Source of the DNA: an uncultured Clostridia bacterium
Lineage (GTDB): Bacteria; Acidobacteriota; Aminicenantia; JdFR-78
DNA: 33,461 nt
Reading direction: 5' to 3'
Assembly: GCA_964632095.1 (NCBI GenBank)
Contig: CAZWBN010000001.1
Location: forward strand, 1-33,461
Shown: positions 1 through 33,461 of the stretch, piece by piece
Position numbering within the stretch: the first letter of the stretch is position 1
How the letters are laid out: each line of letters opens with the position of its first letter
Made by a program: the position numbers and the translations under genes
Notes under the pieces: generated by a model
Seen by the model: the letters and a program-made list of their open reading frames with translations, nothing else
Told to the model about the DNA's origin: nothing
Database searches by the model: none

Positions 1-553
1 TTCCACCATCTGTGGTTTTATACACTCCTCTTTCCTCATTGGAATTCCATAAATGACCGAGAACTCCAACATATACAATTTTTGAATTTTTTGGATGAAT
101 TACAATTTCGCTAATTCTCTCTGAATTTTTAAAACCCATAAATTTCCATGTCTTTCCACCATCTGTTGTTTTATAAAGTCCAGTTCCAACTGAAGTGCTG
201 TTTCGAACCCATGTCTCTCCAGTCCCAACCCACACAGTATCAGGATTGTTCTGGTCAATGGTAATGCACCCAATTGACATTGTATATTTCTCAAATACTG
301 GTTTAAAGGTTACTCCACCATCTGTAGACTTCCATACTCCTCCGCCTGCACTTCCAACATATATGATTCTCGGGTCTTTATTCACACAATCTATATCAGT
401 TATTCTTCCACTCATAACTGCCGGTCCAATACTCCTTGGCTTTAGATTTCCAAATATTGCTGAATTAATCTTTATACCTTTTTCTGCATGAGAAAATGAG
501 TAAAAAAGAAGGAAAATAAATATAAATAAGAATAGTTTTTTAAAATTTTTCAC
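1..553 (-). CDS. Secreted BNR/Asp-box repeat protein (sortilin/VPS10- or Ycf48-like beta-propeller), N-terminal part; C-terminus lies outside the window
   Basis: My own minus-strand translation starts at GTG (551-553), preceded by AAGGAGG with a 5-nt spacer and an in-frame TAA. It gives MKNFKKLFLFIFIFLLFYSFSHA (signal peptide), then repeated Asp-box motifs: WKSTDGGVTF, YKTTDGGKTW, YKTTDGG. The ORF runs off the window edge. The + strand ORF 195-491 is its antisense shadow. Confidence 0.75.
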   Translation of the reverse strand, partial: MKNFKKLFLFIFIFLLFYSFSHAEKGIKINSAIFGNLKPRSIGPAVMSGRITDIDCVNKDPRIIYVGSAGGGVWKSTDGGVTFKPVFEKYTMSIGCITIDQNNPDTVWVGTGETWVRNSTSVGTGLYKTTDGGKTWKFMGFKNSERISEIVIHPKNSKIVYVGVLGHLWNSNEERGVYKTTDGG

Positions 554-588
554 AGGAACCTCCTTTTATGAAATTTATTTCAATTGAA

Positions 589-1122
589 TTATTTTATTTT
601 CTCGCACGGAATCCAGACTTCTGCACGCAATTTTTCTGGCTTGGTGGTGGCAGGATTATCAAAATATCTCTCCATTGTTGGACCGGCTATTCTGTAATTG
701 TTTTTCTTCATCCATTCAAAAATTTTAGGATAAATCTCTGCTATTTTCTCATAGGGACCGATATGAGTTGCTGAAACAACCATTGTGAAATTCCACACCT
801 TTAATTCAAGGGGTGGTCTAATTGAAACTCCTTTTGCAACTGGAAATCCTATTTCCCATTTCAGTTCCTCTGGCTTAACATTTTCCGGGCTATTATAGTA
901 AATTCCTATCATTGGACCTGCTGGAATTATACTCTGAATCTGAATCTCGCTCATCAGTTTTTGAATTATATTCTGAATTTCTGTAAAAGGTCCTTGATGA
1001 GATATTGCACAATAAGTAAAGGGGACAATCTCTTTGACAGAAATTTCCTCTTCTTTTTCACTGAATGAGTAAATAGAGAAAATGAAAATAATACTGATAA
1101 ATAATACTAAACTCCTTTTCAT
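589..1122 (-). CDS. Secreted/lipoprotein-like GyrI-like (AraC effector-binding / SOUL-type) small-molecule-binding domain protein
   Basis: N-terminal hydrophobic signal MKRSLVLFISIIFIFSIYSF. The rest shows the typical GyrI-like duplicated pattern (HQGPFTEI...GPMIGIYYNSP...WEIGFPV and HIGPYEKI...GPTMERYFDNP...AEVWIP). Confidence 0.6.
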   Translation of the reverse strand: MKRSLVLFISIIFIFSIYSFSEKEEEISVKEIVPFTYCAISHQGPFTEIQNIIQKLMSEIQIQSIIPAGPMIGIYYNSPENVKPEELKWEIGFPVAKGVSIRPPLELKVWNFTMVVSATHIGPYEKIAEIYPKIFEWMKKNNYRIAGPTMERYFDNPATTKPEKLRAEVWIPCEKIK

Positions 1123-1236
1123 CTATTTCCTCCTCATTTAGGAATTACGATTGGAAAGGGAAAAAGTTTGAATCTCTCTTTTTTATACTCACTCTTTTTT
1201 CTTGCCTTTGTATCTCTGTGCTTTTGCGCCCTGTAT

Positions 1237-2922
1237 TTATTTCAACATAGGAATCTTAATTCCCTTTTCCTTTGCAGTTTTAATCGCTTCTTCGTATCCA
1301 GCATCTGCATGACGGGCTACGCCAAGTCCAGGGTCAACAGTTAATACTCTCTCGAGTTTCTTTTTGCTTTCCTCTGTTCCATCAGCAACAATCACCATTC
1401 CAGCATGAATTGAAAGCCCAATTCCAACTCCTCCACCATGATGCACAGAAACCCAGCTTGCACCTGATACAGCATTTAAAAGAGCATTGAGAATTGGCCA
1501 GTCAGCTATTGCATCAGAGCCATCCTTCATTCCCTCAGTCTCCCTGTTAGGAGAAGCAACAGAACCAGCATCAAGATGGTCACGGCCTATTACAATCGGA
1601 GCAGAAATTTTTCCCATTTTAACCAAATCGTTTATAACCACTCCAAATCTGTCTCTCTCTCCATATCCAAGCCAGCAAATTCTTGAAGGAAGACCCTGGA
1701 ATTTAACCTTTTTCTGGGCTTTTGTAATCCATCTTCTCAAAGTTTCGTCTTCGGGAAATTCCTTTAAAACAGCTTCATCTGTTACATATATATCCTTTGG
1801 GTCTCCTGATAATGCTGCCCAGCGGAATGGACCTTTTCCCAAGCAAAATAAAGGTCTTATGTATTCAGAGACAAAACCCGGAATATCAAATGCATTTTCA
1901 ACTCCTGCTTTTTGAGCCTGACCCCTTATATTGTTTCCGTAATCAAAGGTCCTGGCTCCCATTTTCTGGAGTTCGAGCATGGCTTCAACATGCATTGCCA
2001 TTGCATCATAAGCTCTCTTTATATATTCCTGAGGATTTTCCTTTCTGAGGCGTAATGCTTCCTCATAGGGAATACCATTTGGAACATATCCATTTAATTC
2101 ATCATGAGCAGATGTCTGGTCAGTTAAAACATCAGGAACAATTTTTCTCTTTACAAACTCTGGAACTATGTCTGCTGCATTTCCAAGAAGAGCAATTGAC
2201 AGTGCCTCCCCTTTTTCCTTTGCTTTAAAAGCAATATCCAGTGCTTCATCCAGGCTTTCAACCATCATATCCACATATCCGGTCTTGAGTCTGCGTTCAA
2301 TTCTTTCCCTGTCAACTTCTACAACAATAGCAACTCCTTCATTCATTGTAATTGCTAAGGGTTGAGCTCCTCCCATTCCTCCCAAGCCTGCGGTAAGGAC
2401 CAGTTTGCCTTTTAATGTTCCACCAAAATGCTTTTTTGCAACTGAAGCAAGTGTTTCATAAGTTCCTTGAAGAATTCCCTGAGTTCCAATGTATATCCAG
2501 CTTCCTGCTGTCATCTGCCCGTACATCGTGAGACCCAATCCTTCCAGACGGCGGAATTCATCCCATGTAGCCCATTTTGGAACTAAAAGGGCATTTGCTA
2601 TTAAAACGCGTGGTGCTTCTGGAGTTGTCTTAAACACAGCAACAGGTTTTCCGGATTGAACAACCAGTGTTTCATCATTTTTTAATTCCTTTAGGGCTTC
2701 AACTATTGCCCAGAAACATTCCCAGTTACGGGCTGCTTTTCCTGTCCCCCCATAAACAATTAATTCCTGCGGTTTCTCAGCTACTTCCGGGTCTAAATTA
2801 TTCATTAACATTCTCAAAGCACCTTCCTGAGCCCATCCTTTTGTGTTTAACTTTGTCCCTCGAGGAGCTCTTATTTCCTGGTATTTAAATTCCTTTTCTT
2901 TGTGTGAAACATGGTGAGACAT
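1237..2922 (-). CDS. hutU: Urocanate hydratase (urocanase)
   Basis: 561 aa, full-length urocanase pattern: [76 protein letters not shown]. Confidence 0.93.
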
Positions 2923-2934
2923 TTTACCCTCCTT

Positions 2935-3144
2935 TTATCCTTTTTTAACTAAAAAAACCAGTAAAATCCCCACACACATTGCCAGAAATCCCATCCATCT
3001 AAGAGAAGAACTTTTCATACTCAGGATCAAAGCCAGTCTCTTCTTCATCCATTGGGGAAAAAGAAAGTATGGTAAACCTTCAAGAACAAAGTAAATCCCG
3101 AGAATTAATAAATAGAAATCAAAGCTTGTTAAACTTATTTTCAT
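2935..3144 (-). CDS. Small membrane protein, DUF2065 (YjeT-like)
   Basis: 69 aa with two TM segments. VLEGLPYFLFPQWMKK resembles the VLEGL.P.L.P..WKK signature I recall from E. coli YjeT. Confidence 0.6.
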   Translation of the reverse strand: MKISLTSFDFYLLILGIYFVLEGLPYFLFPQWMKKRLALILSMKSSSLRWMGFLAMCVGILLVFLVKKG

Positions 3145-3193
3145 TTTCTATATCACTTTATCACAGACATTGAAATAAATCAAAAAGCTATTT

Positions 3194-4624
3194 TTAAAGA
3201 TAATCTACAAGTTTCTTTAGTCTTGATATGGTTTTCTCCTTTCCCATTACTTCGAGCACATCAAATAAAGGAGGACTTACTGGTTTACCGGTTACAGCCA
3301 TTCTTGTTGCATGGATAAAAAGAGCAGCCTTAACCCCCTCCTTCTCTGCTCGCCGACGGTAAATCCTTTCCACTTCATCAGCTTTAAAACTGTGGAGAGT
3401 CTCTAAATCCTTTATTAATTTTGGAAGTAAATCCTTCAATCTTTCATCTTTTAAAAACCTCTCAACTCCTTCAGGGTCATAGCTGAAATCATCTGTAAGA
3501 TAAGGACGACCACTGATTACAAAATCTTTTAAAGTTCGACATCTATCCTTTAATAAGTCAATTAAACTGAAAAACCATTCTTTTTCTTCATTCTCATACC
3601 TATCATTCCAGAGATTTTCTTTCTTTAAAAACTCTTTTACATAAGGCAACAGCTCTTCTGCACTCATTTTTGAAATCAGTCTGCTATTTAGCCAGTCTAA
3701 TTTTGCTAAGTCAAAAATCGGGCTGGATTTCTTAATTTGTTCAAGAGAAAACTTATCAATCATCTCCTCAATTGAATAAACTTCTTTTTCCTCACCGGGT
3801 GACCAGCTCAATTGAGCAAGAAAATTAAACATGGCAAGAGAAAGATAGCCTTCTTCCTTGAAATGAAGTATGGAAGTAACTCCATGTCTCTTACTTAACT
3901 TCTTTCTATCAGGTCCCAAAATCAATGCCAGATGAGCAAACCGGGGAATCGGTGCTCCAAGAGCTTTGTAGAGTAAAATCTGTTTTGGAGTATTGGAAAG
4001 ATGGTCATCTCCTCTTATTACATGGGTAATTCCTGTTTCATAATCATCCACAACAACTGATAAATGATAGGTTGGCATTCCATCTCTCCGAAGGAGCACA
4101 AAATCTTCAATATTCTCGTGTTCAAAAGTAATTTCTCCATGAATTAAATCATGAAAGGTAGTTTTTCCTTCAGGAACAAAAAATCTTATTGCTCTCTCTT
4201 TTCTTTCTTTTTCAAGAGCCTCTCTCTGTTCAGGTGTAAGGTTCAAACAATAGCGGTCATACTTCCAGTATTTTCCATTGCCAACTGCTTTTTTCTTCCT
4301 CTCCTGAATTTCCTCAGGAGTACAGTAGCAATAATAGGCTTTCCCTTCTCGAACTAATCTTTCTCCATATTCCTGATAAATTTTAATTCTTTTTGACTGA
4401 TAATAGGGTCCTTCATCCCAGTCAAGACCGAGCCATTTTAAACCTTCTAAAATACCTTTAGTCATTTCTTCTGAAGATCGGGCTAAATCAGTATCTTCAA
4501 TCCTCAAAATGAATTTTCCTTTATGTTTTCTTGCAAAAAGCCAGTTAAAAAGGGCTGTTCTTGCTCCTCCAACATGAAGATAGCCTGTTGGACTTGGAGC
4601 AAATCGAACTCTTATTTCTTTCAT
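3194..4624 (-). CDS. gltX: Glutamyl-tRNA synthetase
   Basis: RVRFAPSPTGYLHVGGARTALFNWLFAR (HIGH-type motif) and KLSKRHG (KMSKS-type motif). 476 aa, typical bacterial GluRS length. Confidence 0.95.
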   Translation of the reverse strand: MKEIRVRFAPSPTGYLHVGGARTALFNWLFARKHKGKFILRIEDTDLARSSEEMTKGILEGLKWLGLDWDEGPYYQSKRIKIYQEYGERLVREGKAYYCYCTPEEIQERKKKAVGNGKYWKYDRYCLNLTPEQREALEKERKERAIRFFVPEGKTTFHDLIHGEITFEHENIEDFVLLRRDGMPTYHLSVVVDDYETGITHVIRGDDHLSNTPKQILLYKALGAPIPRFAHLALILGPDRKKLSKRHGVTSILHFKEEGYLSLAMFNFLAQLSWSPGEEKEVYSIEEMIDKFSLEQIKKSSPIFDLAKLDWLNSRLISKMSAEELLPYVKEFLKKENLWNDRYENEEKEWFFSLIDLLKDRCRTLKDFVISGRPYLTDDFSYDPEGVERFLKDERLKDLLPKLIKDLETLHSFKADEVERIYRRRAEKEGVKAALFIHATRMAVTGKPVSPPLFDVLEVMGKEKTISRLKKLVDYL

Positions 4625-4697
4625 TTGAGGTTATTTTAAACCAATTTCTCCCTCTAATCAATTCAATAAAAGGTCTTTTTCAAAATCTTATTTTAAT

Positions 4698-4727
4698 TTG
4701 ACAATTCTTTGTTTTTTGGCTTAAAAT
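4698..4727 (+). promoter_or_regulatory. Candidate sigma70-type promoter for the ExbD/TolR-like gene
   Basis: TTGACA (4698-4703), 18-nt spacer, TAAAAT (4722-4727). AGGAGG at 4747-4752 lies 5 nt before the ATG at 4758. The AT-rich background makes chance matches likely. Confidence 0.4.
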
Positions 4728-4757
4728 ACATTGTTAAGCTAAAATAAGGAGGAAAAA

Positions 4758-5192
4758 ATGGCTGTGAGTGTAGGAGCAAGTAAAGTAAAATCAGAACCTA
4801 ATGTAGTTCCCCTCTGTGATGTCTTATTGGTATTATTAATAATCTTTATGGTTATTACTCCAATTGTTCAAAAAGGTATGGATGTCAAATTACCAGAAAC
4901 TACTGCGGATGCTTCTGGAGTACCAGCTGGATTAATTGTATTAACTTTGAAAAGTGACCTCTCTGTTATGATTAATCAAGAAGAAGTTCCACGCCACTTG
5001 TTAGCTCAAAGGCTGGAGAGTATTTATTCTACAAGACAGGATAAAACAGCTTTAATTCGCGCTGATGCAAGAGTTACATATGACAAGGTAATAGAATTGC
5101 TGGATATTGCAAGAGGCGCTGGTGTAGAAATAATTGGAATTATTCCTGAGCTATACGAAGAAGAGGAATCTTCTTCACAAGGGACTCTTTAA
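4758..5192 (+). CDS. ExbD/TolR-family biopolymer transport protein
   Basis: N-terminal EPNVVPLCDVLLVLLIIFMV single TM segment, followed by a periplasmic domain (IRADARVTYDKVIELLDIARGAG). Acidic C-terminal tail. The only + strand gene in the window. Confidence 0.85.
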   Translation: MAVSVGASKVKSEPNVVPLCDVLLVLLIIFMVITPIVQKGMDVKLPETTADASGVPAGLIVLTLKSDLSVMINQEEVPRHLLAQRLESIYSTRQDKTALIRADARVTYDKVIELLDIARGAGVEIIGIIPELYEEEESSSQGTL

Positions 5193-5200
5193 AAACTAAA

Positions 5201-6349
5201 TTATTTTAGACGACCGATTACTTCGCGAGAAATAACCAGTCTTTGAATTTCATTTGTCCCTTCATAAATCTGAAGTAATTTCGCATCCCTCATCAATTTT
5301 TCCATTGGAAAATCCTTCATATAACCATAGCCTCCAAAAATCTGCAATGCTTCAACAGTAACTCTCATTGCCACATCTGATGCATAAGCTTTTGCCATCG
5401 CAGCCTCTTTTGATGCTTTCATTCCTTTATCTATCAACCAAGCAGCATGCCATACTAAATGACGCGCTGCATTAATTTCTGTTGCCATATCTGCCAGTTT
5501 AAAAGCAATATGTTGAAAGCTTGCTATTGGTCTTCCAAATTGAATTCTTGTTTTTGCATACTCAACTGCATATTGAAGAGCTGCTTTTGCTACTCCCACT
5601 CCTCCTGCACCCACGCTTGGACGAGCTTTATCAAGAGTTTTCATTGCAATAATAAAACCCATTCCCTCTTTACCTAGTAAGTTTTCCTCTGGAACTTTGA
5701 CTTCTTCAAAGAAAATCTCAGCAGTATTTGAAGCCCTATGCCCCATTTTATCCTCGATTTTTCCAATTTTTATTCCAGGAGTATCAGCAGGAACTATAAA
5801 AGCTGATATTCCTCTTGCTCCTTTCTCTTTTGCAGTATTTGCAAACACAACCAATAATTTTGCAACCCCACCATTTGTAATAAAACATTTTGAGCCATTA
5901 ATTACATATTCGCTTCCCACTTTCTTCGCTGTTGTGCTAATGTTTCCAGCATCCGAACCTGCTTCTCTCTCTGTCAGACAAAATGCAGCCAGCATCATCT
6001 CTTTTGTGAAAGGAGTTAAAAACTTCTTTTTCTGTTCATCTGTCCCGAATAATATTATCGGGGTTAATGCAAGAGAATTAGCCATTATTGAAGTGAACAT
6101 TCCAGCGCAACCTGCGGCTAATTCTTCACTTACTATAACTGTATCCAGACTGGATAATCCACCTCCGCCGTATTCTTCTGGAATGGAAGAAGCCAGAAAT
6201 CCAACTTCAAAGGCTTTTTTTATAACATCCCATGGAAACTCTTCTCCTTTGTCATACTTTGCTGCAACTGGTTTCATCTCTTTCTCTGCAAATTCACGGG
6301 CCATTCTTTGAAGAGCTAATTGTTCTTCACTTAATTGAAAATCTATCAC
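5201..6349 (-). CDS. Acyl-CoA dehydrogenase (short/medium-chain, butyryl-CoA dehydrogenase-like)
   Basis: 382 aa with FCLTEREAGSDAG, FITNGG and C-terminal QIYEGTNEIQRLVISR, all classic ACAD signatures. Confidence 0.9.
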   Translation of the reverse strand: MIDFQLSEEQLALQRMAREFAEKEMKPVAAKYDKGEEFPWDVIKKAFEVGFLASSIPEEYGGGGLSSLDTVIVSEELAAGCAGMFTSIMANSLALTPIILFGTDEQKKKFLTPFTKEMMLAAFCLTEREAGSDAGNISTTAKKVGSEYVINGSKCFITNGGVAKLLVVFANTAKEKGARGISAFIVPADTPGIKIGKIEDKMGHRASNTAEIFFEEVKVPEENLLGKEGMGFIIAMKTLDKARPSVGAGGVGVAKAALQYAVEYAKTRIQFGRPIASFQHIAFKLADMATEINAARHLVWHAAWLIDKGMKASKEAAMAKAYASDVAMRVTVEALQIFGGYGYMKDFPMEKLMRDAKLLQIYEGTNEIQRLVISREVIGRLK

Positions 6350-6405
6350 TGCTTACCTCCTTTTAAAATTTTTATGAACTTTTATACTTTATTATTTATA
6401 AATTG

Positions 6406-8937
6406 TCAATTTTGAACAAAGATTTTCTCCCTTGTAATAAGGAATACTGGATTTTCAATTAAATAATATTTTCTTATTAATTCCTGAATTTTCAGAGGTT
6501 TTTCTTTTCTGTATATTACATAAAAATACACTTTATCCTCATCTATAATAATTTCTTCGATAAGATTATTCTCGGATTTAATTTTTTGAACTAATTTTTT
6601 ATGAACCTGATAATTACTCAATCCCTTCCACTTCCTTTCTTTCTTAACCCTATTAAGTGCTGAAATTACTTCTTCATTTATTTTTAATGAGTATAAAAAA
6701 CCTTTTATTGACTTAGCAAGTTTATTTTCAGGAGAAATTTCTTTTAAACTCAAAAACTGAATTCCTTGAGGAAGAAATTTATTTATTTCTTTTAAAAATT
6801 CCTCTTCCTCTAAAACATAATCCGTGTTGAACTCTAAGATTTCTCTTTTCCCTTCCATCCCAAGCGGTAAAGCAGGACAATAGGAAATAAGCATTTTTGG
6901 ATGAAATCCCTTTGAAAAGTTAACAGGAATATTCGCTCTTCTAAAACTTCTCTCAATTGTCCTTATCAAATCAAGGTGCGAAAGATATTTTGCTTTCCCT
7001 GACTTGGCATACTCGCATCTATATAATTTAGTCTCTTCCTGTTTTTTACCTATATAACCAATCTTCTTTATTTTAGGAGATTCTATATTTCTAATATAAA
7101 TCTTCTCACTCAGTTTAACTGGATAAACACACCCTTTACAGGAATTGCAATCATTACTCAGGCATGAAGGGGTTTGAACACCTTTTAATCCTCTCTCTAA
7201 TTCTTTGAGTAGATAATCCTTTTTAAAACCTGTTTCAATATGGTCCCAAGGTAAAACTGAATCCTCAGGAAACTGTGAAAGATAAATTTTATAATCAATT
7301 TTATTTTCCGAGAAAGCATCAAACCAGATTTGCTCGTTAAATAAATCTCTCCAGCTGTCAAATCGAGCACCCTTTCTCCACGCAGTTTCAATAACACGGT
7401 TTAATCTCCTATCTCCTCTCGAAATTATTGCCTCTACAATGCTCATCTCAACCGGGTGGTCTTTAAACCTGACCCATGGATATCTTTTTAAATTATTTTT
7501 TATATACCTAAATTTTTCCTCCAGAATCTCTTTATCCTCCATACCTAACCATTGAAAAGGAGTATGGGGTTTTGGAATAAAAGATGTTAAACTTAAATGT
7601 ATTTTTGGATAACCGTCAAGAATAGCCCATCCTACATTAAAGATTTTCTCAATTAAGGTAACGATTTCTTCCAAATCTTCCTGCTTTTCTGTTGGTAAAC
7701 CTATCATAAAATATAGCTTTAAGAGTCTCCATCCATAAGAAAATGCTTTTTCAGCTGCTAAAATAATTTCATCTTCAGTAAGATTTTTATTTATCACTCT
7801 TCTCAATCTTTCTGAACCAGCTTCAGGAGCAATTGTAAAACCTGTTTTTCTAACTTTTTTTATATTTTCAATAATATCTTCTGAAAGACCAGAGGGTCTG
7901 ATTGCTGAAAGGCTCAATGCAATTTTTTTACGCGAAATATTATCCATTAAAATTTTTATTGTGTCCTCTAAATACGGATAATCAGTGGGACTCAATGTAG
8001 TTAAAGAAATATTCTCAAAGCCTGTTTCACTTATACTCCGGATTGCACAATCTATCACTCTCTCGGGCATTCTTATTCTATAAGGAAGGTAAATACTTGC
8101 TGCCTGACAGAATCTACATCTTTGAGGACAACCTCGAGAAATCTCCAGGGTAATTCTATCGAAAACAGCTTCTATCAAAGGGACAACAACTTTATCAGGA
8201 AAGGAATATTTATCTAAATCTCTGATTACCCTTTTTCTTATTTTTTCAGGAAATGAATTTTTTGGTTTAACAGCAAGAAGAGGAAAATCTTTTTGCTCAT
8301 AGGATTCATAAAAACAGGGTATATAAACACCTCTTATTTCTGAAAGATGCTCCAGCATTTCAATTTTATTCTTAACTTTTCCCTTCAAGCTGTTGAATTT
8401 ATCCACAATTTCAAGAAATCCTTCCTCTCCATCTCCCAGAAAAAACAAATCAAAAAATTCTGCTAAAGGTTCCGGGTTAAAAACCGCTGGTCCGCCTGCA
8501 ATAATTAAGGGGTAATCTAAATCCCTTTCTGAAGATTTTAAGGGTATTTTTCCTAAATCCAGAATATTTAATACATTCGTATAATTTAATTCATAAAGGA
8601 GAGAAAAGCCTACAATATCGAATTCTTTTAGAGGTATGCGATTTTCTAAGGAAAAAAGTGGAATATTTCTCTCTCGCAATTCTCGTTCAAAATCAATCCA
8701 TGGTGAAAAAACCCTTTCAGCTAAAATATCTTCTCTTTTATTAAGAATTGAGTATAGAATCTTTAATCCAAGATAAGACATTCCGATTTCATAGGTATCG
8801 GGAAAAACAAGGGCAATTTTTGTTTTTACTTTCAGAGGGTCTTTTATAATAGCATTCCACTCTCCATTTAAATAACGAGATGGTCTCTCCACCTTTTTTA
8901 ATATCTTTTCTAAATCTTCAAATTTCATTTTACCCAT
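6406..8937 (-). CDS. B12-binding-like radical SAM protein (TIGR03960-type) fused to a C-terminal DUF2344 (TIGR03936-type) domain
   Basis: N-terminal KIALVFPDTYEIGMSYLGLKILY, then the radical SAM cluster motif GCPQRCRFCQAAS. The C-terminal ~230 aa begin YRCEYAKSGKAKYLSHLDLIRTIERSFRRANIPVNFSKGFHPK, typical of DUF2344. Start overlaps the rodA stop by 8 nt. Confidence 0.8.
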   Translation of the reverse strand: MGKMKFEDLEKILKKVERPSRYLNGEWNAIIKDPLKVKTKIALVFPDTYEIGMSYLGLKILYSILNKREDILAERVFSPWIDFERELRERNIPLFSLENRIPLKEFDIVGFSLLYELNYTNVLNILDLGKIPLKSSERDLDYPLIIAGGPAVFNPEPLAEFFDLFFLGDGEEGFLEIVDKFNSLKGKVKNKIEMLEHLSEIRGVYIPCFYESYEQKDFPLLAVKPKNSFPEKIRKRVIRDLDKYSFPDKVVVPLIEAVFDRITLEISRGCPQRCRFCQAASIYLPYRIRMPERVIDCAIRSISETGFENISLTTLSPTDYPYLEDTIKILMDNISRKKIALSLSAIRPSGLSEDIIENIKKVRKTGFTIAPEAGSERLRRVINKNLTEDEIILAAEKAFSYGWRLLKLYFMIGLPTEKQEDLEEIVTLIEKIFNVGWAILDGYPKIHLSLTSFIPKPHTPFQWLGMEDKEILEEKFRYIKNNLKRYPWVRFKDHPVEMSIVEAIISRGDRRLNRVIETAWRKGARFDSWRDLFNEQIWFDAFSENKIDYKIYLSQFPEDSVLPWDHIETGFKKDYLLKELERGLKGVQTPSCLSNDCNSCKGCVYPVKLSEKIYIRNIESPKIKKIGYIGKKQEETKLYRCEYAKSGKAKYLSHLDLIRTIERSFRRANIPVNFSKGFHPKMLISYCPALPLGMEGKREILEFNTDYVLEEEEFLKEINKFLPQGIQFLSLKEISPENKLAKSIKGFLYSLKINEEVISALNRVKKERKWKGLSNYQVHKKLVQKIKSENNLIEEIIIDEDKVYFYVIYRKEKPLKIQELIRKYYLIENPVFLITREKIFVQN

Positions 8938-10021
8938 ATATAAATTTTCTCATTTTTACATTAATAATCAATCCAATACAAATATATGTGGTCAATAAAG
9001 ATGAACCTCCATAGCTGAGTAAGGGCATTGGAACTCCTGCAACTGGGAAAAAACCTATAACCATCATACCATTAACAAAAAATTGAAAAAAAAGTAAAAC
9101 ACCAATGAAATAAATTAAATAAATTCCTGTACGGTCTTTTGCTTCTTTAATTGAATTGAAGATTTTATAAAATAACATAAAATAAAGACTTAATAAAACA
9201 AAAATTCCAATATAACCAAATTCTTCGCCAATTACAGAAAGAATAAAATCAGTATGTCTTGCTGGCAAAAATCTTAATTGACTCTGAGTCCCCTTCTTAT
9301 AACCCTTTCCCAAAAATCCTCCTGAACCAATTGCTATTTTAGATTGAATAACATGATAACCTGACTTTAAAGGGTCTTTGCCTGGAAAAAGAAAAACAAT
9401 AATCCTCTGTTTCTGGTAATCTTTTAAAAGGAAAAACCAGCCAAATGCTCCCAAAAGAATTAAAACCATTAAAATAATAGCCAGGATTTTTCTGTCTATT
9501 CCTGTAATGAATAGGGCTCCTAAATAAATTGGAAGGTAAGTCATAGCAGTGCCAAGGTCTGGCTGGAGAGCCACGAGAAGAAGTGGGAAAAAAACTACTA
9601 AACTACTTGCCAGCTTATCCTTCCAGGAAATATAATCCCATCGGGAACGGGATAAAATATAAATCAAGAACAATATTATGGCTATTTTAGTCAATTCCGA
9701 TGGCTGTATACTGAACAGACCAAGATTTAACCAGCTTTTGGAACCTCCTATTTTATTCCCAAGCAATAACATAATAGCAAGAACCATTATCATGAAAAAA
9801 TAGAAATAAGAAGAATAATTTATAAGATAATTATAATCAATGCTAACAATTAAAAAAACTGAAATTAAACTTATAATAATCCATATGACCTGTTTCACAT
9901 AAAATTCATTATTTATATAATGAGTGGAACTATAGATAGCAAGGATTCCTATTATTGAAATAGCTAATGTCAAACCCAATAATGTCCAGTCAAAATAATT
10001 AATAATTCTTCTTAAATCCAT
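8930..10021 (-). CDS. rodA: Rod shape-determining SEDS glycosyltransferase RodA
   Basis: Polytopic membrane protein with QPSELTKIAIILFL, LQPDLGTAM and GEEFGYIGI motifs. Sits next to PBP2 and mreBCD. Confidence 0.9.
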   Translation of the reverse strand: MDLRRIINYFDWTLLGLTLAISIIGILAIYSSTHYINNEFYVKQVIWIIISLISVFLIVSIDYNYLINYSSYFYFFMIMVLAIMLLLGNKIGGSKSWLNLGLFSIQPSELTKIAIILFLIYILSRSRWDYISWKDKLASSLVVFFPLLLVALQPDLGTAMTYLPIYLGALFITGIDRKILAIILMVLILLGAFGWFFLLKDYQKQRIIVFLFPGKDPLKSGYHVIQSKIAIGSGGFLGKGYKKGTQSQLRFLPARHTDFILSVIGEEFGYIGIFVLLSLYFMLFYKIFNSIKEAKDRTGIYLIYFIGVLLFFQFFVNGMMVIGFFPVAGVPMPLLSYGGSSLLTTYICIGLIINVKMRKFIYG

Positions 10022-11783
10022 TTTCCTTTATATATTTTTCTCTATATAGCCTAAATAATTCTCTTGCAATAGGAGCTGCTGTCTCTCCTCCCATCCCTCC
10101 ATACTCAACAATAACAGTAACCACAATTTGAGGATTATCCTTTAGAGCAAAACCAGTAAACCAGGAATGAGTTTTAACTTGATTTTTTTCTCCTTCCTTT
10201 TTACTTACAAGCTGAGTTGAGCCGGTTTTCCCACAGATATCGAAGCCAGGCAATTTGGCTAATCTTCCTGTGCCTTTTAAATTCACTGCTTCCCACATTC
10301 CTTCTATCACATCTTCAAAATATTTTCTCTTAATTTTAATTATCTCATATGAATTTTTTCTGTCAGATTTTAGTAAGTGTGGAAGAACTCTTTTCCCTCT
10401 GTTTGCTATTTCAGCAGTATAAACTGCAACCTGTAACGGAGTAACCAATAATGGACCCTGACCTATGGAAATAGAGATTGTCTCACCAGGAAACCATGCA
10501 GAATGAAATAAGCGTTTTTTCCATTCAGGTGATGGAATCAGACCCGACTTTTCTCCAGGCAAATCTATTCCTGTACGCTTCCCGAATCCAAATTCAGACG
10601 CCCAGCTCTTAATTTTTTCAATACCTAATATATTCCCAACATTATAAAAATAAATGTTACAGGAATGCCTTATGGCTTCATAAAGGTTGACTTTTCCATG
10701 CCCACCTTTATTCCAGCATGAAAATTCTTTATTATAGAAATAAGCTTTTCCCCTACAATAAAAAGTAGAATTTGGATTTATAATACCTTCCTGCAACCCA
10801 GCTAATGCGACCACAGGTTTAAAAATCGAACCGGGTGCATAAAGTCCTCTTATTGCTCTATTTTCAAGAGGAGATTTTACATCTCTTACTAATTTCTCCC
10901 ACTCTTTTTTATTAAATCTCCTTACAAACTTATTCGGGTCATAGCTTGGACTGCTAACCATTGCTAAGATTTCGCCATTCCTCGGGTCAAGCATCACAAT
11001 TGCCCCTTCTCTTCCTGCTAATAGTTCCTGAGATTTCTTCTGTAAATCAAAATCTATGGTTAAAAATATATCTTCTCCCGGGACAGGTTCAATCCGATTT
11101 ATTTCTTTTACAAATCTTCCTCTGCTATCCACTATTTTCTTTATTTTCCCATCTTCACCCCTTAAGAGCACATCATATTTCTTTTCAATTCCAGCTTTTC
11201 CTATAATATCTCCCATTCTCAAATTCCTGAATCTCCTATTCTTCAATTCCTCTCTTGAAATTTCCTGAACATAACCTATCACATGAGCGCCACATTCATG
11301 AAAGGGATAATATCTTTTTGGTTCAAATTGAACGATTAATTCAGGAAATTCATTTTTCAATGCTTCAATCTTTGCTATTTCTTCCAATTTTAAATTTTCT
11401 TTTATAATTATTGGCTTAAATTCAGGATAAAATTTGTATTGGCTTATTCTATCCCTTAGAACATCCTCTCCAATATTTAATAATTTTGAAACTCTTTTCA
11501 AAGATTCATTGATGTCAAAACAATTTTCTCTAATTAAAGAAACATTAAATGAAGCCCTATTCTCGGCTAATATTACCCCATTGCGGTCTTTTATTAAACC
11601 TCGTGGTGCTGGTAAGTTCTCTTCCCTTAATCTATTTCTTTCTGCAAGAAGAATATATTTGTTATGGTCAAGAATCTGTATTTTCCAGAACAGTATCACC
11701 ATGCATATAAAAATGAAACCAATAATAAGAAAAGTAATTTTAGACCTCTTTTTAAGAGGAGTTAAATCTTCATATAATCTCAT
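9999..11783 (-). CDS. mrdA: Penicillin-binding protein 2 (elongasome transpeptidase)
   Basis: N-terminal TM anchor. Transpeptidase motifs SIFK (SxxK), SCN (SxN) and KTGS (KTG). Located between mreD and rodA. Confidence 0.9.
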   Translation of the reverse strand: MRLYEDLTPLKKRSKITFLIIGFIFICMVILFWKIQILDHNKYILLAERNRLREENLPAPRGLIKDRNGVILAENRASFNVSLIRENCFDINESLKRVSKLLNIGEDVLRDRISQYKFYPEFKPIIIKENLKLEEIAKIEALKNEFPELIVQFEPKRYYPFHECGAHVIGYVQEISREELKNRRFRNLRMGDIIGKAGIEKKYDVLLRGEDGKIKKIVDSRGRFVKEINRIEPVPGEDIFLTIDFDLQKKSQELLAGREGAIVMLDPRNGEILAMVSSPSYDPNKFVRRFNKKEWEKLVRDVKSPLENRAIRGLYAPGSIFKPVVALAGLQEGIINPNSTFYCRGKAYFYNKEFSCWNKGGHGKVNLYEAIRHSCNIYFYNVGNILGIEKIKSWASEFGFGKRTGIDLPGEKSGLIPSPEWKKRLFHSAWFPGETISISIGQGPLLVTPLQVAVYTAEIANRGKRVLPHLLKSDRKNSYEIIKIKRKYFEDVIEGMWEAVNLKGTGRLAKLPGFDICGKTGSTQLVSKKEGEKNQVKTHSWFTGFALKDNPQIVVTVIVEYGGMGGETAAPIARELFRLYREKYIKENGFKKNY

Positions 11784-12250
11784 TACTTTTTAAATTTAAA
11801 AACTATTTTGAAAATGATGCAACCAACAAAAGCTGTTAGAAGAGGCTGAAGAAATAAAATCTTTGCGCTCAAATGGATTTTTACTCCTATTAAATAACAG
11901 AGAAGAAAATTTATTATAATTTCAATCAATACACCAATAAAAATAAGAGGAAAAAGAACAATTAAATGAGTCGTATCAATCATTGAGCCAATATAACCTG
12001 CAATGAATCCTAAAACTGTTTTTGAGAAACCATTTATGCCAAAAATTGTGAATGTGAAAGAGTCCTGTATCAAACCTGAGACAGTTCCTGTTAGCATGCC
12101 TTCCCCCTCCCCTCCATTAAGAGCAAAATAAATTACAATTAAAGAAAAAAAGTCTATTAATAAAATAAAATGTAAATGGATTTTTAACAGAGAAGTTTGT
12201 ATGATAAAAGCTATAATTAGAGCAAAACCAATTGCTATTATTTTTCTCAT
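11783..12250 (-). CDS. mreD: Rod shape-determining protein MreD
   Basis: 155-aa multi-TM protein immediately downstream of mreC (4-nt overlap) and upstream of mrdA. The call rests on size, hydrophobicity and position. Confidence 0.7.
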   Translation of the reverse strand: MRKIIAIGFALIIAFIIQTSLLKIHLHFILLIDFFSLIVIYFALNGGEGEGMLTGTVSGLIQDSFTFTIFGINGFSKTVLGFIAGYIGSMIDTTHLIVLFPLIFIGVLIEIIINFLLCYLIGVKIHLSAKILFLQPLLTAFVGCIIFKIVFKFKK

Positions 12251-13053
12251 CTTTTAACTAAAATTAACAAATTTTCGAGTTTATTCAATTGAAAATAAGG
12301 CATGACCTCAATTTCTTTAAATAAACCTCCTCTGCCATGATCAATTTTAATAATCTTCCCTATTTTAATTCCCCGGGGAAAAATTTTATCCATCCCTGAA
12401 GTGATAATTTCTTCTCCGAATTTAACTTTTTGAGTTTGATAAATGTATTTAAAAAAACATTTTTTGGTCAAACTTCCTGTGAGAATGCCTATTGCTCTTG
12501 TTTCTGAACTCATAGCACCAACACCACTTTCAATATCAGTAATTAACTGTACTGTTGCCTGATTATCTGAAATGGGTTCAACAATTTTTCCAACAAGATT
12601 ATAATTTTCGTCAAGCACAGGAAAATTTTTCTTTATCCCGTGAGCATATCCTTTATTTATGACCAAACTTCTAAATATATTCATTGAATCAATACCGATA
12701 ACATCTGCTATAATAAAACCTGGCTGGCTGAGGATCTCTTCCTTTTTTATCTTTTCAAGTTCCCTCTTTAAAATCCAATTTTCTGCTCTTAATGATAAAT
12801 TTTCTCTTTTTAATCTTTCCTTCTCCTGATAAGTATTTTTCAGGAAAATGTAATTTTGCCAGAAATTTTTAATAGAAAAATACATCTTATGAACACCATT
12901 CTGAATAGTGGAGAAGACAGTGAAAATATTCTTTTTTAAAACGAAACCTACCTCCCTTCCCAGAGGAACCTGAATAGAAATTATTATTAAATGAAAGAGA
13001 AGAAGCCCGATTAATAATAAAAATTTTTTTCTTTTAGAGAGAGTATATAACAT
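12247..13053 (-). CDS. mreC: Rod shape-determining protein MreC
   Basis: N-terminal TM, a coiled-coil segment (ENLSLRAENWILKRELEKIKKEE), then a beta-rich C-terminal domain. Lies directly downstream of mreB. Confidence 0.85.
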   Translation of the reverse strand: MLYTLSKRKKFLLLIGLLLFHLIIISIQVPLGREVGFVLKKNIFTVFSTIQNGVHKMYFSIKNFWQNYIFLKNTYQEKERLKRENLSLRAENWILKRELEKIKKEEILSQPGFIIADVIGIDSMNIFRSLVINKGYAHGIKKNFPVLDENYNLVGKIVEPISDNQATVQLITDIESGVGAMSSETRAIGILTGSLTKKCFFKYIYQTQKVKFGEEIITSGMDKIFPRGIKIGKIIKIDHGRGGLFKEIEVMPYFQLNKLENLLILVKR

Positions 13054-13081
13054 TAAATAAAAGTTAAATAAAATAAATAAG

Positions 13082-14110
13082 TTAGGAAACTGAAATCTTT
13101 TTTAATAGCTTGACATCTTCGAGTAATTTTCCAGCACCTAAAACAACAGAAGTAAAGGAATCCTCTGTTCTGAAAATAGGAAGTTGAGTTTCCTCCCTGA
13201 GTCTTTTATCAAAATTCCTCAACAGAGAGCCTCCTCCTGTCAGGATTATTCCTCTGTCTATTATATCCGCTGCTAATTCAGGAGGAGTTTTTTCAAGCGC
13301 AACTTTTATTGCATTGATAATAGTGGATACTACTCCTTCTAAAGCTTCTCTAATTTCCTGGTCGTCCACAACAACAACCTTTGGTATTCCATCTCTTAAA
13401 TCTCTTCCTTTTATCTCCATTGTCATTGGTTCTTCAAGGGGATAGGCAGAACCTATTTGAATCTTAACATTTTCTGCTGTTCTATCTCCTATTAGAAGAT
13501 TGTATTTCTTTTTTAAATATTGAATTATAGCTTCATCCATTTCATTTCCAGCAATTCTTATTGAATGATTGAAAACTATTCCTGCCAAGGAAATAACTGC
13601 TATGTCAGTTGTTCCCCCTCCTATATCAACTATCATATTTCCTGTAGGCTCCCAGATTGGCAGTCCTGCTCCAACAGCAGCAGACATGGGCTGTTCCACC
13701 AGATACACTTCACTTGCCCTTGCTCGTAGAGCTACATCCTTTACAGCTCTTCTCTCCACCTGCGTTATCCCAGTAGGAATGCTAATCACAATTCTTGGTC
13801 TCACCCAGCGATTTTTCTCAAGGGCTTTTTTAATAAAATATTCAATCATTTTTTCAGCAACTTCAAAGTCTGCAATTACTCCATCCTTTAAAGGCTTTAC
13901 AGTCATAATAGTATTCGGAGTTTTTCCTACCATTTCTTTAGCAAGTTTTCCAACAGCTTCTGGTCTTCCTGTATTTTTATCCAGAACAACAATGGATGGT
14001 TCATTAACCACTATGCCTTTTCCTTTAACATAGACCAAAGTATTGGCAGTACCCAAATCAATTGCTAAATCAGCTGAAAGTTTATCTTTTACCCAAGAAT
14101 ATAATCCCAC
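13082..14110 (-). CDS. mreB: Actin-like rod shape-determining protein MreB (GTG start)
   Basis: DLGTANTLVY, DIGGGTTDIAV, GIILTGGGSLL. 342 aa. The start codon is GTG at 14108-14110. Confidence 0.95.
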   Translation of the reverse strand: MGLYSWVKDKLSADLAIDLGTANTLVYVKGKGIVVNEPSIVVLDKNTGRPEAVGKLAKEMVGKTPNTIMTVKPLKDGVIADFEVAEKMIEYFIKKALEKNRWVRPRIVISIPTGITQVERRAVKDVALRARASEVYLVEQPMSAAVGAGLPIWEPTGNMIVDIGGGTTDIAVISLAGIVFNHSIRIAGNEMDEAIIQYLKKKYNLLIGDRTAENVKIQIGSAYPLEEPMTMEIKGRDLRDGIPKVVVVDDQEIREALEGVVSTIINAIKVALEKTPPELAADIIDRGIILTGGGSLLRNFDKRLREETQLPIFRTEDSFTSVVLGAGKLLEDVKLLKKISVS

Positions 14111-14157
14111 TATCTTATCCTTCTCCTTATTTTAGATAATCCATTCATCGCAGGTAT

Positions 14158-14186
14158 ATTTTATATGAGAAGAGGTATGTTTTCAA
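14158..14186 (-). promoter_or_regulatory. Candidate sigma70-type promoter for mreB
   Basis: Minus strand reads TTGAAA (14186-14181), 17-nt spacer, TAAAAT (14163-14158), about 48 nt upstream of the mreB GTG. Confidence 0.35.
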
Positions 14187-14219
14187 GAATTAGTTTGGAA
14201 TGGTCTAAAAAGGAGTCAA

Positions 14220-14305
14220 TGCCGGAGGTGGGATTCGAACCCACACCCTGGTCGCCCAGGACTGGATTTTGAGTCCAGCGTGTCTGCCAGTTTCACCACT
14301 CCGGC
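14220..14305 (-). tRNA. tRNA-Leu (anticodon CAA), class II with long variable arm, no encoded CCA
   Basis: Folded by hand. Acceptor GCCGGAG/CUCCGGC; D stem GUG/CAC; anticodon stem CUGGA/UCCAG with loop CUCAAAA (anticodon CAA). Variable arm CCUGG-GCGA-CCAGG; T arm GUGGG-UUCGAAU-CCCAC; discriminator A. 86 nt. Confidence 0.9.
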
Positions 14306-14316
14306 ACTCATAGGAA

Positions 14317-14345
14317 ATTCTATTTAATTTTTAATTTCCTGTCAA
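14317..14345 (-). promoter_or_regulatory. Candidate sigma70-type promoter for tRNA-Leu
   Basis: Minus strand reads TTGACA (14345-14340), 17-nt spacer, TAGAAT (14322-14317). The tRNA 5' end is 11 nt downstream of the -10 element. Confidence 0.45.
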
Positions 14346-14373
14346 ATTCTACATATTTTATTAAATTTGTCTG

Positions 14374-14823
14374 TCAATCCTCAATTTTTCCTGTGAGCCA
14401 GCCAATTTTGATATTTTCTTTCCTATCACCTGGAAGATAGGGTTTAATGTCTATAACAGGAGTTCCTTCAATCATGTCAATTCCTTTCACTCTTAAAATA
14501 TTTCCTTCCCTCTCCAGTAATTCAACGATTGTCATTCCAATTGGATTTGGTCTATAAGGAGACCTTGTAGCAAACACACCGCGAATTTCATCACCAAAAG
14601 GAGGTTTTACTTCAAGATTATATCCATATGATTTATGAAATACAAAAATTATAATTAAATGAGAAAATCCATCTATATCCTTTAAACCATCCTCAAATTC
14701 TTTAAAAATTTCAATTCTTCCTTCTATAAGCTCACGATCTTCTTTTGGAATATCCTCTTTGTCTTTATATGGAGAATGAATTATTCCTATTGGTCTCAAT
14801 TTAAAATTTTTCATTGGTCTCAA
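14374..14823 (-). CDS. trmO: TrmO/TsaA-family (YaeB-like) SAM-dependent tRNA methyltransferase
   Basis: RPIGIIHSPYK..., FSHLIIIFVFHKS, RGVFATRSPYRPNPIGMTIVELL, GIDMIEGTPVIDIKPY. This is the characteristic UPF0066/TsaA pattern. Confidence 0.85.
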   Translation of the reverse strand: MRPMKNFKLRPIGIIHSPYKDKEDIPKEDRELIEGRIEIFKEFEDGLKDIDGFSHLIIIFVFHKSYGYNLEVKPPFGDEIRGVFATRSPYRPNPIGMTIVELLEREGNILRVKGIDMIEGTPVIDIKPYLPGDRKENIKIGWLTGKIED

Positions 14824-15229
14824 ATTTTTTGAATTTCAATTTTTCTCTCAAATTTTCTAAATCCGAGAGCTTTCCATTAAAATAAAAAAGATGGGATAAA
14901 CATTTACAATCCGAAGAACCAAATCCTTTTACTGGAGAAAAAGAGTATTCTGAGTCATTTTTTATTTTTTCAGCAATCTCACATTCAACCTTCCGTCCTT
15001 CTTTTATCCATATTTCTTTAATCTCCGCTTCTGTGAGGAAATAATCAATATGCCAGAACAGTTTTTTATTCTTCCTCAGGTATCTCGTTATCCTTGCTCC
15101 AAAACCCCTTTGAGCAGAACCTACATAAAGATAGTTTCCTGGCTGAAAATGCATAATATTTAGCTTTCCGATTTTAATTTTTCTTGGTTCTTTTAAATTC
15201 ATTAATAAAATATAAGTACCTTTTCCCAT
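14801..15229 (-). CDS. DUF123 protein (GIY-YIG/Uri superfamily nuclease-like)
   Basis: GTYILLMNL...YLYVGSAQRGFGARITRYLR...KLFWHIDYF matches the DUF123 pattern. I place the start at the internal ATG 15227-15229 (MGKGTYILL). This removes the 83-nt overlap that the longest ORF (to 15316) would have with the upstream methyltransferase. Confidence 0.7.
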   Translation of the reverse strand: MGKGTYILLMNLKEPRKIKIGKLNIMHFQPGNYLYVGSAQRGFGARITRYLRKNKKLFWHIDYFLTEAEIKEIWIKEGRKVECEIAEKIKNDSEYSFSPVKGFGSSDCKCLSHLFYFNGKLSDLENLREKLKFKKFETNEKF

Positions 15230-15233
15230 TAAC

Positions 15234-15869
15234 TCAATTAAGTTTTTCGAAGCCGAGGACAATGAATCCTCCTTCATCAAATCCTTTCTCTGGTTCTTCA
15301 ATTTTTTTAAACTCATTGGGTCCCTGAAAAAGGGTTTGATAAGCCTTACAAAATTTTAATCCTGCTTCAGAAGCTAATTGAATAATTTCTCTCGCTGAAT
15401 AAAAATTTGCCACTTTGTAAAATTTACTCTTTCTCTTTTTAGATTCATAAAAAATTCCCCATTTACTATTTTTTTCTATAATGCCAACTATCAATACCCC
15501 CTTTTTCTTTAATACTCTTTTTGCTTCTCTAAGCACTTCCAAGGGATTTTCTACAAAACAAAGAGTAACAATTATCGCAATAGTATCGAAAGATTCACTA
15601 TTAAAGGGTAAAAATTCTCCTACACCTTGAACAACTTTTATTCCTCTTCTTCTGGCAACCTTTAACATGTTGATAGAAGGGTCTAAGCCAATTTCTATTC
15701 TCAGTTGCTGGGCAAATCTTCCAGTTCCCACTCCAATTTCCAATCCAAATCCTTCTGAAACAATTTTTTTAAGAGCCTTAATTTCTGATAAATAAATTTC
15801 TCTATTTTTTTTAAACCATTCATCATATCGTTCCCAGTTTTCCTCGAATACTTCAATCTTTTCTTTCAT
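15234..15869 (-). CDS. Class I SAM-dependent methyltransferase (Methyltransf_11-like, small-molecule type)
   Basis: Motif I LEIGVGTGRFAQQL followed by a typical Rossmann-fold pattern (FDTIAIIVTLCFVENP...LKKKGVLIVG). No DNA-methyltransferase motifs (DPPY/NPPY or PCQ). Confidence 0.8.
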   Translation of the reverse strand: MKEKIEVFEENWERYDEWFKKNREIYLSEIKALKKIVSEGFGLEIGVGTGRFAQQLRIEIGLDPSINMLKVARRRGIKVVQGVGEFLPFNSESFDTIAIIVTLCFVENPLEVLREAKRVLKKKGVLIVGIIEKNSKWGIFYESKKRKSKFYKVANFYSAREIIQLASEAGLKFCKAYQTLFQGPNEFKKIEEPEKGFDEGGFIVLGFEKLN

Positions 15870-16396
15870 TCATCTTCAATTTTAAATTCCCACGCACACC
15901 AGTAATCAGACGGATGAGGGTCCGGAGGACAGGCAATACAGGCTGTCTTTATTCTCGGGTCTATGGTTTTAGCAAAATAGGTGTATTCCACTATACCGAC
16001 TGGCTTACAGGGAAAATCAGGAAGATTTTTTCTCCTGCGGGCTTCCTGAACCCGACAAGTTATCATCCTGAACACACACCGATTTTCTGATACTTCCATT
16101 ATTTCCTGTTTATTAATATGAGCATAAAGCCGAAATTTTAAAGCCTGAATCAATGCCGGAATTCCACCTCCTGGCTCTATATTCAATCTTTTCATTATTC
16201 TTTTAGCCTCAACAACGGTAAATTTTTCCCATGCCCTGCGGTCCAGCTCAATAGCTTTTTCCATTCCAAATTCCTTCTCGACTTCCTGGAACCAGAGTCC
16301 GTCATGAGCAAGCCAGTTTTTGGCAGCATCAGATAATAATTCTAAAAGTTCCTCCTTTGATAAATCCTTAACCTCTTTCATTGGTTTTCTCCTCAA
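15866..16396 (-). CDS. Conserved Cys-rich cytosolic protein (DUF6125-like / ATC-hydrolase-like fold)
   Basis: NWLAHDGLWFQ, CRVQEARRRKNLPDFPCKPVG, CIACPPDPHP...CAWEF. The family name is recalled from memory only. The start may instead be the second Met (16381). Confidence 0.45.
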   Translation of the reverse strand: MRRKPMKEVKDLSKEELLELLSDAAKNWLAHDGLWFQEVEKEFGMEKAIELDRRAWEKFTVVEAKRIMKRLNIEPGGGIPALIQALKFRLYAHINKQEIMEVSENRCVFRMITCRVQEARRRKNLPDFPCKPVGIVEYTYFAKTIDPRIKTACIACPPDPHPSDYWCAWEFKIEDE

Positions 16397-17582
16397 TATT
16401 TCCAGGTTTTCTTATTTTTAATTCTTCCAAAACTTCATAAAGATTATTTTTATCCATGATTATTATTTCCACAGAGGAATCAGCAAGAGCGTATTCAGGT
16501 CCTTTTCCTTTAAACTTTTTCTTTAAAATTAAAAAATCTACATCTCTTTTAATTAAATCCTCTGCAATGGCTATTCCTTTCCCCTTTTCCTGATGCACAA
16601 ATGGATTCTCAAAGGTCTCTATTTTTTTAATATTATTTGTATCTACATTAACATTAATTAAAGCGAAATAAGGTGCTTCTCCAAAATGTTCTGACAGTTC
16701 TCCTTCAGGTGATTTTAAAGGCACTGCATATTTAAAAATTTTCTTCTGAATAGGCTCATAATGGATCCGTATGCTGTCTATATGTGGAATCTCCTTCTTA
16801 ATTTTTTGTTCCAGCAATTCTACAATATGATGCGCCTTTTCAACTTCTCTAACATTGAGAGTTAAATCTGCCTCTATAAATCGATAACGCCCTGAGTTTC
16901 TACCGAGCAGGGTTTTAATCTGTCCCACCCTCCTTTCCTCAATAATGATTTTTCTTATTTTATTTAAAGTTTCGTAATCCAATGATGCATCCAGCAAAAC
17001 CTTAAGGGAATCGATTAATATTTCATATCCTGATTTCACAATAAAAATTATTACTATTCCAGCTGCAAATTTTTCTATCCGAATTCCAAACAAATACCCG
17101 CTTAATCCTATGAAAACAATTAATGAGGAGAGAGCATCTGACTTTGAATGATGCCCATCAGCTATTAAACTCGGAGAATTTGTTTTTTTACCCGCTTTTA
17201 TTTTATAGATTGAAAGAAAATAAGATACCAAAAAAGCTATCATAGAAACCAAAAGAGCAAGATTAAGATGTTTTACTTTAGGAAGAGAGGCAAAAATTAC
17301 CTCTTTTCCAATTTCATATCCTGCTAAAAAAATAAAAAAAGAAATAATAAGAGAAATCAAATTCTCCACCTTGTGAAGTCCATAAGGAAATGTTTTGGAT
17401 TTTCTCTTTGAGATTTTCAATCCAGCGAAAACAGCCAATGAGGAGATAAAATCCGTTAAGCTATGAATAGCATCTGCTTTAATAGCAATACTTCCCGAAA
17501 GAACAGCAATAAAGGATTTGAAAACTAAAAGGAATAAAGTTATTGAACTTGAAATTAATGAAACCTTTTCGGTTTGTTCCAT
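16368..17582 (-). CDS. Cation diffusion facilitator (CDF) transporter with a C-terminal NifX/NifB-type (dinitrogenase FeMo-cofactor-binding family) domain
   Basis: Six TM helices with metal-site motifs HSLTD (TM2) and HSKSD (TM5). A cytoplasmic CDF dimerisation domain follows (RFIEADLTLNV...IRIHYEP). The last ~110 aa read KYAVPLKS...SEHFGEAPYFALINV...GKGIAIAEDLIKRDVDFLILKK..GKGPEYALADSSVEIII, the NifX/NifB-C pattern. Confidence 0.8.
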   Translation of the reverse strand: MEQTEKVSLISSSITLFLLVFKSFIAVLSGSIAIKADAIHSLTDFISSLAVFAGLKISKRKSKTFPYGLHKVENLISLIISFFIFLAGYEIGKEVIFASLPKVKHLNLALLVSMIAFLVSYFLSIYKIKAGKKTNSPSLIADGHHSKSDALSSLIVFIGLSGYLFGIRIEKFAAGIVIIFIVKSGYEILIDSLKVLLDASLDYETLNKIRKIIIEERRVGQIKTLLGRNSGRYRFIEADLTLNVREVEKAHHIVELLEQKIKKEIPHIDSIRIHYEPIQKKIFKYAVPLKSPEGELSEHFGEAPYFALINVNVDTNNIKKIETFENPFVHQEKGKGIAIAEDLIKRDVDFLILKKKFKGKGPEYALADSSVEIIIMDKNNLYEVLEELKIRKPGNIEEKTNERG

Positions 17583-17583
17583 T

Positions 17584-18507
17584 TTAATTTATTTCATAAT
17601 ACTTTATTCCATGATAAAGAACAACTTTTATTCTTCCATCCTGGATTAAGGAATCGAGATATTTCAAAATTTCATTTTGATGTTTTCCCAAAGAAAGAGA
17701 AAGGTCAAGAAGACTAACCGGTCTTCTTCTTATTATTGATAAAATAGCCTCTTCCAAATCTTCTAAATAGGCTTCCTGTTCCTTTGGTTTAAATTCAGCT
17801 ATTATTTCGCAATTTTTTCCAAAAAGTTTTTCAATTTTATTCAACTCTTCAATGGAAAGGGGTAATGCGAATTTTTCAGAAGGAGGACGAACAACTGTAT
17901 TTAAATGAACTTTATCCGGATTTATTTCTTGAACTACTGAAACAACTCTATCCAGATGTTTTTTTTCGTCGTTTATCCCTTTAACAAGCATTATCTCAAG
18001 CCATATCAACCCTTCAAATTCCTCTCTGAATTTTTTAATTCCTTCAATTATCTCTTCAATTTTTAATGAGGGATGAGGGCGATTTACTTTTCTGAATATT
18101 TTCATTGTAACTGCATCAAGAGAGGGAACAACAAGATCAGCAAAAAGCAGTTCTTTTCTTAATTCTTCCTGATAAAACAAAGAACCATTCGTCAGAACAG
18201 CAACAGGAATTTTTGTGATTTTCTTTATTTCTCTAATAAGAGCGCCAATCTTTGAATTTAAAGTTGGTTCTCCAGAACCAGAAAAAGTTATATAATCTAT
18301 TCTCTGATGTAAAGAAAGAGCTTTTTCGAGCTGCAAAAATATATCTTTTTCCGGAAAATATTCTTTCCTCTCAATCGTCTTATTTGTTGTTCTCCCAAGC
18401 TGACAGTAAATACAATCATATGAACATGTTTTAAAGGGCACAAGGTCTACCCCGAGGGAAAAACCAAGCCTTCTTGAAGGCACAGGTCCATAAATATATT
18501 CAGTCAT
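17584..18507 (-). CDS. Radical SAM enzyme of unknown function with a C-terminal winged-helix-like domain
   Basis: GPVPSRRLGFSLGVDLVPFKTCSYDCIYCQLG (CxxxCxxC cluster motif), then FSGSGEPTL. C-terminal ILSIIRRRPVSLLDLSLSLGKHQNEILKYLDSLIQDGRI. No SPASM or B12 domain. Confidence 0.8.
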   Translation of the reverse strand: MTEYIYGPVPSRRLGFSLGVDLVPFKTCSYDCIYCQLGRTTNKTIERKEYFPEKDIFLQLEKALSLHQRIDYITFSGSGEPTLNSKIGALIREIKKITKIPVAVLTNGSLFYQEELRKELLFADLVVPSLDAVTMKIFRKVNRPHPSLKIEEIIEGIKKFREEFEGLIWLEIMLVKGINDEKKHLDRVVSVVQEINPDKVHLNTVVRPPSEKFALPLSIEELNKIEKLFGKNCEIIAEFKPKEQEAYLEDLEEAILSIIRRRPVSLLDLSLSLGKHQNEILKYLDSLIQDGRIKVVLYHGIKYYEIN

Positions 18508-18566
18508 TTTTTAACTCCAAATAACAGAATTTAAATAATAAATCAATGAAAATTTTTGTTTATTTA

Positions 18567-18611
18567 GATTTTGAAATTTGTTTGGAATTTGAATTCTGGA
18601 TTTTGAAATTT
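18567..18611. repeat. Two exact 13-bp direct repeats GATTTTGAAATTT (18567-18579, 18599-18611) flanking a degenerate copy GAATTTGAATTC (18585-18596)
   Basis: Read directly from the sequence. Lies in the 110-bp gap between the DUF89 stop and the radical SAM start. Copies are spaced about 16 bp apart. Confidence 0.6.
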
Positions 18612-18617
18612 TCATTA

Positions 18618-19472
18618 TCATATCGAATAATTTTTTGCTTTTAAAAGTATTATATCTCCTTCTTTTACCCCTATATCATGAGCAATAATTGAACATTTTG
18701 CTTTTAAAAGGAAGAAAATGGGGTAAGGCTCATCCGAAAGTCCTTCATAATTTCCCTGTCCTTTACTGATAATTAAATCAGAGCTTCGGTATACTTCTAA
18801 AAATTCTTCCGAGCAAAACCTTAAAATTGTGCCCGGAGCATCACATCCTGAAGAAATAACCTCAGCTACTTCATGAATTCCTGAAAGATGAGCATCTTCC
18901 ATAGTAGCATCATTTATAACTGGTTTTTCTCTTACCACATAAATCACTGATCTTCCGAGTTCTTCAATTAAAAGCCGGTCAAAAACTGTTTCTCCAGCGT
19001 TATCTGCTAAGTATAAAATCTTTTTTGCCTTTTTCAATATCTCGCAAAATTCTCGATAATGACAAATTTTTAATTCCTGAGTAAGGATTTTGTTAATATC
19101 CTCTCTTAATTCAAAATCAGGGTTGGCTCCAAAATCAATAACATTCCCTGCAATTGAAAGTCTTATAGCAGTTAGCAATTTATCTTTTGAAGAATTAATT
19201 ATTTCTTTCATTTCAGAATATAAAGAGAGAGCCTGCTCTATACATTTCTTCTTGATTTCTCTGTAAGGGTCTATCACCCCTGTCTCTTCTCCTATGACTC
19301 GATAAACCTCCCGTCCTATTTCCGGTGGAGTGGCATATTTTGGAATTTTTGGAAATAATAAACTTACTTTATTTAATATATGTCTGATTCTTTCTTCGTC
19401 AGAAGTAATGAGTCTTGATGTCTTAAGAGTCTGGCTAAGAAAACATGGAAAACAATCAAGATATGCTCTCAT
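18618..19472 (-). CDS. DUF89 family protein (ARMT1-like metal-dependent damage-control phosphatase)
   Basis: N-terminal MRAYLDCFPCFLSQTL, plus ADNAGETVFDRLLIEEL and ISKGQGNYEGL, typical DUF89 signatures. Confidence 0.8.
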   Translation of the reverse strand: MRAYLDCFPCFLSQTLKTSRLITSDEERIRHILNKVSLLFPKIPKYATPPEIGREVYRVIGEETGVIDPYREIKKKCIEQALSLYSEMKEIINSSKDKLLTAIRLSIAGNVIDFGANPDFELREDINKILTQELKICHYREFCEILKKAKKILYLADNAGETVFDRLLIEELGRSVIYVVREKPVINDATMEDAHLSGIHEVAEVISSGCDAPGTILRFCSEEFLEVYRSSDLIISKGQGNYEGLSDEPYPIFFLLKAKCSIIAHDIGVKEGDIILLKAKNYSI

Positions 19473-19978
19473 TTTTTACTCCTTTTTGATGCCTCTTTTA
19501 TAATTTTCCTATGACTTGAAAAGGGAATGCGAGGAAGTTTCTGAATCGGGAAAAATCTGGCGTCTAAACTATCCGAACCTGGAGAAACTTTCCCGGTTAC
19601 CTGAATTTCATATCCAATAATAAGAACATTTCTATAAAGTTTTGACCTCTGAGAATAAACCCCAATCAATTCAATTCTCTTCCCTCTTAATCCTGTCTCC
19701 TCTTCAAGTTCTCTAAGACAGGCTTTTTCCGGAGTTTCTTCAATTTCAATGAACCCGGAAGGCAAAGCCCACTTTCCTTTTCCAGGGTCTACGCCTCTTT
19801 TCACCAGAAGAATTTCTCCCTTTTCATTTCTGACAAGTGCAGCTACACTTGGTAAAGGATTCTCATATTTTACCCATCCACATTTAGGACAAATTAATCT
19901 CTTTCTTCTTTCCATTTTAGACATTTTCAATCGTTCCGAACATATAGGGCAATAAATAAAATTTTTTCTTTTTCTCAT
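19469..19978 (-). CDS. NUDIX hydrolase with N-terminal zinc ribbon
   Basis: CPICS...CPKCG zinc ribbon, then the Nudix box GFIEIEETPEKACLRELEEETGL. Confidence 0.85.
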   Translation of the reverse strand: MRKRKNFIYCPICSERLKMSKMERRKRLICPKCGWVKYENPLPSVAALVRNEKGEILLVKRGVDPGKGKWALPSGFIEIEETPEKACLRELEEETGLRGKRIELIGVYSQRSKLYRNVLIIGYEIQVTGKVSPGSDSLDARFFPIQKLPRIPFSSHRKIIKEASKRSKK

Positions 19979-19979
19979 T

Positions 19980-20705
19980 TTAAATCAGGCTCGTCAAATA
20001 AACTATTAAAATACCCGCAGAGAAACTGATCAGGGATGGAAAGGGATGTTTTTTAACTTCTGCTGATGGAATTAATTCTTCCACTGAAATATAAATCATA
20101 CATCCAGCAGCAAAGGAAAGAGAAATTCCTAAGAAAATTAAATTAGAATCTTTAAATAAATAATATCCTATTATAAAACCAATTAATTCAAAAAGGACGG
20201 TGGTCATCACGATTAAAAAGGACTTTAATCGGTTTTTATTTATTCCATATAGAGGAACTATAGTGGCAATATTTTCAGGAAGATCCTGAAGCGCGATTCC
20301 CAAGGCAATTATAATCCCTAATTTACTTGTCATTGCGAATCCAATACCTACTGCTAATCCCTCTGGTAAATTATGAAGAGCCATTCCAATAACAAGCATG
20401 GTAACTGTTCTTTTTACAACAGGCTTCTCTTTCTTGCATAGTTCAGGATTAATATGAGGAAGTATTTTGTCTATTACACCCATTATTCCAATTCCTACAA
20501 ATAATCCCACCAAAACATACAAAAAAGTTGTAACTTTTAAAGATTCCGGGATTAATTGAAGAAATGAGATGGAAAGCATCATTGAAGCAGCAAAGGCCAA
20601 AGAAAAACGGAGAAAAGAATCAGGAGGCTTTTTTAGAACACCAGCGAGAGAGCCAATAGTCTGCCCCCCAAAAATAAGAAGAAGGACGATTAAAAATGAA
20701 TCCAT
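19980..20705 (-). CDS. ZIP-family divalent metal transporter (ZupT-like)
   Basis: Polytopic membrane protein with the ALHNLPEGLAVG and LQDLPENIA motifs typical of ZIP/ZupT. Confidence 0.85.
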   Translation of the reverse strand: MDSFLIVLLLIFGGQTIGSLAGVLKKPPDSFLRFSLAFAASMMLSISFLQLIPESLKVTTFLYVLVGLFVGIGIMGVIDKILPHINPELCKKEKPVVKRTVTMLVIGMALHNLPEGLAVGIGFAMTSKLGIIIALGIALQDLPENIATIVPLYGINKNRLKSFLIVMTTVLFELIGFIIGYYLFKDSNLIFLGISLSFAAGCMIYISVEELIPSAEVKKHPFPSLISFSAGILIVYLTSLI

Positions 20706-20807
20706 AATATTTTAGCTTTTTATTTTATATCTTATCAGGAGAAAAGAAAAGTAATTTGTTTTTAAATTTATTAATAAAAAATAAACTGAATTTCAATATT
20801 TTAATCC

Positions 20808-21254
20808 TTACAAGAATATTTCTTCTTTAGCAGGATTTGGACCTAATTTTTTTATTTTTTCTGAAAATTCAGTAGTTACTCTCGCGAATCTTGGACCTTC
20901 TGAAGCAGATACCCAAGAAAGAGCTAAGCGTTCGAAATCAAGACCAAGAGTTTCAAAAACTTTTTGTAATAATACAAATCTTCTACGGGCATAATAATTT
21001 CCTTTCTGATAATGGCAATCTCCGGGATGACATCCCATAATTATAACTCCATCAGCTCCTCCCAAAAAGGCTTTTAAAACAAAAAGAGGATTTACTCTTC
21101 CAGAACACATAACTCTAACCGCCTTAAGGGAAGAAGGAACATTTAATCTGCTAACTCCCGCAAGGTCAGCCCCTGTATAAGCACACCAATTACAAAGAAA
21201 ACCTATTATTTTTGGATTATATTCCTTATTCATCTCCATTAGCTCCTTTTGCAT
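20808..21254 (-). CDS. mvhD: MvhD/FlpD-like [2Fe-2S] electron-transfer protein (methyl-viologen-reducing hydrogenase delta subunit family), copy 2
   Basis: IGFLCNWCAYTGADLAG, VRVMCSGRVNP, GADGVIIMGCHPGDCHY..GNYYARRR. Confidence 0.85.
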   Translation of the reverse strand: MQKELMEMNKEYNPKIIGFLCNWCAYTGADLAGVSRLNVPSSLKAVRVMCSGRVNPLFVLKAFLGGADGVIIMGCHPGDCHYQKGNYYARRRFVLLQKVFETLGLDFERLALSWVSASEGPRFARVTTEFSEKIKKLGPNPAKEEIFL

Positions 21255-21275
21255 TAATATTTATTTTTAATAGAT

Positions 21276-22385
21276 TTATTCTCCTATTTCAGCGAATTCT
21301 TCTGTCTTAAATGTTCCGAATGGAATTGATTCTTCAATATCTTTTCCTGGAAGATACTCAAACATTTTCTGAAGGGAATCTCCAACCATAGAAAAAATCA
21401 TAGATACAGGAATATTTACTGGGCATACATCTGAACACATCCCACAGCCTACACAGGAAACTCCCATATGAACCATTCTTCCTATATGAAAAAACAAAGT
21501 GCCGGGGGGGACTCGAATACCTCCTTTTTGATTTAGCTCCATATTATAACTCGAAGGTTTATACTCAAAAATCTTAGACTCAAAATCACATAATGTACAA
21601 TAACAAATTGGACAAGCATGACTGCAAGCGTGACAGCTTAAACAAGCCGAGAATATTTTTATTAAGGTTTTGAATTCAAGTTTCTCAATTCCCAATTCTT
21701 CATAAAGTTTCTTCTTTTGTGTTTTTCTTTTATTCTTCAATTCAGTTATTTCATTCGTGTCCATTTCTTCAAAAACAATATCTCCTGGTGCCTCTTTGGC
21801 AAAATTTTCTCCTTTATCCGTGTTCAGAAAAATATTACACTCCTTATCTGTATTTTTCTTTTCTACTATAGCAATCGTCATATCTGCTTGATAAGGAATA
21901 AAATGTTCACAAGTCTGGCAGGTTGGTCTAATATTGGAAGAAATATTACCTTTTTTTATACTCTCCCAATATATAGGAAGTAGCTTCTTAACCTCACCAT
22001 TGACAGCTGATTTTAAAGGGAAAACTCCTCCACATGTTAAGCTTATTAATAAAAAATTTTCCATACTACCTTGAAATCTTTTAACAAGTTCAATAAAACT
22101 TCTTATTTCACAAGGTCGAAGAACAGCAGCAACTGTGTCTTTAGTGGCTTCCAGCAATGTAAACGCTGATAAGACTTTTCCAGCATTAACGGGCATTAAA
22201 GGAAAAAGAGGCACAGCTTTTTTTAATTCATCAAGATGTGTAATAAGGGAATAGGAAACAGCTCCATTCTCATTAGTTTTCTTTAATGTGAAGATTCCTT
22301 TTACTTTTCCACTTTCTAACAAAAATTTGAGAAAGTCATTAATGCCTTCCTCAACACCTTTTTTAATTTTTAATACCTTAGGCAT
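21276..22385 (-). CDS. AsrA / FrhB-like Fe-S protein with two 4Fe-4S motifs, paralogue 2
   Basis: RPCEIRSFIEL, TCQTCEHF, CLSCHACSHACPICYCTLCDFES and CVGCGMCSDVCPVNIP. Same layout as the upstream 415-aa paralogue and as the AsrA / sulfhydrogenase-beta pattern I recall. Confidence 0.6.
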   Translation of the reverse strand: MPKVLKIKKGVEEGINDFLKFLLESGKVKGIFTLKKTNENGAVSYSLITHLDELKKAVPLFPLMPVNAGKVLSAFTLLEATKDTVAAVLRPCEIRSFIELVKRFQGSMENFLLISLTCGGVFPLKSAVNGEVKKLLPIYWESIKKGNISSNIRPTCQTCEHFIPYQADMTIAIVEKKNTDKECNIFLNTDKGENFAKEAPGDIVFEEMDTNEITELKNKRKTQKKKLYEELGIEKLEFKTLIKIFSACLSCHACSHACPICYCTLCDFESKIFEYKPSSYNMELNQKGGIRVPPGTLFFHIGRMVHMGVSCVGCGMCSDVCPVNIPVSMIFSMVGDSLQKMFEYLPGKDIEESIPFGTFKTEEFAEIGE

Positions 22386-23625
22386 TTTGTGTTTCCTCCC
22401 TTGAAATAGTCTTTTTATATTGCATTTCTACTTCTTGAAATTCATCCTCCTGGAAGAATCTTAAAGGAGGTGGTTCTCTTCTATCTCGTCCAGGGACATA
22501 GCCAAATGATTTCTGGACTTGATCAGCCACAATACAAAATACTTGGGCTATAGGAATGTTCATTGGACAAGCATCTTCACAAACACCACAAGAAACACAA
22601 GATAGCACCATATGAGACATCCGTCCCAAGTGAAAAAGTAAAGTATCCAAAGGAAAACGTAAGGACTTTCTTTCTTTTGCTCTGGTAAGATAAACTTCGG
22701 GTGAAAGCCTTAAAGTTTTGGAATCAAAGTAGCATTGGCGACAATAGCAAATAGGACAAACTCTCATACAGTTATGACAATTAATACATTGGTCAAATAC
22801 AGCAACAAACTTTTTCGGCCCTTCAATCTTTGCTTTTAGCTCTTGAAGAATTTTTTTTCTCTTATTTTCTTTTTTATCTCTTAATTCTTTTTCTTTTATC
22901 TCCCAATCCTCTAAAGAATCTTCGGTTGCAATCTCAAGTTTTTCCAAGATTTCTTCTCCTTTGGAGCTTACTGGCATGAGAAAGATTTTTTCTCCATTAC
23001 CTCCTACAAGTCCTATGTGTATATCAGAAGCAGGTGAATCAATTCCTTCTAATTCAACTGAGGCAGACTGTCGAGAAATAGAAGGTAAGAGTGAAGATAG
23101 ACTAAACCGGTGGCAAATAATGCAAATAGGCCTTAATGATTCATTTTCTTCCCATGTTTCAAACAAATTGTTAAATCGTTTTGCCATTTCCTTAGGATTA
23201 CTTATGTAGTCAGACAATGGCATTGCTCCAGGGCAATCAATACTAATAAGAGTAATGTTATTTAGACTGACTTGTTTAAGCTTAAAAAGTTCAATAACTG
23301 CTCTAATTTCGCACGGTCTCATGATGGCAGCAATTTGCAAATTCATTTCTCCATGCTTAGTTAAAGTTGACAAGGCTCTTCCACCTTGAACAGATATTAC
23401 TGGTGGCAAAGGGTTTGCCTCATTGAGCAATGACTTATCTTTTAGTAAAACCCAAACATAGGAATCCGTATCATGAACTTTTACAGGTATAAAAAGAGCA
23501 TCAAAACACTTCTTCTCCAGTGATTTTCTAAGAAAATCAAGAATTGCTTTATGAATTCCTCCTTCAGCATGAAGGACCGCGCCTTTTTTAGGTTTTTTAA
23601 AAAACTCATTTTGAACTGTACTCAT
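22378..23625 (-). CDS. AsrA / FrhB-like Fe-S protein with two 4Fe-4S motifs, paralogue 1
   Basis: RPCEIRAVIEL, ICIICHRF, CINCHNCMRVCPICYCRQCYFDS and CVSCGVCEDACPMNIP. 8-nt overlap with the downstream paralogue. Confidence 0.6.
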   Translation of the reverse strand: MSTVQNEFFKKPKKGAVLHAEGGIHKAILDFLRKSLEKKCFDALFIPVKVHDTDSYVWVLLKDKSLLNEANPLPPVISVQGGRALSTLTKHGEMNLQIAAIMRPCEIRAVIELFKLKQVSLNNITLISIDCPGAMPLSDYISNPKEMAKRFNNLFETWEENESLRPICIICHRFSLSSLLPSISRQSASVELEGIDSPASDIHIGLVGGNGEKIFLMPVSSKGEEILEKLEIATEDSLEDWEIKEKELRDKKENKRKKILQELKAKIEGPKKFVAVFDQCINCHNCMRVCPICYCRQCYFDSKTLRLSPEVYLTRAKERKSLRFPLDTLLFHLGRMSHMVLSCVSCGVCEDACPMNIPIAQVFCIVADQVQKSFGYVPGRDRREPPPLRFFQEDEFQEVEMQYKKTISREETQNA

Positions 23626-23667
23626 TGTTTTCTCCTTCCTCTCAAATATTAGTATATAAAATTATTA

Positions 23668-25353
23668 TCATCGCAATGCTTCAAGAACTTCCCGATATAA
23701 CTGTGGATAAGTAAAGTGTTTCAATCGAATTGCACCAGAAGGACAACTACCAACACAATTTCCACACCCTCTGCAGATTGCTTCATTAACAACTGAAACG
23801 CCTTTAAACTCGTCAAAACTTATAGCACTGTAAAAACACACTGAAAGACAAGTCTGACAGCCTGTACAAAACTCTTCTACTATTTCAGAAACTCTAACTT
23901 CTGGTTCTAATTTTTTACCGGGAATAAGACAAGAAAGAATTTTCCCACATGCTGCTTGAGATTGGATGACCGATTCCAAAATATTCTTAGGGCCTGAGGC
24001 ACAACCTGCAATATAAATGCCCTCAATAGGAGTTGAAACTGGATCAAGTTTCTCATGAATTTCTTTAAAAAATCCTGTTTCATCAAGGGGAATATTCAGT
24101 ATTTTAGCCAATTTCTCAGTATTTTCCGCTGGTATAATAGCTGGAGATAGCACAACCATATCCACAGAAAGGCTTCCTTTCTTCTCAGTTATAGTTTTAT
24201 ATTCAATATTTATATTGCTGTTACTTTTCTTTATCTGGATTTCATTTGCTTTAATGAAATTAACTCCTTTCTTTTTTACCTCTTCAAAATAATCTTGATC
24301 ACTCTTATGAGGAAGACAAAGGTCCGAATAGAATTCAAATACATTAACATCCGACAATTTATCTTTAAGAAATTGAGCAAATTTTAGCGAATAGAGACAG
24401 CAAACTTTAGAACAATATCCTTTTTCCTTGCGACCAACACAGTGAATAAGAGCCACAGTTTTTGGAGGCTTCCCATTCTTAAGTAGGATTTTATCGGAGG
24501 CAATCATTTCTTCGAATTCTAAGGCATTTACCACATTTTCAATAGTTCCATATCCATACTGAGGAGTTTCCTTAGGATCAAATAAACTGAATCCTGTAGC
24601 AACAATAATTGCTCCAACTTTAATTTCTTTCTGCTCTAAATCATTGCGATTGCTTTTTATTACAATTTCAAAATTTCCAAAAAATCCGCGTACATTCTCA
24701 ACCTCGCTTGAGGTTAAAACAACGATATTTTCGTTATTCTCAACTTCTTTAATTTTCTTTTGTAGAAAAGTTAAATCCATTCCTTGATGAGGAAGCAACC
24801 CAGAAAGTTTTCTCACTTTTCCACCTAAAACTGATGTTTTTTCCACCAAATAGACCTTTCTCTCTGGACTTGCAAGAGAAAGACTAGCTTCAATACCAGC
24901 AATCCCGCCACCAATAATTAACACATTTGGATTGCACTCAAGCTCCTTCTTCTGAAGAGGTTTATGTAAAAGGACTCGATTAATTCCCGCTCGAATATAT
25001 TTCGTGGCCATACGAGTAGCTTCTTCTTTATTGGATATTATCCAAGCACATTGCTCCCGGATATTAACGAGTTGGAATAAATAAGGATTTAAACCAGCCT
25101 TTTCGCATACATTCATGAATGTAATTTCATGTTCTTTCGGAGAACAAGCAGCAATGACAAGGTGAGTTAATTCTTCGTTTTTTATCTCGTCAGCAAGAAA
25201 TTTCTTGCCTTCATTAGAACAAAGAAGTGGATACTTTTTAACGACTTTAATGTCTTCAATAGATGATAAGTTCTCTAAAATCTCATCTATATTTATTCTA
25301 TCACGAATATTTGGACCACATTCACAAATATATACTCCAATTTTTTTACTCAT
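23668..25353 (-). CDS. hdrA: HdrA-like flavoprotein, long form (N-terminal HdrA domain + FAD domain + C-terminal 2x[4Fe-4S] ferredoxin domain; QmoB-like but without an MvhD domain)
   Basis: N-terminus IGVYICECGPNI...IAACSPKEHE...VNIREQCAW. FAD fold VLIIGGGIAGIEASLSLA. HdrA-type Cys motif CVGRKEKGYCSKVCC. C-terminus CTGCQTCLSVC...CRGCGNCVGSCPSGAI. Confidence 0.85.
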   Translation of the reverse strand: MSKKIGVYICECGPNIRDRINIDEILENLSSIEDIKVVKKYPLLCSNEGKKFLADEIKNEELTHLVIAACSPKEHEITFMNVCEKAGLNPYLFQLVNIREQCAWIISNKEEATRMATKYIRAGINRVLLHKPLQKKELECNPNVLIIGGGIAGIEASLSLASPERKVYLVEKTSVLGGKVRKLSGLLPHQGMDLTFLQKKIKEVENNENIVVLTSSEVENVRGFFGNFEIVIKSNRNDLEQKEIKVGAIIVATGFSLFDPKETPQYGYGTIENVVNALEFEEMIASDKILLKNGKPPKTVALIHCVGRKEKGYCSKVCCLYSLKFAQFLKDKLSDVNVFEFYSDLCLPHKSDQDYFEEVKKKGVNFIKANEIQIKKSNSNINIEYKTITEKKGSLSVDMVVLSPAIIPAENTEKLAKILNIPLDETGFFKEIHEKLDPVSTPIEGIYIAGCASGPKNILESVIQSQAACGKILSCLIPGKKLEPEVRVSEIVEEFCTGCQTCLSVCFYSAISFDEFKGVSVVNEAICRGCGNCVGSCPSGAIRLKHFTYPQLYREVLEALR

Positions 25354-25391
25354 TTTTCCTTCCCTCCTTTTAAGTTATTATGGGATTGCGC

Positions 25392-26663
25392 TCAACTGAG
25401 GAGGGATAACACTTTTCCCACCGCAGCTTCAGCTTGAGCAATAGATTCAGAAATATCTTTAGGACCCTCTGCGCACCCAATTACAAAAATACCTTGAACG
25501 GAAGTTGTAATCGGAGAAAGACTTTGATTCTGTGTAGAAAAGAAACCTTTTTCATCCACGCTAATGCCAAGAATCTTAGCCAGTTCCTTTGTACCATTTT
25601 TTGCAATCATTGCGGGAGAAAGAATAACCATATCTGCATTGAAAACACTTCTCTCGCCATCACCATTTTTATATACGACTTGGATTTTGCCATCCTTTTT
25701 TTCTACTCTAATGTCATCACTATAAATGAGTTCTACACCCTTATTCTGTATTTCCTTATAGAATTTCTGATAGGATTTACCAGGAATGCATAAATCAGAA
25801 TAAAATTCACAAATTTTTGCATCGGGAAGTTTATGCCTAAGATAATGGGAAAATTTTGCAGAATACATACAACAAACTCCAGAACAGTATCCTTTCTCAG
25901 CTCGTCCGACACAATGAATAATAGCAACGGATTTTGGAATACTGCCCTCTCTCAATATAATCTTTCCTTCAGTTGGACCATTAGCAGCATTAAGCCTTTC
26001 AAACTCCATCGCAGTATAAATATTGCTTGAATCTCCATAACCATATTGGGGAAGTATTTTAACATCTAAAAGATCAAATCCTGTCGCAACTATGATGGCA
26101 CCCACTTCTAACTCAAGTATTTCATCCTTATCGGAAAAATCAATCGCGTCAAACATGCATGCTTCTTTACATGCTTGACATTCTTGTTTACCACTAAGAT
26201 ATAAACAGTTTTCTGGATCAATAGCAGGAACATTAGGCAAGGCTCCGGGACAAGGAATCGAAATAGCTTTCTTTTTTGAGAGGCATTGTTCAAATTCGTT
26301 ATACAAGCTGACAGGGCAAGGATCATAGCAGGCACCACAACCAATGCAGTTTGTCAAACTCACATATCTTGCTCTTTTTCTAATACGAACTGAAAATTGT
26401 CCAGCAGACCCCGCAATCTTCTCAACTTCACTCAGCAAGAATAACTCAATATTTTCATTCTGAAGAACCTCTTGTTGTTTCGGGGCTACCATACATGTTG
26501 AACATTCCATATTGGGAAAAACTTCTTCGTATTTAATTACTTGTCCTCCTATTAATGATTCTTTCTCAACCAGATATACTTTTCGTCCTGCTTCTGCCAA
26601 TAAAAGACTGGCCTCCATTCCTGCAATACCAGCACCAATAATTAAAACATTAGGATTTTTCAT
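25392..26663 (-). CDS. HdrA-like flavoprotein, short form (FAD domain with inserted ferredoxin domain; QmoA-like)
   Basis: VLIIGAGIAGMEASLLLAEAGRKVYLVEK, MECSTCMVAPK, inserted CIGCGACYDPCP...CQACKEAC, HdrA-type motif CVGRAEKGYCSGVCC. Lacks the N- and C-terminal HdrA domains. Confidence 0.85.
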   Translation of the reverse strand: MKNPNVLIIGAGIAGMEASLLLAEAGRKVYLVEKESLIGGQVIKYEEVFPNMECSTCMVAPKQQEVLQNENIELFLLSEVEKIAGSAGQFSVRIRKRARYVSLTNCIGCGACYDPCPVSLYNEFEQCLSKKKAISIPCPGALPNVPAIDPENCLYLSGKQECQACKEACMFDAIDFSDKDEILELEVGAIIVATGFDLLDVKILPQYGYGDSSNIYTAMEFERLNAANGPTEGKIILREGSIPKSVAIIHCVGRAEKGYCSGVCCMYSAKFSHYLRHKLPDAKICEFYSDLCIPGKSYQKFYKEIQNKGVELIYSDDIRVEKKDGKIQVVYKNGDGERSVFNADMVILSPAMIAKNGTKELAKILGISVDEKGFFSTQNQSLSPITTSVQGIFVIGCAEGPKDISESIAQAEAAVGKVLSLLS

Positions 26664-26684
26664 TTTTCCTCTCTCCTTTTCTAA

Positions 26685-27110
26685 TTAAATATTTGGATTA
26701 TTATGAAAAGGATTAGGTCCCATCTCACTTATATTTTCAGCAAACTTATTAACAACTTCTGCATAGCGTTTACCCTCGGAAGCAGATATCCAAGAAAGTT
26801 GAAGCCGTTCCGGCTCTAAATCTAAGGTTTCCATAATTTTCTTTAAAAGAGCAAACCTCCTACGGGCATAATAATTTCCTGTCTCATAGTGACAGTCTCC
26901 AGGATGACATCCAGCAATTAGAACACCATCAGCTCCCCAAAGGAAAGCAGTTAGTGCCAAATTTGAATTAACTCGACTGGAACACATTACTCTGACAACG
27001 GATAGGTATGGTTTTATTTCTAATTTACTCGAACCTGCAAGATCTGCTGCTGCATAGGAGCACCAATTGCATAAGAAACCTACTAATCTTGGCTTAAATT
27101 TTTCACTCAT
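26685..27110 (-). CDS. mvhD: MvhD/FlpD-like [2Fe-2S] electron-transfer protein, copy 1
   Basis: VGFLCNWCSYAAADLAG, VRVMCSSRVN, GADGVLIAGCHPGDCHYETGNYYARRR. Confidence 0.85.
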   Translation of the reverse strand: MSEKFKPRLVGFLCNWCSYAAADLAGSSKLEIKPYLSVVRVMCSSRVNSNLALTAFLWGADGVLIAGCHPGDCHYETGNYYARRRFALLKKIMETLDLEPERLQLSWISASEGKRYAEVVNKFAENISEMGPNPFHNNPNI

Positions 27111-27181
27111 CGTCTTTTATCTCCTTCACATGCATATTTGTTTTATAGGATTATTGTTTGAAGGTAAGGATACCGCAGCAT

Positions 27182-27406
27182 TTAGAACTGTATTTGAGCC
27201 TTATATTTTCCGCCTCCCTCGTCTGTACAAAAAAGCAATGTTTTACCTGTTTTCTCAGCCCAAGCTTTGATATCCTTTGGAAACGAGGGACAATCAGCCA
27301 GGACTTCGAGAATATCACCTGGCTGCATTTGAGGAGCCATCGCGGCCACCTTTAAAATAGGTTGAGGACATTTAAGTCCGTAGGTATTAAGTGTTTTTAT
27401 TGCCAT
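27182..27406 (-). CDS. tusA: TusA/SirA-family sulfur carrier protein
   Basis: 74 aa with N-terminal LNTYGLKCPQPILKV (conserved CP.P active-site Cys motif). Confidence 0.85.
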   Translation of the reverse strand: MAIKTLNTYGLKCPQPILKVAAMAPQMQPGDILEVLADCPSFPKDIKAWAEKTGKTLLFCTDEGGGKYKAQIQF

Positions 27407-27453
27407 TTTTAACCTCCTTAAATTATGATATTGTTTAAAATAATTATTATTCC

Positions 27454-27807
27454 TTAAAAAGAGAAGGTTATTGTGGCATCTTTAATGGCGTTTATAAATG
27501 TAGTTGCTCCAACTATTTCTACGCCTTCTCTGAATTCCTCTTCTTTTATTCCCTTAGCTTCTAATGCCAATTCGCAAACCATTATTTTGCCTCCTAAACT
27601 ACGCAACCCATTGTATAATTCAACTAAATCTGGGAGCCCTTTAACTTTCATTTGCTCAATCACGCCTTTTACCATAGAAGGGGCACCACCAGGAGTAAAA
27701 AATAAAATTACCTCATCCCCGGTAGCTGCTGCTGAAGACCCTAAAATAAAAGGAGGGAAAACATTCCCTGGCTCTGAGCCATTAACTGTAATTGCTACTT
27801 TTGCCAT
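27454..27807 (-). CDS. DsrE/DsrF-like (DrsE_2, COG2044-type) sulfur-relay protein
   Basis: 117 aa: KVAITVNGSEPGNVFPPFILGSSAAATGDEVILFFTPGG...GGKIMVCELALEAKGI...ATITFSF. Single conserved Cys in the MVCE motif. Confidence 0.75.
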   Translation of the reverse strand: MAKVAITVNGSEPGNVFPPFILGSSAAATGDEVILFFTPGGAPSMVKGVIEQMKVKGLPDLVELYNGLRSLGGKIMVCELALEAKGIKEEEFREGVEIVGATTFINAIKDATITFSF

Positions 27808-27821
27808 TATGAAACCTCCTT

Positions 27822-27867
27822 ATAAAATTAAAATTTTATTATGTTTATGATATGTTTTAAATAGCAA
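27822..27867 (-). promoter_or_regulatory. Candidate internal promoter plus AT palindrome upstream of the dsrE-like gene
   Basis: Minus strand reads TTGCTA (27867-27862), 18-nt spacer, CATAAT (27843-27838). The -10 overlaps an 8-2-8 inverted repeat ATAAAATT-aa-AATTTTAT (27822-27839), just upstream of the AGGAGG RBS. All-AT composition makes a chance match plausible. Confidence 0.3.
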
Positions 27868-27898
27868 CTCACATAATTTTAATTTTTTCATTTTCTTT

Positions 27899-28171
27899 TT
27901 ATTTAATGGATTGAAGTATCTTCTTTATTTTCTTCGGCTCTGTTAAAAAGTAACAACGTAAGTTTCCTTTTGGACGAGAATCAACAATTCCACAAAACTT
28001 CAATATATTTAGATGCTGAGAAATATTAGGTTGACTCACATTAAGAAGTTCTTGAATATCATTTACACATTTCTCTCCTTCTAATAGTGTTTCTACTATG
28101 AGGAGACGAGTCGGATGAGCTAACGCCTTAAAAATTTGAGCACTCTTCTTATAACTTATTTCAGTTTTCAT
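27899..28171 (-). CDS. ArsR/SmtB-family winged-helix transcriptional regulator
   Basis: ALAHPTRLLIVETLLEGEKCVNDIQELLNVSQPNISQHLNILK is the canonical ArsR HTH. Three Cys (EKCVND, KFCGIV, LRCYFL). 90 aa. Confidence 0.85.
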   Translation of the reverse strand: MKTEISYKKSAQIFKALAHPTRLLIVETLLEGEKCVNDIQELLNVSQPNISQHLNILKFCGIVDSRPKGNLRCYFLTEPKKIKKILQSIK

Positions 28172-28183
28172 CTGTAAAATAAG

Positions 28184-28213
28184 TATATAAACATATTCGA
28201 ATATTGATATATT
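28184..28213. promoter_or_regulatory. Candidate ArsR-type operator: perfect 12-bp palindrome ATATTCGAATAT (28193-28204) inside a longer imperfect inverted repeat TATATA-N3-ATATTCGAATAT-N3-TATAT
   Basis: Read directly. Lies 13-42 nt upstream of the arsR ATG and downstream of a possible -35 TTGACA (minus strand, 28243-28238). Resembles the AT-rich TTC/GAA-cored inverted repeats bound by ArsR/SmtB repressors. Confidence 0.35.
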
Positions 28214-28285
28214 CTTTTATCACAAATAAACTAGCTATGTCAATAAATTTTTAAATATTATATCAAACTTTTTTATTTTTTAAGT

Positions 28286-28498
28286 TTACCACCAACGTCC
28301 TCTTTCTTGGTAAGTTTTCATAAATCTTTCAATTGAACGGTCATAGGTTCTCTCAACATCATCAGGAAAAAAACAAGCGGGAAGCTCTCCCATACTCCAG
28401 TGATACTGGAGACATTCACAGCAAATGCCTTTTCGTGAACAGGGCTCATAAGAGCAATTACATTTCTCAAGATTTTTGTTCACACTACATTCTTTCAT
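28286..28498 (-). CDS. Small cysteine-rich protein (DUF6485-like), unknown function
   Basis: 70 aa with 8 Cys: [31 protein letters not shown]...LPACFF. Strong RBS (AAGGAGG). The family name is recalled from memory only. Confidence 0.5.
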
Positions 28499-28537
28499 CT
28501 TACCTCCTTACATAATTTCTTTTTGAGATTAAAGAGG

Positions 28538-28999
28538 TTAAATATTTCGATAAAATTTACGCCAGGGTTCACGCTTTTTATAAAGATAATCGGAGAGGGC
28601 TTTCCGAAGAGTACTTGTTGCTAATAATGCACAATGCTGGTCAGCCTCAGGCAAACCACCTAATGCCTTTAAAAGCTTTTCCTGAGTAATTGTTAAGGCT
28701 CCAAGAATATTCTTTCCTTTTGCTAACTCTGTAACCATACTTCCGCATGAAATTGTTGTTCCGCATCCATCAGTCAGGAAGCCACAATCTACAATTTTAT
28801 CATTTTCAATTTTTAAAAATATCTCCATTGTATCTCCACATGGACCTTTCACTTTTCCATATCCATCTGGGTTTTCAATTTTCTTAAGATTTCTGGGATT
28901 CTGCCAGTGTTCAATTACAGTCTCTGAGTATTTCTTCTTTATTTCTTCCATAATTTTCTTTTGAAGTTCGCTGGCAATTTCCTCAAGGGTTTTGCTCAT
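28538..28999 (-). CDS. NifU N-terminal / IscU-like Fe-S cluster scaffold protein
   Basis: GPCGDTMEIFLKI, FLTDGCGTTISCGS and ADQHCALLATSTLRKAL give the three conserved scaffold cysteines in IscU-like spacing. Confidence 0.8.
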   Translation of the reverse strand: MSKTLEEIASELQKKIMEEIKKKYSETVIEHWQNPRNLKKIENPDGYGKVKGPCGDTMEIFLKIENDKIVDCGFLTDGCGTTISCGSMVTELAKGKNILGALTITQEKLLKALGGLPEADQHCALLATSTLRKALSDYLYKKREPWRKFYRNI

Positions 29000-29619
29000 C
29001 TCTCTCCCTCCTCTTCGATAAGAGCATTAATTACATTTCTAATTTTCTGCATGGAAAGTGAATATTCTTTTCTGAGTTTTCCCAATCTTCTGGTTAAAGG
29101 AATATCCTCAGGAAGCCCCAATCTATCAATGATTTTTTTTGCAGGAATGCCGGTTTTCTCCTGAATATCATAGAGAGTCATCTGCCCAGAAATTTTTATA
29201 ATTTTTATATAATTCTTGATATTTCTCTGTCTATACCCCTGTTCATATTTTTCCCCATATCCTCTATAAGCCTCTGGATTTTTAGGATAAAAGTACCACA
29301 ATGAAAAAATTAAAAGAGCAGGTAAAATCAATATAAAAACAACAACCCATATTTTTCCAAAAAGTTTTTCTGTTTTCCCTTTTATCCAGCTCCAGTGAAG
29401 TATAATATGAATGATAAAAAAAGTTATAAAGGCTAATGAAAGGTAGAGATGAATGTTTCCCCATTGATGTCTGTGAAGCTGCCATAAGTATTTATCTGCC
29501 TCATTGACAGCTGGTCCTTTTGGAATAAAAAACCCCATGAGAATGCCAATGAAAGCAATAGCTGTCAACAGTACAAAAAGAATTATATCTACAACATAAT
29601 ACAGTGTTGTTTTTTTCAT
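28996..29619 (-). CDS. Membrane protein with DUF4405-like His-rich helices and a small cytoplasmic C-terminal helical domain
   Basis: Three TM segments. LHRHQWGNIHLYLSLAFITFFIIHIILHWSW is a His pattern reminiscent of DUF4405 / b-type cytochrome-like domains. C-terminus MTLYDIQEKTGIPAKKIIDRLGLP. Confidence 0.55.
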   Translation of the reverse strand: MKKTTLYYVVDIILFVLLTAIAFIGILMGFFIPKGPAVNEADKYLWQLHRHQWGNIHLYLSLAFITFFIIHIILHWSWIKGKTEKLFGKIWVVVFILILPALLIFSLWYFYPKNPEAYRGYGEKYEQGYRQRNIKNYIKIIKISGQMTLYDIQEKTGIPAKKIIDRLGLPEDIPLTRRLGKLRKEYSLSMQKIRNVINALIEEEGER

Positions 29620-29641
29620 TTTCTATAATTACTTTTCACTA

Positions 29642-30514
29642 TCAAACCAATAATTCTAACATATTTTTCCAGATTAGTTGAATTATTTTCGTAATATTAT
29701 TTGTAGTATATTCAACAACTGGAATTCCCTGGACCATTGATTCTATTATTTCTTCACTATAAGGAATTTTTCCTATCACTGGAATATTCTCCCTATTGCA
29801 CCAGTCCTCAATTTTGCTTGTGTTATCAATATTCAAATCATATTTATTAATGCAACATACAGCTTTTACTTTAAAGTGTCTTGCAACATTAACTACTCTT
29901 TCCATGTCATGAATTCCTGAAAGGGTTGGTTCAGTAACTACCAAAGCTAACTCAACTCCTGATAGAGAAGCAATAACAGGGCAGCCAATTCCTGGTGGTC
30001 CATCAATTATTATTAAATTTAAATTATTCTTCTCAGCAATTGAACTCGCATTCTTTCTTACTTCAGTAACCAGCTTACCTGAATTCTCCTCTGCGATTCC
30101 AAGTTTTGCATGAACAAAAGGTCCATATTTTGTCTCTGAAATATACCACTCTCCAGAAATATTATCTCGCATTTCAATAGCTTTCTCTGGACAGATATAA
30201 CTGCAAACAGCACAACCTTCACAGGAAATAGGGTCAACAATTATCAAATTATTTTCTTCTTTTATGGCGTTGAATCTGCATACTTCCCTGCATTCCCCGC
30301 ATTGAATACACTTTTCCTGAATAATATATGCCTTTTTCCCACCATAAAATTCATGTTTTTCTTTTATATCGGGATGAAGAAGAAGATGTAGATTTGAAGC
30401 ATCCACATCGCAATCTACCATAACTTTATTAGATGCCAAGGATGCAAAAGAAGCAGTTAGAACAGTTTTACCTGTTCCTCCTTTACCGCTTATAATAACT
30501 ATTTGTTTAATCAT
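29642..30514 (-). CDS. MinD/ParA-superfamily P-loop ATPase with inserted 2x[4Fe-4S] ferredoxin domain (COG1149-type), copy 2
   Basis: Deviant Walker A SGKGGTGKT. Insert CIQCGECREVC...CEGCAVCSYICPEKAI, then DGPPGIGCPVIASL. Confidence 0.85.
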   Translation of the reverse strand: MIKQIVIISGKGGTGKTVLTASFASLASNKVMVDCDVDASNLHLLLHPDIKEKHEFYGGKKAYIIQEKCIQCGECREVCRFNAIKEENNLIIVDPISCEGCAVCSYICPEKAIEMRDNISGEWYISETKYGPFVHAKLGIAEENSGKLVTEVRKNASSIAEKNNLNLIIIDGPPGIGCPVIASLSGVELALVVTEPTLSGIHDMERVVNVARHFKVKAVCCINKYDLNIDNTSKIEDWCNRENIPVIGKIPYSEEIIESMVQGIPVVEYTTNNITKIIQLIWKNMLELLV

Positions 30515-31358
30515 TTTTCTGTATCAGTATTTTAATGTTTTTATATAATTCAATAAATTTTTCCTTCCATTCAGGCTTCTCAGATACGAAGGGAACTCCT
30601 TTGGAATAAGCAATGGCTATTTCTTTATCCATAGGTATTGACATAAGAACAGGAATCTTTTCTTCTATGCAATATTCTTCAACTTTTTTATCTCCTATAT
30701 CAGCTCTATTAATAATTACTCCAAAGGGAATTCTTAATTTTCTTACTACACCTACTGCAAGTTTTAAATCATTAAGACCAAAAGGAGTAGGCTCGGTTAC
30801 CAGAATACAAAAATCGCTCTCTTTTATTGATTCAATCATTGGGCAGGAGGTACCCGGGGGAGCATCTGCAATTATTATGCGAGTAGGATTAATACATCTT
30901 TTTACTTCTCTGATTAAAGGAGTGGGCATGGGCTCTCCGATATTCAATTTACCATGAACAAATTGAATACTATTCACCATGCCAAATTCTCTTATTCCTA
31001 TAATCCTGTTTTTTTCTGTAATCGCTTTTTCAGGACAGAGTAAGGCACATCCACCACATCCATGACAAAGTTCCGGGAAAATCAGAACATTCTGTTTTGT
31101 TACTGCAATTGCATTATAAGCACAAACTTCGGCACACTTTCCACAGTAAGTACATTTCCTTTCATCCACTTCAGGCACAGGAATACCAATATCTGTATGA
31201 AAGGATATATTCGGTTTCAAGAAAAAATGAGCATTAGGTTCTTCCACATCACAATCAAGAAATTGGACAGGATAGGATTCACACAAGGATAGAGCAAAAT
31301 TTACAGCAATTGTGGTCTTCCCTGTTCCTCCTTTTCCACTTGCAATAGAGATAATCAT
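30507..31358 (-). CDS. MinD/ParA-superfamily P-loop ATPase with inserted 2x[4Fe-4S] ferredoxin domain (COG1149-type), copy 1
   Basis: SGKGGTGKT. Insert CTYCGKCAEVC...CHGCGGCALLCPEKAI, then DAPPGTSCPMIESI. 8-nt overlap with copy 2. Confidence 0.85.
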   Translation of the reverse strand: MIISIASGKGGTGKTTIAVNFALSLCESYPVQFLDCDVEEPNAHFFLKPNISFHTDIGIPVPEVDERKCTYCGKCAEVCAYNAIAVTKQNVLIFPELCHGCGGCALLCPEKAITEKNRIIGIREFGMVNSIQFVHGKLNIGEPMPTPLIREVKRCINPTRIIIADAPPGTSCPMIESIKESDFCILVTEPTPFGLNDLKLAVGVVRKLRIPFGVIINRADIGDKKVEEYCIEEKIPVLMSIPMDKEIAIAYSKGVPFVSEKPEWKEKFIELYKNIKILIQKND

Positions 31359-32149
31359 TTTATCTCTATAACCTTCCCCGCACCAGCTTTTATGAAATTT
31401 TCACCGTATTCTTTCTCGAAAAGGATTATCGTTTCTTTGCCAGAACAATGACATGGGGCTGCCTTTTGAACCCCGAGGTCTTTAAAGTCATATATAACCT
31501 TTTCTATTTCTCGTTTTGAGAAACCCGCCATATGAAAACCTCCCAAGACCAGATATACATTTCCCTTAACCACTTCTTTGGCTTTTGATACGATTAATGT
31601 AATTCCTGGATGAGCACAACCTGTTATAACAATCAATCCTTTTCCTGTCTTTAAAATAAGAGATTGTTCTTTTATCCAGGTCCCGAGAACTCCCGTGGTA
31701 TAAACATTTTCAATAATTTGCTGTGGACCTTTAACTTCCCGAAGAATTGCTCCTTTCTCTTTAATTTTATCTTTAAATTTTGTGGAGAAAGTCTCAGGAA
31801 CCCATACTTCTACTTTATTATTTATATTTAAAAATCCTTCGAGTCCTCCTGTGTGATCACCGTGAGCATGTGAAAGGAAGATTATGTCAATTTCAGCTGG
31901 GTCAATTTCTAATTTCTTCATATTGGAAAGAAGAGTTTCACTACTCCCACCGGTATCAAATAATATTGCTTTTTCAAAACCGCGTATCAAACAGGAAAAA
32001 CCCCATTCCGTCTTCAATTCTTCATTGAAAGGATTATTGTCATAAACAATAATAATCTCTGGATTTTTATTTTTCTTCATTCTTATTACTCCTAAAAAAG
32101 AAATTAAAATTATAAAATTTATTAGAAAAAACTTGAGATTATCTCTCAT
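31355..32149 (-). CDS. Metallo-beta-lactamase-fold protein (COG1237-type)
   Basis: LSHAHGDHTGGL (HxHxDH), ITGCAHPG, GGFHM. The longest ORF adds a hydrophobic 23-aa leader and overlaps the ferredoxin stop by 4 nt. The internal Met at 32080 (MKKNKNPEIIIVYDN) is an alternative start. Confidence 0.75.
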   Translation of the reverse strand: MRDNLKFFLINFIILISFLGVIRMKKNKNPEIIIVYDNNPFNEELKTEWGFSCLIRGFEKAILFDTGGSSETLLSNMKKLEIDPAEIDIIFLSHAHGDHTGGLEGFLNINNKVEVWVPETFSTKFKDKIKEKGAILREVKGPQQIIENVYTTGVLGTWIKEQSLILKTGKGLIVITGCAHPGITLIVSKAKEVVKGNVYLVLGGFHMAGFSKREIEKVIYDFKDLGVQKAAPCHCSGKETIILFEKEYGENFIKAGAGKVIEIK

Positions 32150-32412
32150 TTTCTTGACGCCAACTCATTAATTTTTTTATTTAACCTGTTTATTTTATGT
32201 TTTAAATTTTGAATTCTTTCTTTTAAATCATCTATTTCTGAATAAGATACAAATTCAACTGCTCCTAAGGGACAAACAGATAAACATGTTCCACATTTAA
32301 TACATCTTGAAACATCTATGAAAGCTTTTTTATTGATAAGAGAAATGGCACCAGTAGGACAATACTGAACACATAGCCCGCATCCCCTACAATTTCTGTT
32401 TACTCTGTACAT
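32146..32412 (-). CDS. 2x[4Fe-4S] ferredoxin with C-terminal coiled-coil tail
   Basis: CRGCGLCVQYCPTGAI and CIKCGTCLSVCPLGAV, followed by DDLKERIQNLKHKINRLNKKINELASRK. Confidence 0.8.
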   Translation of the reverse strand: MYRVNRNCRGCGLCVQYCPTGAISLINKKAFIDVSRCIKCGTCLSVCPLGAVEFVSYSEIDDLKERIQNLKHKINRLNKKINELASRK

Positions 32413-32415
32413 TCA

Positions 32416-32655
32416 TCAATCCCTTTTACAAATTCCATCTGATGAGCAAGGTGGAGTATCACATCTCTCTGTTCTTCCACAGCAGGTTGTCCCACTTTGA
32501 GTGGATTCACCCATCATTACTGCACCAGGAATGGATAGTAATTTCTCTAATTCACTTGAACCACAACTTGGACAATTTGGTTTTTCTTCAATAGTCTTTT
32601 GAAAGATTTCTATTATTTTCCCACAATTTTTACATTTGTACTCATAAATGGGCAT
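32416..32655 (-). CDS. FmdB-family (CxxC_CxxC_SSSS) zinc-ribbon protein with Cys-rich tail
   Basis: MPIYEYKCKNCGKIIEIFQK...CPSCGS is the FmdB signature. Tail GTTCCGRTERCDTPPCSSDGIC. Confidence 0.75.
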   Translation of the reverse strand: MPIYEYKCKNCGKIIEIFQKTIEEKPNCPSCGSSELEKLLSIPGAVMMGESTQSGTTCCGRTERCDTPPCSSDGICKRD

Positions 32656-32701
32656 CTCCCTTCCCTCCTAAAAACTAAAAAGTAAAAATTAATTTACATT
32701 T

Positions 32702-32920
32702 TTATTCCCTTATCATTCTCGTTCCACACTTTGGACAGGAAACCTGATTACAGGGAACTCCTCTCTGATGAGGAACTCTTGTACCACAGGAGGGACATAC
32801 ACAATAGCCTCCTAACCCTAAACCTCCTCCTCTTCCTCTTCCATATCCTTGTCCTCTTCCTTGTCCCCAGCCACCTCCAGAGCCTTTACCTGCTGGTCCC
32901 ATACCATTTCCTCTTGGCAT
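32702..32920 (-). CDS. DUF5320-like Gly/Arg-rich protein with C-terminal zinc ribbon
   Basis: MPRGNGMGPAGKGSGGGWGQGRGQGYGRGRGGG is a DUF5320-type N-terminus. It is followed by CVCPSCG...PHQRGVPC...CPKCG. Confidence 0.65.
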   Translation of the reverse strand: MPRGNGMGPAGKGSGGGWGQGRGQGYGRGRGGGLGLGGYCVCPSCGTRVPHQRGVPCNQVSCPKCGTRMIRE

Positions 32921-32956
32921 TCTGAACCTCCTTATAAGTTTAATATTTTGTTATCA

Positions 32957-33403
32957 TTAGTTATAGGTTTCCATTATTTTTTTATCTTCTTGTATTAAAT
33001 CTCTAGCAATCTCTTCCATTTTCATTTTTTTCCAGAAAGAAAGTTTCTGATGAGTTTCAAAATACTTTAATGGTATTGGATGAGTCCCAATAACTACAGG
33101 CAATTTGTATCGAGTTTCTATATATTCTTTAAAATGTCTTATACGAGGACAAGGAGGATAACCAACAACTAATCCTGTAGCAAGATGAATTACTTCTGCC
33201 CCGTTTTTTTTCATTTCTTCTGGAACATATTCAACATTTCCTCCTGGGCAACCTCCACAATAAGAATATCCCACTATTTCTACTTCTTCATCCTTGGAAT
33301 AAATTGAAAATCCACCGACTCTTTCTTTCAAAGCTCGAAAACATTTACCTCCACTGCAATTTTGGTATCTTGCGCAAATAATTATTCCTATTTTTTTCAT
33401 CAA
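32957..33403 (-). CDS. CGGC-domain protein
   Basis: IGIIICARYQNCSGGKCF...YSYCGGCPGG. The eponymous CGGC motif sits in the expected N-terminal half. 148 aa. Confidence 0.7.
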   Translation of the reverse strand: MMKKIGIIICARYQNCSGGKCFRALKERVGGFSIYSKDEEVEIVGYSYCGGCPGGNVEYVPEEMKKNGAEVIHLATGLVVGYPPCPRIRHFKEYIETRYKLPVVIGTHPIPLKYFETHQKLSFWKKMKMEEIARDLIQEDKKIMETYN

Positions 33404-33461
33404 TTCCTCCTTTTATTTAATGTATCGTGTTTTCCGGATAACTTTCTCTCAAGCCAGCTTC

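Follow-up and report, generated by a model that had tools for sequence, protein, structure and literature searches.

A nine-gene operon joins parts of methanogen energy metabolism to two sulfur-carrier proteins

Our analysis of a 33,461-nucleotide stretch of DNA (hereafter the window) identifies nine adjacent genes as a real operon. The soluble iron-sulfur flavoprotein complex that it encodes has parts known from methanogen energy metabolism, joined here to two sulfur-carrier proteins. The individual Hdr-type parts are known; their combination with two sulfur carriers is undescribed in the open-access literature searched, in agreement with a sequence-only reading that had not recognised it as a described complex. 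We suggest, at a probability of about 0.45, that the operon encodes an Hdr-type, probably electron-bifurcating complex with sulfur or disulfide on TusA/DsrE as acceptor, i.e., a soluble multi-subunit complex of the HdrA lineage that is linked to a sulfur relay in the cytoplasm.

Gene order and its recurrence in relatives

All nine reading frames lie on the minus strand where they had been placed before (Table 1), so that the operon runs from 28171 to 20808, in the order ArsR, DsrE, TusA, MvhD1, HdrA-short, HdrA-long, FdhB1, FdhB2 and MvhD2. The spacing is likewise as described, with gaps of 91, 47, 71, 21, 38 and 42 nt, an 8-nt overlap of the FdhB2 gene with the FdhB1 gene, and 21 nt. Pfam and NCBIfam profile searches uphold the names given to DsrE, TusA, MvhD, HdrA and ArsR, and sequence identity confirms that the paired redox components (MvhD, HdrA and the 415/369-aa proteins) are true paralogues. 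With all hydrophobic 19-mers at or below 1.8 in a hydrophobicity scan, the claim of solubility also stands, and a soluble, HdrA/MvhD-based module with a sulfur-carrier link is supported.

Table 1. Features of the operon, in operon order.
Feature	Position	Strand	Evidence
Putative arsR promoter/operator (tentative)	28167..28243	-	inverted repeats I1, I2 and sequence inspection
ArsR/SmtB-family regulator, 90 aa	27899..28171	-	HTH_5 8.6e-17; NF033788
DsrE-family sulfur carrier, 117 aa	27454..27807	-	DrsE_2 2.7e-15, DsrE 8.8e-12
TusA-like sulfur carrier, 74 aa	27182..27406	-	TusA 2.8e-18
MvhD1, [2Fe-2S] connector, 141 aa	26685..27110	-	FlpD 1.5e-50
HdrA-short, 423 aa	25392..26663	-	HdrA2 model 5e-126
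HdrA-long, 561 aa	23668..25353	-	HdrA2 model 1.4e-150
FdhB/ElpB-like protein 1 (FdhB1), 415 aa	22378..23625	-	PDB sequence matches, fold
FdhB/ElpB-like protein 2 (FdhB2), 369 aa	21276..22385	-	FrhB_FdhB_C 6.2e-10, PDB matches, fold
MvhD2, second [2Fe-2S] connector, 148 aa	20808..21254	-	FlpD 7.9e-53

A neighbourhood search found synteny conserved in about a dozen lineages, including archaea of the Thermoplasmatota. Many anaerobic bacteria and archaea, all of them uncultured MAGs, have the gene set, and the order is kept in dozens of MAGs across many phyla, with proteins 41-86% identical, which places the arrangement far above chance. The search yielded 80 loci, with 43 type-I and 10 type-II loci among them; FdhB2 follows FdhB1 in 78 of the 80, and the cluster-binding cysteines of the operon proteins are all invariant across phyla. 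Among the further neighbours in Aminicenantes are NifU and Fe-S P-loop ATPases and, in nine loci, a Cys/Met PLP enzyme; the Fe-S/NifU neighbours are lineage-specific, being absent in Dehalococcoidia and most archaeal loci.

The proposed wiring to sulfur carriers is borne out by a DsrE-TusA linkage that is kept across phyla and domains: of the 43 type-I loci, 36 have TusA upstream of the module, 34 have DsrE there, and 33 have the two together. In a reverse search from DsrE, homologues 73-78% identical adjoin TusA and HdrA/MvhD in all three further lineages found, and in Fidelibacterota DsrE-TusA lies directly 5' of an HdrA~MvhD~CCG fusion followed by MvhGA-HdrCBA-MvhD, so that the same pair also stands beside a canonical Mvh-Hdr cluster. 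In Cloacimonadota, hdrCBA-mvhD occupies the place of dsrE-tusA. Because the core module occurs without either carrier in type-II clusters (none of the 10 loci has them), DsrE/TusA are a frequent accessory and not an obligate part. YeeE/TsuA sulfur transporters accompany 14 and rhodaneses 9 of the 80 loci, several of them inside the cluster; one such transporter passes the curated TsuA cut-off, and some others score best, below cut-off, on the YedE/FdhT model.

The redox subunits

The two HdrA proteins are 48% identical over 254 residues. HdrA-short comprises the FAD domain, into which a 2x[4Fe-4S] ferredoxin domain is inserted, and has a CxxC motif (Cys54/Cys57) besides the HA4 cysteines; it is devoid of the N- and C-terminal domains and aligns to HdrA residues of about 142-556 (E 2.5e-92), its cysteines being invariant in 48-49 of 49 orthologues. 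HdrA-long comprises an N-terminal [4Fe-4S] domain, the FAD domain with HA4, and a 2x[4Fe-4S] ferredoxin domain at the C-terminus, and has neither the CxxC motif nor the inserted ferredoxin domain. Its alignment to HdrA (E 1.5e-115) falls into two blocks, residues 12-244 and 321-652, and ‘LLPHQGMDLT’ stands where HdrA has ‘FPTLDCSMC’. Judged by these alignments, HdrA-short and HdrA-long have lost complementary HdrA domains. Since type-II clusters encode both, with their order retained, in a single 977-aa fusion protein, it can be argued that they form a heterodimer. Cys54/Cys57 occupy the alignment position of Cys194/Sec197 of methanococcal HdrA, which form its CxxU motif (PMC13188914); this Cys/Sec197 pair lies beside the FAD and has been proposed as redox-active (PMC13518236). 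The connectors MvhD1 and MvhD2 are 62% identical, and each has five cysteines that are invariant in 32/32 and 57/57 orthologues, respectively.

Two HdrA paralogues together with an MvhD module are also found in QmoA/QmoB (PMC3333476), and ‘type II’ QmoAB, close to HdrA, occurs whether or not an organism has Dsr and Apr (PMC10504309). A Qmo-type donor to APS reductase, including this HdrA-like group, is nevertheless disfavoured to the point of being barely credible: QmoC, AprAB and Sat are missing from the window, none of these families is among the neighbours kept in at least 6 of the 80 relatives, and MvhD is free-standing and unfused.

The 415- and 369-aa proteins had been labelled AsrA-like, which did not hold up, as the AsrA model, with its cut-off of 323 bits, gives them only 24 and 15 bits, over nothing more than a ferredoxin motif. 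They fall instead into the FrhB family, subtype FdhB/ElpB. Sequence matches in the PDB are 9t1s_M (6.9e-32), 8rvu_E (1.9e-24) and 7bkb_E (1e-22) for FdhB1, and 9t1s_M (3.7e-32) and 7bkb_E (9.4e-25) for FdhB2. The AF2 models (pTM 0.75 and 0.70, respectively) have as best fold matches ElpB 8rvu_E (TM 0.64/0.69) and FdhB 7bkb_E for FdhB1, and 7bkb_E and 8rvu_E for FdhB2; TM values to FdhB/ElpB are about 0.6-0.7, and other FrhB-family flavoproteins come next. In the Pfam search, PF04422 (FrhB_FdhB_N) was detected in neither protein, and PF04432 was found weakly in FdhB2 and was absent from FdhB1, which also does not keep the ‘GGxVT’-like N-terminal stretch of FdhB. FdhB1 combines its FrhB-type fold with 15 invariant cysteines (73/73 orthologues), which suffice for about four [4Fe-4S] clusters, and with a variable insert at residues 175-200. 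Given the Pfam results and the missing N-terminal stretch, binding of F420 or flavin by the two proteins is no more than putative, which counts against the suggested Hdr-type complex.

FdhB and ElpB are FrhB-family subunits that pass electrons via MvhD to HdrA in the Fdh-Hdr and Elp-Hdr complexes of methanogens. The 415/369-aa pair, being of the subtype with this known input function, is thus better read as an electron entry arm than, as had been proposed, as a new catalytic substitute for HdrBC. FdhB1-FdhB2-MvhD2 resembles the methanogen ElpA-ElpB-ElpC or FdhAB-MvhD arm in homology and gene order.

One might also conceive of a self-contained HdrA-based transhydrogenase with Nfn-like logic, in which FdhB1 and FdhB2 would bind different hydride carriers (e.g., F420 or NADP, and NAD), ferredoxin would dock at the domain inserted in HdrA-short, and the loosely associated DsrE/TusA would serve, e.g., maturation, regulation or as an optional side acceptor. 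The six-module core is indeed kept without DsrE/TusA in type-II clusters and Cloacimonadota, FdhB1 and FdhB2 share only 34% identity, with differing N-terminal motifs, and all solved FrhB-family fold matches are flavoproteins with a diffusible substrate. We consider this distinctly unlikely, however, since it leaves unexplained (i) the cross-phylum position of DsrE-TusA immediately upstream, (ii) the YeeE and rhodanese genes within the cluster, and (iii) the DsrE-TusA pair beside the canonical Mvh-Hdr cluster, and since the FdhB-like proteins have no identified nucleotide-binding motif.

Sulfur carriers and a possible electron path

The predicted active-site motifs of both carriers were found. 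In DsrE the cysteine of ...KIMVCEL... is Cys78, the sole cysteine of the protein, which is located at the active-site position of the family, aligns with the cysteines of DsrE2B (2QS7) and DsrE3A (3MC3), and is invariant in 36/36 orthologues. In the TusA-like protein, CPxP (...LKCPQP...) contains Cys13 and a ‘DCP’ motif contains Cys39; these two and a further cysteine, Cys60, are conserved in 43/43, 43/43 and 41/43 orthologues, respectively. While Cys13 aligns with Cys19 of E. coli TusA, Cys39 corresponds to Asp45 there, but to a cysteine in E. coli YedF (1JE3), and the YedF and TusA models score the protein about equally. This equal score and the shared second cysteine, along with the associated transporters closest to YedE/FdhT, would fit a role in selenium trafficking or reduction, with a YedF-type two-cysteine TusA, YedE-like transporters and rhodaneses handling selenium. 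Such a role appears very unlikely: other associated transporters are of TsuA type, DsrE proteins are sulfur carriers, neither selD nor sel genes were found nearby, and the complex is much too big for trace-element supply.

As had been listed, the whole window is devoid of CCG/HdrB, HdrC, QmoC, LbpA, hydrogenase, FdhA, Apr/Sat and AsrB/C, and neither a CCG/HdrB domain nor any other known site of disulfide or persulfide reduction is present in it, which counts against the suggested complex. The corresponding claim that the module has no catalytic partner holds within the window and does not extend to relatives, in which HdrC (15/80), HdrB (10/80), HdrD (7/80) and MvhAG hydrogenase (10-12/80) are adjacent.

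For the Hdr-type complex with a carrier-bound sulfur acceptor, we infer a stoichiometry with the HdrA-short/HdrA-long heterodimer as core, completed by the two MvhD connectors and the FdhB1/FdhB2 pair. HdrA-long, which retains mobile N- and C-terminal cluster domains, would receive electrons, and HdrA-short would provide both the low-potential exit, in its inserted ferredoxin domain, and the CxxC beside FAD. F420H2 or NAD(P)H as hydride donor, or else some other reductant, may enter at an FdhB-like subunit, from where electrons would pass through its roughly four [4Fe-4S] clusters to MvhD, and onward through HdrA-long and its clusters until they reach the FAD in HdrA-short. There they would be split: one electron would reach ferredoxin through the inserted ferredoxin domain, and the other a higher-potential sulfur acceptor on TusA (Cys13/Cys39) and DsrE (Cys78), possibly a persulfide, polysulfide, thiosulfonate or mixed disulfide, with H2S set free. 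Candidates for the sulfur-reducing catalytic site are Cys54/Cys57 of HdrA-short, or HdrBC/HdrD encoded elsewhere in the genome; in relatives, sulfur might enter through YeeE/TsuA-type transporters and rhodaneses. Redox potentials are about -270 mV for S0/HS-, about -402 mV for thiosulfate/(HS- + sulfite), and about -140 mV for CoM-S-S-CoB. The sulfur couples thus lie far below CoM-S-S-CoB, and NAD(P)H or F420H2 would have little force with which to reduce ferredoxin; a carrier-bound species of higher potential, or H2 or formate as donor, would change this.

Electrons might also flow in the opposite direction, with sulfane sulfur on TusA/DsrE being oxidised in an sHdr-like manner and F420, NAD(P)+ or ferredoxin being reduced. 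sHdr systems are likewise accompanied by TusA, DsrE, rhodanese and a YeeE-like importer (PMC11094781, PMC11582611). This remains highly improbable, as sHdrB/C, sHdrH and LbpA are missing from the window, a catalytic site that donates oxygen atoms or forms sulfite is not evident, and the HdrA proteins are much nearer methanogen HdrA (E 1e-115) than sHdrA 6TJR (E 3.5e-34). Moreover, the host lineages, among them Cloacimonadota (according to a paper on that lineage) and Aminicenantes, are described as fermentative anaerobes.

The ArsR regulator and its upstream region

The regulator scores 90.7 bits on the ArsR/SmtB model NF033788 (cut-off 55), and its Cys35 and Cys73 are kept in 14/14 orthologues; a regulator 73% identical to it accompanies a type-II cluster (L086). 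This two-cysteine repressor probably tunes expression to a sulfur or redox signal. Such control would also suit persulfide or thiosulfate reduction for assimilation or detoxification of reactive sulfur, neither conserving energy nor involving bifurcation: low-potential electrons would free sulfide from TusA/DsrE-bound sulfur under a persulfide-sensing ArsR repressor, to feed cysteine and Fe-S biosynthesis or to remove sulfane-sulfur stress. In support of this, the two-cysteine ArsR is kept with the module and has sulfur-sensing BigR as its best specific NCBIfam match, albeit at 63 bits and below the cut-off of 155; the module has NifU, the Fe-S P-loop ATPases and the Cys/Met PLP enzyme as neighbours in Aminicenantes; and TsuA model matches occur among the associated transporters, YeeE/TsuA with a TusA-like partner being a known assimilatory route of thiosulfate uptake. 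We regard it as a doubtful reading that still deserves some weight. A complex of six subunits that carries about 17 Fe-S clusters and in which the bifurcation-type core of HdrA is intact would be elaborate for this purpose, the Fe-S/NifU neighbours are restricted by lineage, and the frequent adjacency of Mvh hydrogenase and HdrBC points to energy metabolism.

With 9 matches in the window versus 6.2 expected, the half-site ATAAACATAT of the region upstream of arsR shows no enrichment, and the putative promoter is not listed by a promoter scan of the sequence. It comprises TTGACA as a -35-like hexamer, followed by an imperfect palindrome that is centred on TTCGAA and lies immediately 5' of the arsR start codon.

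Composition of the operon

The nine co-directional open reading frames listed in the sequence-only reading are all present, each on the minus strand, with consecutive intergenic distances of 91, 47, 71, 21, 38 and 42 nt, an 8-nt overlap and a final 21 nt. Profile searches agree with the families then named for ArsR, DsrE, TusA, both MvhD proteins (FlpD matches in the Pfam profile search, E = 1.5e-50 for MvhD1 and 7.9e-53 for MvhD2) and both HdrA proteins (HdrA2 model, E = 5e-126 for HdrA-short and 1.4e-150 for HdrA-long), and the view that the module is soluble also stands, since a transmembrane-like segment is found in none of the nine proteins. Scans for promoters and terminators yielded counts not above those of shuffled sequences and neither define nor break the operon; an imperfect palindrome at 28167-28230 is located immediately 5' of arsR, and matches to its half-site, a putative ArsR operator element, are not significantly enriched in the window (9 versus 6.2 expected).

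It is the identity of the pair FdhB1 and FdhB2 that has to be revised. These two proteins had been described as AsrA-like, yet the AsrA model TIGR02910, whose cut-off is 323 bits, gives them 24.4 and 15.3 bits and matches the ferredoxin motif only; with scores far below cut-off, and with sequence and fold searches leading to FdhB/ElpB, an AsrA or sulfhydrogenase-beta identity was rejected. The nearest solved relatives of both proteins in a PDB sequence search are the beta subunits of F420-dependent formate dehydrogenases in Hdr supercomplexes and ElpB (9T1S chain M, E = 7e-32 for FdhB1 and 4e-32 for FdhB2; 8RVU chain E and 7BKB chain E also matched). For both AlphaFold2 models (pTM 0.75 for FdhB1 and 0.70 for FdhB2, with confident N-terminal halves), Foldseek ranks ElpB (8rvu_E) and FdhB (7bkb_E) first, at TM-scores of 0.62–0.69, followed by FrhB-family flavoproteins, that is, the N-terminal half of Fsr, HCAR, FrhB and the F420-reducing CODH subunit. 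As to a putative binding of flavin or F420, PF04422 is undetected in both proteins and PF04432 is weak and confined to FdhB2; the N-terminal FdhB motif has diverged in FdhB1, and both models keep the FdhB-type fold. Orthologue alignments reveal 15 invariant cysteines in FdhB1 and likewise in FdhB2. We classify FdhB1 and FdhB2 as FrhB-fold FdhB/ElpB-type subunits, each predicted to bind about four [4Fe-4S] clusters. ElpB, in the Elp-Hdr complex, accepts the hydride of F420H2 at its own FAD. As a separate observation, FdhB1 of the Aminicenantes type carries a Ser-rich insert of variable length at residues of about 175–200, between its CxxC and 'DxHxG' motifs, which is modelled with pLDDT <50 and missing from 381-residue relatives.

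The two HdrA proteins are complementary in their domains. The alignment of HdrA-long to methanogen HdrA (E = 1.5e-115) falls into two blocks. Retained are an N-terminal [4Fe-4S] domain, the FAD domain together with the HA4 cysteines and, at the C terminus, the ferredoxin domain for two clusters; the inserted ferredoxin domain is absent and 'LLPHQGMDLT' replaces the 'FPTLDCSMC' of HdrA. In HdrA-short, the FAD and inserted ferredoxin domains are accompanied by HA4 and a CxxC motif (Cys54/Cys57), and the terminal domains are missing. The HA motifs are thereby shared out, with HA4, HA5, HA6 and the CxxC motif in HdrA-short and HA1–HA4 in HdrA-long, and the cysteines of these motifs and domains are invariant across orthologues. 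Cys54/Cys57 align with Cys194/Sec197 of methanococcal HdrA, the CxxU motif of the family, which sits between cluster A3 and the FAD and for which a redox-active role has been proposed (PMC13518236). In one type of related locus (type II, as opposed to the type I with separate proteins considered here), both are fused into a protein of about 980 residues, of which residues 3–408 align with HdrA-short end to end and residues 430–960 with HdrA-long. This natural fusion argues that HdrA-short and HdrA-long form one pseudo-dimeric core. Overall, the data support an architecture in which HdrA-short and HdrA-long make up the core, MvhD1 and MvhD2 serve as connectors and FdhB1/FdhB2 constitute an Elp-like arm.

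Sulfur carriers and conserved neighbourhoods

DsrE scores above the cut-offs of both PF13686 (57 bits) and PF02635 (45.7 bits) and is only a distant relative of DsrE2B and DsrE3A of known structure (E about 1e-6); its single cysteine, Cys78, aligns with the active-site cysteine of 2QS7 and 3MC3 and is invariant in 36/36 orthologues. The TusA-like protein, encoded at 27182-27406, matches PF01206 with 66 bits (cut-off 28.6) and falls below the equivalog cut-offs of TusA and YedF (38 and 37 bits versus 78 and 79). Its CPxP cysteine, Cys13, aligns with Cys19 of E. coli TusA and is invariant in 43/43 orthologues. A second invariant cysteine, Cys39, is part of a 'DCP' motif that is likewise found in E. 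coli YedF, while E. coli TusA has Asp45 ('ADDP') at this site. Because of this second cysteine the protein may, as judged from the alignments, be a two-cysteine redox-active carrier, and Cys13 and Cys39 could form a redox-active pair resembling that of DsrC. The regulator has an ArsR/SmtB winged-helix HTH_5 domain (NF033788, 90.7 bits versus a cut-off of 55), scores below the equivalog cut-offs of BigR (63 versus 155) and TsoR (41 versus 115), and keeps two cysteines in all orthologues; a relative with 73% identity accompanies one type-II cluster devoid of sulfur carriers.

In the protein collection, FdhB1 and FdhB2 have 1,901 and 1,229 homologue clusters, respectively, at E <= 1e-10, and a scan of species-representative genomes confirmed at least 300 loci; neighbourhood counts refer to the best 80 of these. 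These 80 are labelled Aminicenantes, Dehalococcoidia, Anaerolineae, Cloacimonadota, Ignavibacteria, Eisenbacteria, WOR-3, Zixibacteria, TA06, Aerophobetes, Armatimonadota and Thermoplasmatota, and all stem from metagenome-assembled (MAG) or single-cell genomes, none from a cultured organism. Synteny holds up well, with FdhB1 followed by FdhB2 in 78 of the best 80. Among the 56 whose upstream sequence extends over at least 4.6 kb, 43 are of type I and 10 of type II, and two MvhD genes occur in clusters of either type. TusA accompanies 36 and DsrE 34 of the 43 type-I loci (both, 33), and none of the 10 type-II loci has DsrE/TusA. An ordinary FdhB of a nearby formate dehydrogenase was considered for the pair and rejected, as no FdhA/molybdopterin gene is present in the window or among the conserved neighbours: no open reading frame of the window encodes FdhA or a truncated ElpA, and neither is among the gene families found in at least 6 of the best 80 loci.

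YeeE/YedE-family transporters adjoin 14 of these 80 loci, in three of them between HdrA-long and FdhB1, and rhodanese genes 9. One of the associated transporters exceeds the curated cut-off for the thiosulfate transporter TsuA; that the operon serves the handling of selenium is very unlikely. Hdr and hydrogenase genes adjoin some of the best 80 loci (HdrC 15, HdrB 10, HdrD-like 7; MvhG, MvhA and HycI 10–12 each), and in Cloacimonadota and Armatimonadota hdrC-hdrB-hdrA-mvhD occupies the usual place of dsrE-tusA.

A reciprocal test, started from DsrE homologues 73–78% identical to that of the window, found the cluster in Chitinispirillaceae and, on another contig, the order TusA-YedE-Rhd-Rhd-porin-Rhd-DsrE-ArsR-TusA, followed by the full module. 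In a locus from Fidelibacterota (L092:9001-18357), a DsrE-TusA pair 73% identical to that of the window is located directly upstream of a 909-residue HdrA~partial-MvhD~CCG fusion, after which MvhG, MvhA, HdrC, HdrB, HdrA and MvhD follow; sulfur carriers are thus also wired to a canonical hydrogenase-Hdr cluster. Since the loci of the reciprocal test pair DsrE-TusA with HdrA/MvhD genes, the two carriers track HdrA/MvhD-type complexes in general. Four other loci (L028, L061, L066 and L071) show a second, more distant cluster adjoining the main one, in the order HdrL-like protein (about 1,000 residues), MvhD, one or two weak FdhB-like open reading frames, a PyrK/AsrB-like NAD-binding [2Fe-2S] protein and HdrC, which may constitute a related NAD(P)H-linked module.

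The cluster is widespread, and its genes are misleadingly annotated in public databases: orthologues are labelled "formate dehydrogenase beta subunit", "coenzyme F420 hydrogenase", "heterodisulfide reductase" or '4Fe-4S dicluster domain-containing protein', and those of DsrE "peroxiredoxin". In MAGs of Aminicenantes, Cloacimonadota, Dehalococcoidia and Thermoprofundales, such labels probably lead to distorted reconstructions of metabolism.

Relation to known complexes and possible mechanism

Across the 33.5-kb window we find, as had been claimed for the locus, no CCG/HdrB, HdrC, QmoC, LbpA, hydrogenase, FdhA, Apr/Sat or AsrB/C. Specifically, no open reading frame of the window contains a CCG domain, two of which provide HdrB with its non-cubane clusters and catalytic site, and the sole HdrC-like element is the Fer4_8/Fer4_17 domain within the FdhB-like proteins. 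Since HdrB and HdrC are both lacking, the cluster is not an HdrABC complex. It resembles the methanogen complexes Elp-Hdr (ElpABC-HdrABC; 8RVU/8RVY) and Fdh-Hdr-Fmd (FdhAB-MvhD-HdrABC; 7BKB, 9T1S), which likewise feature (i) an FdhB/ElpB subunit of FrhB fold with about four [4Fe-4S] clusters, (ii) an MvhD/ElpC [2Fe-2S] connector, and (iii) the FAD-domain and HA1–HA6 cluster-binding cysteine motifs of HdrA, here spread over HdrA-short and HdrA-long. Moreover, with MvhD2 encoded immediately 3' of FdhB2, the order FdhB1-FdhB2-MvhD2 parallels elpA-elpB-elpC. In contrast to these complexes, FdhA/ElpA is missing and its usual position is held by a second FdhB paralogue, HdrA is split into two complementary paralogues, MvhD is present twice, HdrBC is absent from the window, the operon contains DsrE/TusA and ArsR, and the hosts are non-methanogens without CoM/CoB.

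With QmoABC, known from sulfate-reducing and sulfur-oxidising organisms and here taken together with the HdrA-like 'type II QmoAB', the cluster shares two HdrA paralogues of unequal length, an MvhD module and a sulfur context. On the basis of described gene content, to which our comparison refers, it differs in that MvhD is free-standing and duplicated instead of being fused to QmoB, HdrA-long ends in a ferredoxin domain, FdhB-like subunits are present, and the window has neither the haem-b membrane subunit QmoC nor a link to aprBA/sat. As QmoC and Apr are absent and MvhD is unfused, the cluster does not, by gene content, belong to QmoABC, and a function as Qmo-type electron donor is extremely improbable. 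The sHdr-LbpA system, in turn, also links an HdrA-family flavoprotein genetically to TusA, a DsrE-family protein, rhodaneses and YeeE-like importers, the last two of which are encoded beside the present cluster in its relatives. Unlike in sHdr-LbpA, sHdrB1, sHdrB2, sHdrC1, sHdrC2, sHdrH and LbpA are absent from the window, MvhD and FdhB-like subunits occur, the HdrA proteins belong to the methanogen type and carry additional cluster domains (HdrA-long matches sHdrA 6TJR at E = 3.5e-34 only, against 1.5e-115 for methanogen HdrA), and the hosts are anaerobic fermenters. The lack of sHdrBC and LbpA places the cluster outside sHdr, and oxidative, sHdr-like operation is highly improbable.

Bacterial MvhADG-HdrABC and FlxABCD-HdrABC(-DsrC) are similar in combining a cytoplasmic HdrA/MvhD module of non-methanogens with a small sulfur-carrier partner; for Flx-Hdr, DsrC has been proposed as the physiological thiol/disulfide substrate. 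In relatives, MvhAG and HdrCB adjoin the cluster, recalling bacterial MvhADG-HdrABC. Here, however, the input module is FdhB-like and not a hydrogenase or FlxABC, the carriers are TusA and DsrE and not DsrC, and the operon does not encode HdrBC. Hdr-Ifo was considered as an already described equivalent and ruled out, being FlxABCD-HdrABC. With AsrABC and sulfhydrogenase beta, FdhB1 and FdhB2 share the C-terminal 2x[4Fe-4S] ferredoxin-like motif, but by the FrhB-type domain at the N terminus, the fold as a whole and the top PDB matches they belong with FdhB/ElpB, and AsrB and AsrC are absent; the cluster is not an AsrABC system, nor does its arm include the FdhA/ElpA of the Elp/Fdh complexes. 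All modules come from known families, with Elp-Hdr/Fdh-Hdr as the closest systems for the input arm and HdrA, QmoAB for the paralogue pair and sHdr for the sulfur relay. In the open-access full-text literature searched we found no description of this gene cluster, only generic statements on Hdr/Mvh energy conservation; the closest passage states that genes for HdrA-like 'type II QmoAB' are present in organisms lacking Dsr or Apr and need study (PMC10504309).

It is tempting to speculate, with a probability of about 0.3, that the operon encodes an unrecognised class of flavin-based electron-bifurcating enzymes, in which TusA/DsrE-bound sulfur, derived from imported thiosulfate, polysulfide or S0, takes the role that CoM-S-S-CoB has in methanogens. 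A hydride donor or another reductant would enter at the FdhB-like subunit, and electrons would reach the FAD of HdrA-short via MvhD and the clusters of HdrA-long. One branch would then exit by the inserted ferredoxin domain to ferredoxin, and the second would lead to sulfur or a disulfide carried on TusA/DsrE, which might be reduced at the Cys54/Cys57 pair or by an HdrBC or HdrD encoded elsewhere. Against this mechanism stand the lack of a known catalytic site for sulfur reduction in the window and the fact that type-II and Cloacimonadota loci can do without the sulfur carriers. Furthermore, the potentials of the free S0/HS- and thiosulfate couples are low, so that bifurcation from NAD(P)H or F420H2 would be marginal if the carrier-bound species were no more oxidising than these. 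A persulfide reductase that serves assimilation or detoxification and does not bifurcate is an unlikely alternative, and an Nfn-like transhydrogenase is quite unlikely.

HdrA/MvhD genes are common among non-methanogenic anaerobes and, to our knowledge, the physiological electron acceptor is mostly unknown there. The operon links an HdrA-type core to defined sulfur carriers, and this link spans roughly a dozen lineages of both domains, which provides a testable hypothesis: TusA/DsrE-bound sulfur is reduced, possibly coupled to the reduction of ferredoxin. If this hypothesis is correct, the "cryptic" sulfur cycle of sediments would gain a cytoplasmic, Dsr-independent entry, and flavin-based electron bifurcation a further acceptor. 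If bifurcation to carrier-bound sulfur holds true, abundant uncultured fermenters, among them Aminicenantes, Dehalococcoidia, Thermoprofundales and WOR-3, could conserve energy through a cryptic reduction of sulfur that needs neither Dsr nor Psr nor Apr, and TusA/DsrE would be the physiological acceptor long sought for HdrA/Mvh complexes outside methanogens.

Surroundings of the operon

The window is placed in Aminicenantes on the grounds of its best homologues and of the neighbours shared with their loci. The rest of the window comprises housekeeping genes (MreBCD, PBP2, RodA, GltX, urocanase and others) and, directly upstream of arsR, an island of small cysteine-rich or Fe-S-related genes, parts of which are also found beside the cluster in the Aminicenantes loci L009, L010, L022 and L025 and in the archaeal locus L072.

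Coordinates of the operon and of surrounding features
Feature	Position	Strand	Description
Operon	20808-28171	minus	ArsR, DsrE, TusA, MvhD1, HdrA-short, HdrA-long, FdhB1, FdhB2, MvhD2
HdrA-short	25392-26663	minus	423 residues
HdrA-long	23668-25353	minus	561 residues
FdhB1	22378-23625	minus	415 residues
FdhB2	21276-22385	minus	369 residues
Island	28286-33403	minus	DUF6485, NifU-N, DUF4405 membrane protein, two MinD/ParA-type ATPases with 2x[4Fe-4S] inserts
Island	within 28286-33403	minus	metallo-beta-lactamase-fold protein; CGGC-domain protein
Island	32146-32412	minus	2x[4Fe-4S] ferredoxin
Island	32416-32655	minus	FmdB-type zinc ribbon
Island	32702-32920	minus	Gly-rich CxxC protein
Efflux transporter	16368-17582	minus	cation-diffusion facilitator with C-terminal domain
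DUF123/methyltransferase overlap	15234-15316		83 nt
tRNA-Leu(CAA)	14219-14306	minus	
ExbD	4758-5192	plus	

The C-terminal domain of the efflux transporter is of the NifX/NifB type ('Nitro_FeMo-Co'), an unusual fusion. The overlap of the DUF123 and methyltransferase open reading frames probably stems from the choice of too early a start codon. Finally, strand bias is extreme, in that all Pfam-matched open reading frames of at least 90 residues except ExbD lie on the minus strand, and GC skew is negative in all 1-kb bins of the window.

Follow-up and report, generated by a model that had tools for sequence, protein, structure and literature searches.

The window, that is, the whole 33,461-nt stretch of DNA analysed here, is an entire contig, and its edge truncates the 5' part of a Cys-rich gene cluster, which runs off the window. 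As listed in Table 1, a sequence-only reading that had described an eleven-gene cluster was right about a real Cys-rich cluster on the minus strand, which contains ten complete genes and the 3' end of one more at the contig edge. An HMM check confirmed all of its domain calls except DUF5320, which was only borderline at family level. Inspection of the junctions showed the overlaps of 4, 4, 8 and 4 nt that had been called successive, but a 22-nt gap between ATP2 and DUF4405 breaks the run. Shine-Dalgarno sequences were absent at the overlapping starts and AGGAGG was present before the spaced genes; the gene spacing suggests that the cluster is cotranscribed. The last gene, DUF6485, is followed by a 114-nt AT-rich gap without a Shine-Dalgarno sequence.

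Table 1. Genes of the Cys-rich cluster and related genes in the window
Feature	Position	Strand	Basis
74-aa Gly/Arg/Trp-rich protein, 3' end (19 codons and stop)	33400..33461	-	translation SWLERKLSGKHDTLNKRRN
CGGC-domain protein	32957..33403	-	PF08821, E 1e-27
GRzn, 72-aa Gly/Arg-rich six-Cys protein	32702..32920	-	DUF5320-type N-terminus, six-Cys ribbon
FmdB-family zinc ribbon	32416..32655	-	PF09723, E 5e-16; TIGR02605, 60.8 bits
2x[4Fe-4S] ferredoxin	32146..32412	-	Fer4 families
MBL-fold protein (HAHGDH)	31355..32149	-	PF00753
ATP1, CbiA/MinD ATPase	30507..31358	-	GKGGTGKT, two CxxCxxCxxxC, PPG(TS/IG)CP
ATP2, CbiA/MinD ATPase	29642..30514	-	GKGGTGKT, two CxxCxxCxxxC, PPG(TS/IG)CP
DUF4405 membrane protein	28996..29619	-	PF14358, E 2e-13
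IscU/NifU-type scaffold (NifU_N)	28538..28999	-	PF01592, E 1e-31; TIGR03419, 131.7 bits, below cut-off
DUF6485, 70-aa 8-Cys protein	28286..28498	-	PF20095, 43 bits
Nudix hydrolase and DUF89/ARMT1-type phosphatase	18618..19978	-	L001 synteny
Radical SAM protein (CxxxCxxC)	17584..18507	-	family adjoins ATPase pair in 25/80 loci
CDF transporter with C-terminal NifX (Nitro_FeMo-Co) domain	16368..17582	-	conserved in L001 (88% aa)
DUF6125, SAM methyltransferase, DUF123, TrmO-like protein	14374..16396	-	last three families recur beside the pair in other phyla

The metagenome contig L085 was 99.96% identical to window positions 30824-33461 (2638 nt), and the stop codon of the 74-aa protein overlapped the ATG of the CGGC gene, which together proved that the operon extends upstream of the contig end. 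The 74-aa protein is complete in L085 (9777-10001), cationic, and has a C-terminal transmembrane helix. Read from L085, the full unit starts with a predicted sigma70-type promoter and a Fur box, followed by fur, a second Fur box, three DUF5320-type Gly/Arg/aromatic-rich proteins, an IssA-like protein (NifX domain, cationic tail and coiled coil), a tandem-NifX protein, an Mrp ATPase and the 74-aa membrane protein, and then runs from CGGC through GRzn, FmdB, ferredoxin, MBL, the ATPase pair, DUF4405 and IscU to DUF6485. The CDF fusion had been noted as the only NifX-type domain in the window; two more NifX-domain genes lie just past the contig end. The three DUF5320-type proteins, the Mrp ATPase and fur are found just past it as well.

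The two Fur boxes (16/19 and 17/19 matches; 0.01 expected by chance) flank fur, and 1.155 Mb of related loci contained only four Fur-box matches, each 27-38 nt upstream of the cluster's first gene. Fur genes were also located near the ATPase pair on the same strand in 20/80 loci. The operon appears to be iron-regulated via Fur. The Fur-family regulator scored 131 against the NCBIfam Fur cut-off of 220 and matched PerR-like models too; what it senses might therefore be redox state or a metal other than iron.

ATP1 and ATP2 are paralogs, as had been read from the sequence; they share 36% identity, and each carries all three motifs listed in Table 1. ATP1 is a SIMIBI ATPase of the MinD/Mrp class; its Walker A motif is deviant, and switch I is followed by an inserted 2x[4Fe-4S] domain. 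Conservation analysis showed that the Walker A motif, the eight ferredoxin cysteines and the switch-II cysteine are invariant in both paralogs; the latter is Cys172 of ATP1, within D-x-P-P-G-x-x-C-P, and Cys178 of ATP2, which also has an invariant SGKLV segment specific to its subfamily. The AlphaFold2 model of ATP1 (pLDDT 84, with a low-confidence ferredoxin insert at pLDDT 56-65) gave archaeal MinD, FlhG, ApbC, ATPase-type HypB and Cfd1 as best fold matches. The ATP1 family search returned 904 50%-identity clusters at E<=1e-30, and the ordered pair, with ATP2 always downstream, was present in 80/80 retrieved genomes, which span more than 15 bacterial and archaeal phyla. Among the best 150 representatives at 50% identity, 33 were natural fusions with two Walker A motifs, and because all of them join ATP1 (N-terminal) to ATP2 (C-terminal), the sequences indicate that the two probably act as a heterodimer.

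The neighbourhood of the pair was surveyed in these 80 loci, with neighbours clustered, not exhaustively annotated. Same-strand neighbours included NifX-like (70 loci), DUF5320 (35), NifU (30), MBL (29) and radical SAM (25) genes; methyltransferase (23), ARMT1 phosphatase (11), TrmO-like (9), DUF364 (7) and DUF123 (4) genes also adjoined the pair. Since the pair is ordered in every locus and accessory genes recur across phyla, the arrangement is not chance. Within 5 kb of the pair, 132 ORFs encoded Gly-rich, cationic, acid-poor segments, versus 9 in the remaining 495 kb. The nearest relative, L001, has 93% nucleotide identity across the pair and lacks window 20009-29634 except the DUF6485 gene, which immediately follows ATP2 and is itself directly followed by the Nudix and DUF89/ARMT1 genes; the rest of the cluster stays contiguous.

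The pair matches Orp3 and Orp4 of the Desulfovibrio vulgaris orange protein (ORP) complex. Bona fide MrpORP genes lie beside ATP1 orthologs in two loci, L064 and L077 (529 and 501 bits, cut-off 450), and the encoded proteins show the CxHFGHCE and CDH motifs known from publications, together with a proline motif of the TPPPHxPG type. In the window's own genome MrpORP is split into separate genes for the Mrp ATPase (387.6 bits, model positions 2-256) and one NifX protein (133.9 bits, positions 265-365). The cluster is part of a widespread, anaerobe-specific ORP operon, and window 28286-33461 is very probably the downstream two-thirds of an approximately 19-gene unit of this type from a Candidatus Aminicenantes bacterium.

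We infer the roles of the CGGC, FmdB, MBL, DUF4405 and DUF6485 proteins. The CGGC protein (147 aa from the ATG at 33400; gene present in 6/80 loci) has invariant Cys10/16/21/49/52/85 and His73/108, and its AlphaFold2 model (pLDDT 83.6) predicted a flavodoxin-like alpha/beta fold with no significant match among PDB folds. In GRzn, an N-terminus with 32% Gly, 14% Arg+Lys and 1% acidic residues precedes a CxCPxCG...PC....CPxCG ribbon. The window's GRzn matched neither PF17253 (DUF5320) nor any other Pfam family above cut-off, and an ortholog fell just below the PF17253 cut-off of 27 bits, scoring 26.1 over the N-terminal segment alone (positions 1-39). We found 46 orthologous ORFs in 44/80 loci, and in about 22 cases no more than 10 nt separate the end of the ORF from the start of ATP1. 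GRzn is a candidate counterpart of Orp5/Dde_3197, the small Cys-rich protein encoded in ORP operons. The FmdB protein, encoded in 19-28 of the 80 loci, has five additional cysteines in its C-terminal tail. The C-terminal coiled-coil tail of the ferredoxin aligns gap-free with the coiled-coil tails of the DUF5320-type proteins encoded upstream, a resemblance only, and other loci encode related fusions that join a DUF5320 coiled coil to a ferredoxin (clusters c27 and c31). The MBL protein has a hydrophobic N-terminal anchor and starts 4 nt before the ferredoxin stop ends; its best PDB sequence matches, 7dck (1e-54), TM1679 and 2p4z, are all uncharacterised proteins, and its gene directly abuts ATP1 in L002, L004, L009, L023 and L034 and ends 2 nt short of ATP1 in L003.

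DUF4405, a His-rich protein with three hydrophobic helices and a soluble C-terminal domain of about 70 aa, was present only in the window, L081 and L002 and absent from L001; it is a lineage-specific accessory gene. The IscU/NifU scaffold bears the Cys-Asp, Cys and His-Cys ligand motifs (best PDB match 7c8m, 2e-35), and a search for the IscS/NifS PLP motif near the pair in every locus and in the window found none. DUF6485 had no relative in the PDB. By score the radical SAM protein is neither NifB nor MoaA, with weak best named matches to a tungsten-cofactor maturase (56 bits, cut-off 380) and MoaA (50 bits, cut-off 325). The best named relatives of the CDF-NifX fusion were MamB, MamM and FieF.

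The ORP complex has been purified in Desulfovibrio, where Orp3 (DVU2103) and Orp4 (DVU2104) are paired ferredoxin-containing MinD-type ATPases whose expression is controlled by a sigma54 activator that senses redox state (PMC6345978, PMC8359166). They co-purify with the NifX-like Orp8 and accept Fe-S clusters from MrpORP in vitro (PMC6345978). Such proteins had been described as having no experimentally assigned role; they have in fact been studied experimentally, and it is their physiological function that stays unassigned, the sole published proposal being "putatively cell division" (PMC6345978, PMC8359166). IssA, which combines a NifX domain with a Gly-rich tail of cationic and aromatic character, binds thioferrate and is able to reconstitute [4Fe-4S] ferredoxin (PMC5524996), and IssA homologs are up-regulated in Methanococcus voltae grown on FeS2 and sensing Fe(II) limitation (PMC8516115). 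The earlier suggestion of nucleotide-dependent assembly or delivery of a metal-sulfur centre agrees with this literature as well as with the protein families present, their synteny and the Fur boxes, and the cluster most likely handles inorganic iron-sulfur material.

The pair might instead be an ATP-driven low-potential reductase for cofactor biosynthesis or enzyme activation, a heterodimer like NifH, BchL or CfbC that would pump ferredoxin electrons into a partner enzyme (e.g. radical SAM, MBL or methyltransferase products) building or repairing an organic or metallo-cofactor carried by NifX domains. NifH belongs to the same ATPase class, redox domains are inserted beside switch I, and the invariant switch-II cysteine presumably lies as far beyond the switch-II Asp as Cys132 does in NifH; radical SAM, methyltransferase, ARMT1, TrmO-like and DUF364 genes adjoin the pair in the surveyed loci, and such genes directly follow it in the nearest relative. 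However, none of the loci has a catalytic partner of NifDK, BchNB or CfbD type, MinD, Mrp and HypB match structurally better than NifH, the second NifH cluster ligand (the Cys97 equivalent) is missing from the ATPases, and the Fur boxes, IscU and Mrp indicate iron and Fe-S, not an organic cofactor. We consider this explanation unlikely.

Handling of thiomolybdate or thiotungstate together with copper is quite unlikely. It models the NifX-like proteins on the Desulfovibrio gigas orange protein, itself a binder of [S2MoS2CuS2MoS2]3-, and has the ATPases assemble or dismantle such clusters for Mo/W supply or Cu/Mo detoxification in sulfidic habitats. According to the work cited in PMC6345978, native Orp8/orange protein homologs were isolated with a non-covalent Mo-Cu sulfide cluster, not iron; thiometallate anions would also suit the cationic tails, and the radical SAM's best named matches point to tungsten and molybdenum-type maturases, although at scores far under the cut-offs. 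Molybdate/tungstate transporter, Moa and Moe families each occurred in fewer than 3 loci (neighbourhood clustering, not exhaustive annotation), the regulator boxes are of Fur type, and the IscU, Mrp and MamB/FieF-like CDF genes suggest iron.

It is very unlikely that the pair forms a MinD-like system, held on the membrane by amphipathic helices, that positions the septum or chromosome in anaerobes without MinCDE, as proposed for Desulfovibrio ORP. In its favour are that published proposal and the polar localisation of MrpORP (PMC6345978, PMC4672049), MinD as the closest solved fold, a deviant Walker A motif and C-terminal amphipathic helices in both proteins (muH 0.55 for ATP1, 0.70 for ATP2), and mreBCD-pbp2-rodA in the same window. 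But no MinC, MinE or DivIVA-type partner was found in the window or conserved neighbourhood, the genes conserved next to the pair encode metal-sulfur proteins, a Fur regulator, transporters and an Fe-S scaffold, ATP1 orthologs with 55-62% identity to that of the window occur across archaea with different division machineries, and the mre genes lie more than 14 kb off, beyond a tRNA gene, and do not recur in other loci. Dedicated maturation of the Hdr-like/MvhD/FrhB-like Fe-S flavoprotein complex and DsrE-TusA sulfur relay is highly improbable: the linkage that had been noted is real in the window (directly adjacent, same strand), and the distant genome L002 has the pair followed by DUF4405-ArsR-HdrA-like-MvhD-FrhB-like genes, but the module is next to the pair in only 1/80 loci, opens with its own ArsR-type regulator after the 114-nt gap, and is a separable insertion absent from the nearest relative.

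The reading we favour, at about even odds, is a Fur-controlled, membrane-associated system driven by ATP and electrons, in which iron-sulfide species would move between carriers of the NifX/IssA type and IscU/Mrp. The mechanism as a whole (carriers, heterodimer switch, Fe-S transfer and Fur control) is tentative, a shade below even, and in it we infer the substrate, the direction of transfer and the role of the cysteine. The proposed cargo is an anionic, inorganic iron-sulfide, either thioferrate-like or derived from FeS(aq), which NifX-domain proteins and cationic Gly-/aromatic-rich tails would keep on the cytoplasmic side of the membrane. ATP1 and ATP2 would form a heterodimeric SIMIBI switch, in which ferredoxin electrons entering through the two inserted 2x[4Fe-4S] domains combine with ATP binding and hydrolysis. 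The site of action may be built from the invariant switch-II cysteines, although a single conserved cysteine per subunit at this putative interface counts against the mechanism. There Fe-S fragments would be loaded or reductively released and passed to the Mrp carrier and IscU scaffold, allowing cluster assembly without a cysteine desulfurase.

Fur would couple expression of the operon to iron status. Classical Fe-Fur repression leads to induction at low iron, whereas IssA of P. furiosus is reportedly induced by abundant iron and sulfide. If classical repression holds, this operon would differ from P. furiosus IssA in being induced by low iron, and because of these opposite responses the system may serve either storage or scavenging of iron-sulfide.

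Gene assignments in the window were made by HMM searches against Pfam and NCBIfam, and the features are listed in the table. The domains proposed by the sequence-only reading were confirmed by HMM with the exception of DUF5320, and all motifs it had named were found, namely GKGGTGKT, two CxxCxxCxxxC motifs in each ATPase, and PPGTSCP or PPGIGCP. It had counted eleven genes, and the complete genes are ten. The sizes of the four overlapping junctions it described (4, 4, 8 and 4 nt) were correct, but the junctions are not successive, as a 22-nt gap lies between ATP2 and DUF4405. The starts at the overlapping junctions had no Shine-Dalgarno sequence and the spaced genes carried AGGAGG, which fits translational coupling, as at the 8-nt overlap between ATP1 and ATP2. 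A scan of 26500-33461 for promoters and terminators gave nothing above shuffled expectation, every terminator-like match being intragenic, and a PHROGs search for phage families returned zero matches, so no phage link was indicated. As an observation the cluster is real and non-random, but it had been miscounted and is cut by the contig end.

Features of the window, and gene order in L085, a near-identical metagenome contig that continues the cluster upstream
Feature	Position	Strand	Evidence or content
End of a further gene	33400-33459		final 19 codons; stop codon overlaps the CGGC ATG
CGGC protein	32957-33403	minus	PF08821, E 1e-27
72-aa Gly/Arg-rich protein	32702-32920	minus	six Cys, no Pfam DUF5320 match
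FmdB zinc ribbon	32416-32655	minus	HMM
2x[4Fe-4S] ferredoxin	32146-32412	minus	HMM
MBL-fold protein, HAHGDH	31355-32149	minus	HMM
ATP1, CbiA/MinD-type ATPase with inserted Fer4 domains	30507-31358	minus	HMM
ATP2, CbiA/MinD-type ATPase with inserted Fer4 domains	29642-30514	minus	HMM
DUF4405	28996-29619	minus	HMM
NifU_N/IscU	28538-28999	minus	HMM, PF01592, 110 bits
8-Cys protein, Pfam DUF6485	28286-28498	minus	HMM
Hdr-like block	19980-28171	minus	ArsR-type regulator, DsrE-like, TusA, MvhD, two HdrA-like flavoproteins, Fer4_8, FrhB-like, second MvhD, ZIP transporter
Further downstream genes	14374-19978	minus	Nudix, DUF89/ARMT1 phosphatase, radical SAM, DUF6125, SAM methyltransferase, DUF123, TrmO-like
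Radical SAM protein	17584-18507
CDF transporter with C-terminal NifX (Nitro_FeMo-Co) domain	16368-17582	minus	best named relatives MamB, MamM (magnetosome iron transporters) and FieF
tRNA-Leu(CAA)	14219-14306	minus	directly downstream of the TrmO-like gene
mreB-mreC-mreD-pbp2-rodA	8930-14110		after tRNA-Leu(CAA)
L085 gene 1			Fur-family gene
L085 gene 2			100-aa Trp/Gly/Phe-rich protein
L085 gene 3			DUF5320 protein
L085 gene 4			122-aa aromatic-rich protein with coiled coil
L085 gene 5			202-aa protein: NifX domain, Gly/Arg/Met/Trp tail, Pro-rich stretch, DUF5320 coiled coil
L085 gene 6			237-aa tandem-NifX protein
L085 gene 7			273-aa Mrp/ApbC ATPase: GKGGVGKS, DSPPGTGDE, CPHC
L085 gene 8			74-aa Gly/Arg/Trp-rich protein with transmembrane helix; CGGC next

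The 72-aa protein had been labelled DUF5320-like. It has no PF17253 match of its own even at E ≤ 10, but the label is fair at the family level, because the ortholog in the related locus L041 reached 26.1 bits over model positions 1-39, close to the gathering threshold of 27 bits. The family is well conserved, with 46 ORFs in 44 loci, and in about half of these ORFs the end lies no more than 10 nt from where ATP1 starts. The consensus, which includes six Cys, reads MPRGDGTGP...GRG...CVCPxCG...PHQxGxPC....CPKCG, and the element common to it and DUF5320 is the Gly/Arg-rich N-terminus MPRGxGxGP. The first 23 codons of the MBL gene encode a hydrophobic stretch, FFLINFIILISFLGVI, followed by RMKKNK, which suggests an N-terminal membrane anchor; the tblastn alignments of the MBL protein in loci L004 and L009 extend almost to this hydrophobic N-terminus. 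A literature search found no paper on the function of its PDB relatives 7dck, TM1679 and 2p4z. The CGGC protein gave a confident model, for which the fold search found no significant match (best matches generic flavodoxin-like, E 1.7e-3, TM <0.5) and the PDB sequence search was empty; DUF6485 had no relative in the PDB either. Nothing relevant was found in the literature on COG1149, DUF5320, the CGGC domain, DUF6485, MJ0578/9 or the inserted ferredoxin domain.

The window is a complete contig of 33,461 bp, and the cluster runs past its end. Related contigs were found via the database protein P0001, identical to ATP1, and the CGGC protein. Among them L085, a JGI metagenome contig, matched window positions 30824-33461 with 99.96% identity over 2638 nt and continued upstream with the eight genes listed in the table. 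Together with the partial gene at the contig edge, this showed that the operon has about 19 genes, of which the cluster of the window makes up the downstream two-thirds. Small proteins extremely rich in aromatic residues and Gly are encoded at 6678-7615 and 9777-10001 of L085, for example MPRGFGRGWGAFGWFGYPFWGWGWGRG (29% Trp+Phe+Tyr), and two of them matched no Pfam or NCBIfam model.

We next compared the operon with the orange protein (ORP) complex, which a study by Fievet from 2011 reportedly dealt with in Desulfovibrio vulgaris Hildenborough. In D. vulgaris, Orp3 (DVU2103) and Orp4 (DVU2104) are MinD-like proteins with two [4Fe-4S] ferredoxin motifs each and a C-terminal amphipathic helix, which co-purify with the NifX-like Orp8 and take Fe-S clusters from MrpORP (Orp9) in vitro (PMC6345978). 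The ORP genes are arranged as two sigma54 operons that diverge from each other and are controlled by OrpR, a redox-sensing activator (PMC6345978, PMC8359166), and their function is only "putatively" cell division (PMC6345978, PMC8359166, PMC4672049). ATP1 and ATP2 resemble Orp3 and Orp4 in that they are neighbouring ATPases of the MinD type, paralogous to each other and about 31 kDa in size, each with two [4Fe-4S] motifs and an amphipathic C-terminus. As in D. vulgaris, NifX-like (Di-Nase) proteins and an Mrp/NBP35 carrier closest to the MrpORP model are co-encoded, a small Cys-rich protein adjoins the pair (Orp5 in D. vulgaris), and the system occurs in anaerobes only. The two Nitro_FeMo-Co genes lie 1-2.5 kb past the contig end, in L085 of the same genome population, with none in the window's part of the cluster.

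The carrier was examined with the MrpORP model NF041136 of NCBIfam (cut-off 450 bits). A fused MrpORP adjoins the ATP1/ATP2 orthologs in loci L064 (529 bits) and L077 (501 bits), both above the cut-off and both with CxHFGHCE, CDH and a proline motif of the published TPPPHxPGxxP type. In L085 the Mrp protein scored 387.6 bits over positions 2-256 (259 bits with the ApbC model) and the adjoining tandem-NifX protein 133.9 bits over positions 265-365, each below 450 alone. Judged from these matches, MrpORP appears to be split into two genes in the genome of the window. All these results support well the identification of the cluster as an ORP-type operon, with orthology to DVU2103/2104 proposed from the published description and synteny. 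The sequence-only reading had missed that the core of the cluster corresponds to an experimentally studied complex, Orp3/Orp4, whose function is still unexplained. The operon is nevertheless a variant. It is one long operon instead of two divergent ones, has a Fur-family repressor and Fur boxes in place of sigma54 and OrpR, carries the apparently split MrpORP and multiple DUF5320-type tail proteins, and includes extra, partly Cys-rich accessory genes (CGGC, FmdB, coiled-coil ferredoxin, MBL, DUF4405, IscU and DUF6485). No ORF for DUF134 (Orp7) was found in L085; NtrC-type activators and DUF134 are present in other related loci.

To describe the occurrence of the pair, one scan of species-representative genomes was used, which gave 80 loci with an ATP1 relative of 55-94% identity; the window proteins were mapped onto these loci, and all neighbouring ORFs were clustered into families. 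The nearest relative of ATP1 was from Candidatus Aminicenantes bacterium JdFR-78 (94% aa). The loci came, among others, from the bacterial groups Aminicenantes, Omnitrophota, Chloroflexota/Dehalococcoidia, Bacillota, Desulfobacterota, Planctomycetota, Ignavibacteria and Zixibacteria and the archaeal groups Bathyarchaeia, Methanocellaceae, Thermoplasmatota and Altiarchaeota, and the pair spans more than 15 phyla. Synteny was observed in related genomes: ATP2 directly follows ATP1 in 80/80 loci, and partner families recur. NifX-like proteins (PF02579) were found near the pair in 70 of the 80 loci, followed by DUF5320 (35), DUF134 (about 31), NifU (30), MBL (29), the radical SAM family of the window (25), SAM methyltransferase (23), Fur (20), FmdB (19), ARMT1/DUF89 (11), TrmO-like (9), DUF364 (7) and CGGC (6), and DUF4405 and DUF6485 were lineage-specific. 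DUF1847, DUF169 and DUF364/DUF4213 ("putative heavy-metal chelation") adjoin the pair in 3-7 loci each (clusters c29, c32 and 12), and none of them is in the window.

ATP1 and ATP2 share 36% identity. In 77 ATP1 and 72 ATP2 sequences, the deviant Walker A motif (GKGGTGKT), the eight ferredoxin Cys and the Cys of D-x-P-P-G-x-x-C-P were invariant in both paralogs; the DCD Cys occurred in every ATP1 and in 81% of the ATP2 sequences, and the SGKLV segment was invariant in ATP2 alone. A full-library search placed the ATP1 family in 904 clusters at 50% identity (E ≤ 1e-30). Among the best 150 of the 904 representatives, 33 were single-chain ATP1-ATP2 fusions of about 480-710 aa (within proteins P0241-P0328), with the ATP1-like half first and the ATP2-like half second in 33/33 and two Walker A motifs in all but one. 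The fusion linkers measured about 30-70 residues, and two further long proteins carried an unrelated N-terminal extension before the ATP1-like domain. That ATP1 and ATP2 form an obligate heterodimer is indicated, indirectly, by their natural fusions, by a gene order that never varies, by the overlap of 8 nt between them, and by the co-purification published for Orp3 and Orp4.

The AlphaFold2 model of ATP1 had a mean pLDDT of 84.4, with only 56-65 in the ferredoxin insert. The closest solved folds were archaeal MinD, FlhG, ApbC, ATPase-type HypB and Cfd1, with NifH lower, and the search with this predicted model confirmed the MinD/Mrp class only; PDB sequence and fold searches found the ferredoxin insert in no solved structure. 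Like Mrp/NBP35/ApbC, Cfd1-Nbp35, ATPase-type HypB and CooC, which were among the best structural matches, the pair has the SIMIBI fold, the principle of a nucleotide-dependent dimer and a D-x-P-P-G switch-II context. What sets ATP1 and ATP2 apart from the Mrp/NBP35-type carriers, HypB and CooC is an insertion behind switch I, a 2x[4Fe-4S] domain. The CxxC bridging motif of the Mrp/NBP35-type carriers is not found in ATP1 or ATP2, which have a single Cys right after switch II, and the only conserved Cys outside the insert were the switch-II C172/C178 and the DCD Cys. ArsA likewise has two homologous SIMIBI halves as a pseudo-dimer, often fused, as in the 33 ATP1-ATP2 fusions, but its arsenite-site cysteines are absent from ATP1 and ATP2. 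NifH couples ATP hydrolysis to electron transfer and has a Cys seven residues past the switch-II Asp, which we take to be the same spacing as that of the ATP1/ATP2 Cys. ATP1 and ATP2 differ from it in having no equivalent of the second cluster ligand and in carrying their redox centres in the inserted ferredoxin domain and not at the dimer interface.

The regulation of the operon was then analysed in L085. Upstream of fur (6150-6204) a sigma70-type TTGACA-17-TATATT promoter is followed by GAAAATGAAAATCATTTTC, a 16/19 match to the Fur-box consensus with a perfect 10-3-10 palindrome. Another Fur box, with 17/19 matches, sits after fur and before the gene that follows it (6680-6698). The chance expectation was 0.01 matches per locus, and 0/200 shuffles reached three strand-wise matches at two sites. 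No Fur box was found in the window itself. In 1.155 Mb of the 80 loci, only four matches with ≤3 mismatches occurred (0-1 in shuffles). Each of them precedes the gene that heads the cluster, at a distance of 27-38 nt; this gene is fur in three loci (L002, L004, L009) and DUF5320 in L006. The L085 regulator scored best on Fur models yet below their cut-off, and PerR models matched too. The annotated GTG start of this fur gene is probably wrong, an ATG at 6219 with an AGGAG ribosome-binding site fitting better.

A second line of evidence came from the tail proteins. IssA of Pyrococcus furiosus has a NifX domain and a cationic, aromatic, Gly-rich tail that binds anionic thioferrate, and it can rebuild the [4Fe-4S] cluster of ferredoxin (PMC5524996); IssA homologs are up in FeS2-grown Methanococcus voltae sensing Fe(II) limitation (PMC8516115). 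The 202-aa protein of L085, which lies outside the window, similarly combines an IPR003731/NifX domain (Nitro_FeMo-Co, 94 bits), a Pro-rich stretch and a cationic Gly/Trp/Arg-rich tail (19% Gly, 13% Arg+Lys, 16% Pro), together with a DUF5320 match of 52 bits. Tail-type segments were found in six operon proteins, this one and five further ones, among them the 72-aa protein, the only tail protein of the window itself. Gly-rich, cationic, acid-poor segments of 30 residues were present in 132 ORFs within 5 kb of the pair compared with 9 in the remaining 495 kb, an enrichment of about 11-fold, and these 132 ORFs were spread over 64 of the 80 loci, 127 of them on the strand of the pair. The C-terminal coiled coil of the window ferredoxin aligns gap-free to DUF5320 coiled coils, a resemblance and not a statistical result, and fusions of ferredoxin with a DUF5320 coiled coil were found in other loci. 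Differently from IssA, the tails here are joined to a membrane helix, to a ribbon with six Cys or to coiled coils, and the NifX proteins are co-encoded with ATPases, Mrp and IscU. In addition, IssA is induced by high iron and sulfide (PMC5524996), whereas the operon here has Fur boxes. Several products of the operon are predicted to be tethered to the membrane, namely the 74-aa protein, DUF4405, the MBL protein by its N-terminus and the ATPases by their helices.

The IscU of the window has CGD, GCG and HC motifs in the alignment to 7c8m, giving three Cys ligands plus Asp and His. A search for a cysteine desulfurase (IscS/NifS), by motif only and of limited sensitivity, found no ORF with the PLP-lysine motif in the window or in the roughly 8-10 kb around the pair in the 80 loci.

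We favour a Fur-controlled, membrane-associated iron-sulfide handling system as the function of the operon. The NifX/IssA-like domains and cationic tails would hold inorganic iron-sulfide species, the ATP1-ATP2 heterodimer would spend ATP and ferredoxin electrons to load or reductively release Fe-S fragments, and the released fragments would go on to Mrp and IscU. What we infer in this scheme is which substrate is handled, which way the transfer runs and what the switch-II cysteines do. The metal-sulfur interpretation of the sequence-only reading was right in spirit, although it had overlooked the known ORP complex. Two rivals also concern metals or cofactors, one being an ATP-driven reductase that serves a cofactor pathway and the other thiomolybdate or copper handling.

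The third rival is cell division, as published for ORP, a proposal that rests on family resemblance. The deviant Walker A, the MinD fold as best match and the amphipathic C-terminal helices (muH 0.55 in ATP1 and 0.70 in ATP2, last 25 residues) speak for it. However, the MinD models TIGR01968/01969 gave only 38-71 bits with the ATPases, far under their cut-offs of about 200-213, and no MinC/MinE partner or division context was present among the annotated ORFs of the window or the neighbour families recurring in at least 3 loci. Four observations point to iron and sulfur, not cell division: the Fur boxes that several lineages have at the start of the operon, the enrichment of IssA-like tails, about 11-fold, near the pair, IscU without a nearby desulfurase, and the fusions that indicate the heterodimer.

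The link of the cluster to the Hdr-like module, suggested by the sequence-only reading, is not conserved. Between DUF6485 and the ArsR-type gene lies a 114-nt AT-rich gap without Shine-Dalgarno sequence, and the block beyond it, which includes a regulator of its own, resembles a self-contained module of Hdr-like and sulfur-relay type. In JdFR-78 the sequence passes from the end of ATP2 (window 29635) straight to window 20008 with the DUF6485 gene alone kept between, and continues with Nudix, ARMT1, radical SAM, CDF-NifX, DUF6125 and TrmO-like genes. This jump indicates that the Hdr-like block, DUF4405 and NifU are an insertion or deletion in a larger conserved neighbourhood. Among the 80 loci, adjacency of the pair to a partly similar Hdr-like module was repeated only in L002, and because of this synteny a dedicated maturase of the Hdr-like complex is the weakest rival. 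Several families of the genes from Nudix to TrmO-like are found again next to the pair in other phyla, so these genes belong functionally with the cluster. The SAM methyltransferase gene is absent at this position in JdFR-78. NifB and MoaA were ruled out on score as identities of the radical SAM protein. CDF-NifX is kept in JdFR-78 (88% aa), and among the loci examined the fusion occurs only in these two genomes. The tRNA-Leu(CAA) marks the end of the conserved neighbourhood.

Few protein systems that are specific to anaerobes and have no assigned function are as widespread as the ORP complex, and cell division has been the sole proposal so far; the comparative evidence provides concrete, testable alternatives to it. 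The locus also shows the neighbouring Hdr-like module to be an independent insertion. In a bolder form, which we consider unlikely, ORP-type operons would encode a previously unrecognised iron-regulated, membrane-associated machine that uses inorganic iron sulfide directly. Disordered Gly/Arg/aromatic-rich proteins with a common coiled coil would, with NifX, nucleate and hold a thioferrate-like FeS phase, and the heterodimer of Orp3/Orp4 type would represent a novel class of reductase, dependent on ATP and fed by ferredoxin, that dissolves or builds this phase and feeds IscU and Mrp without cysteine desulfurase. Such a machine, if true, would account for the presence of the system in all anaerobes of sulfidic habitats and for its confinement to them. 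Should the iron-sulfide reading itself be wrong, the locus would still be a well-delimited variant for testing ORP function. If it is true, the metallochaperone repertoire would gain an ATPase with built-in ferredoxin domains, and the operon would show by what means iron and sulfur are acquired or stored by anaerobes when little free Fe(II) is available.
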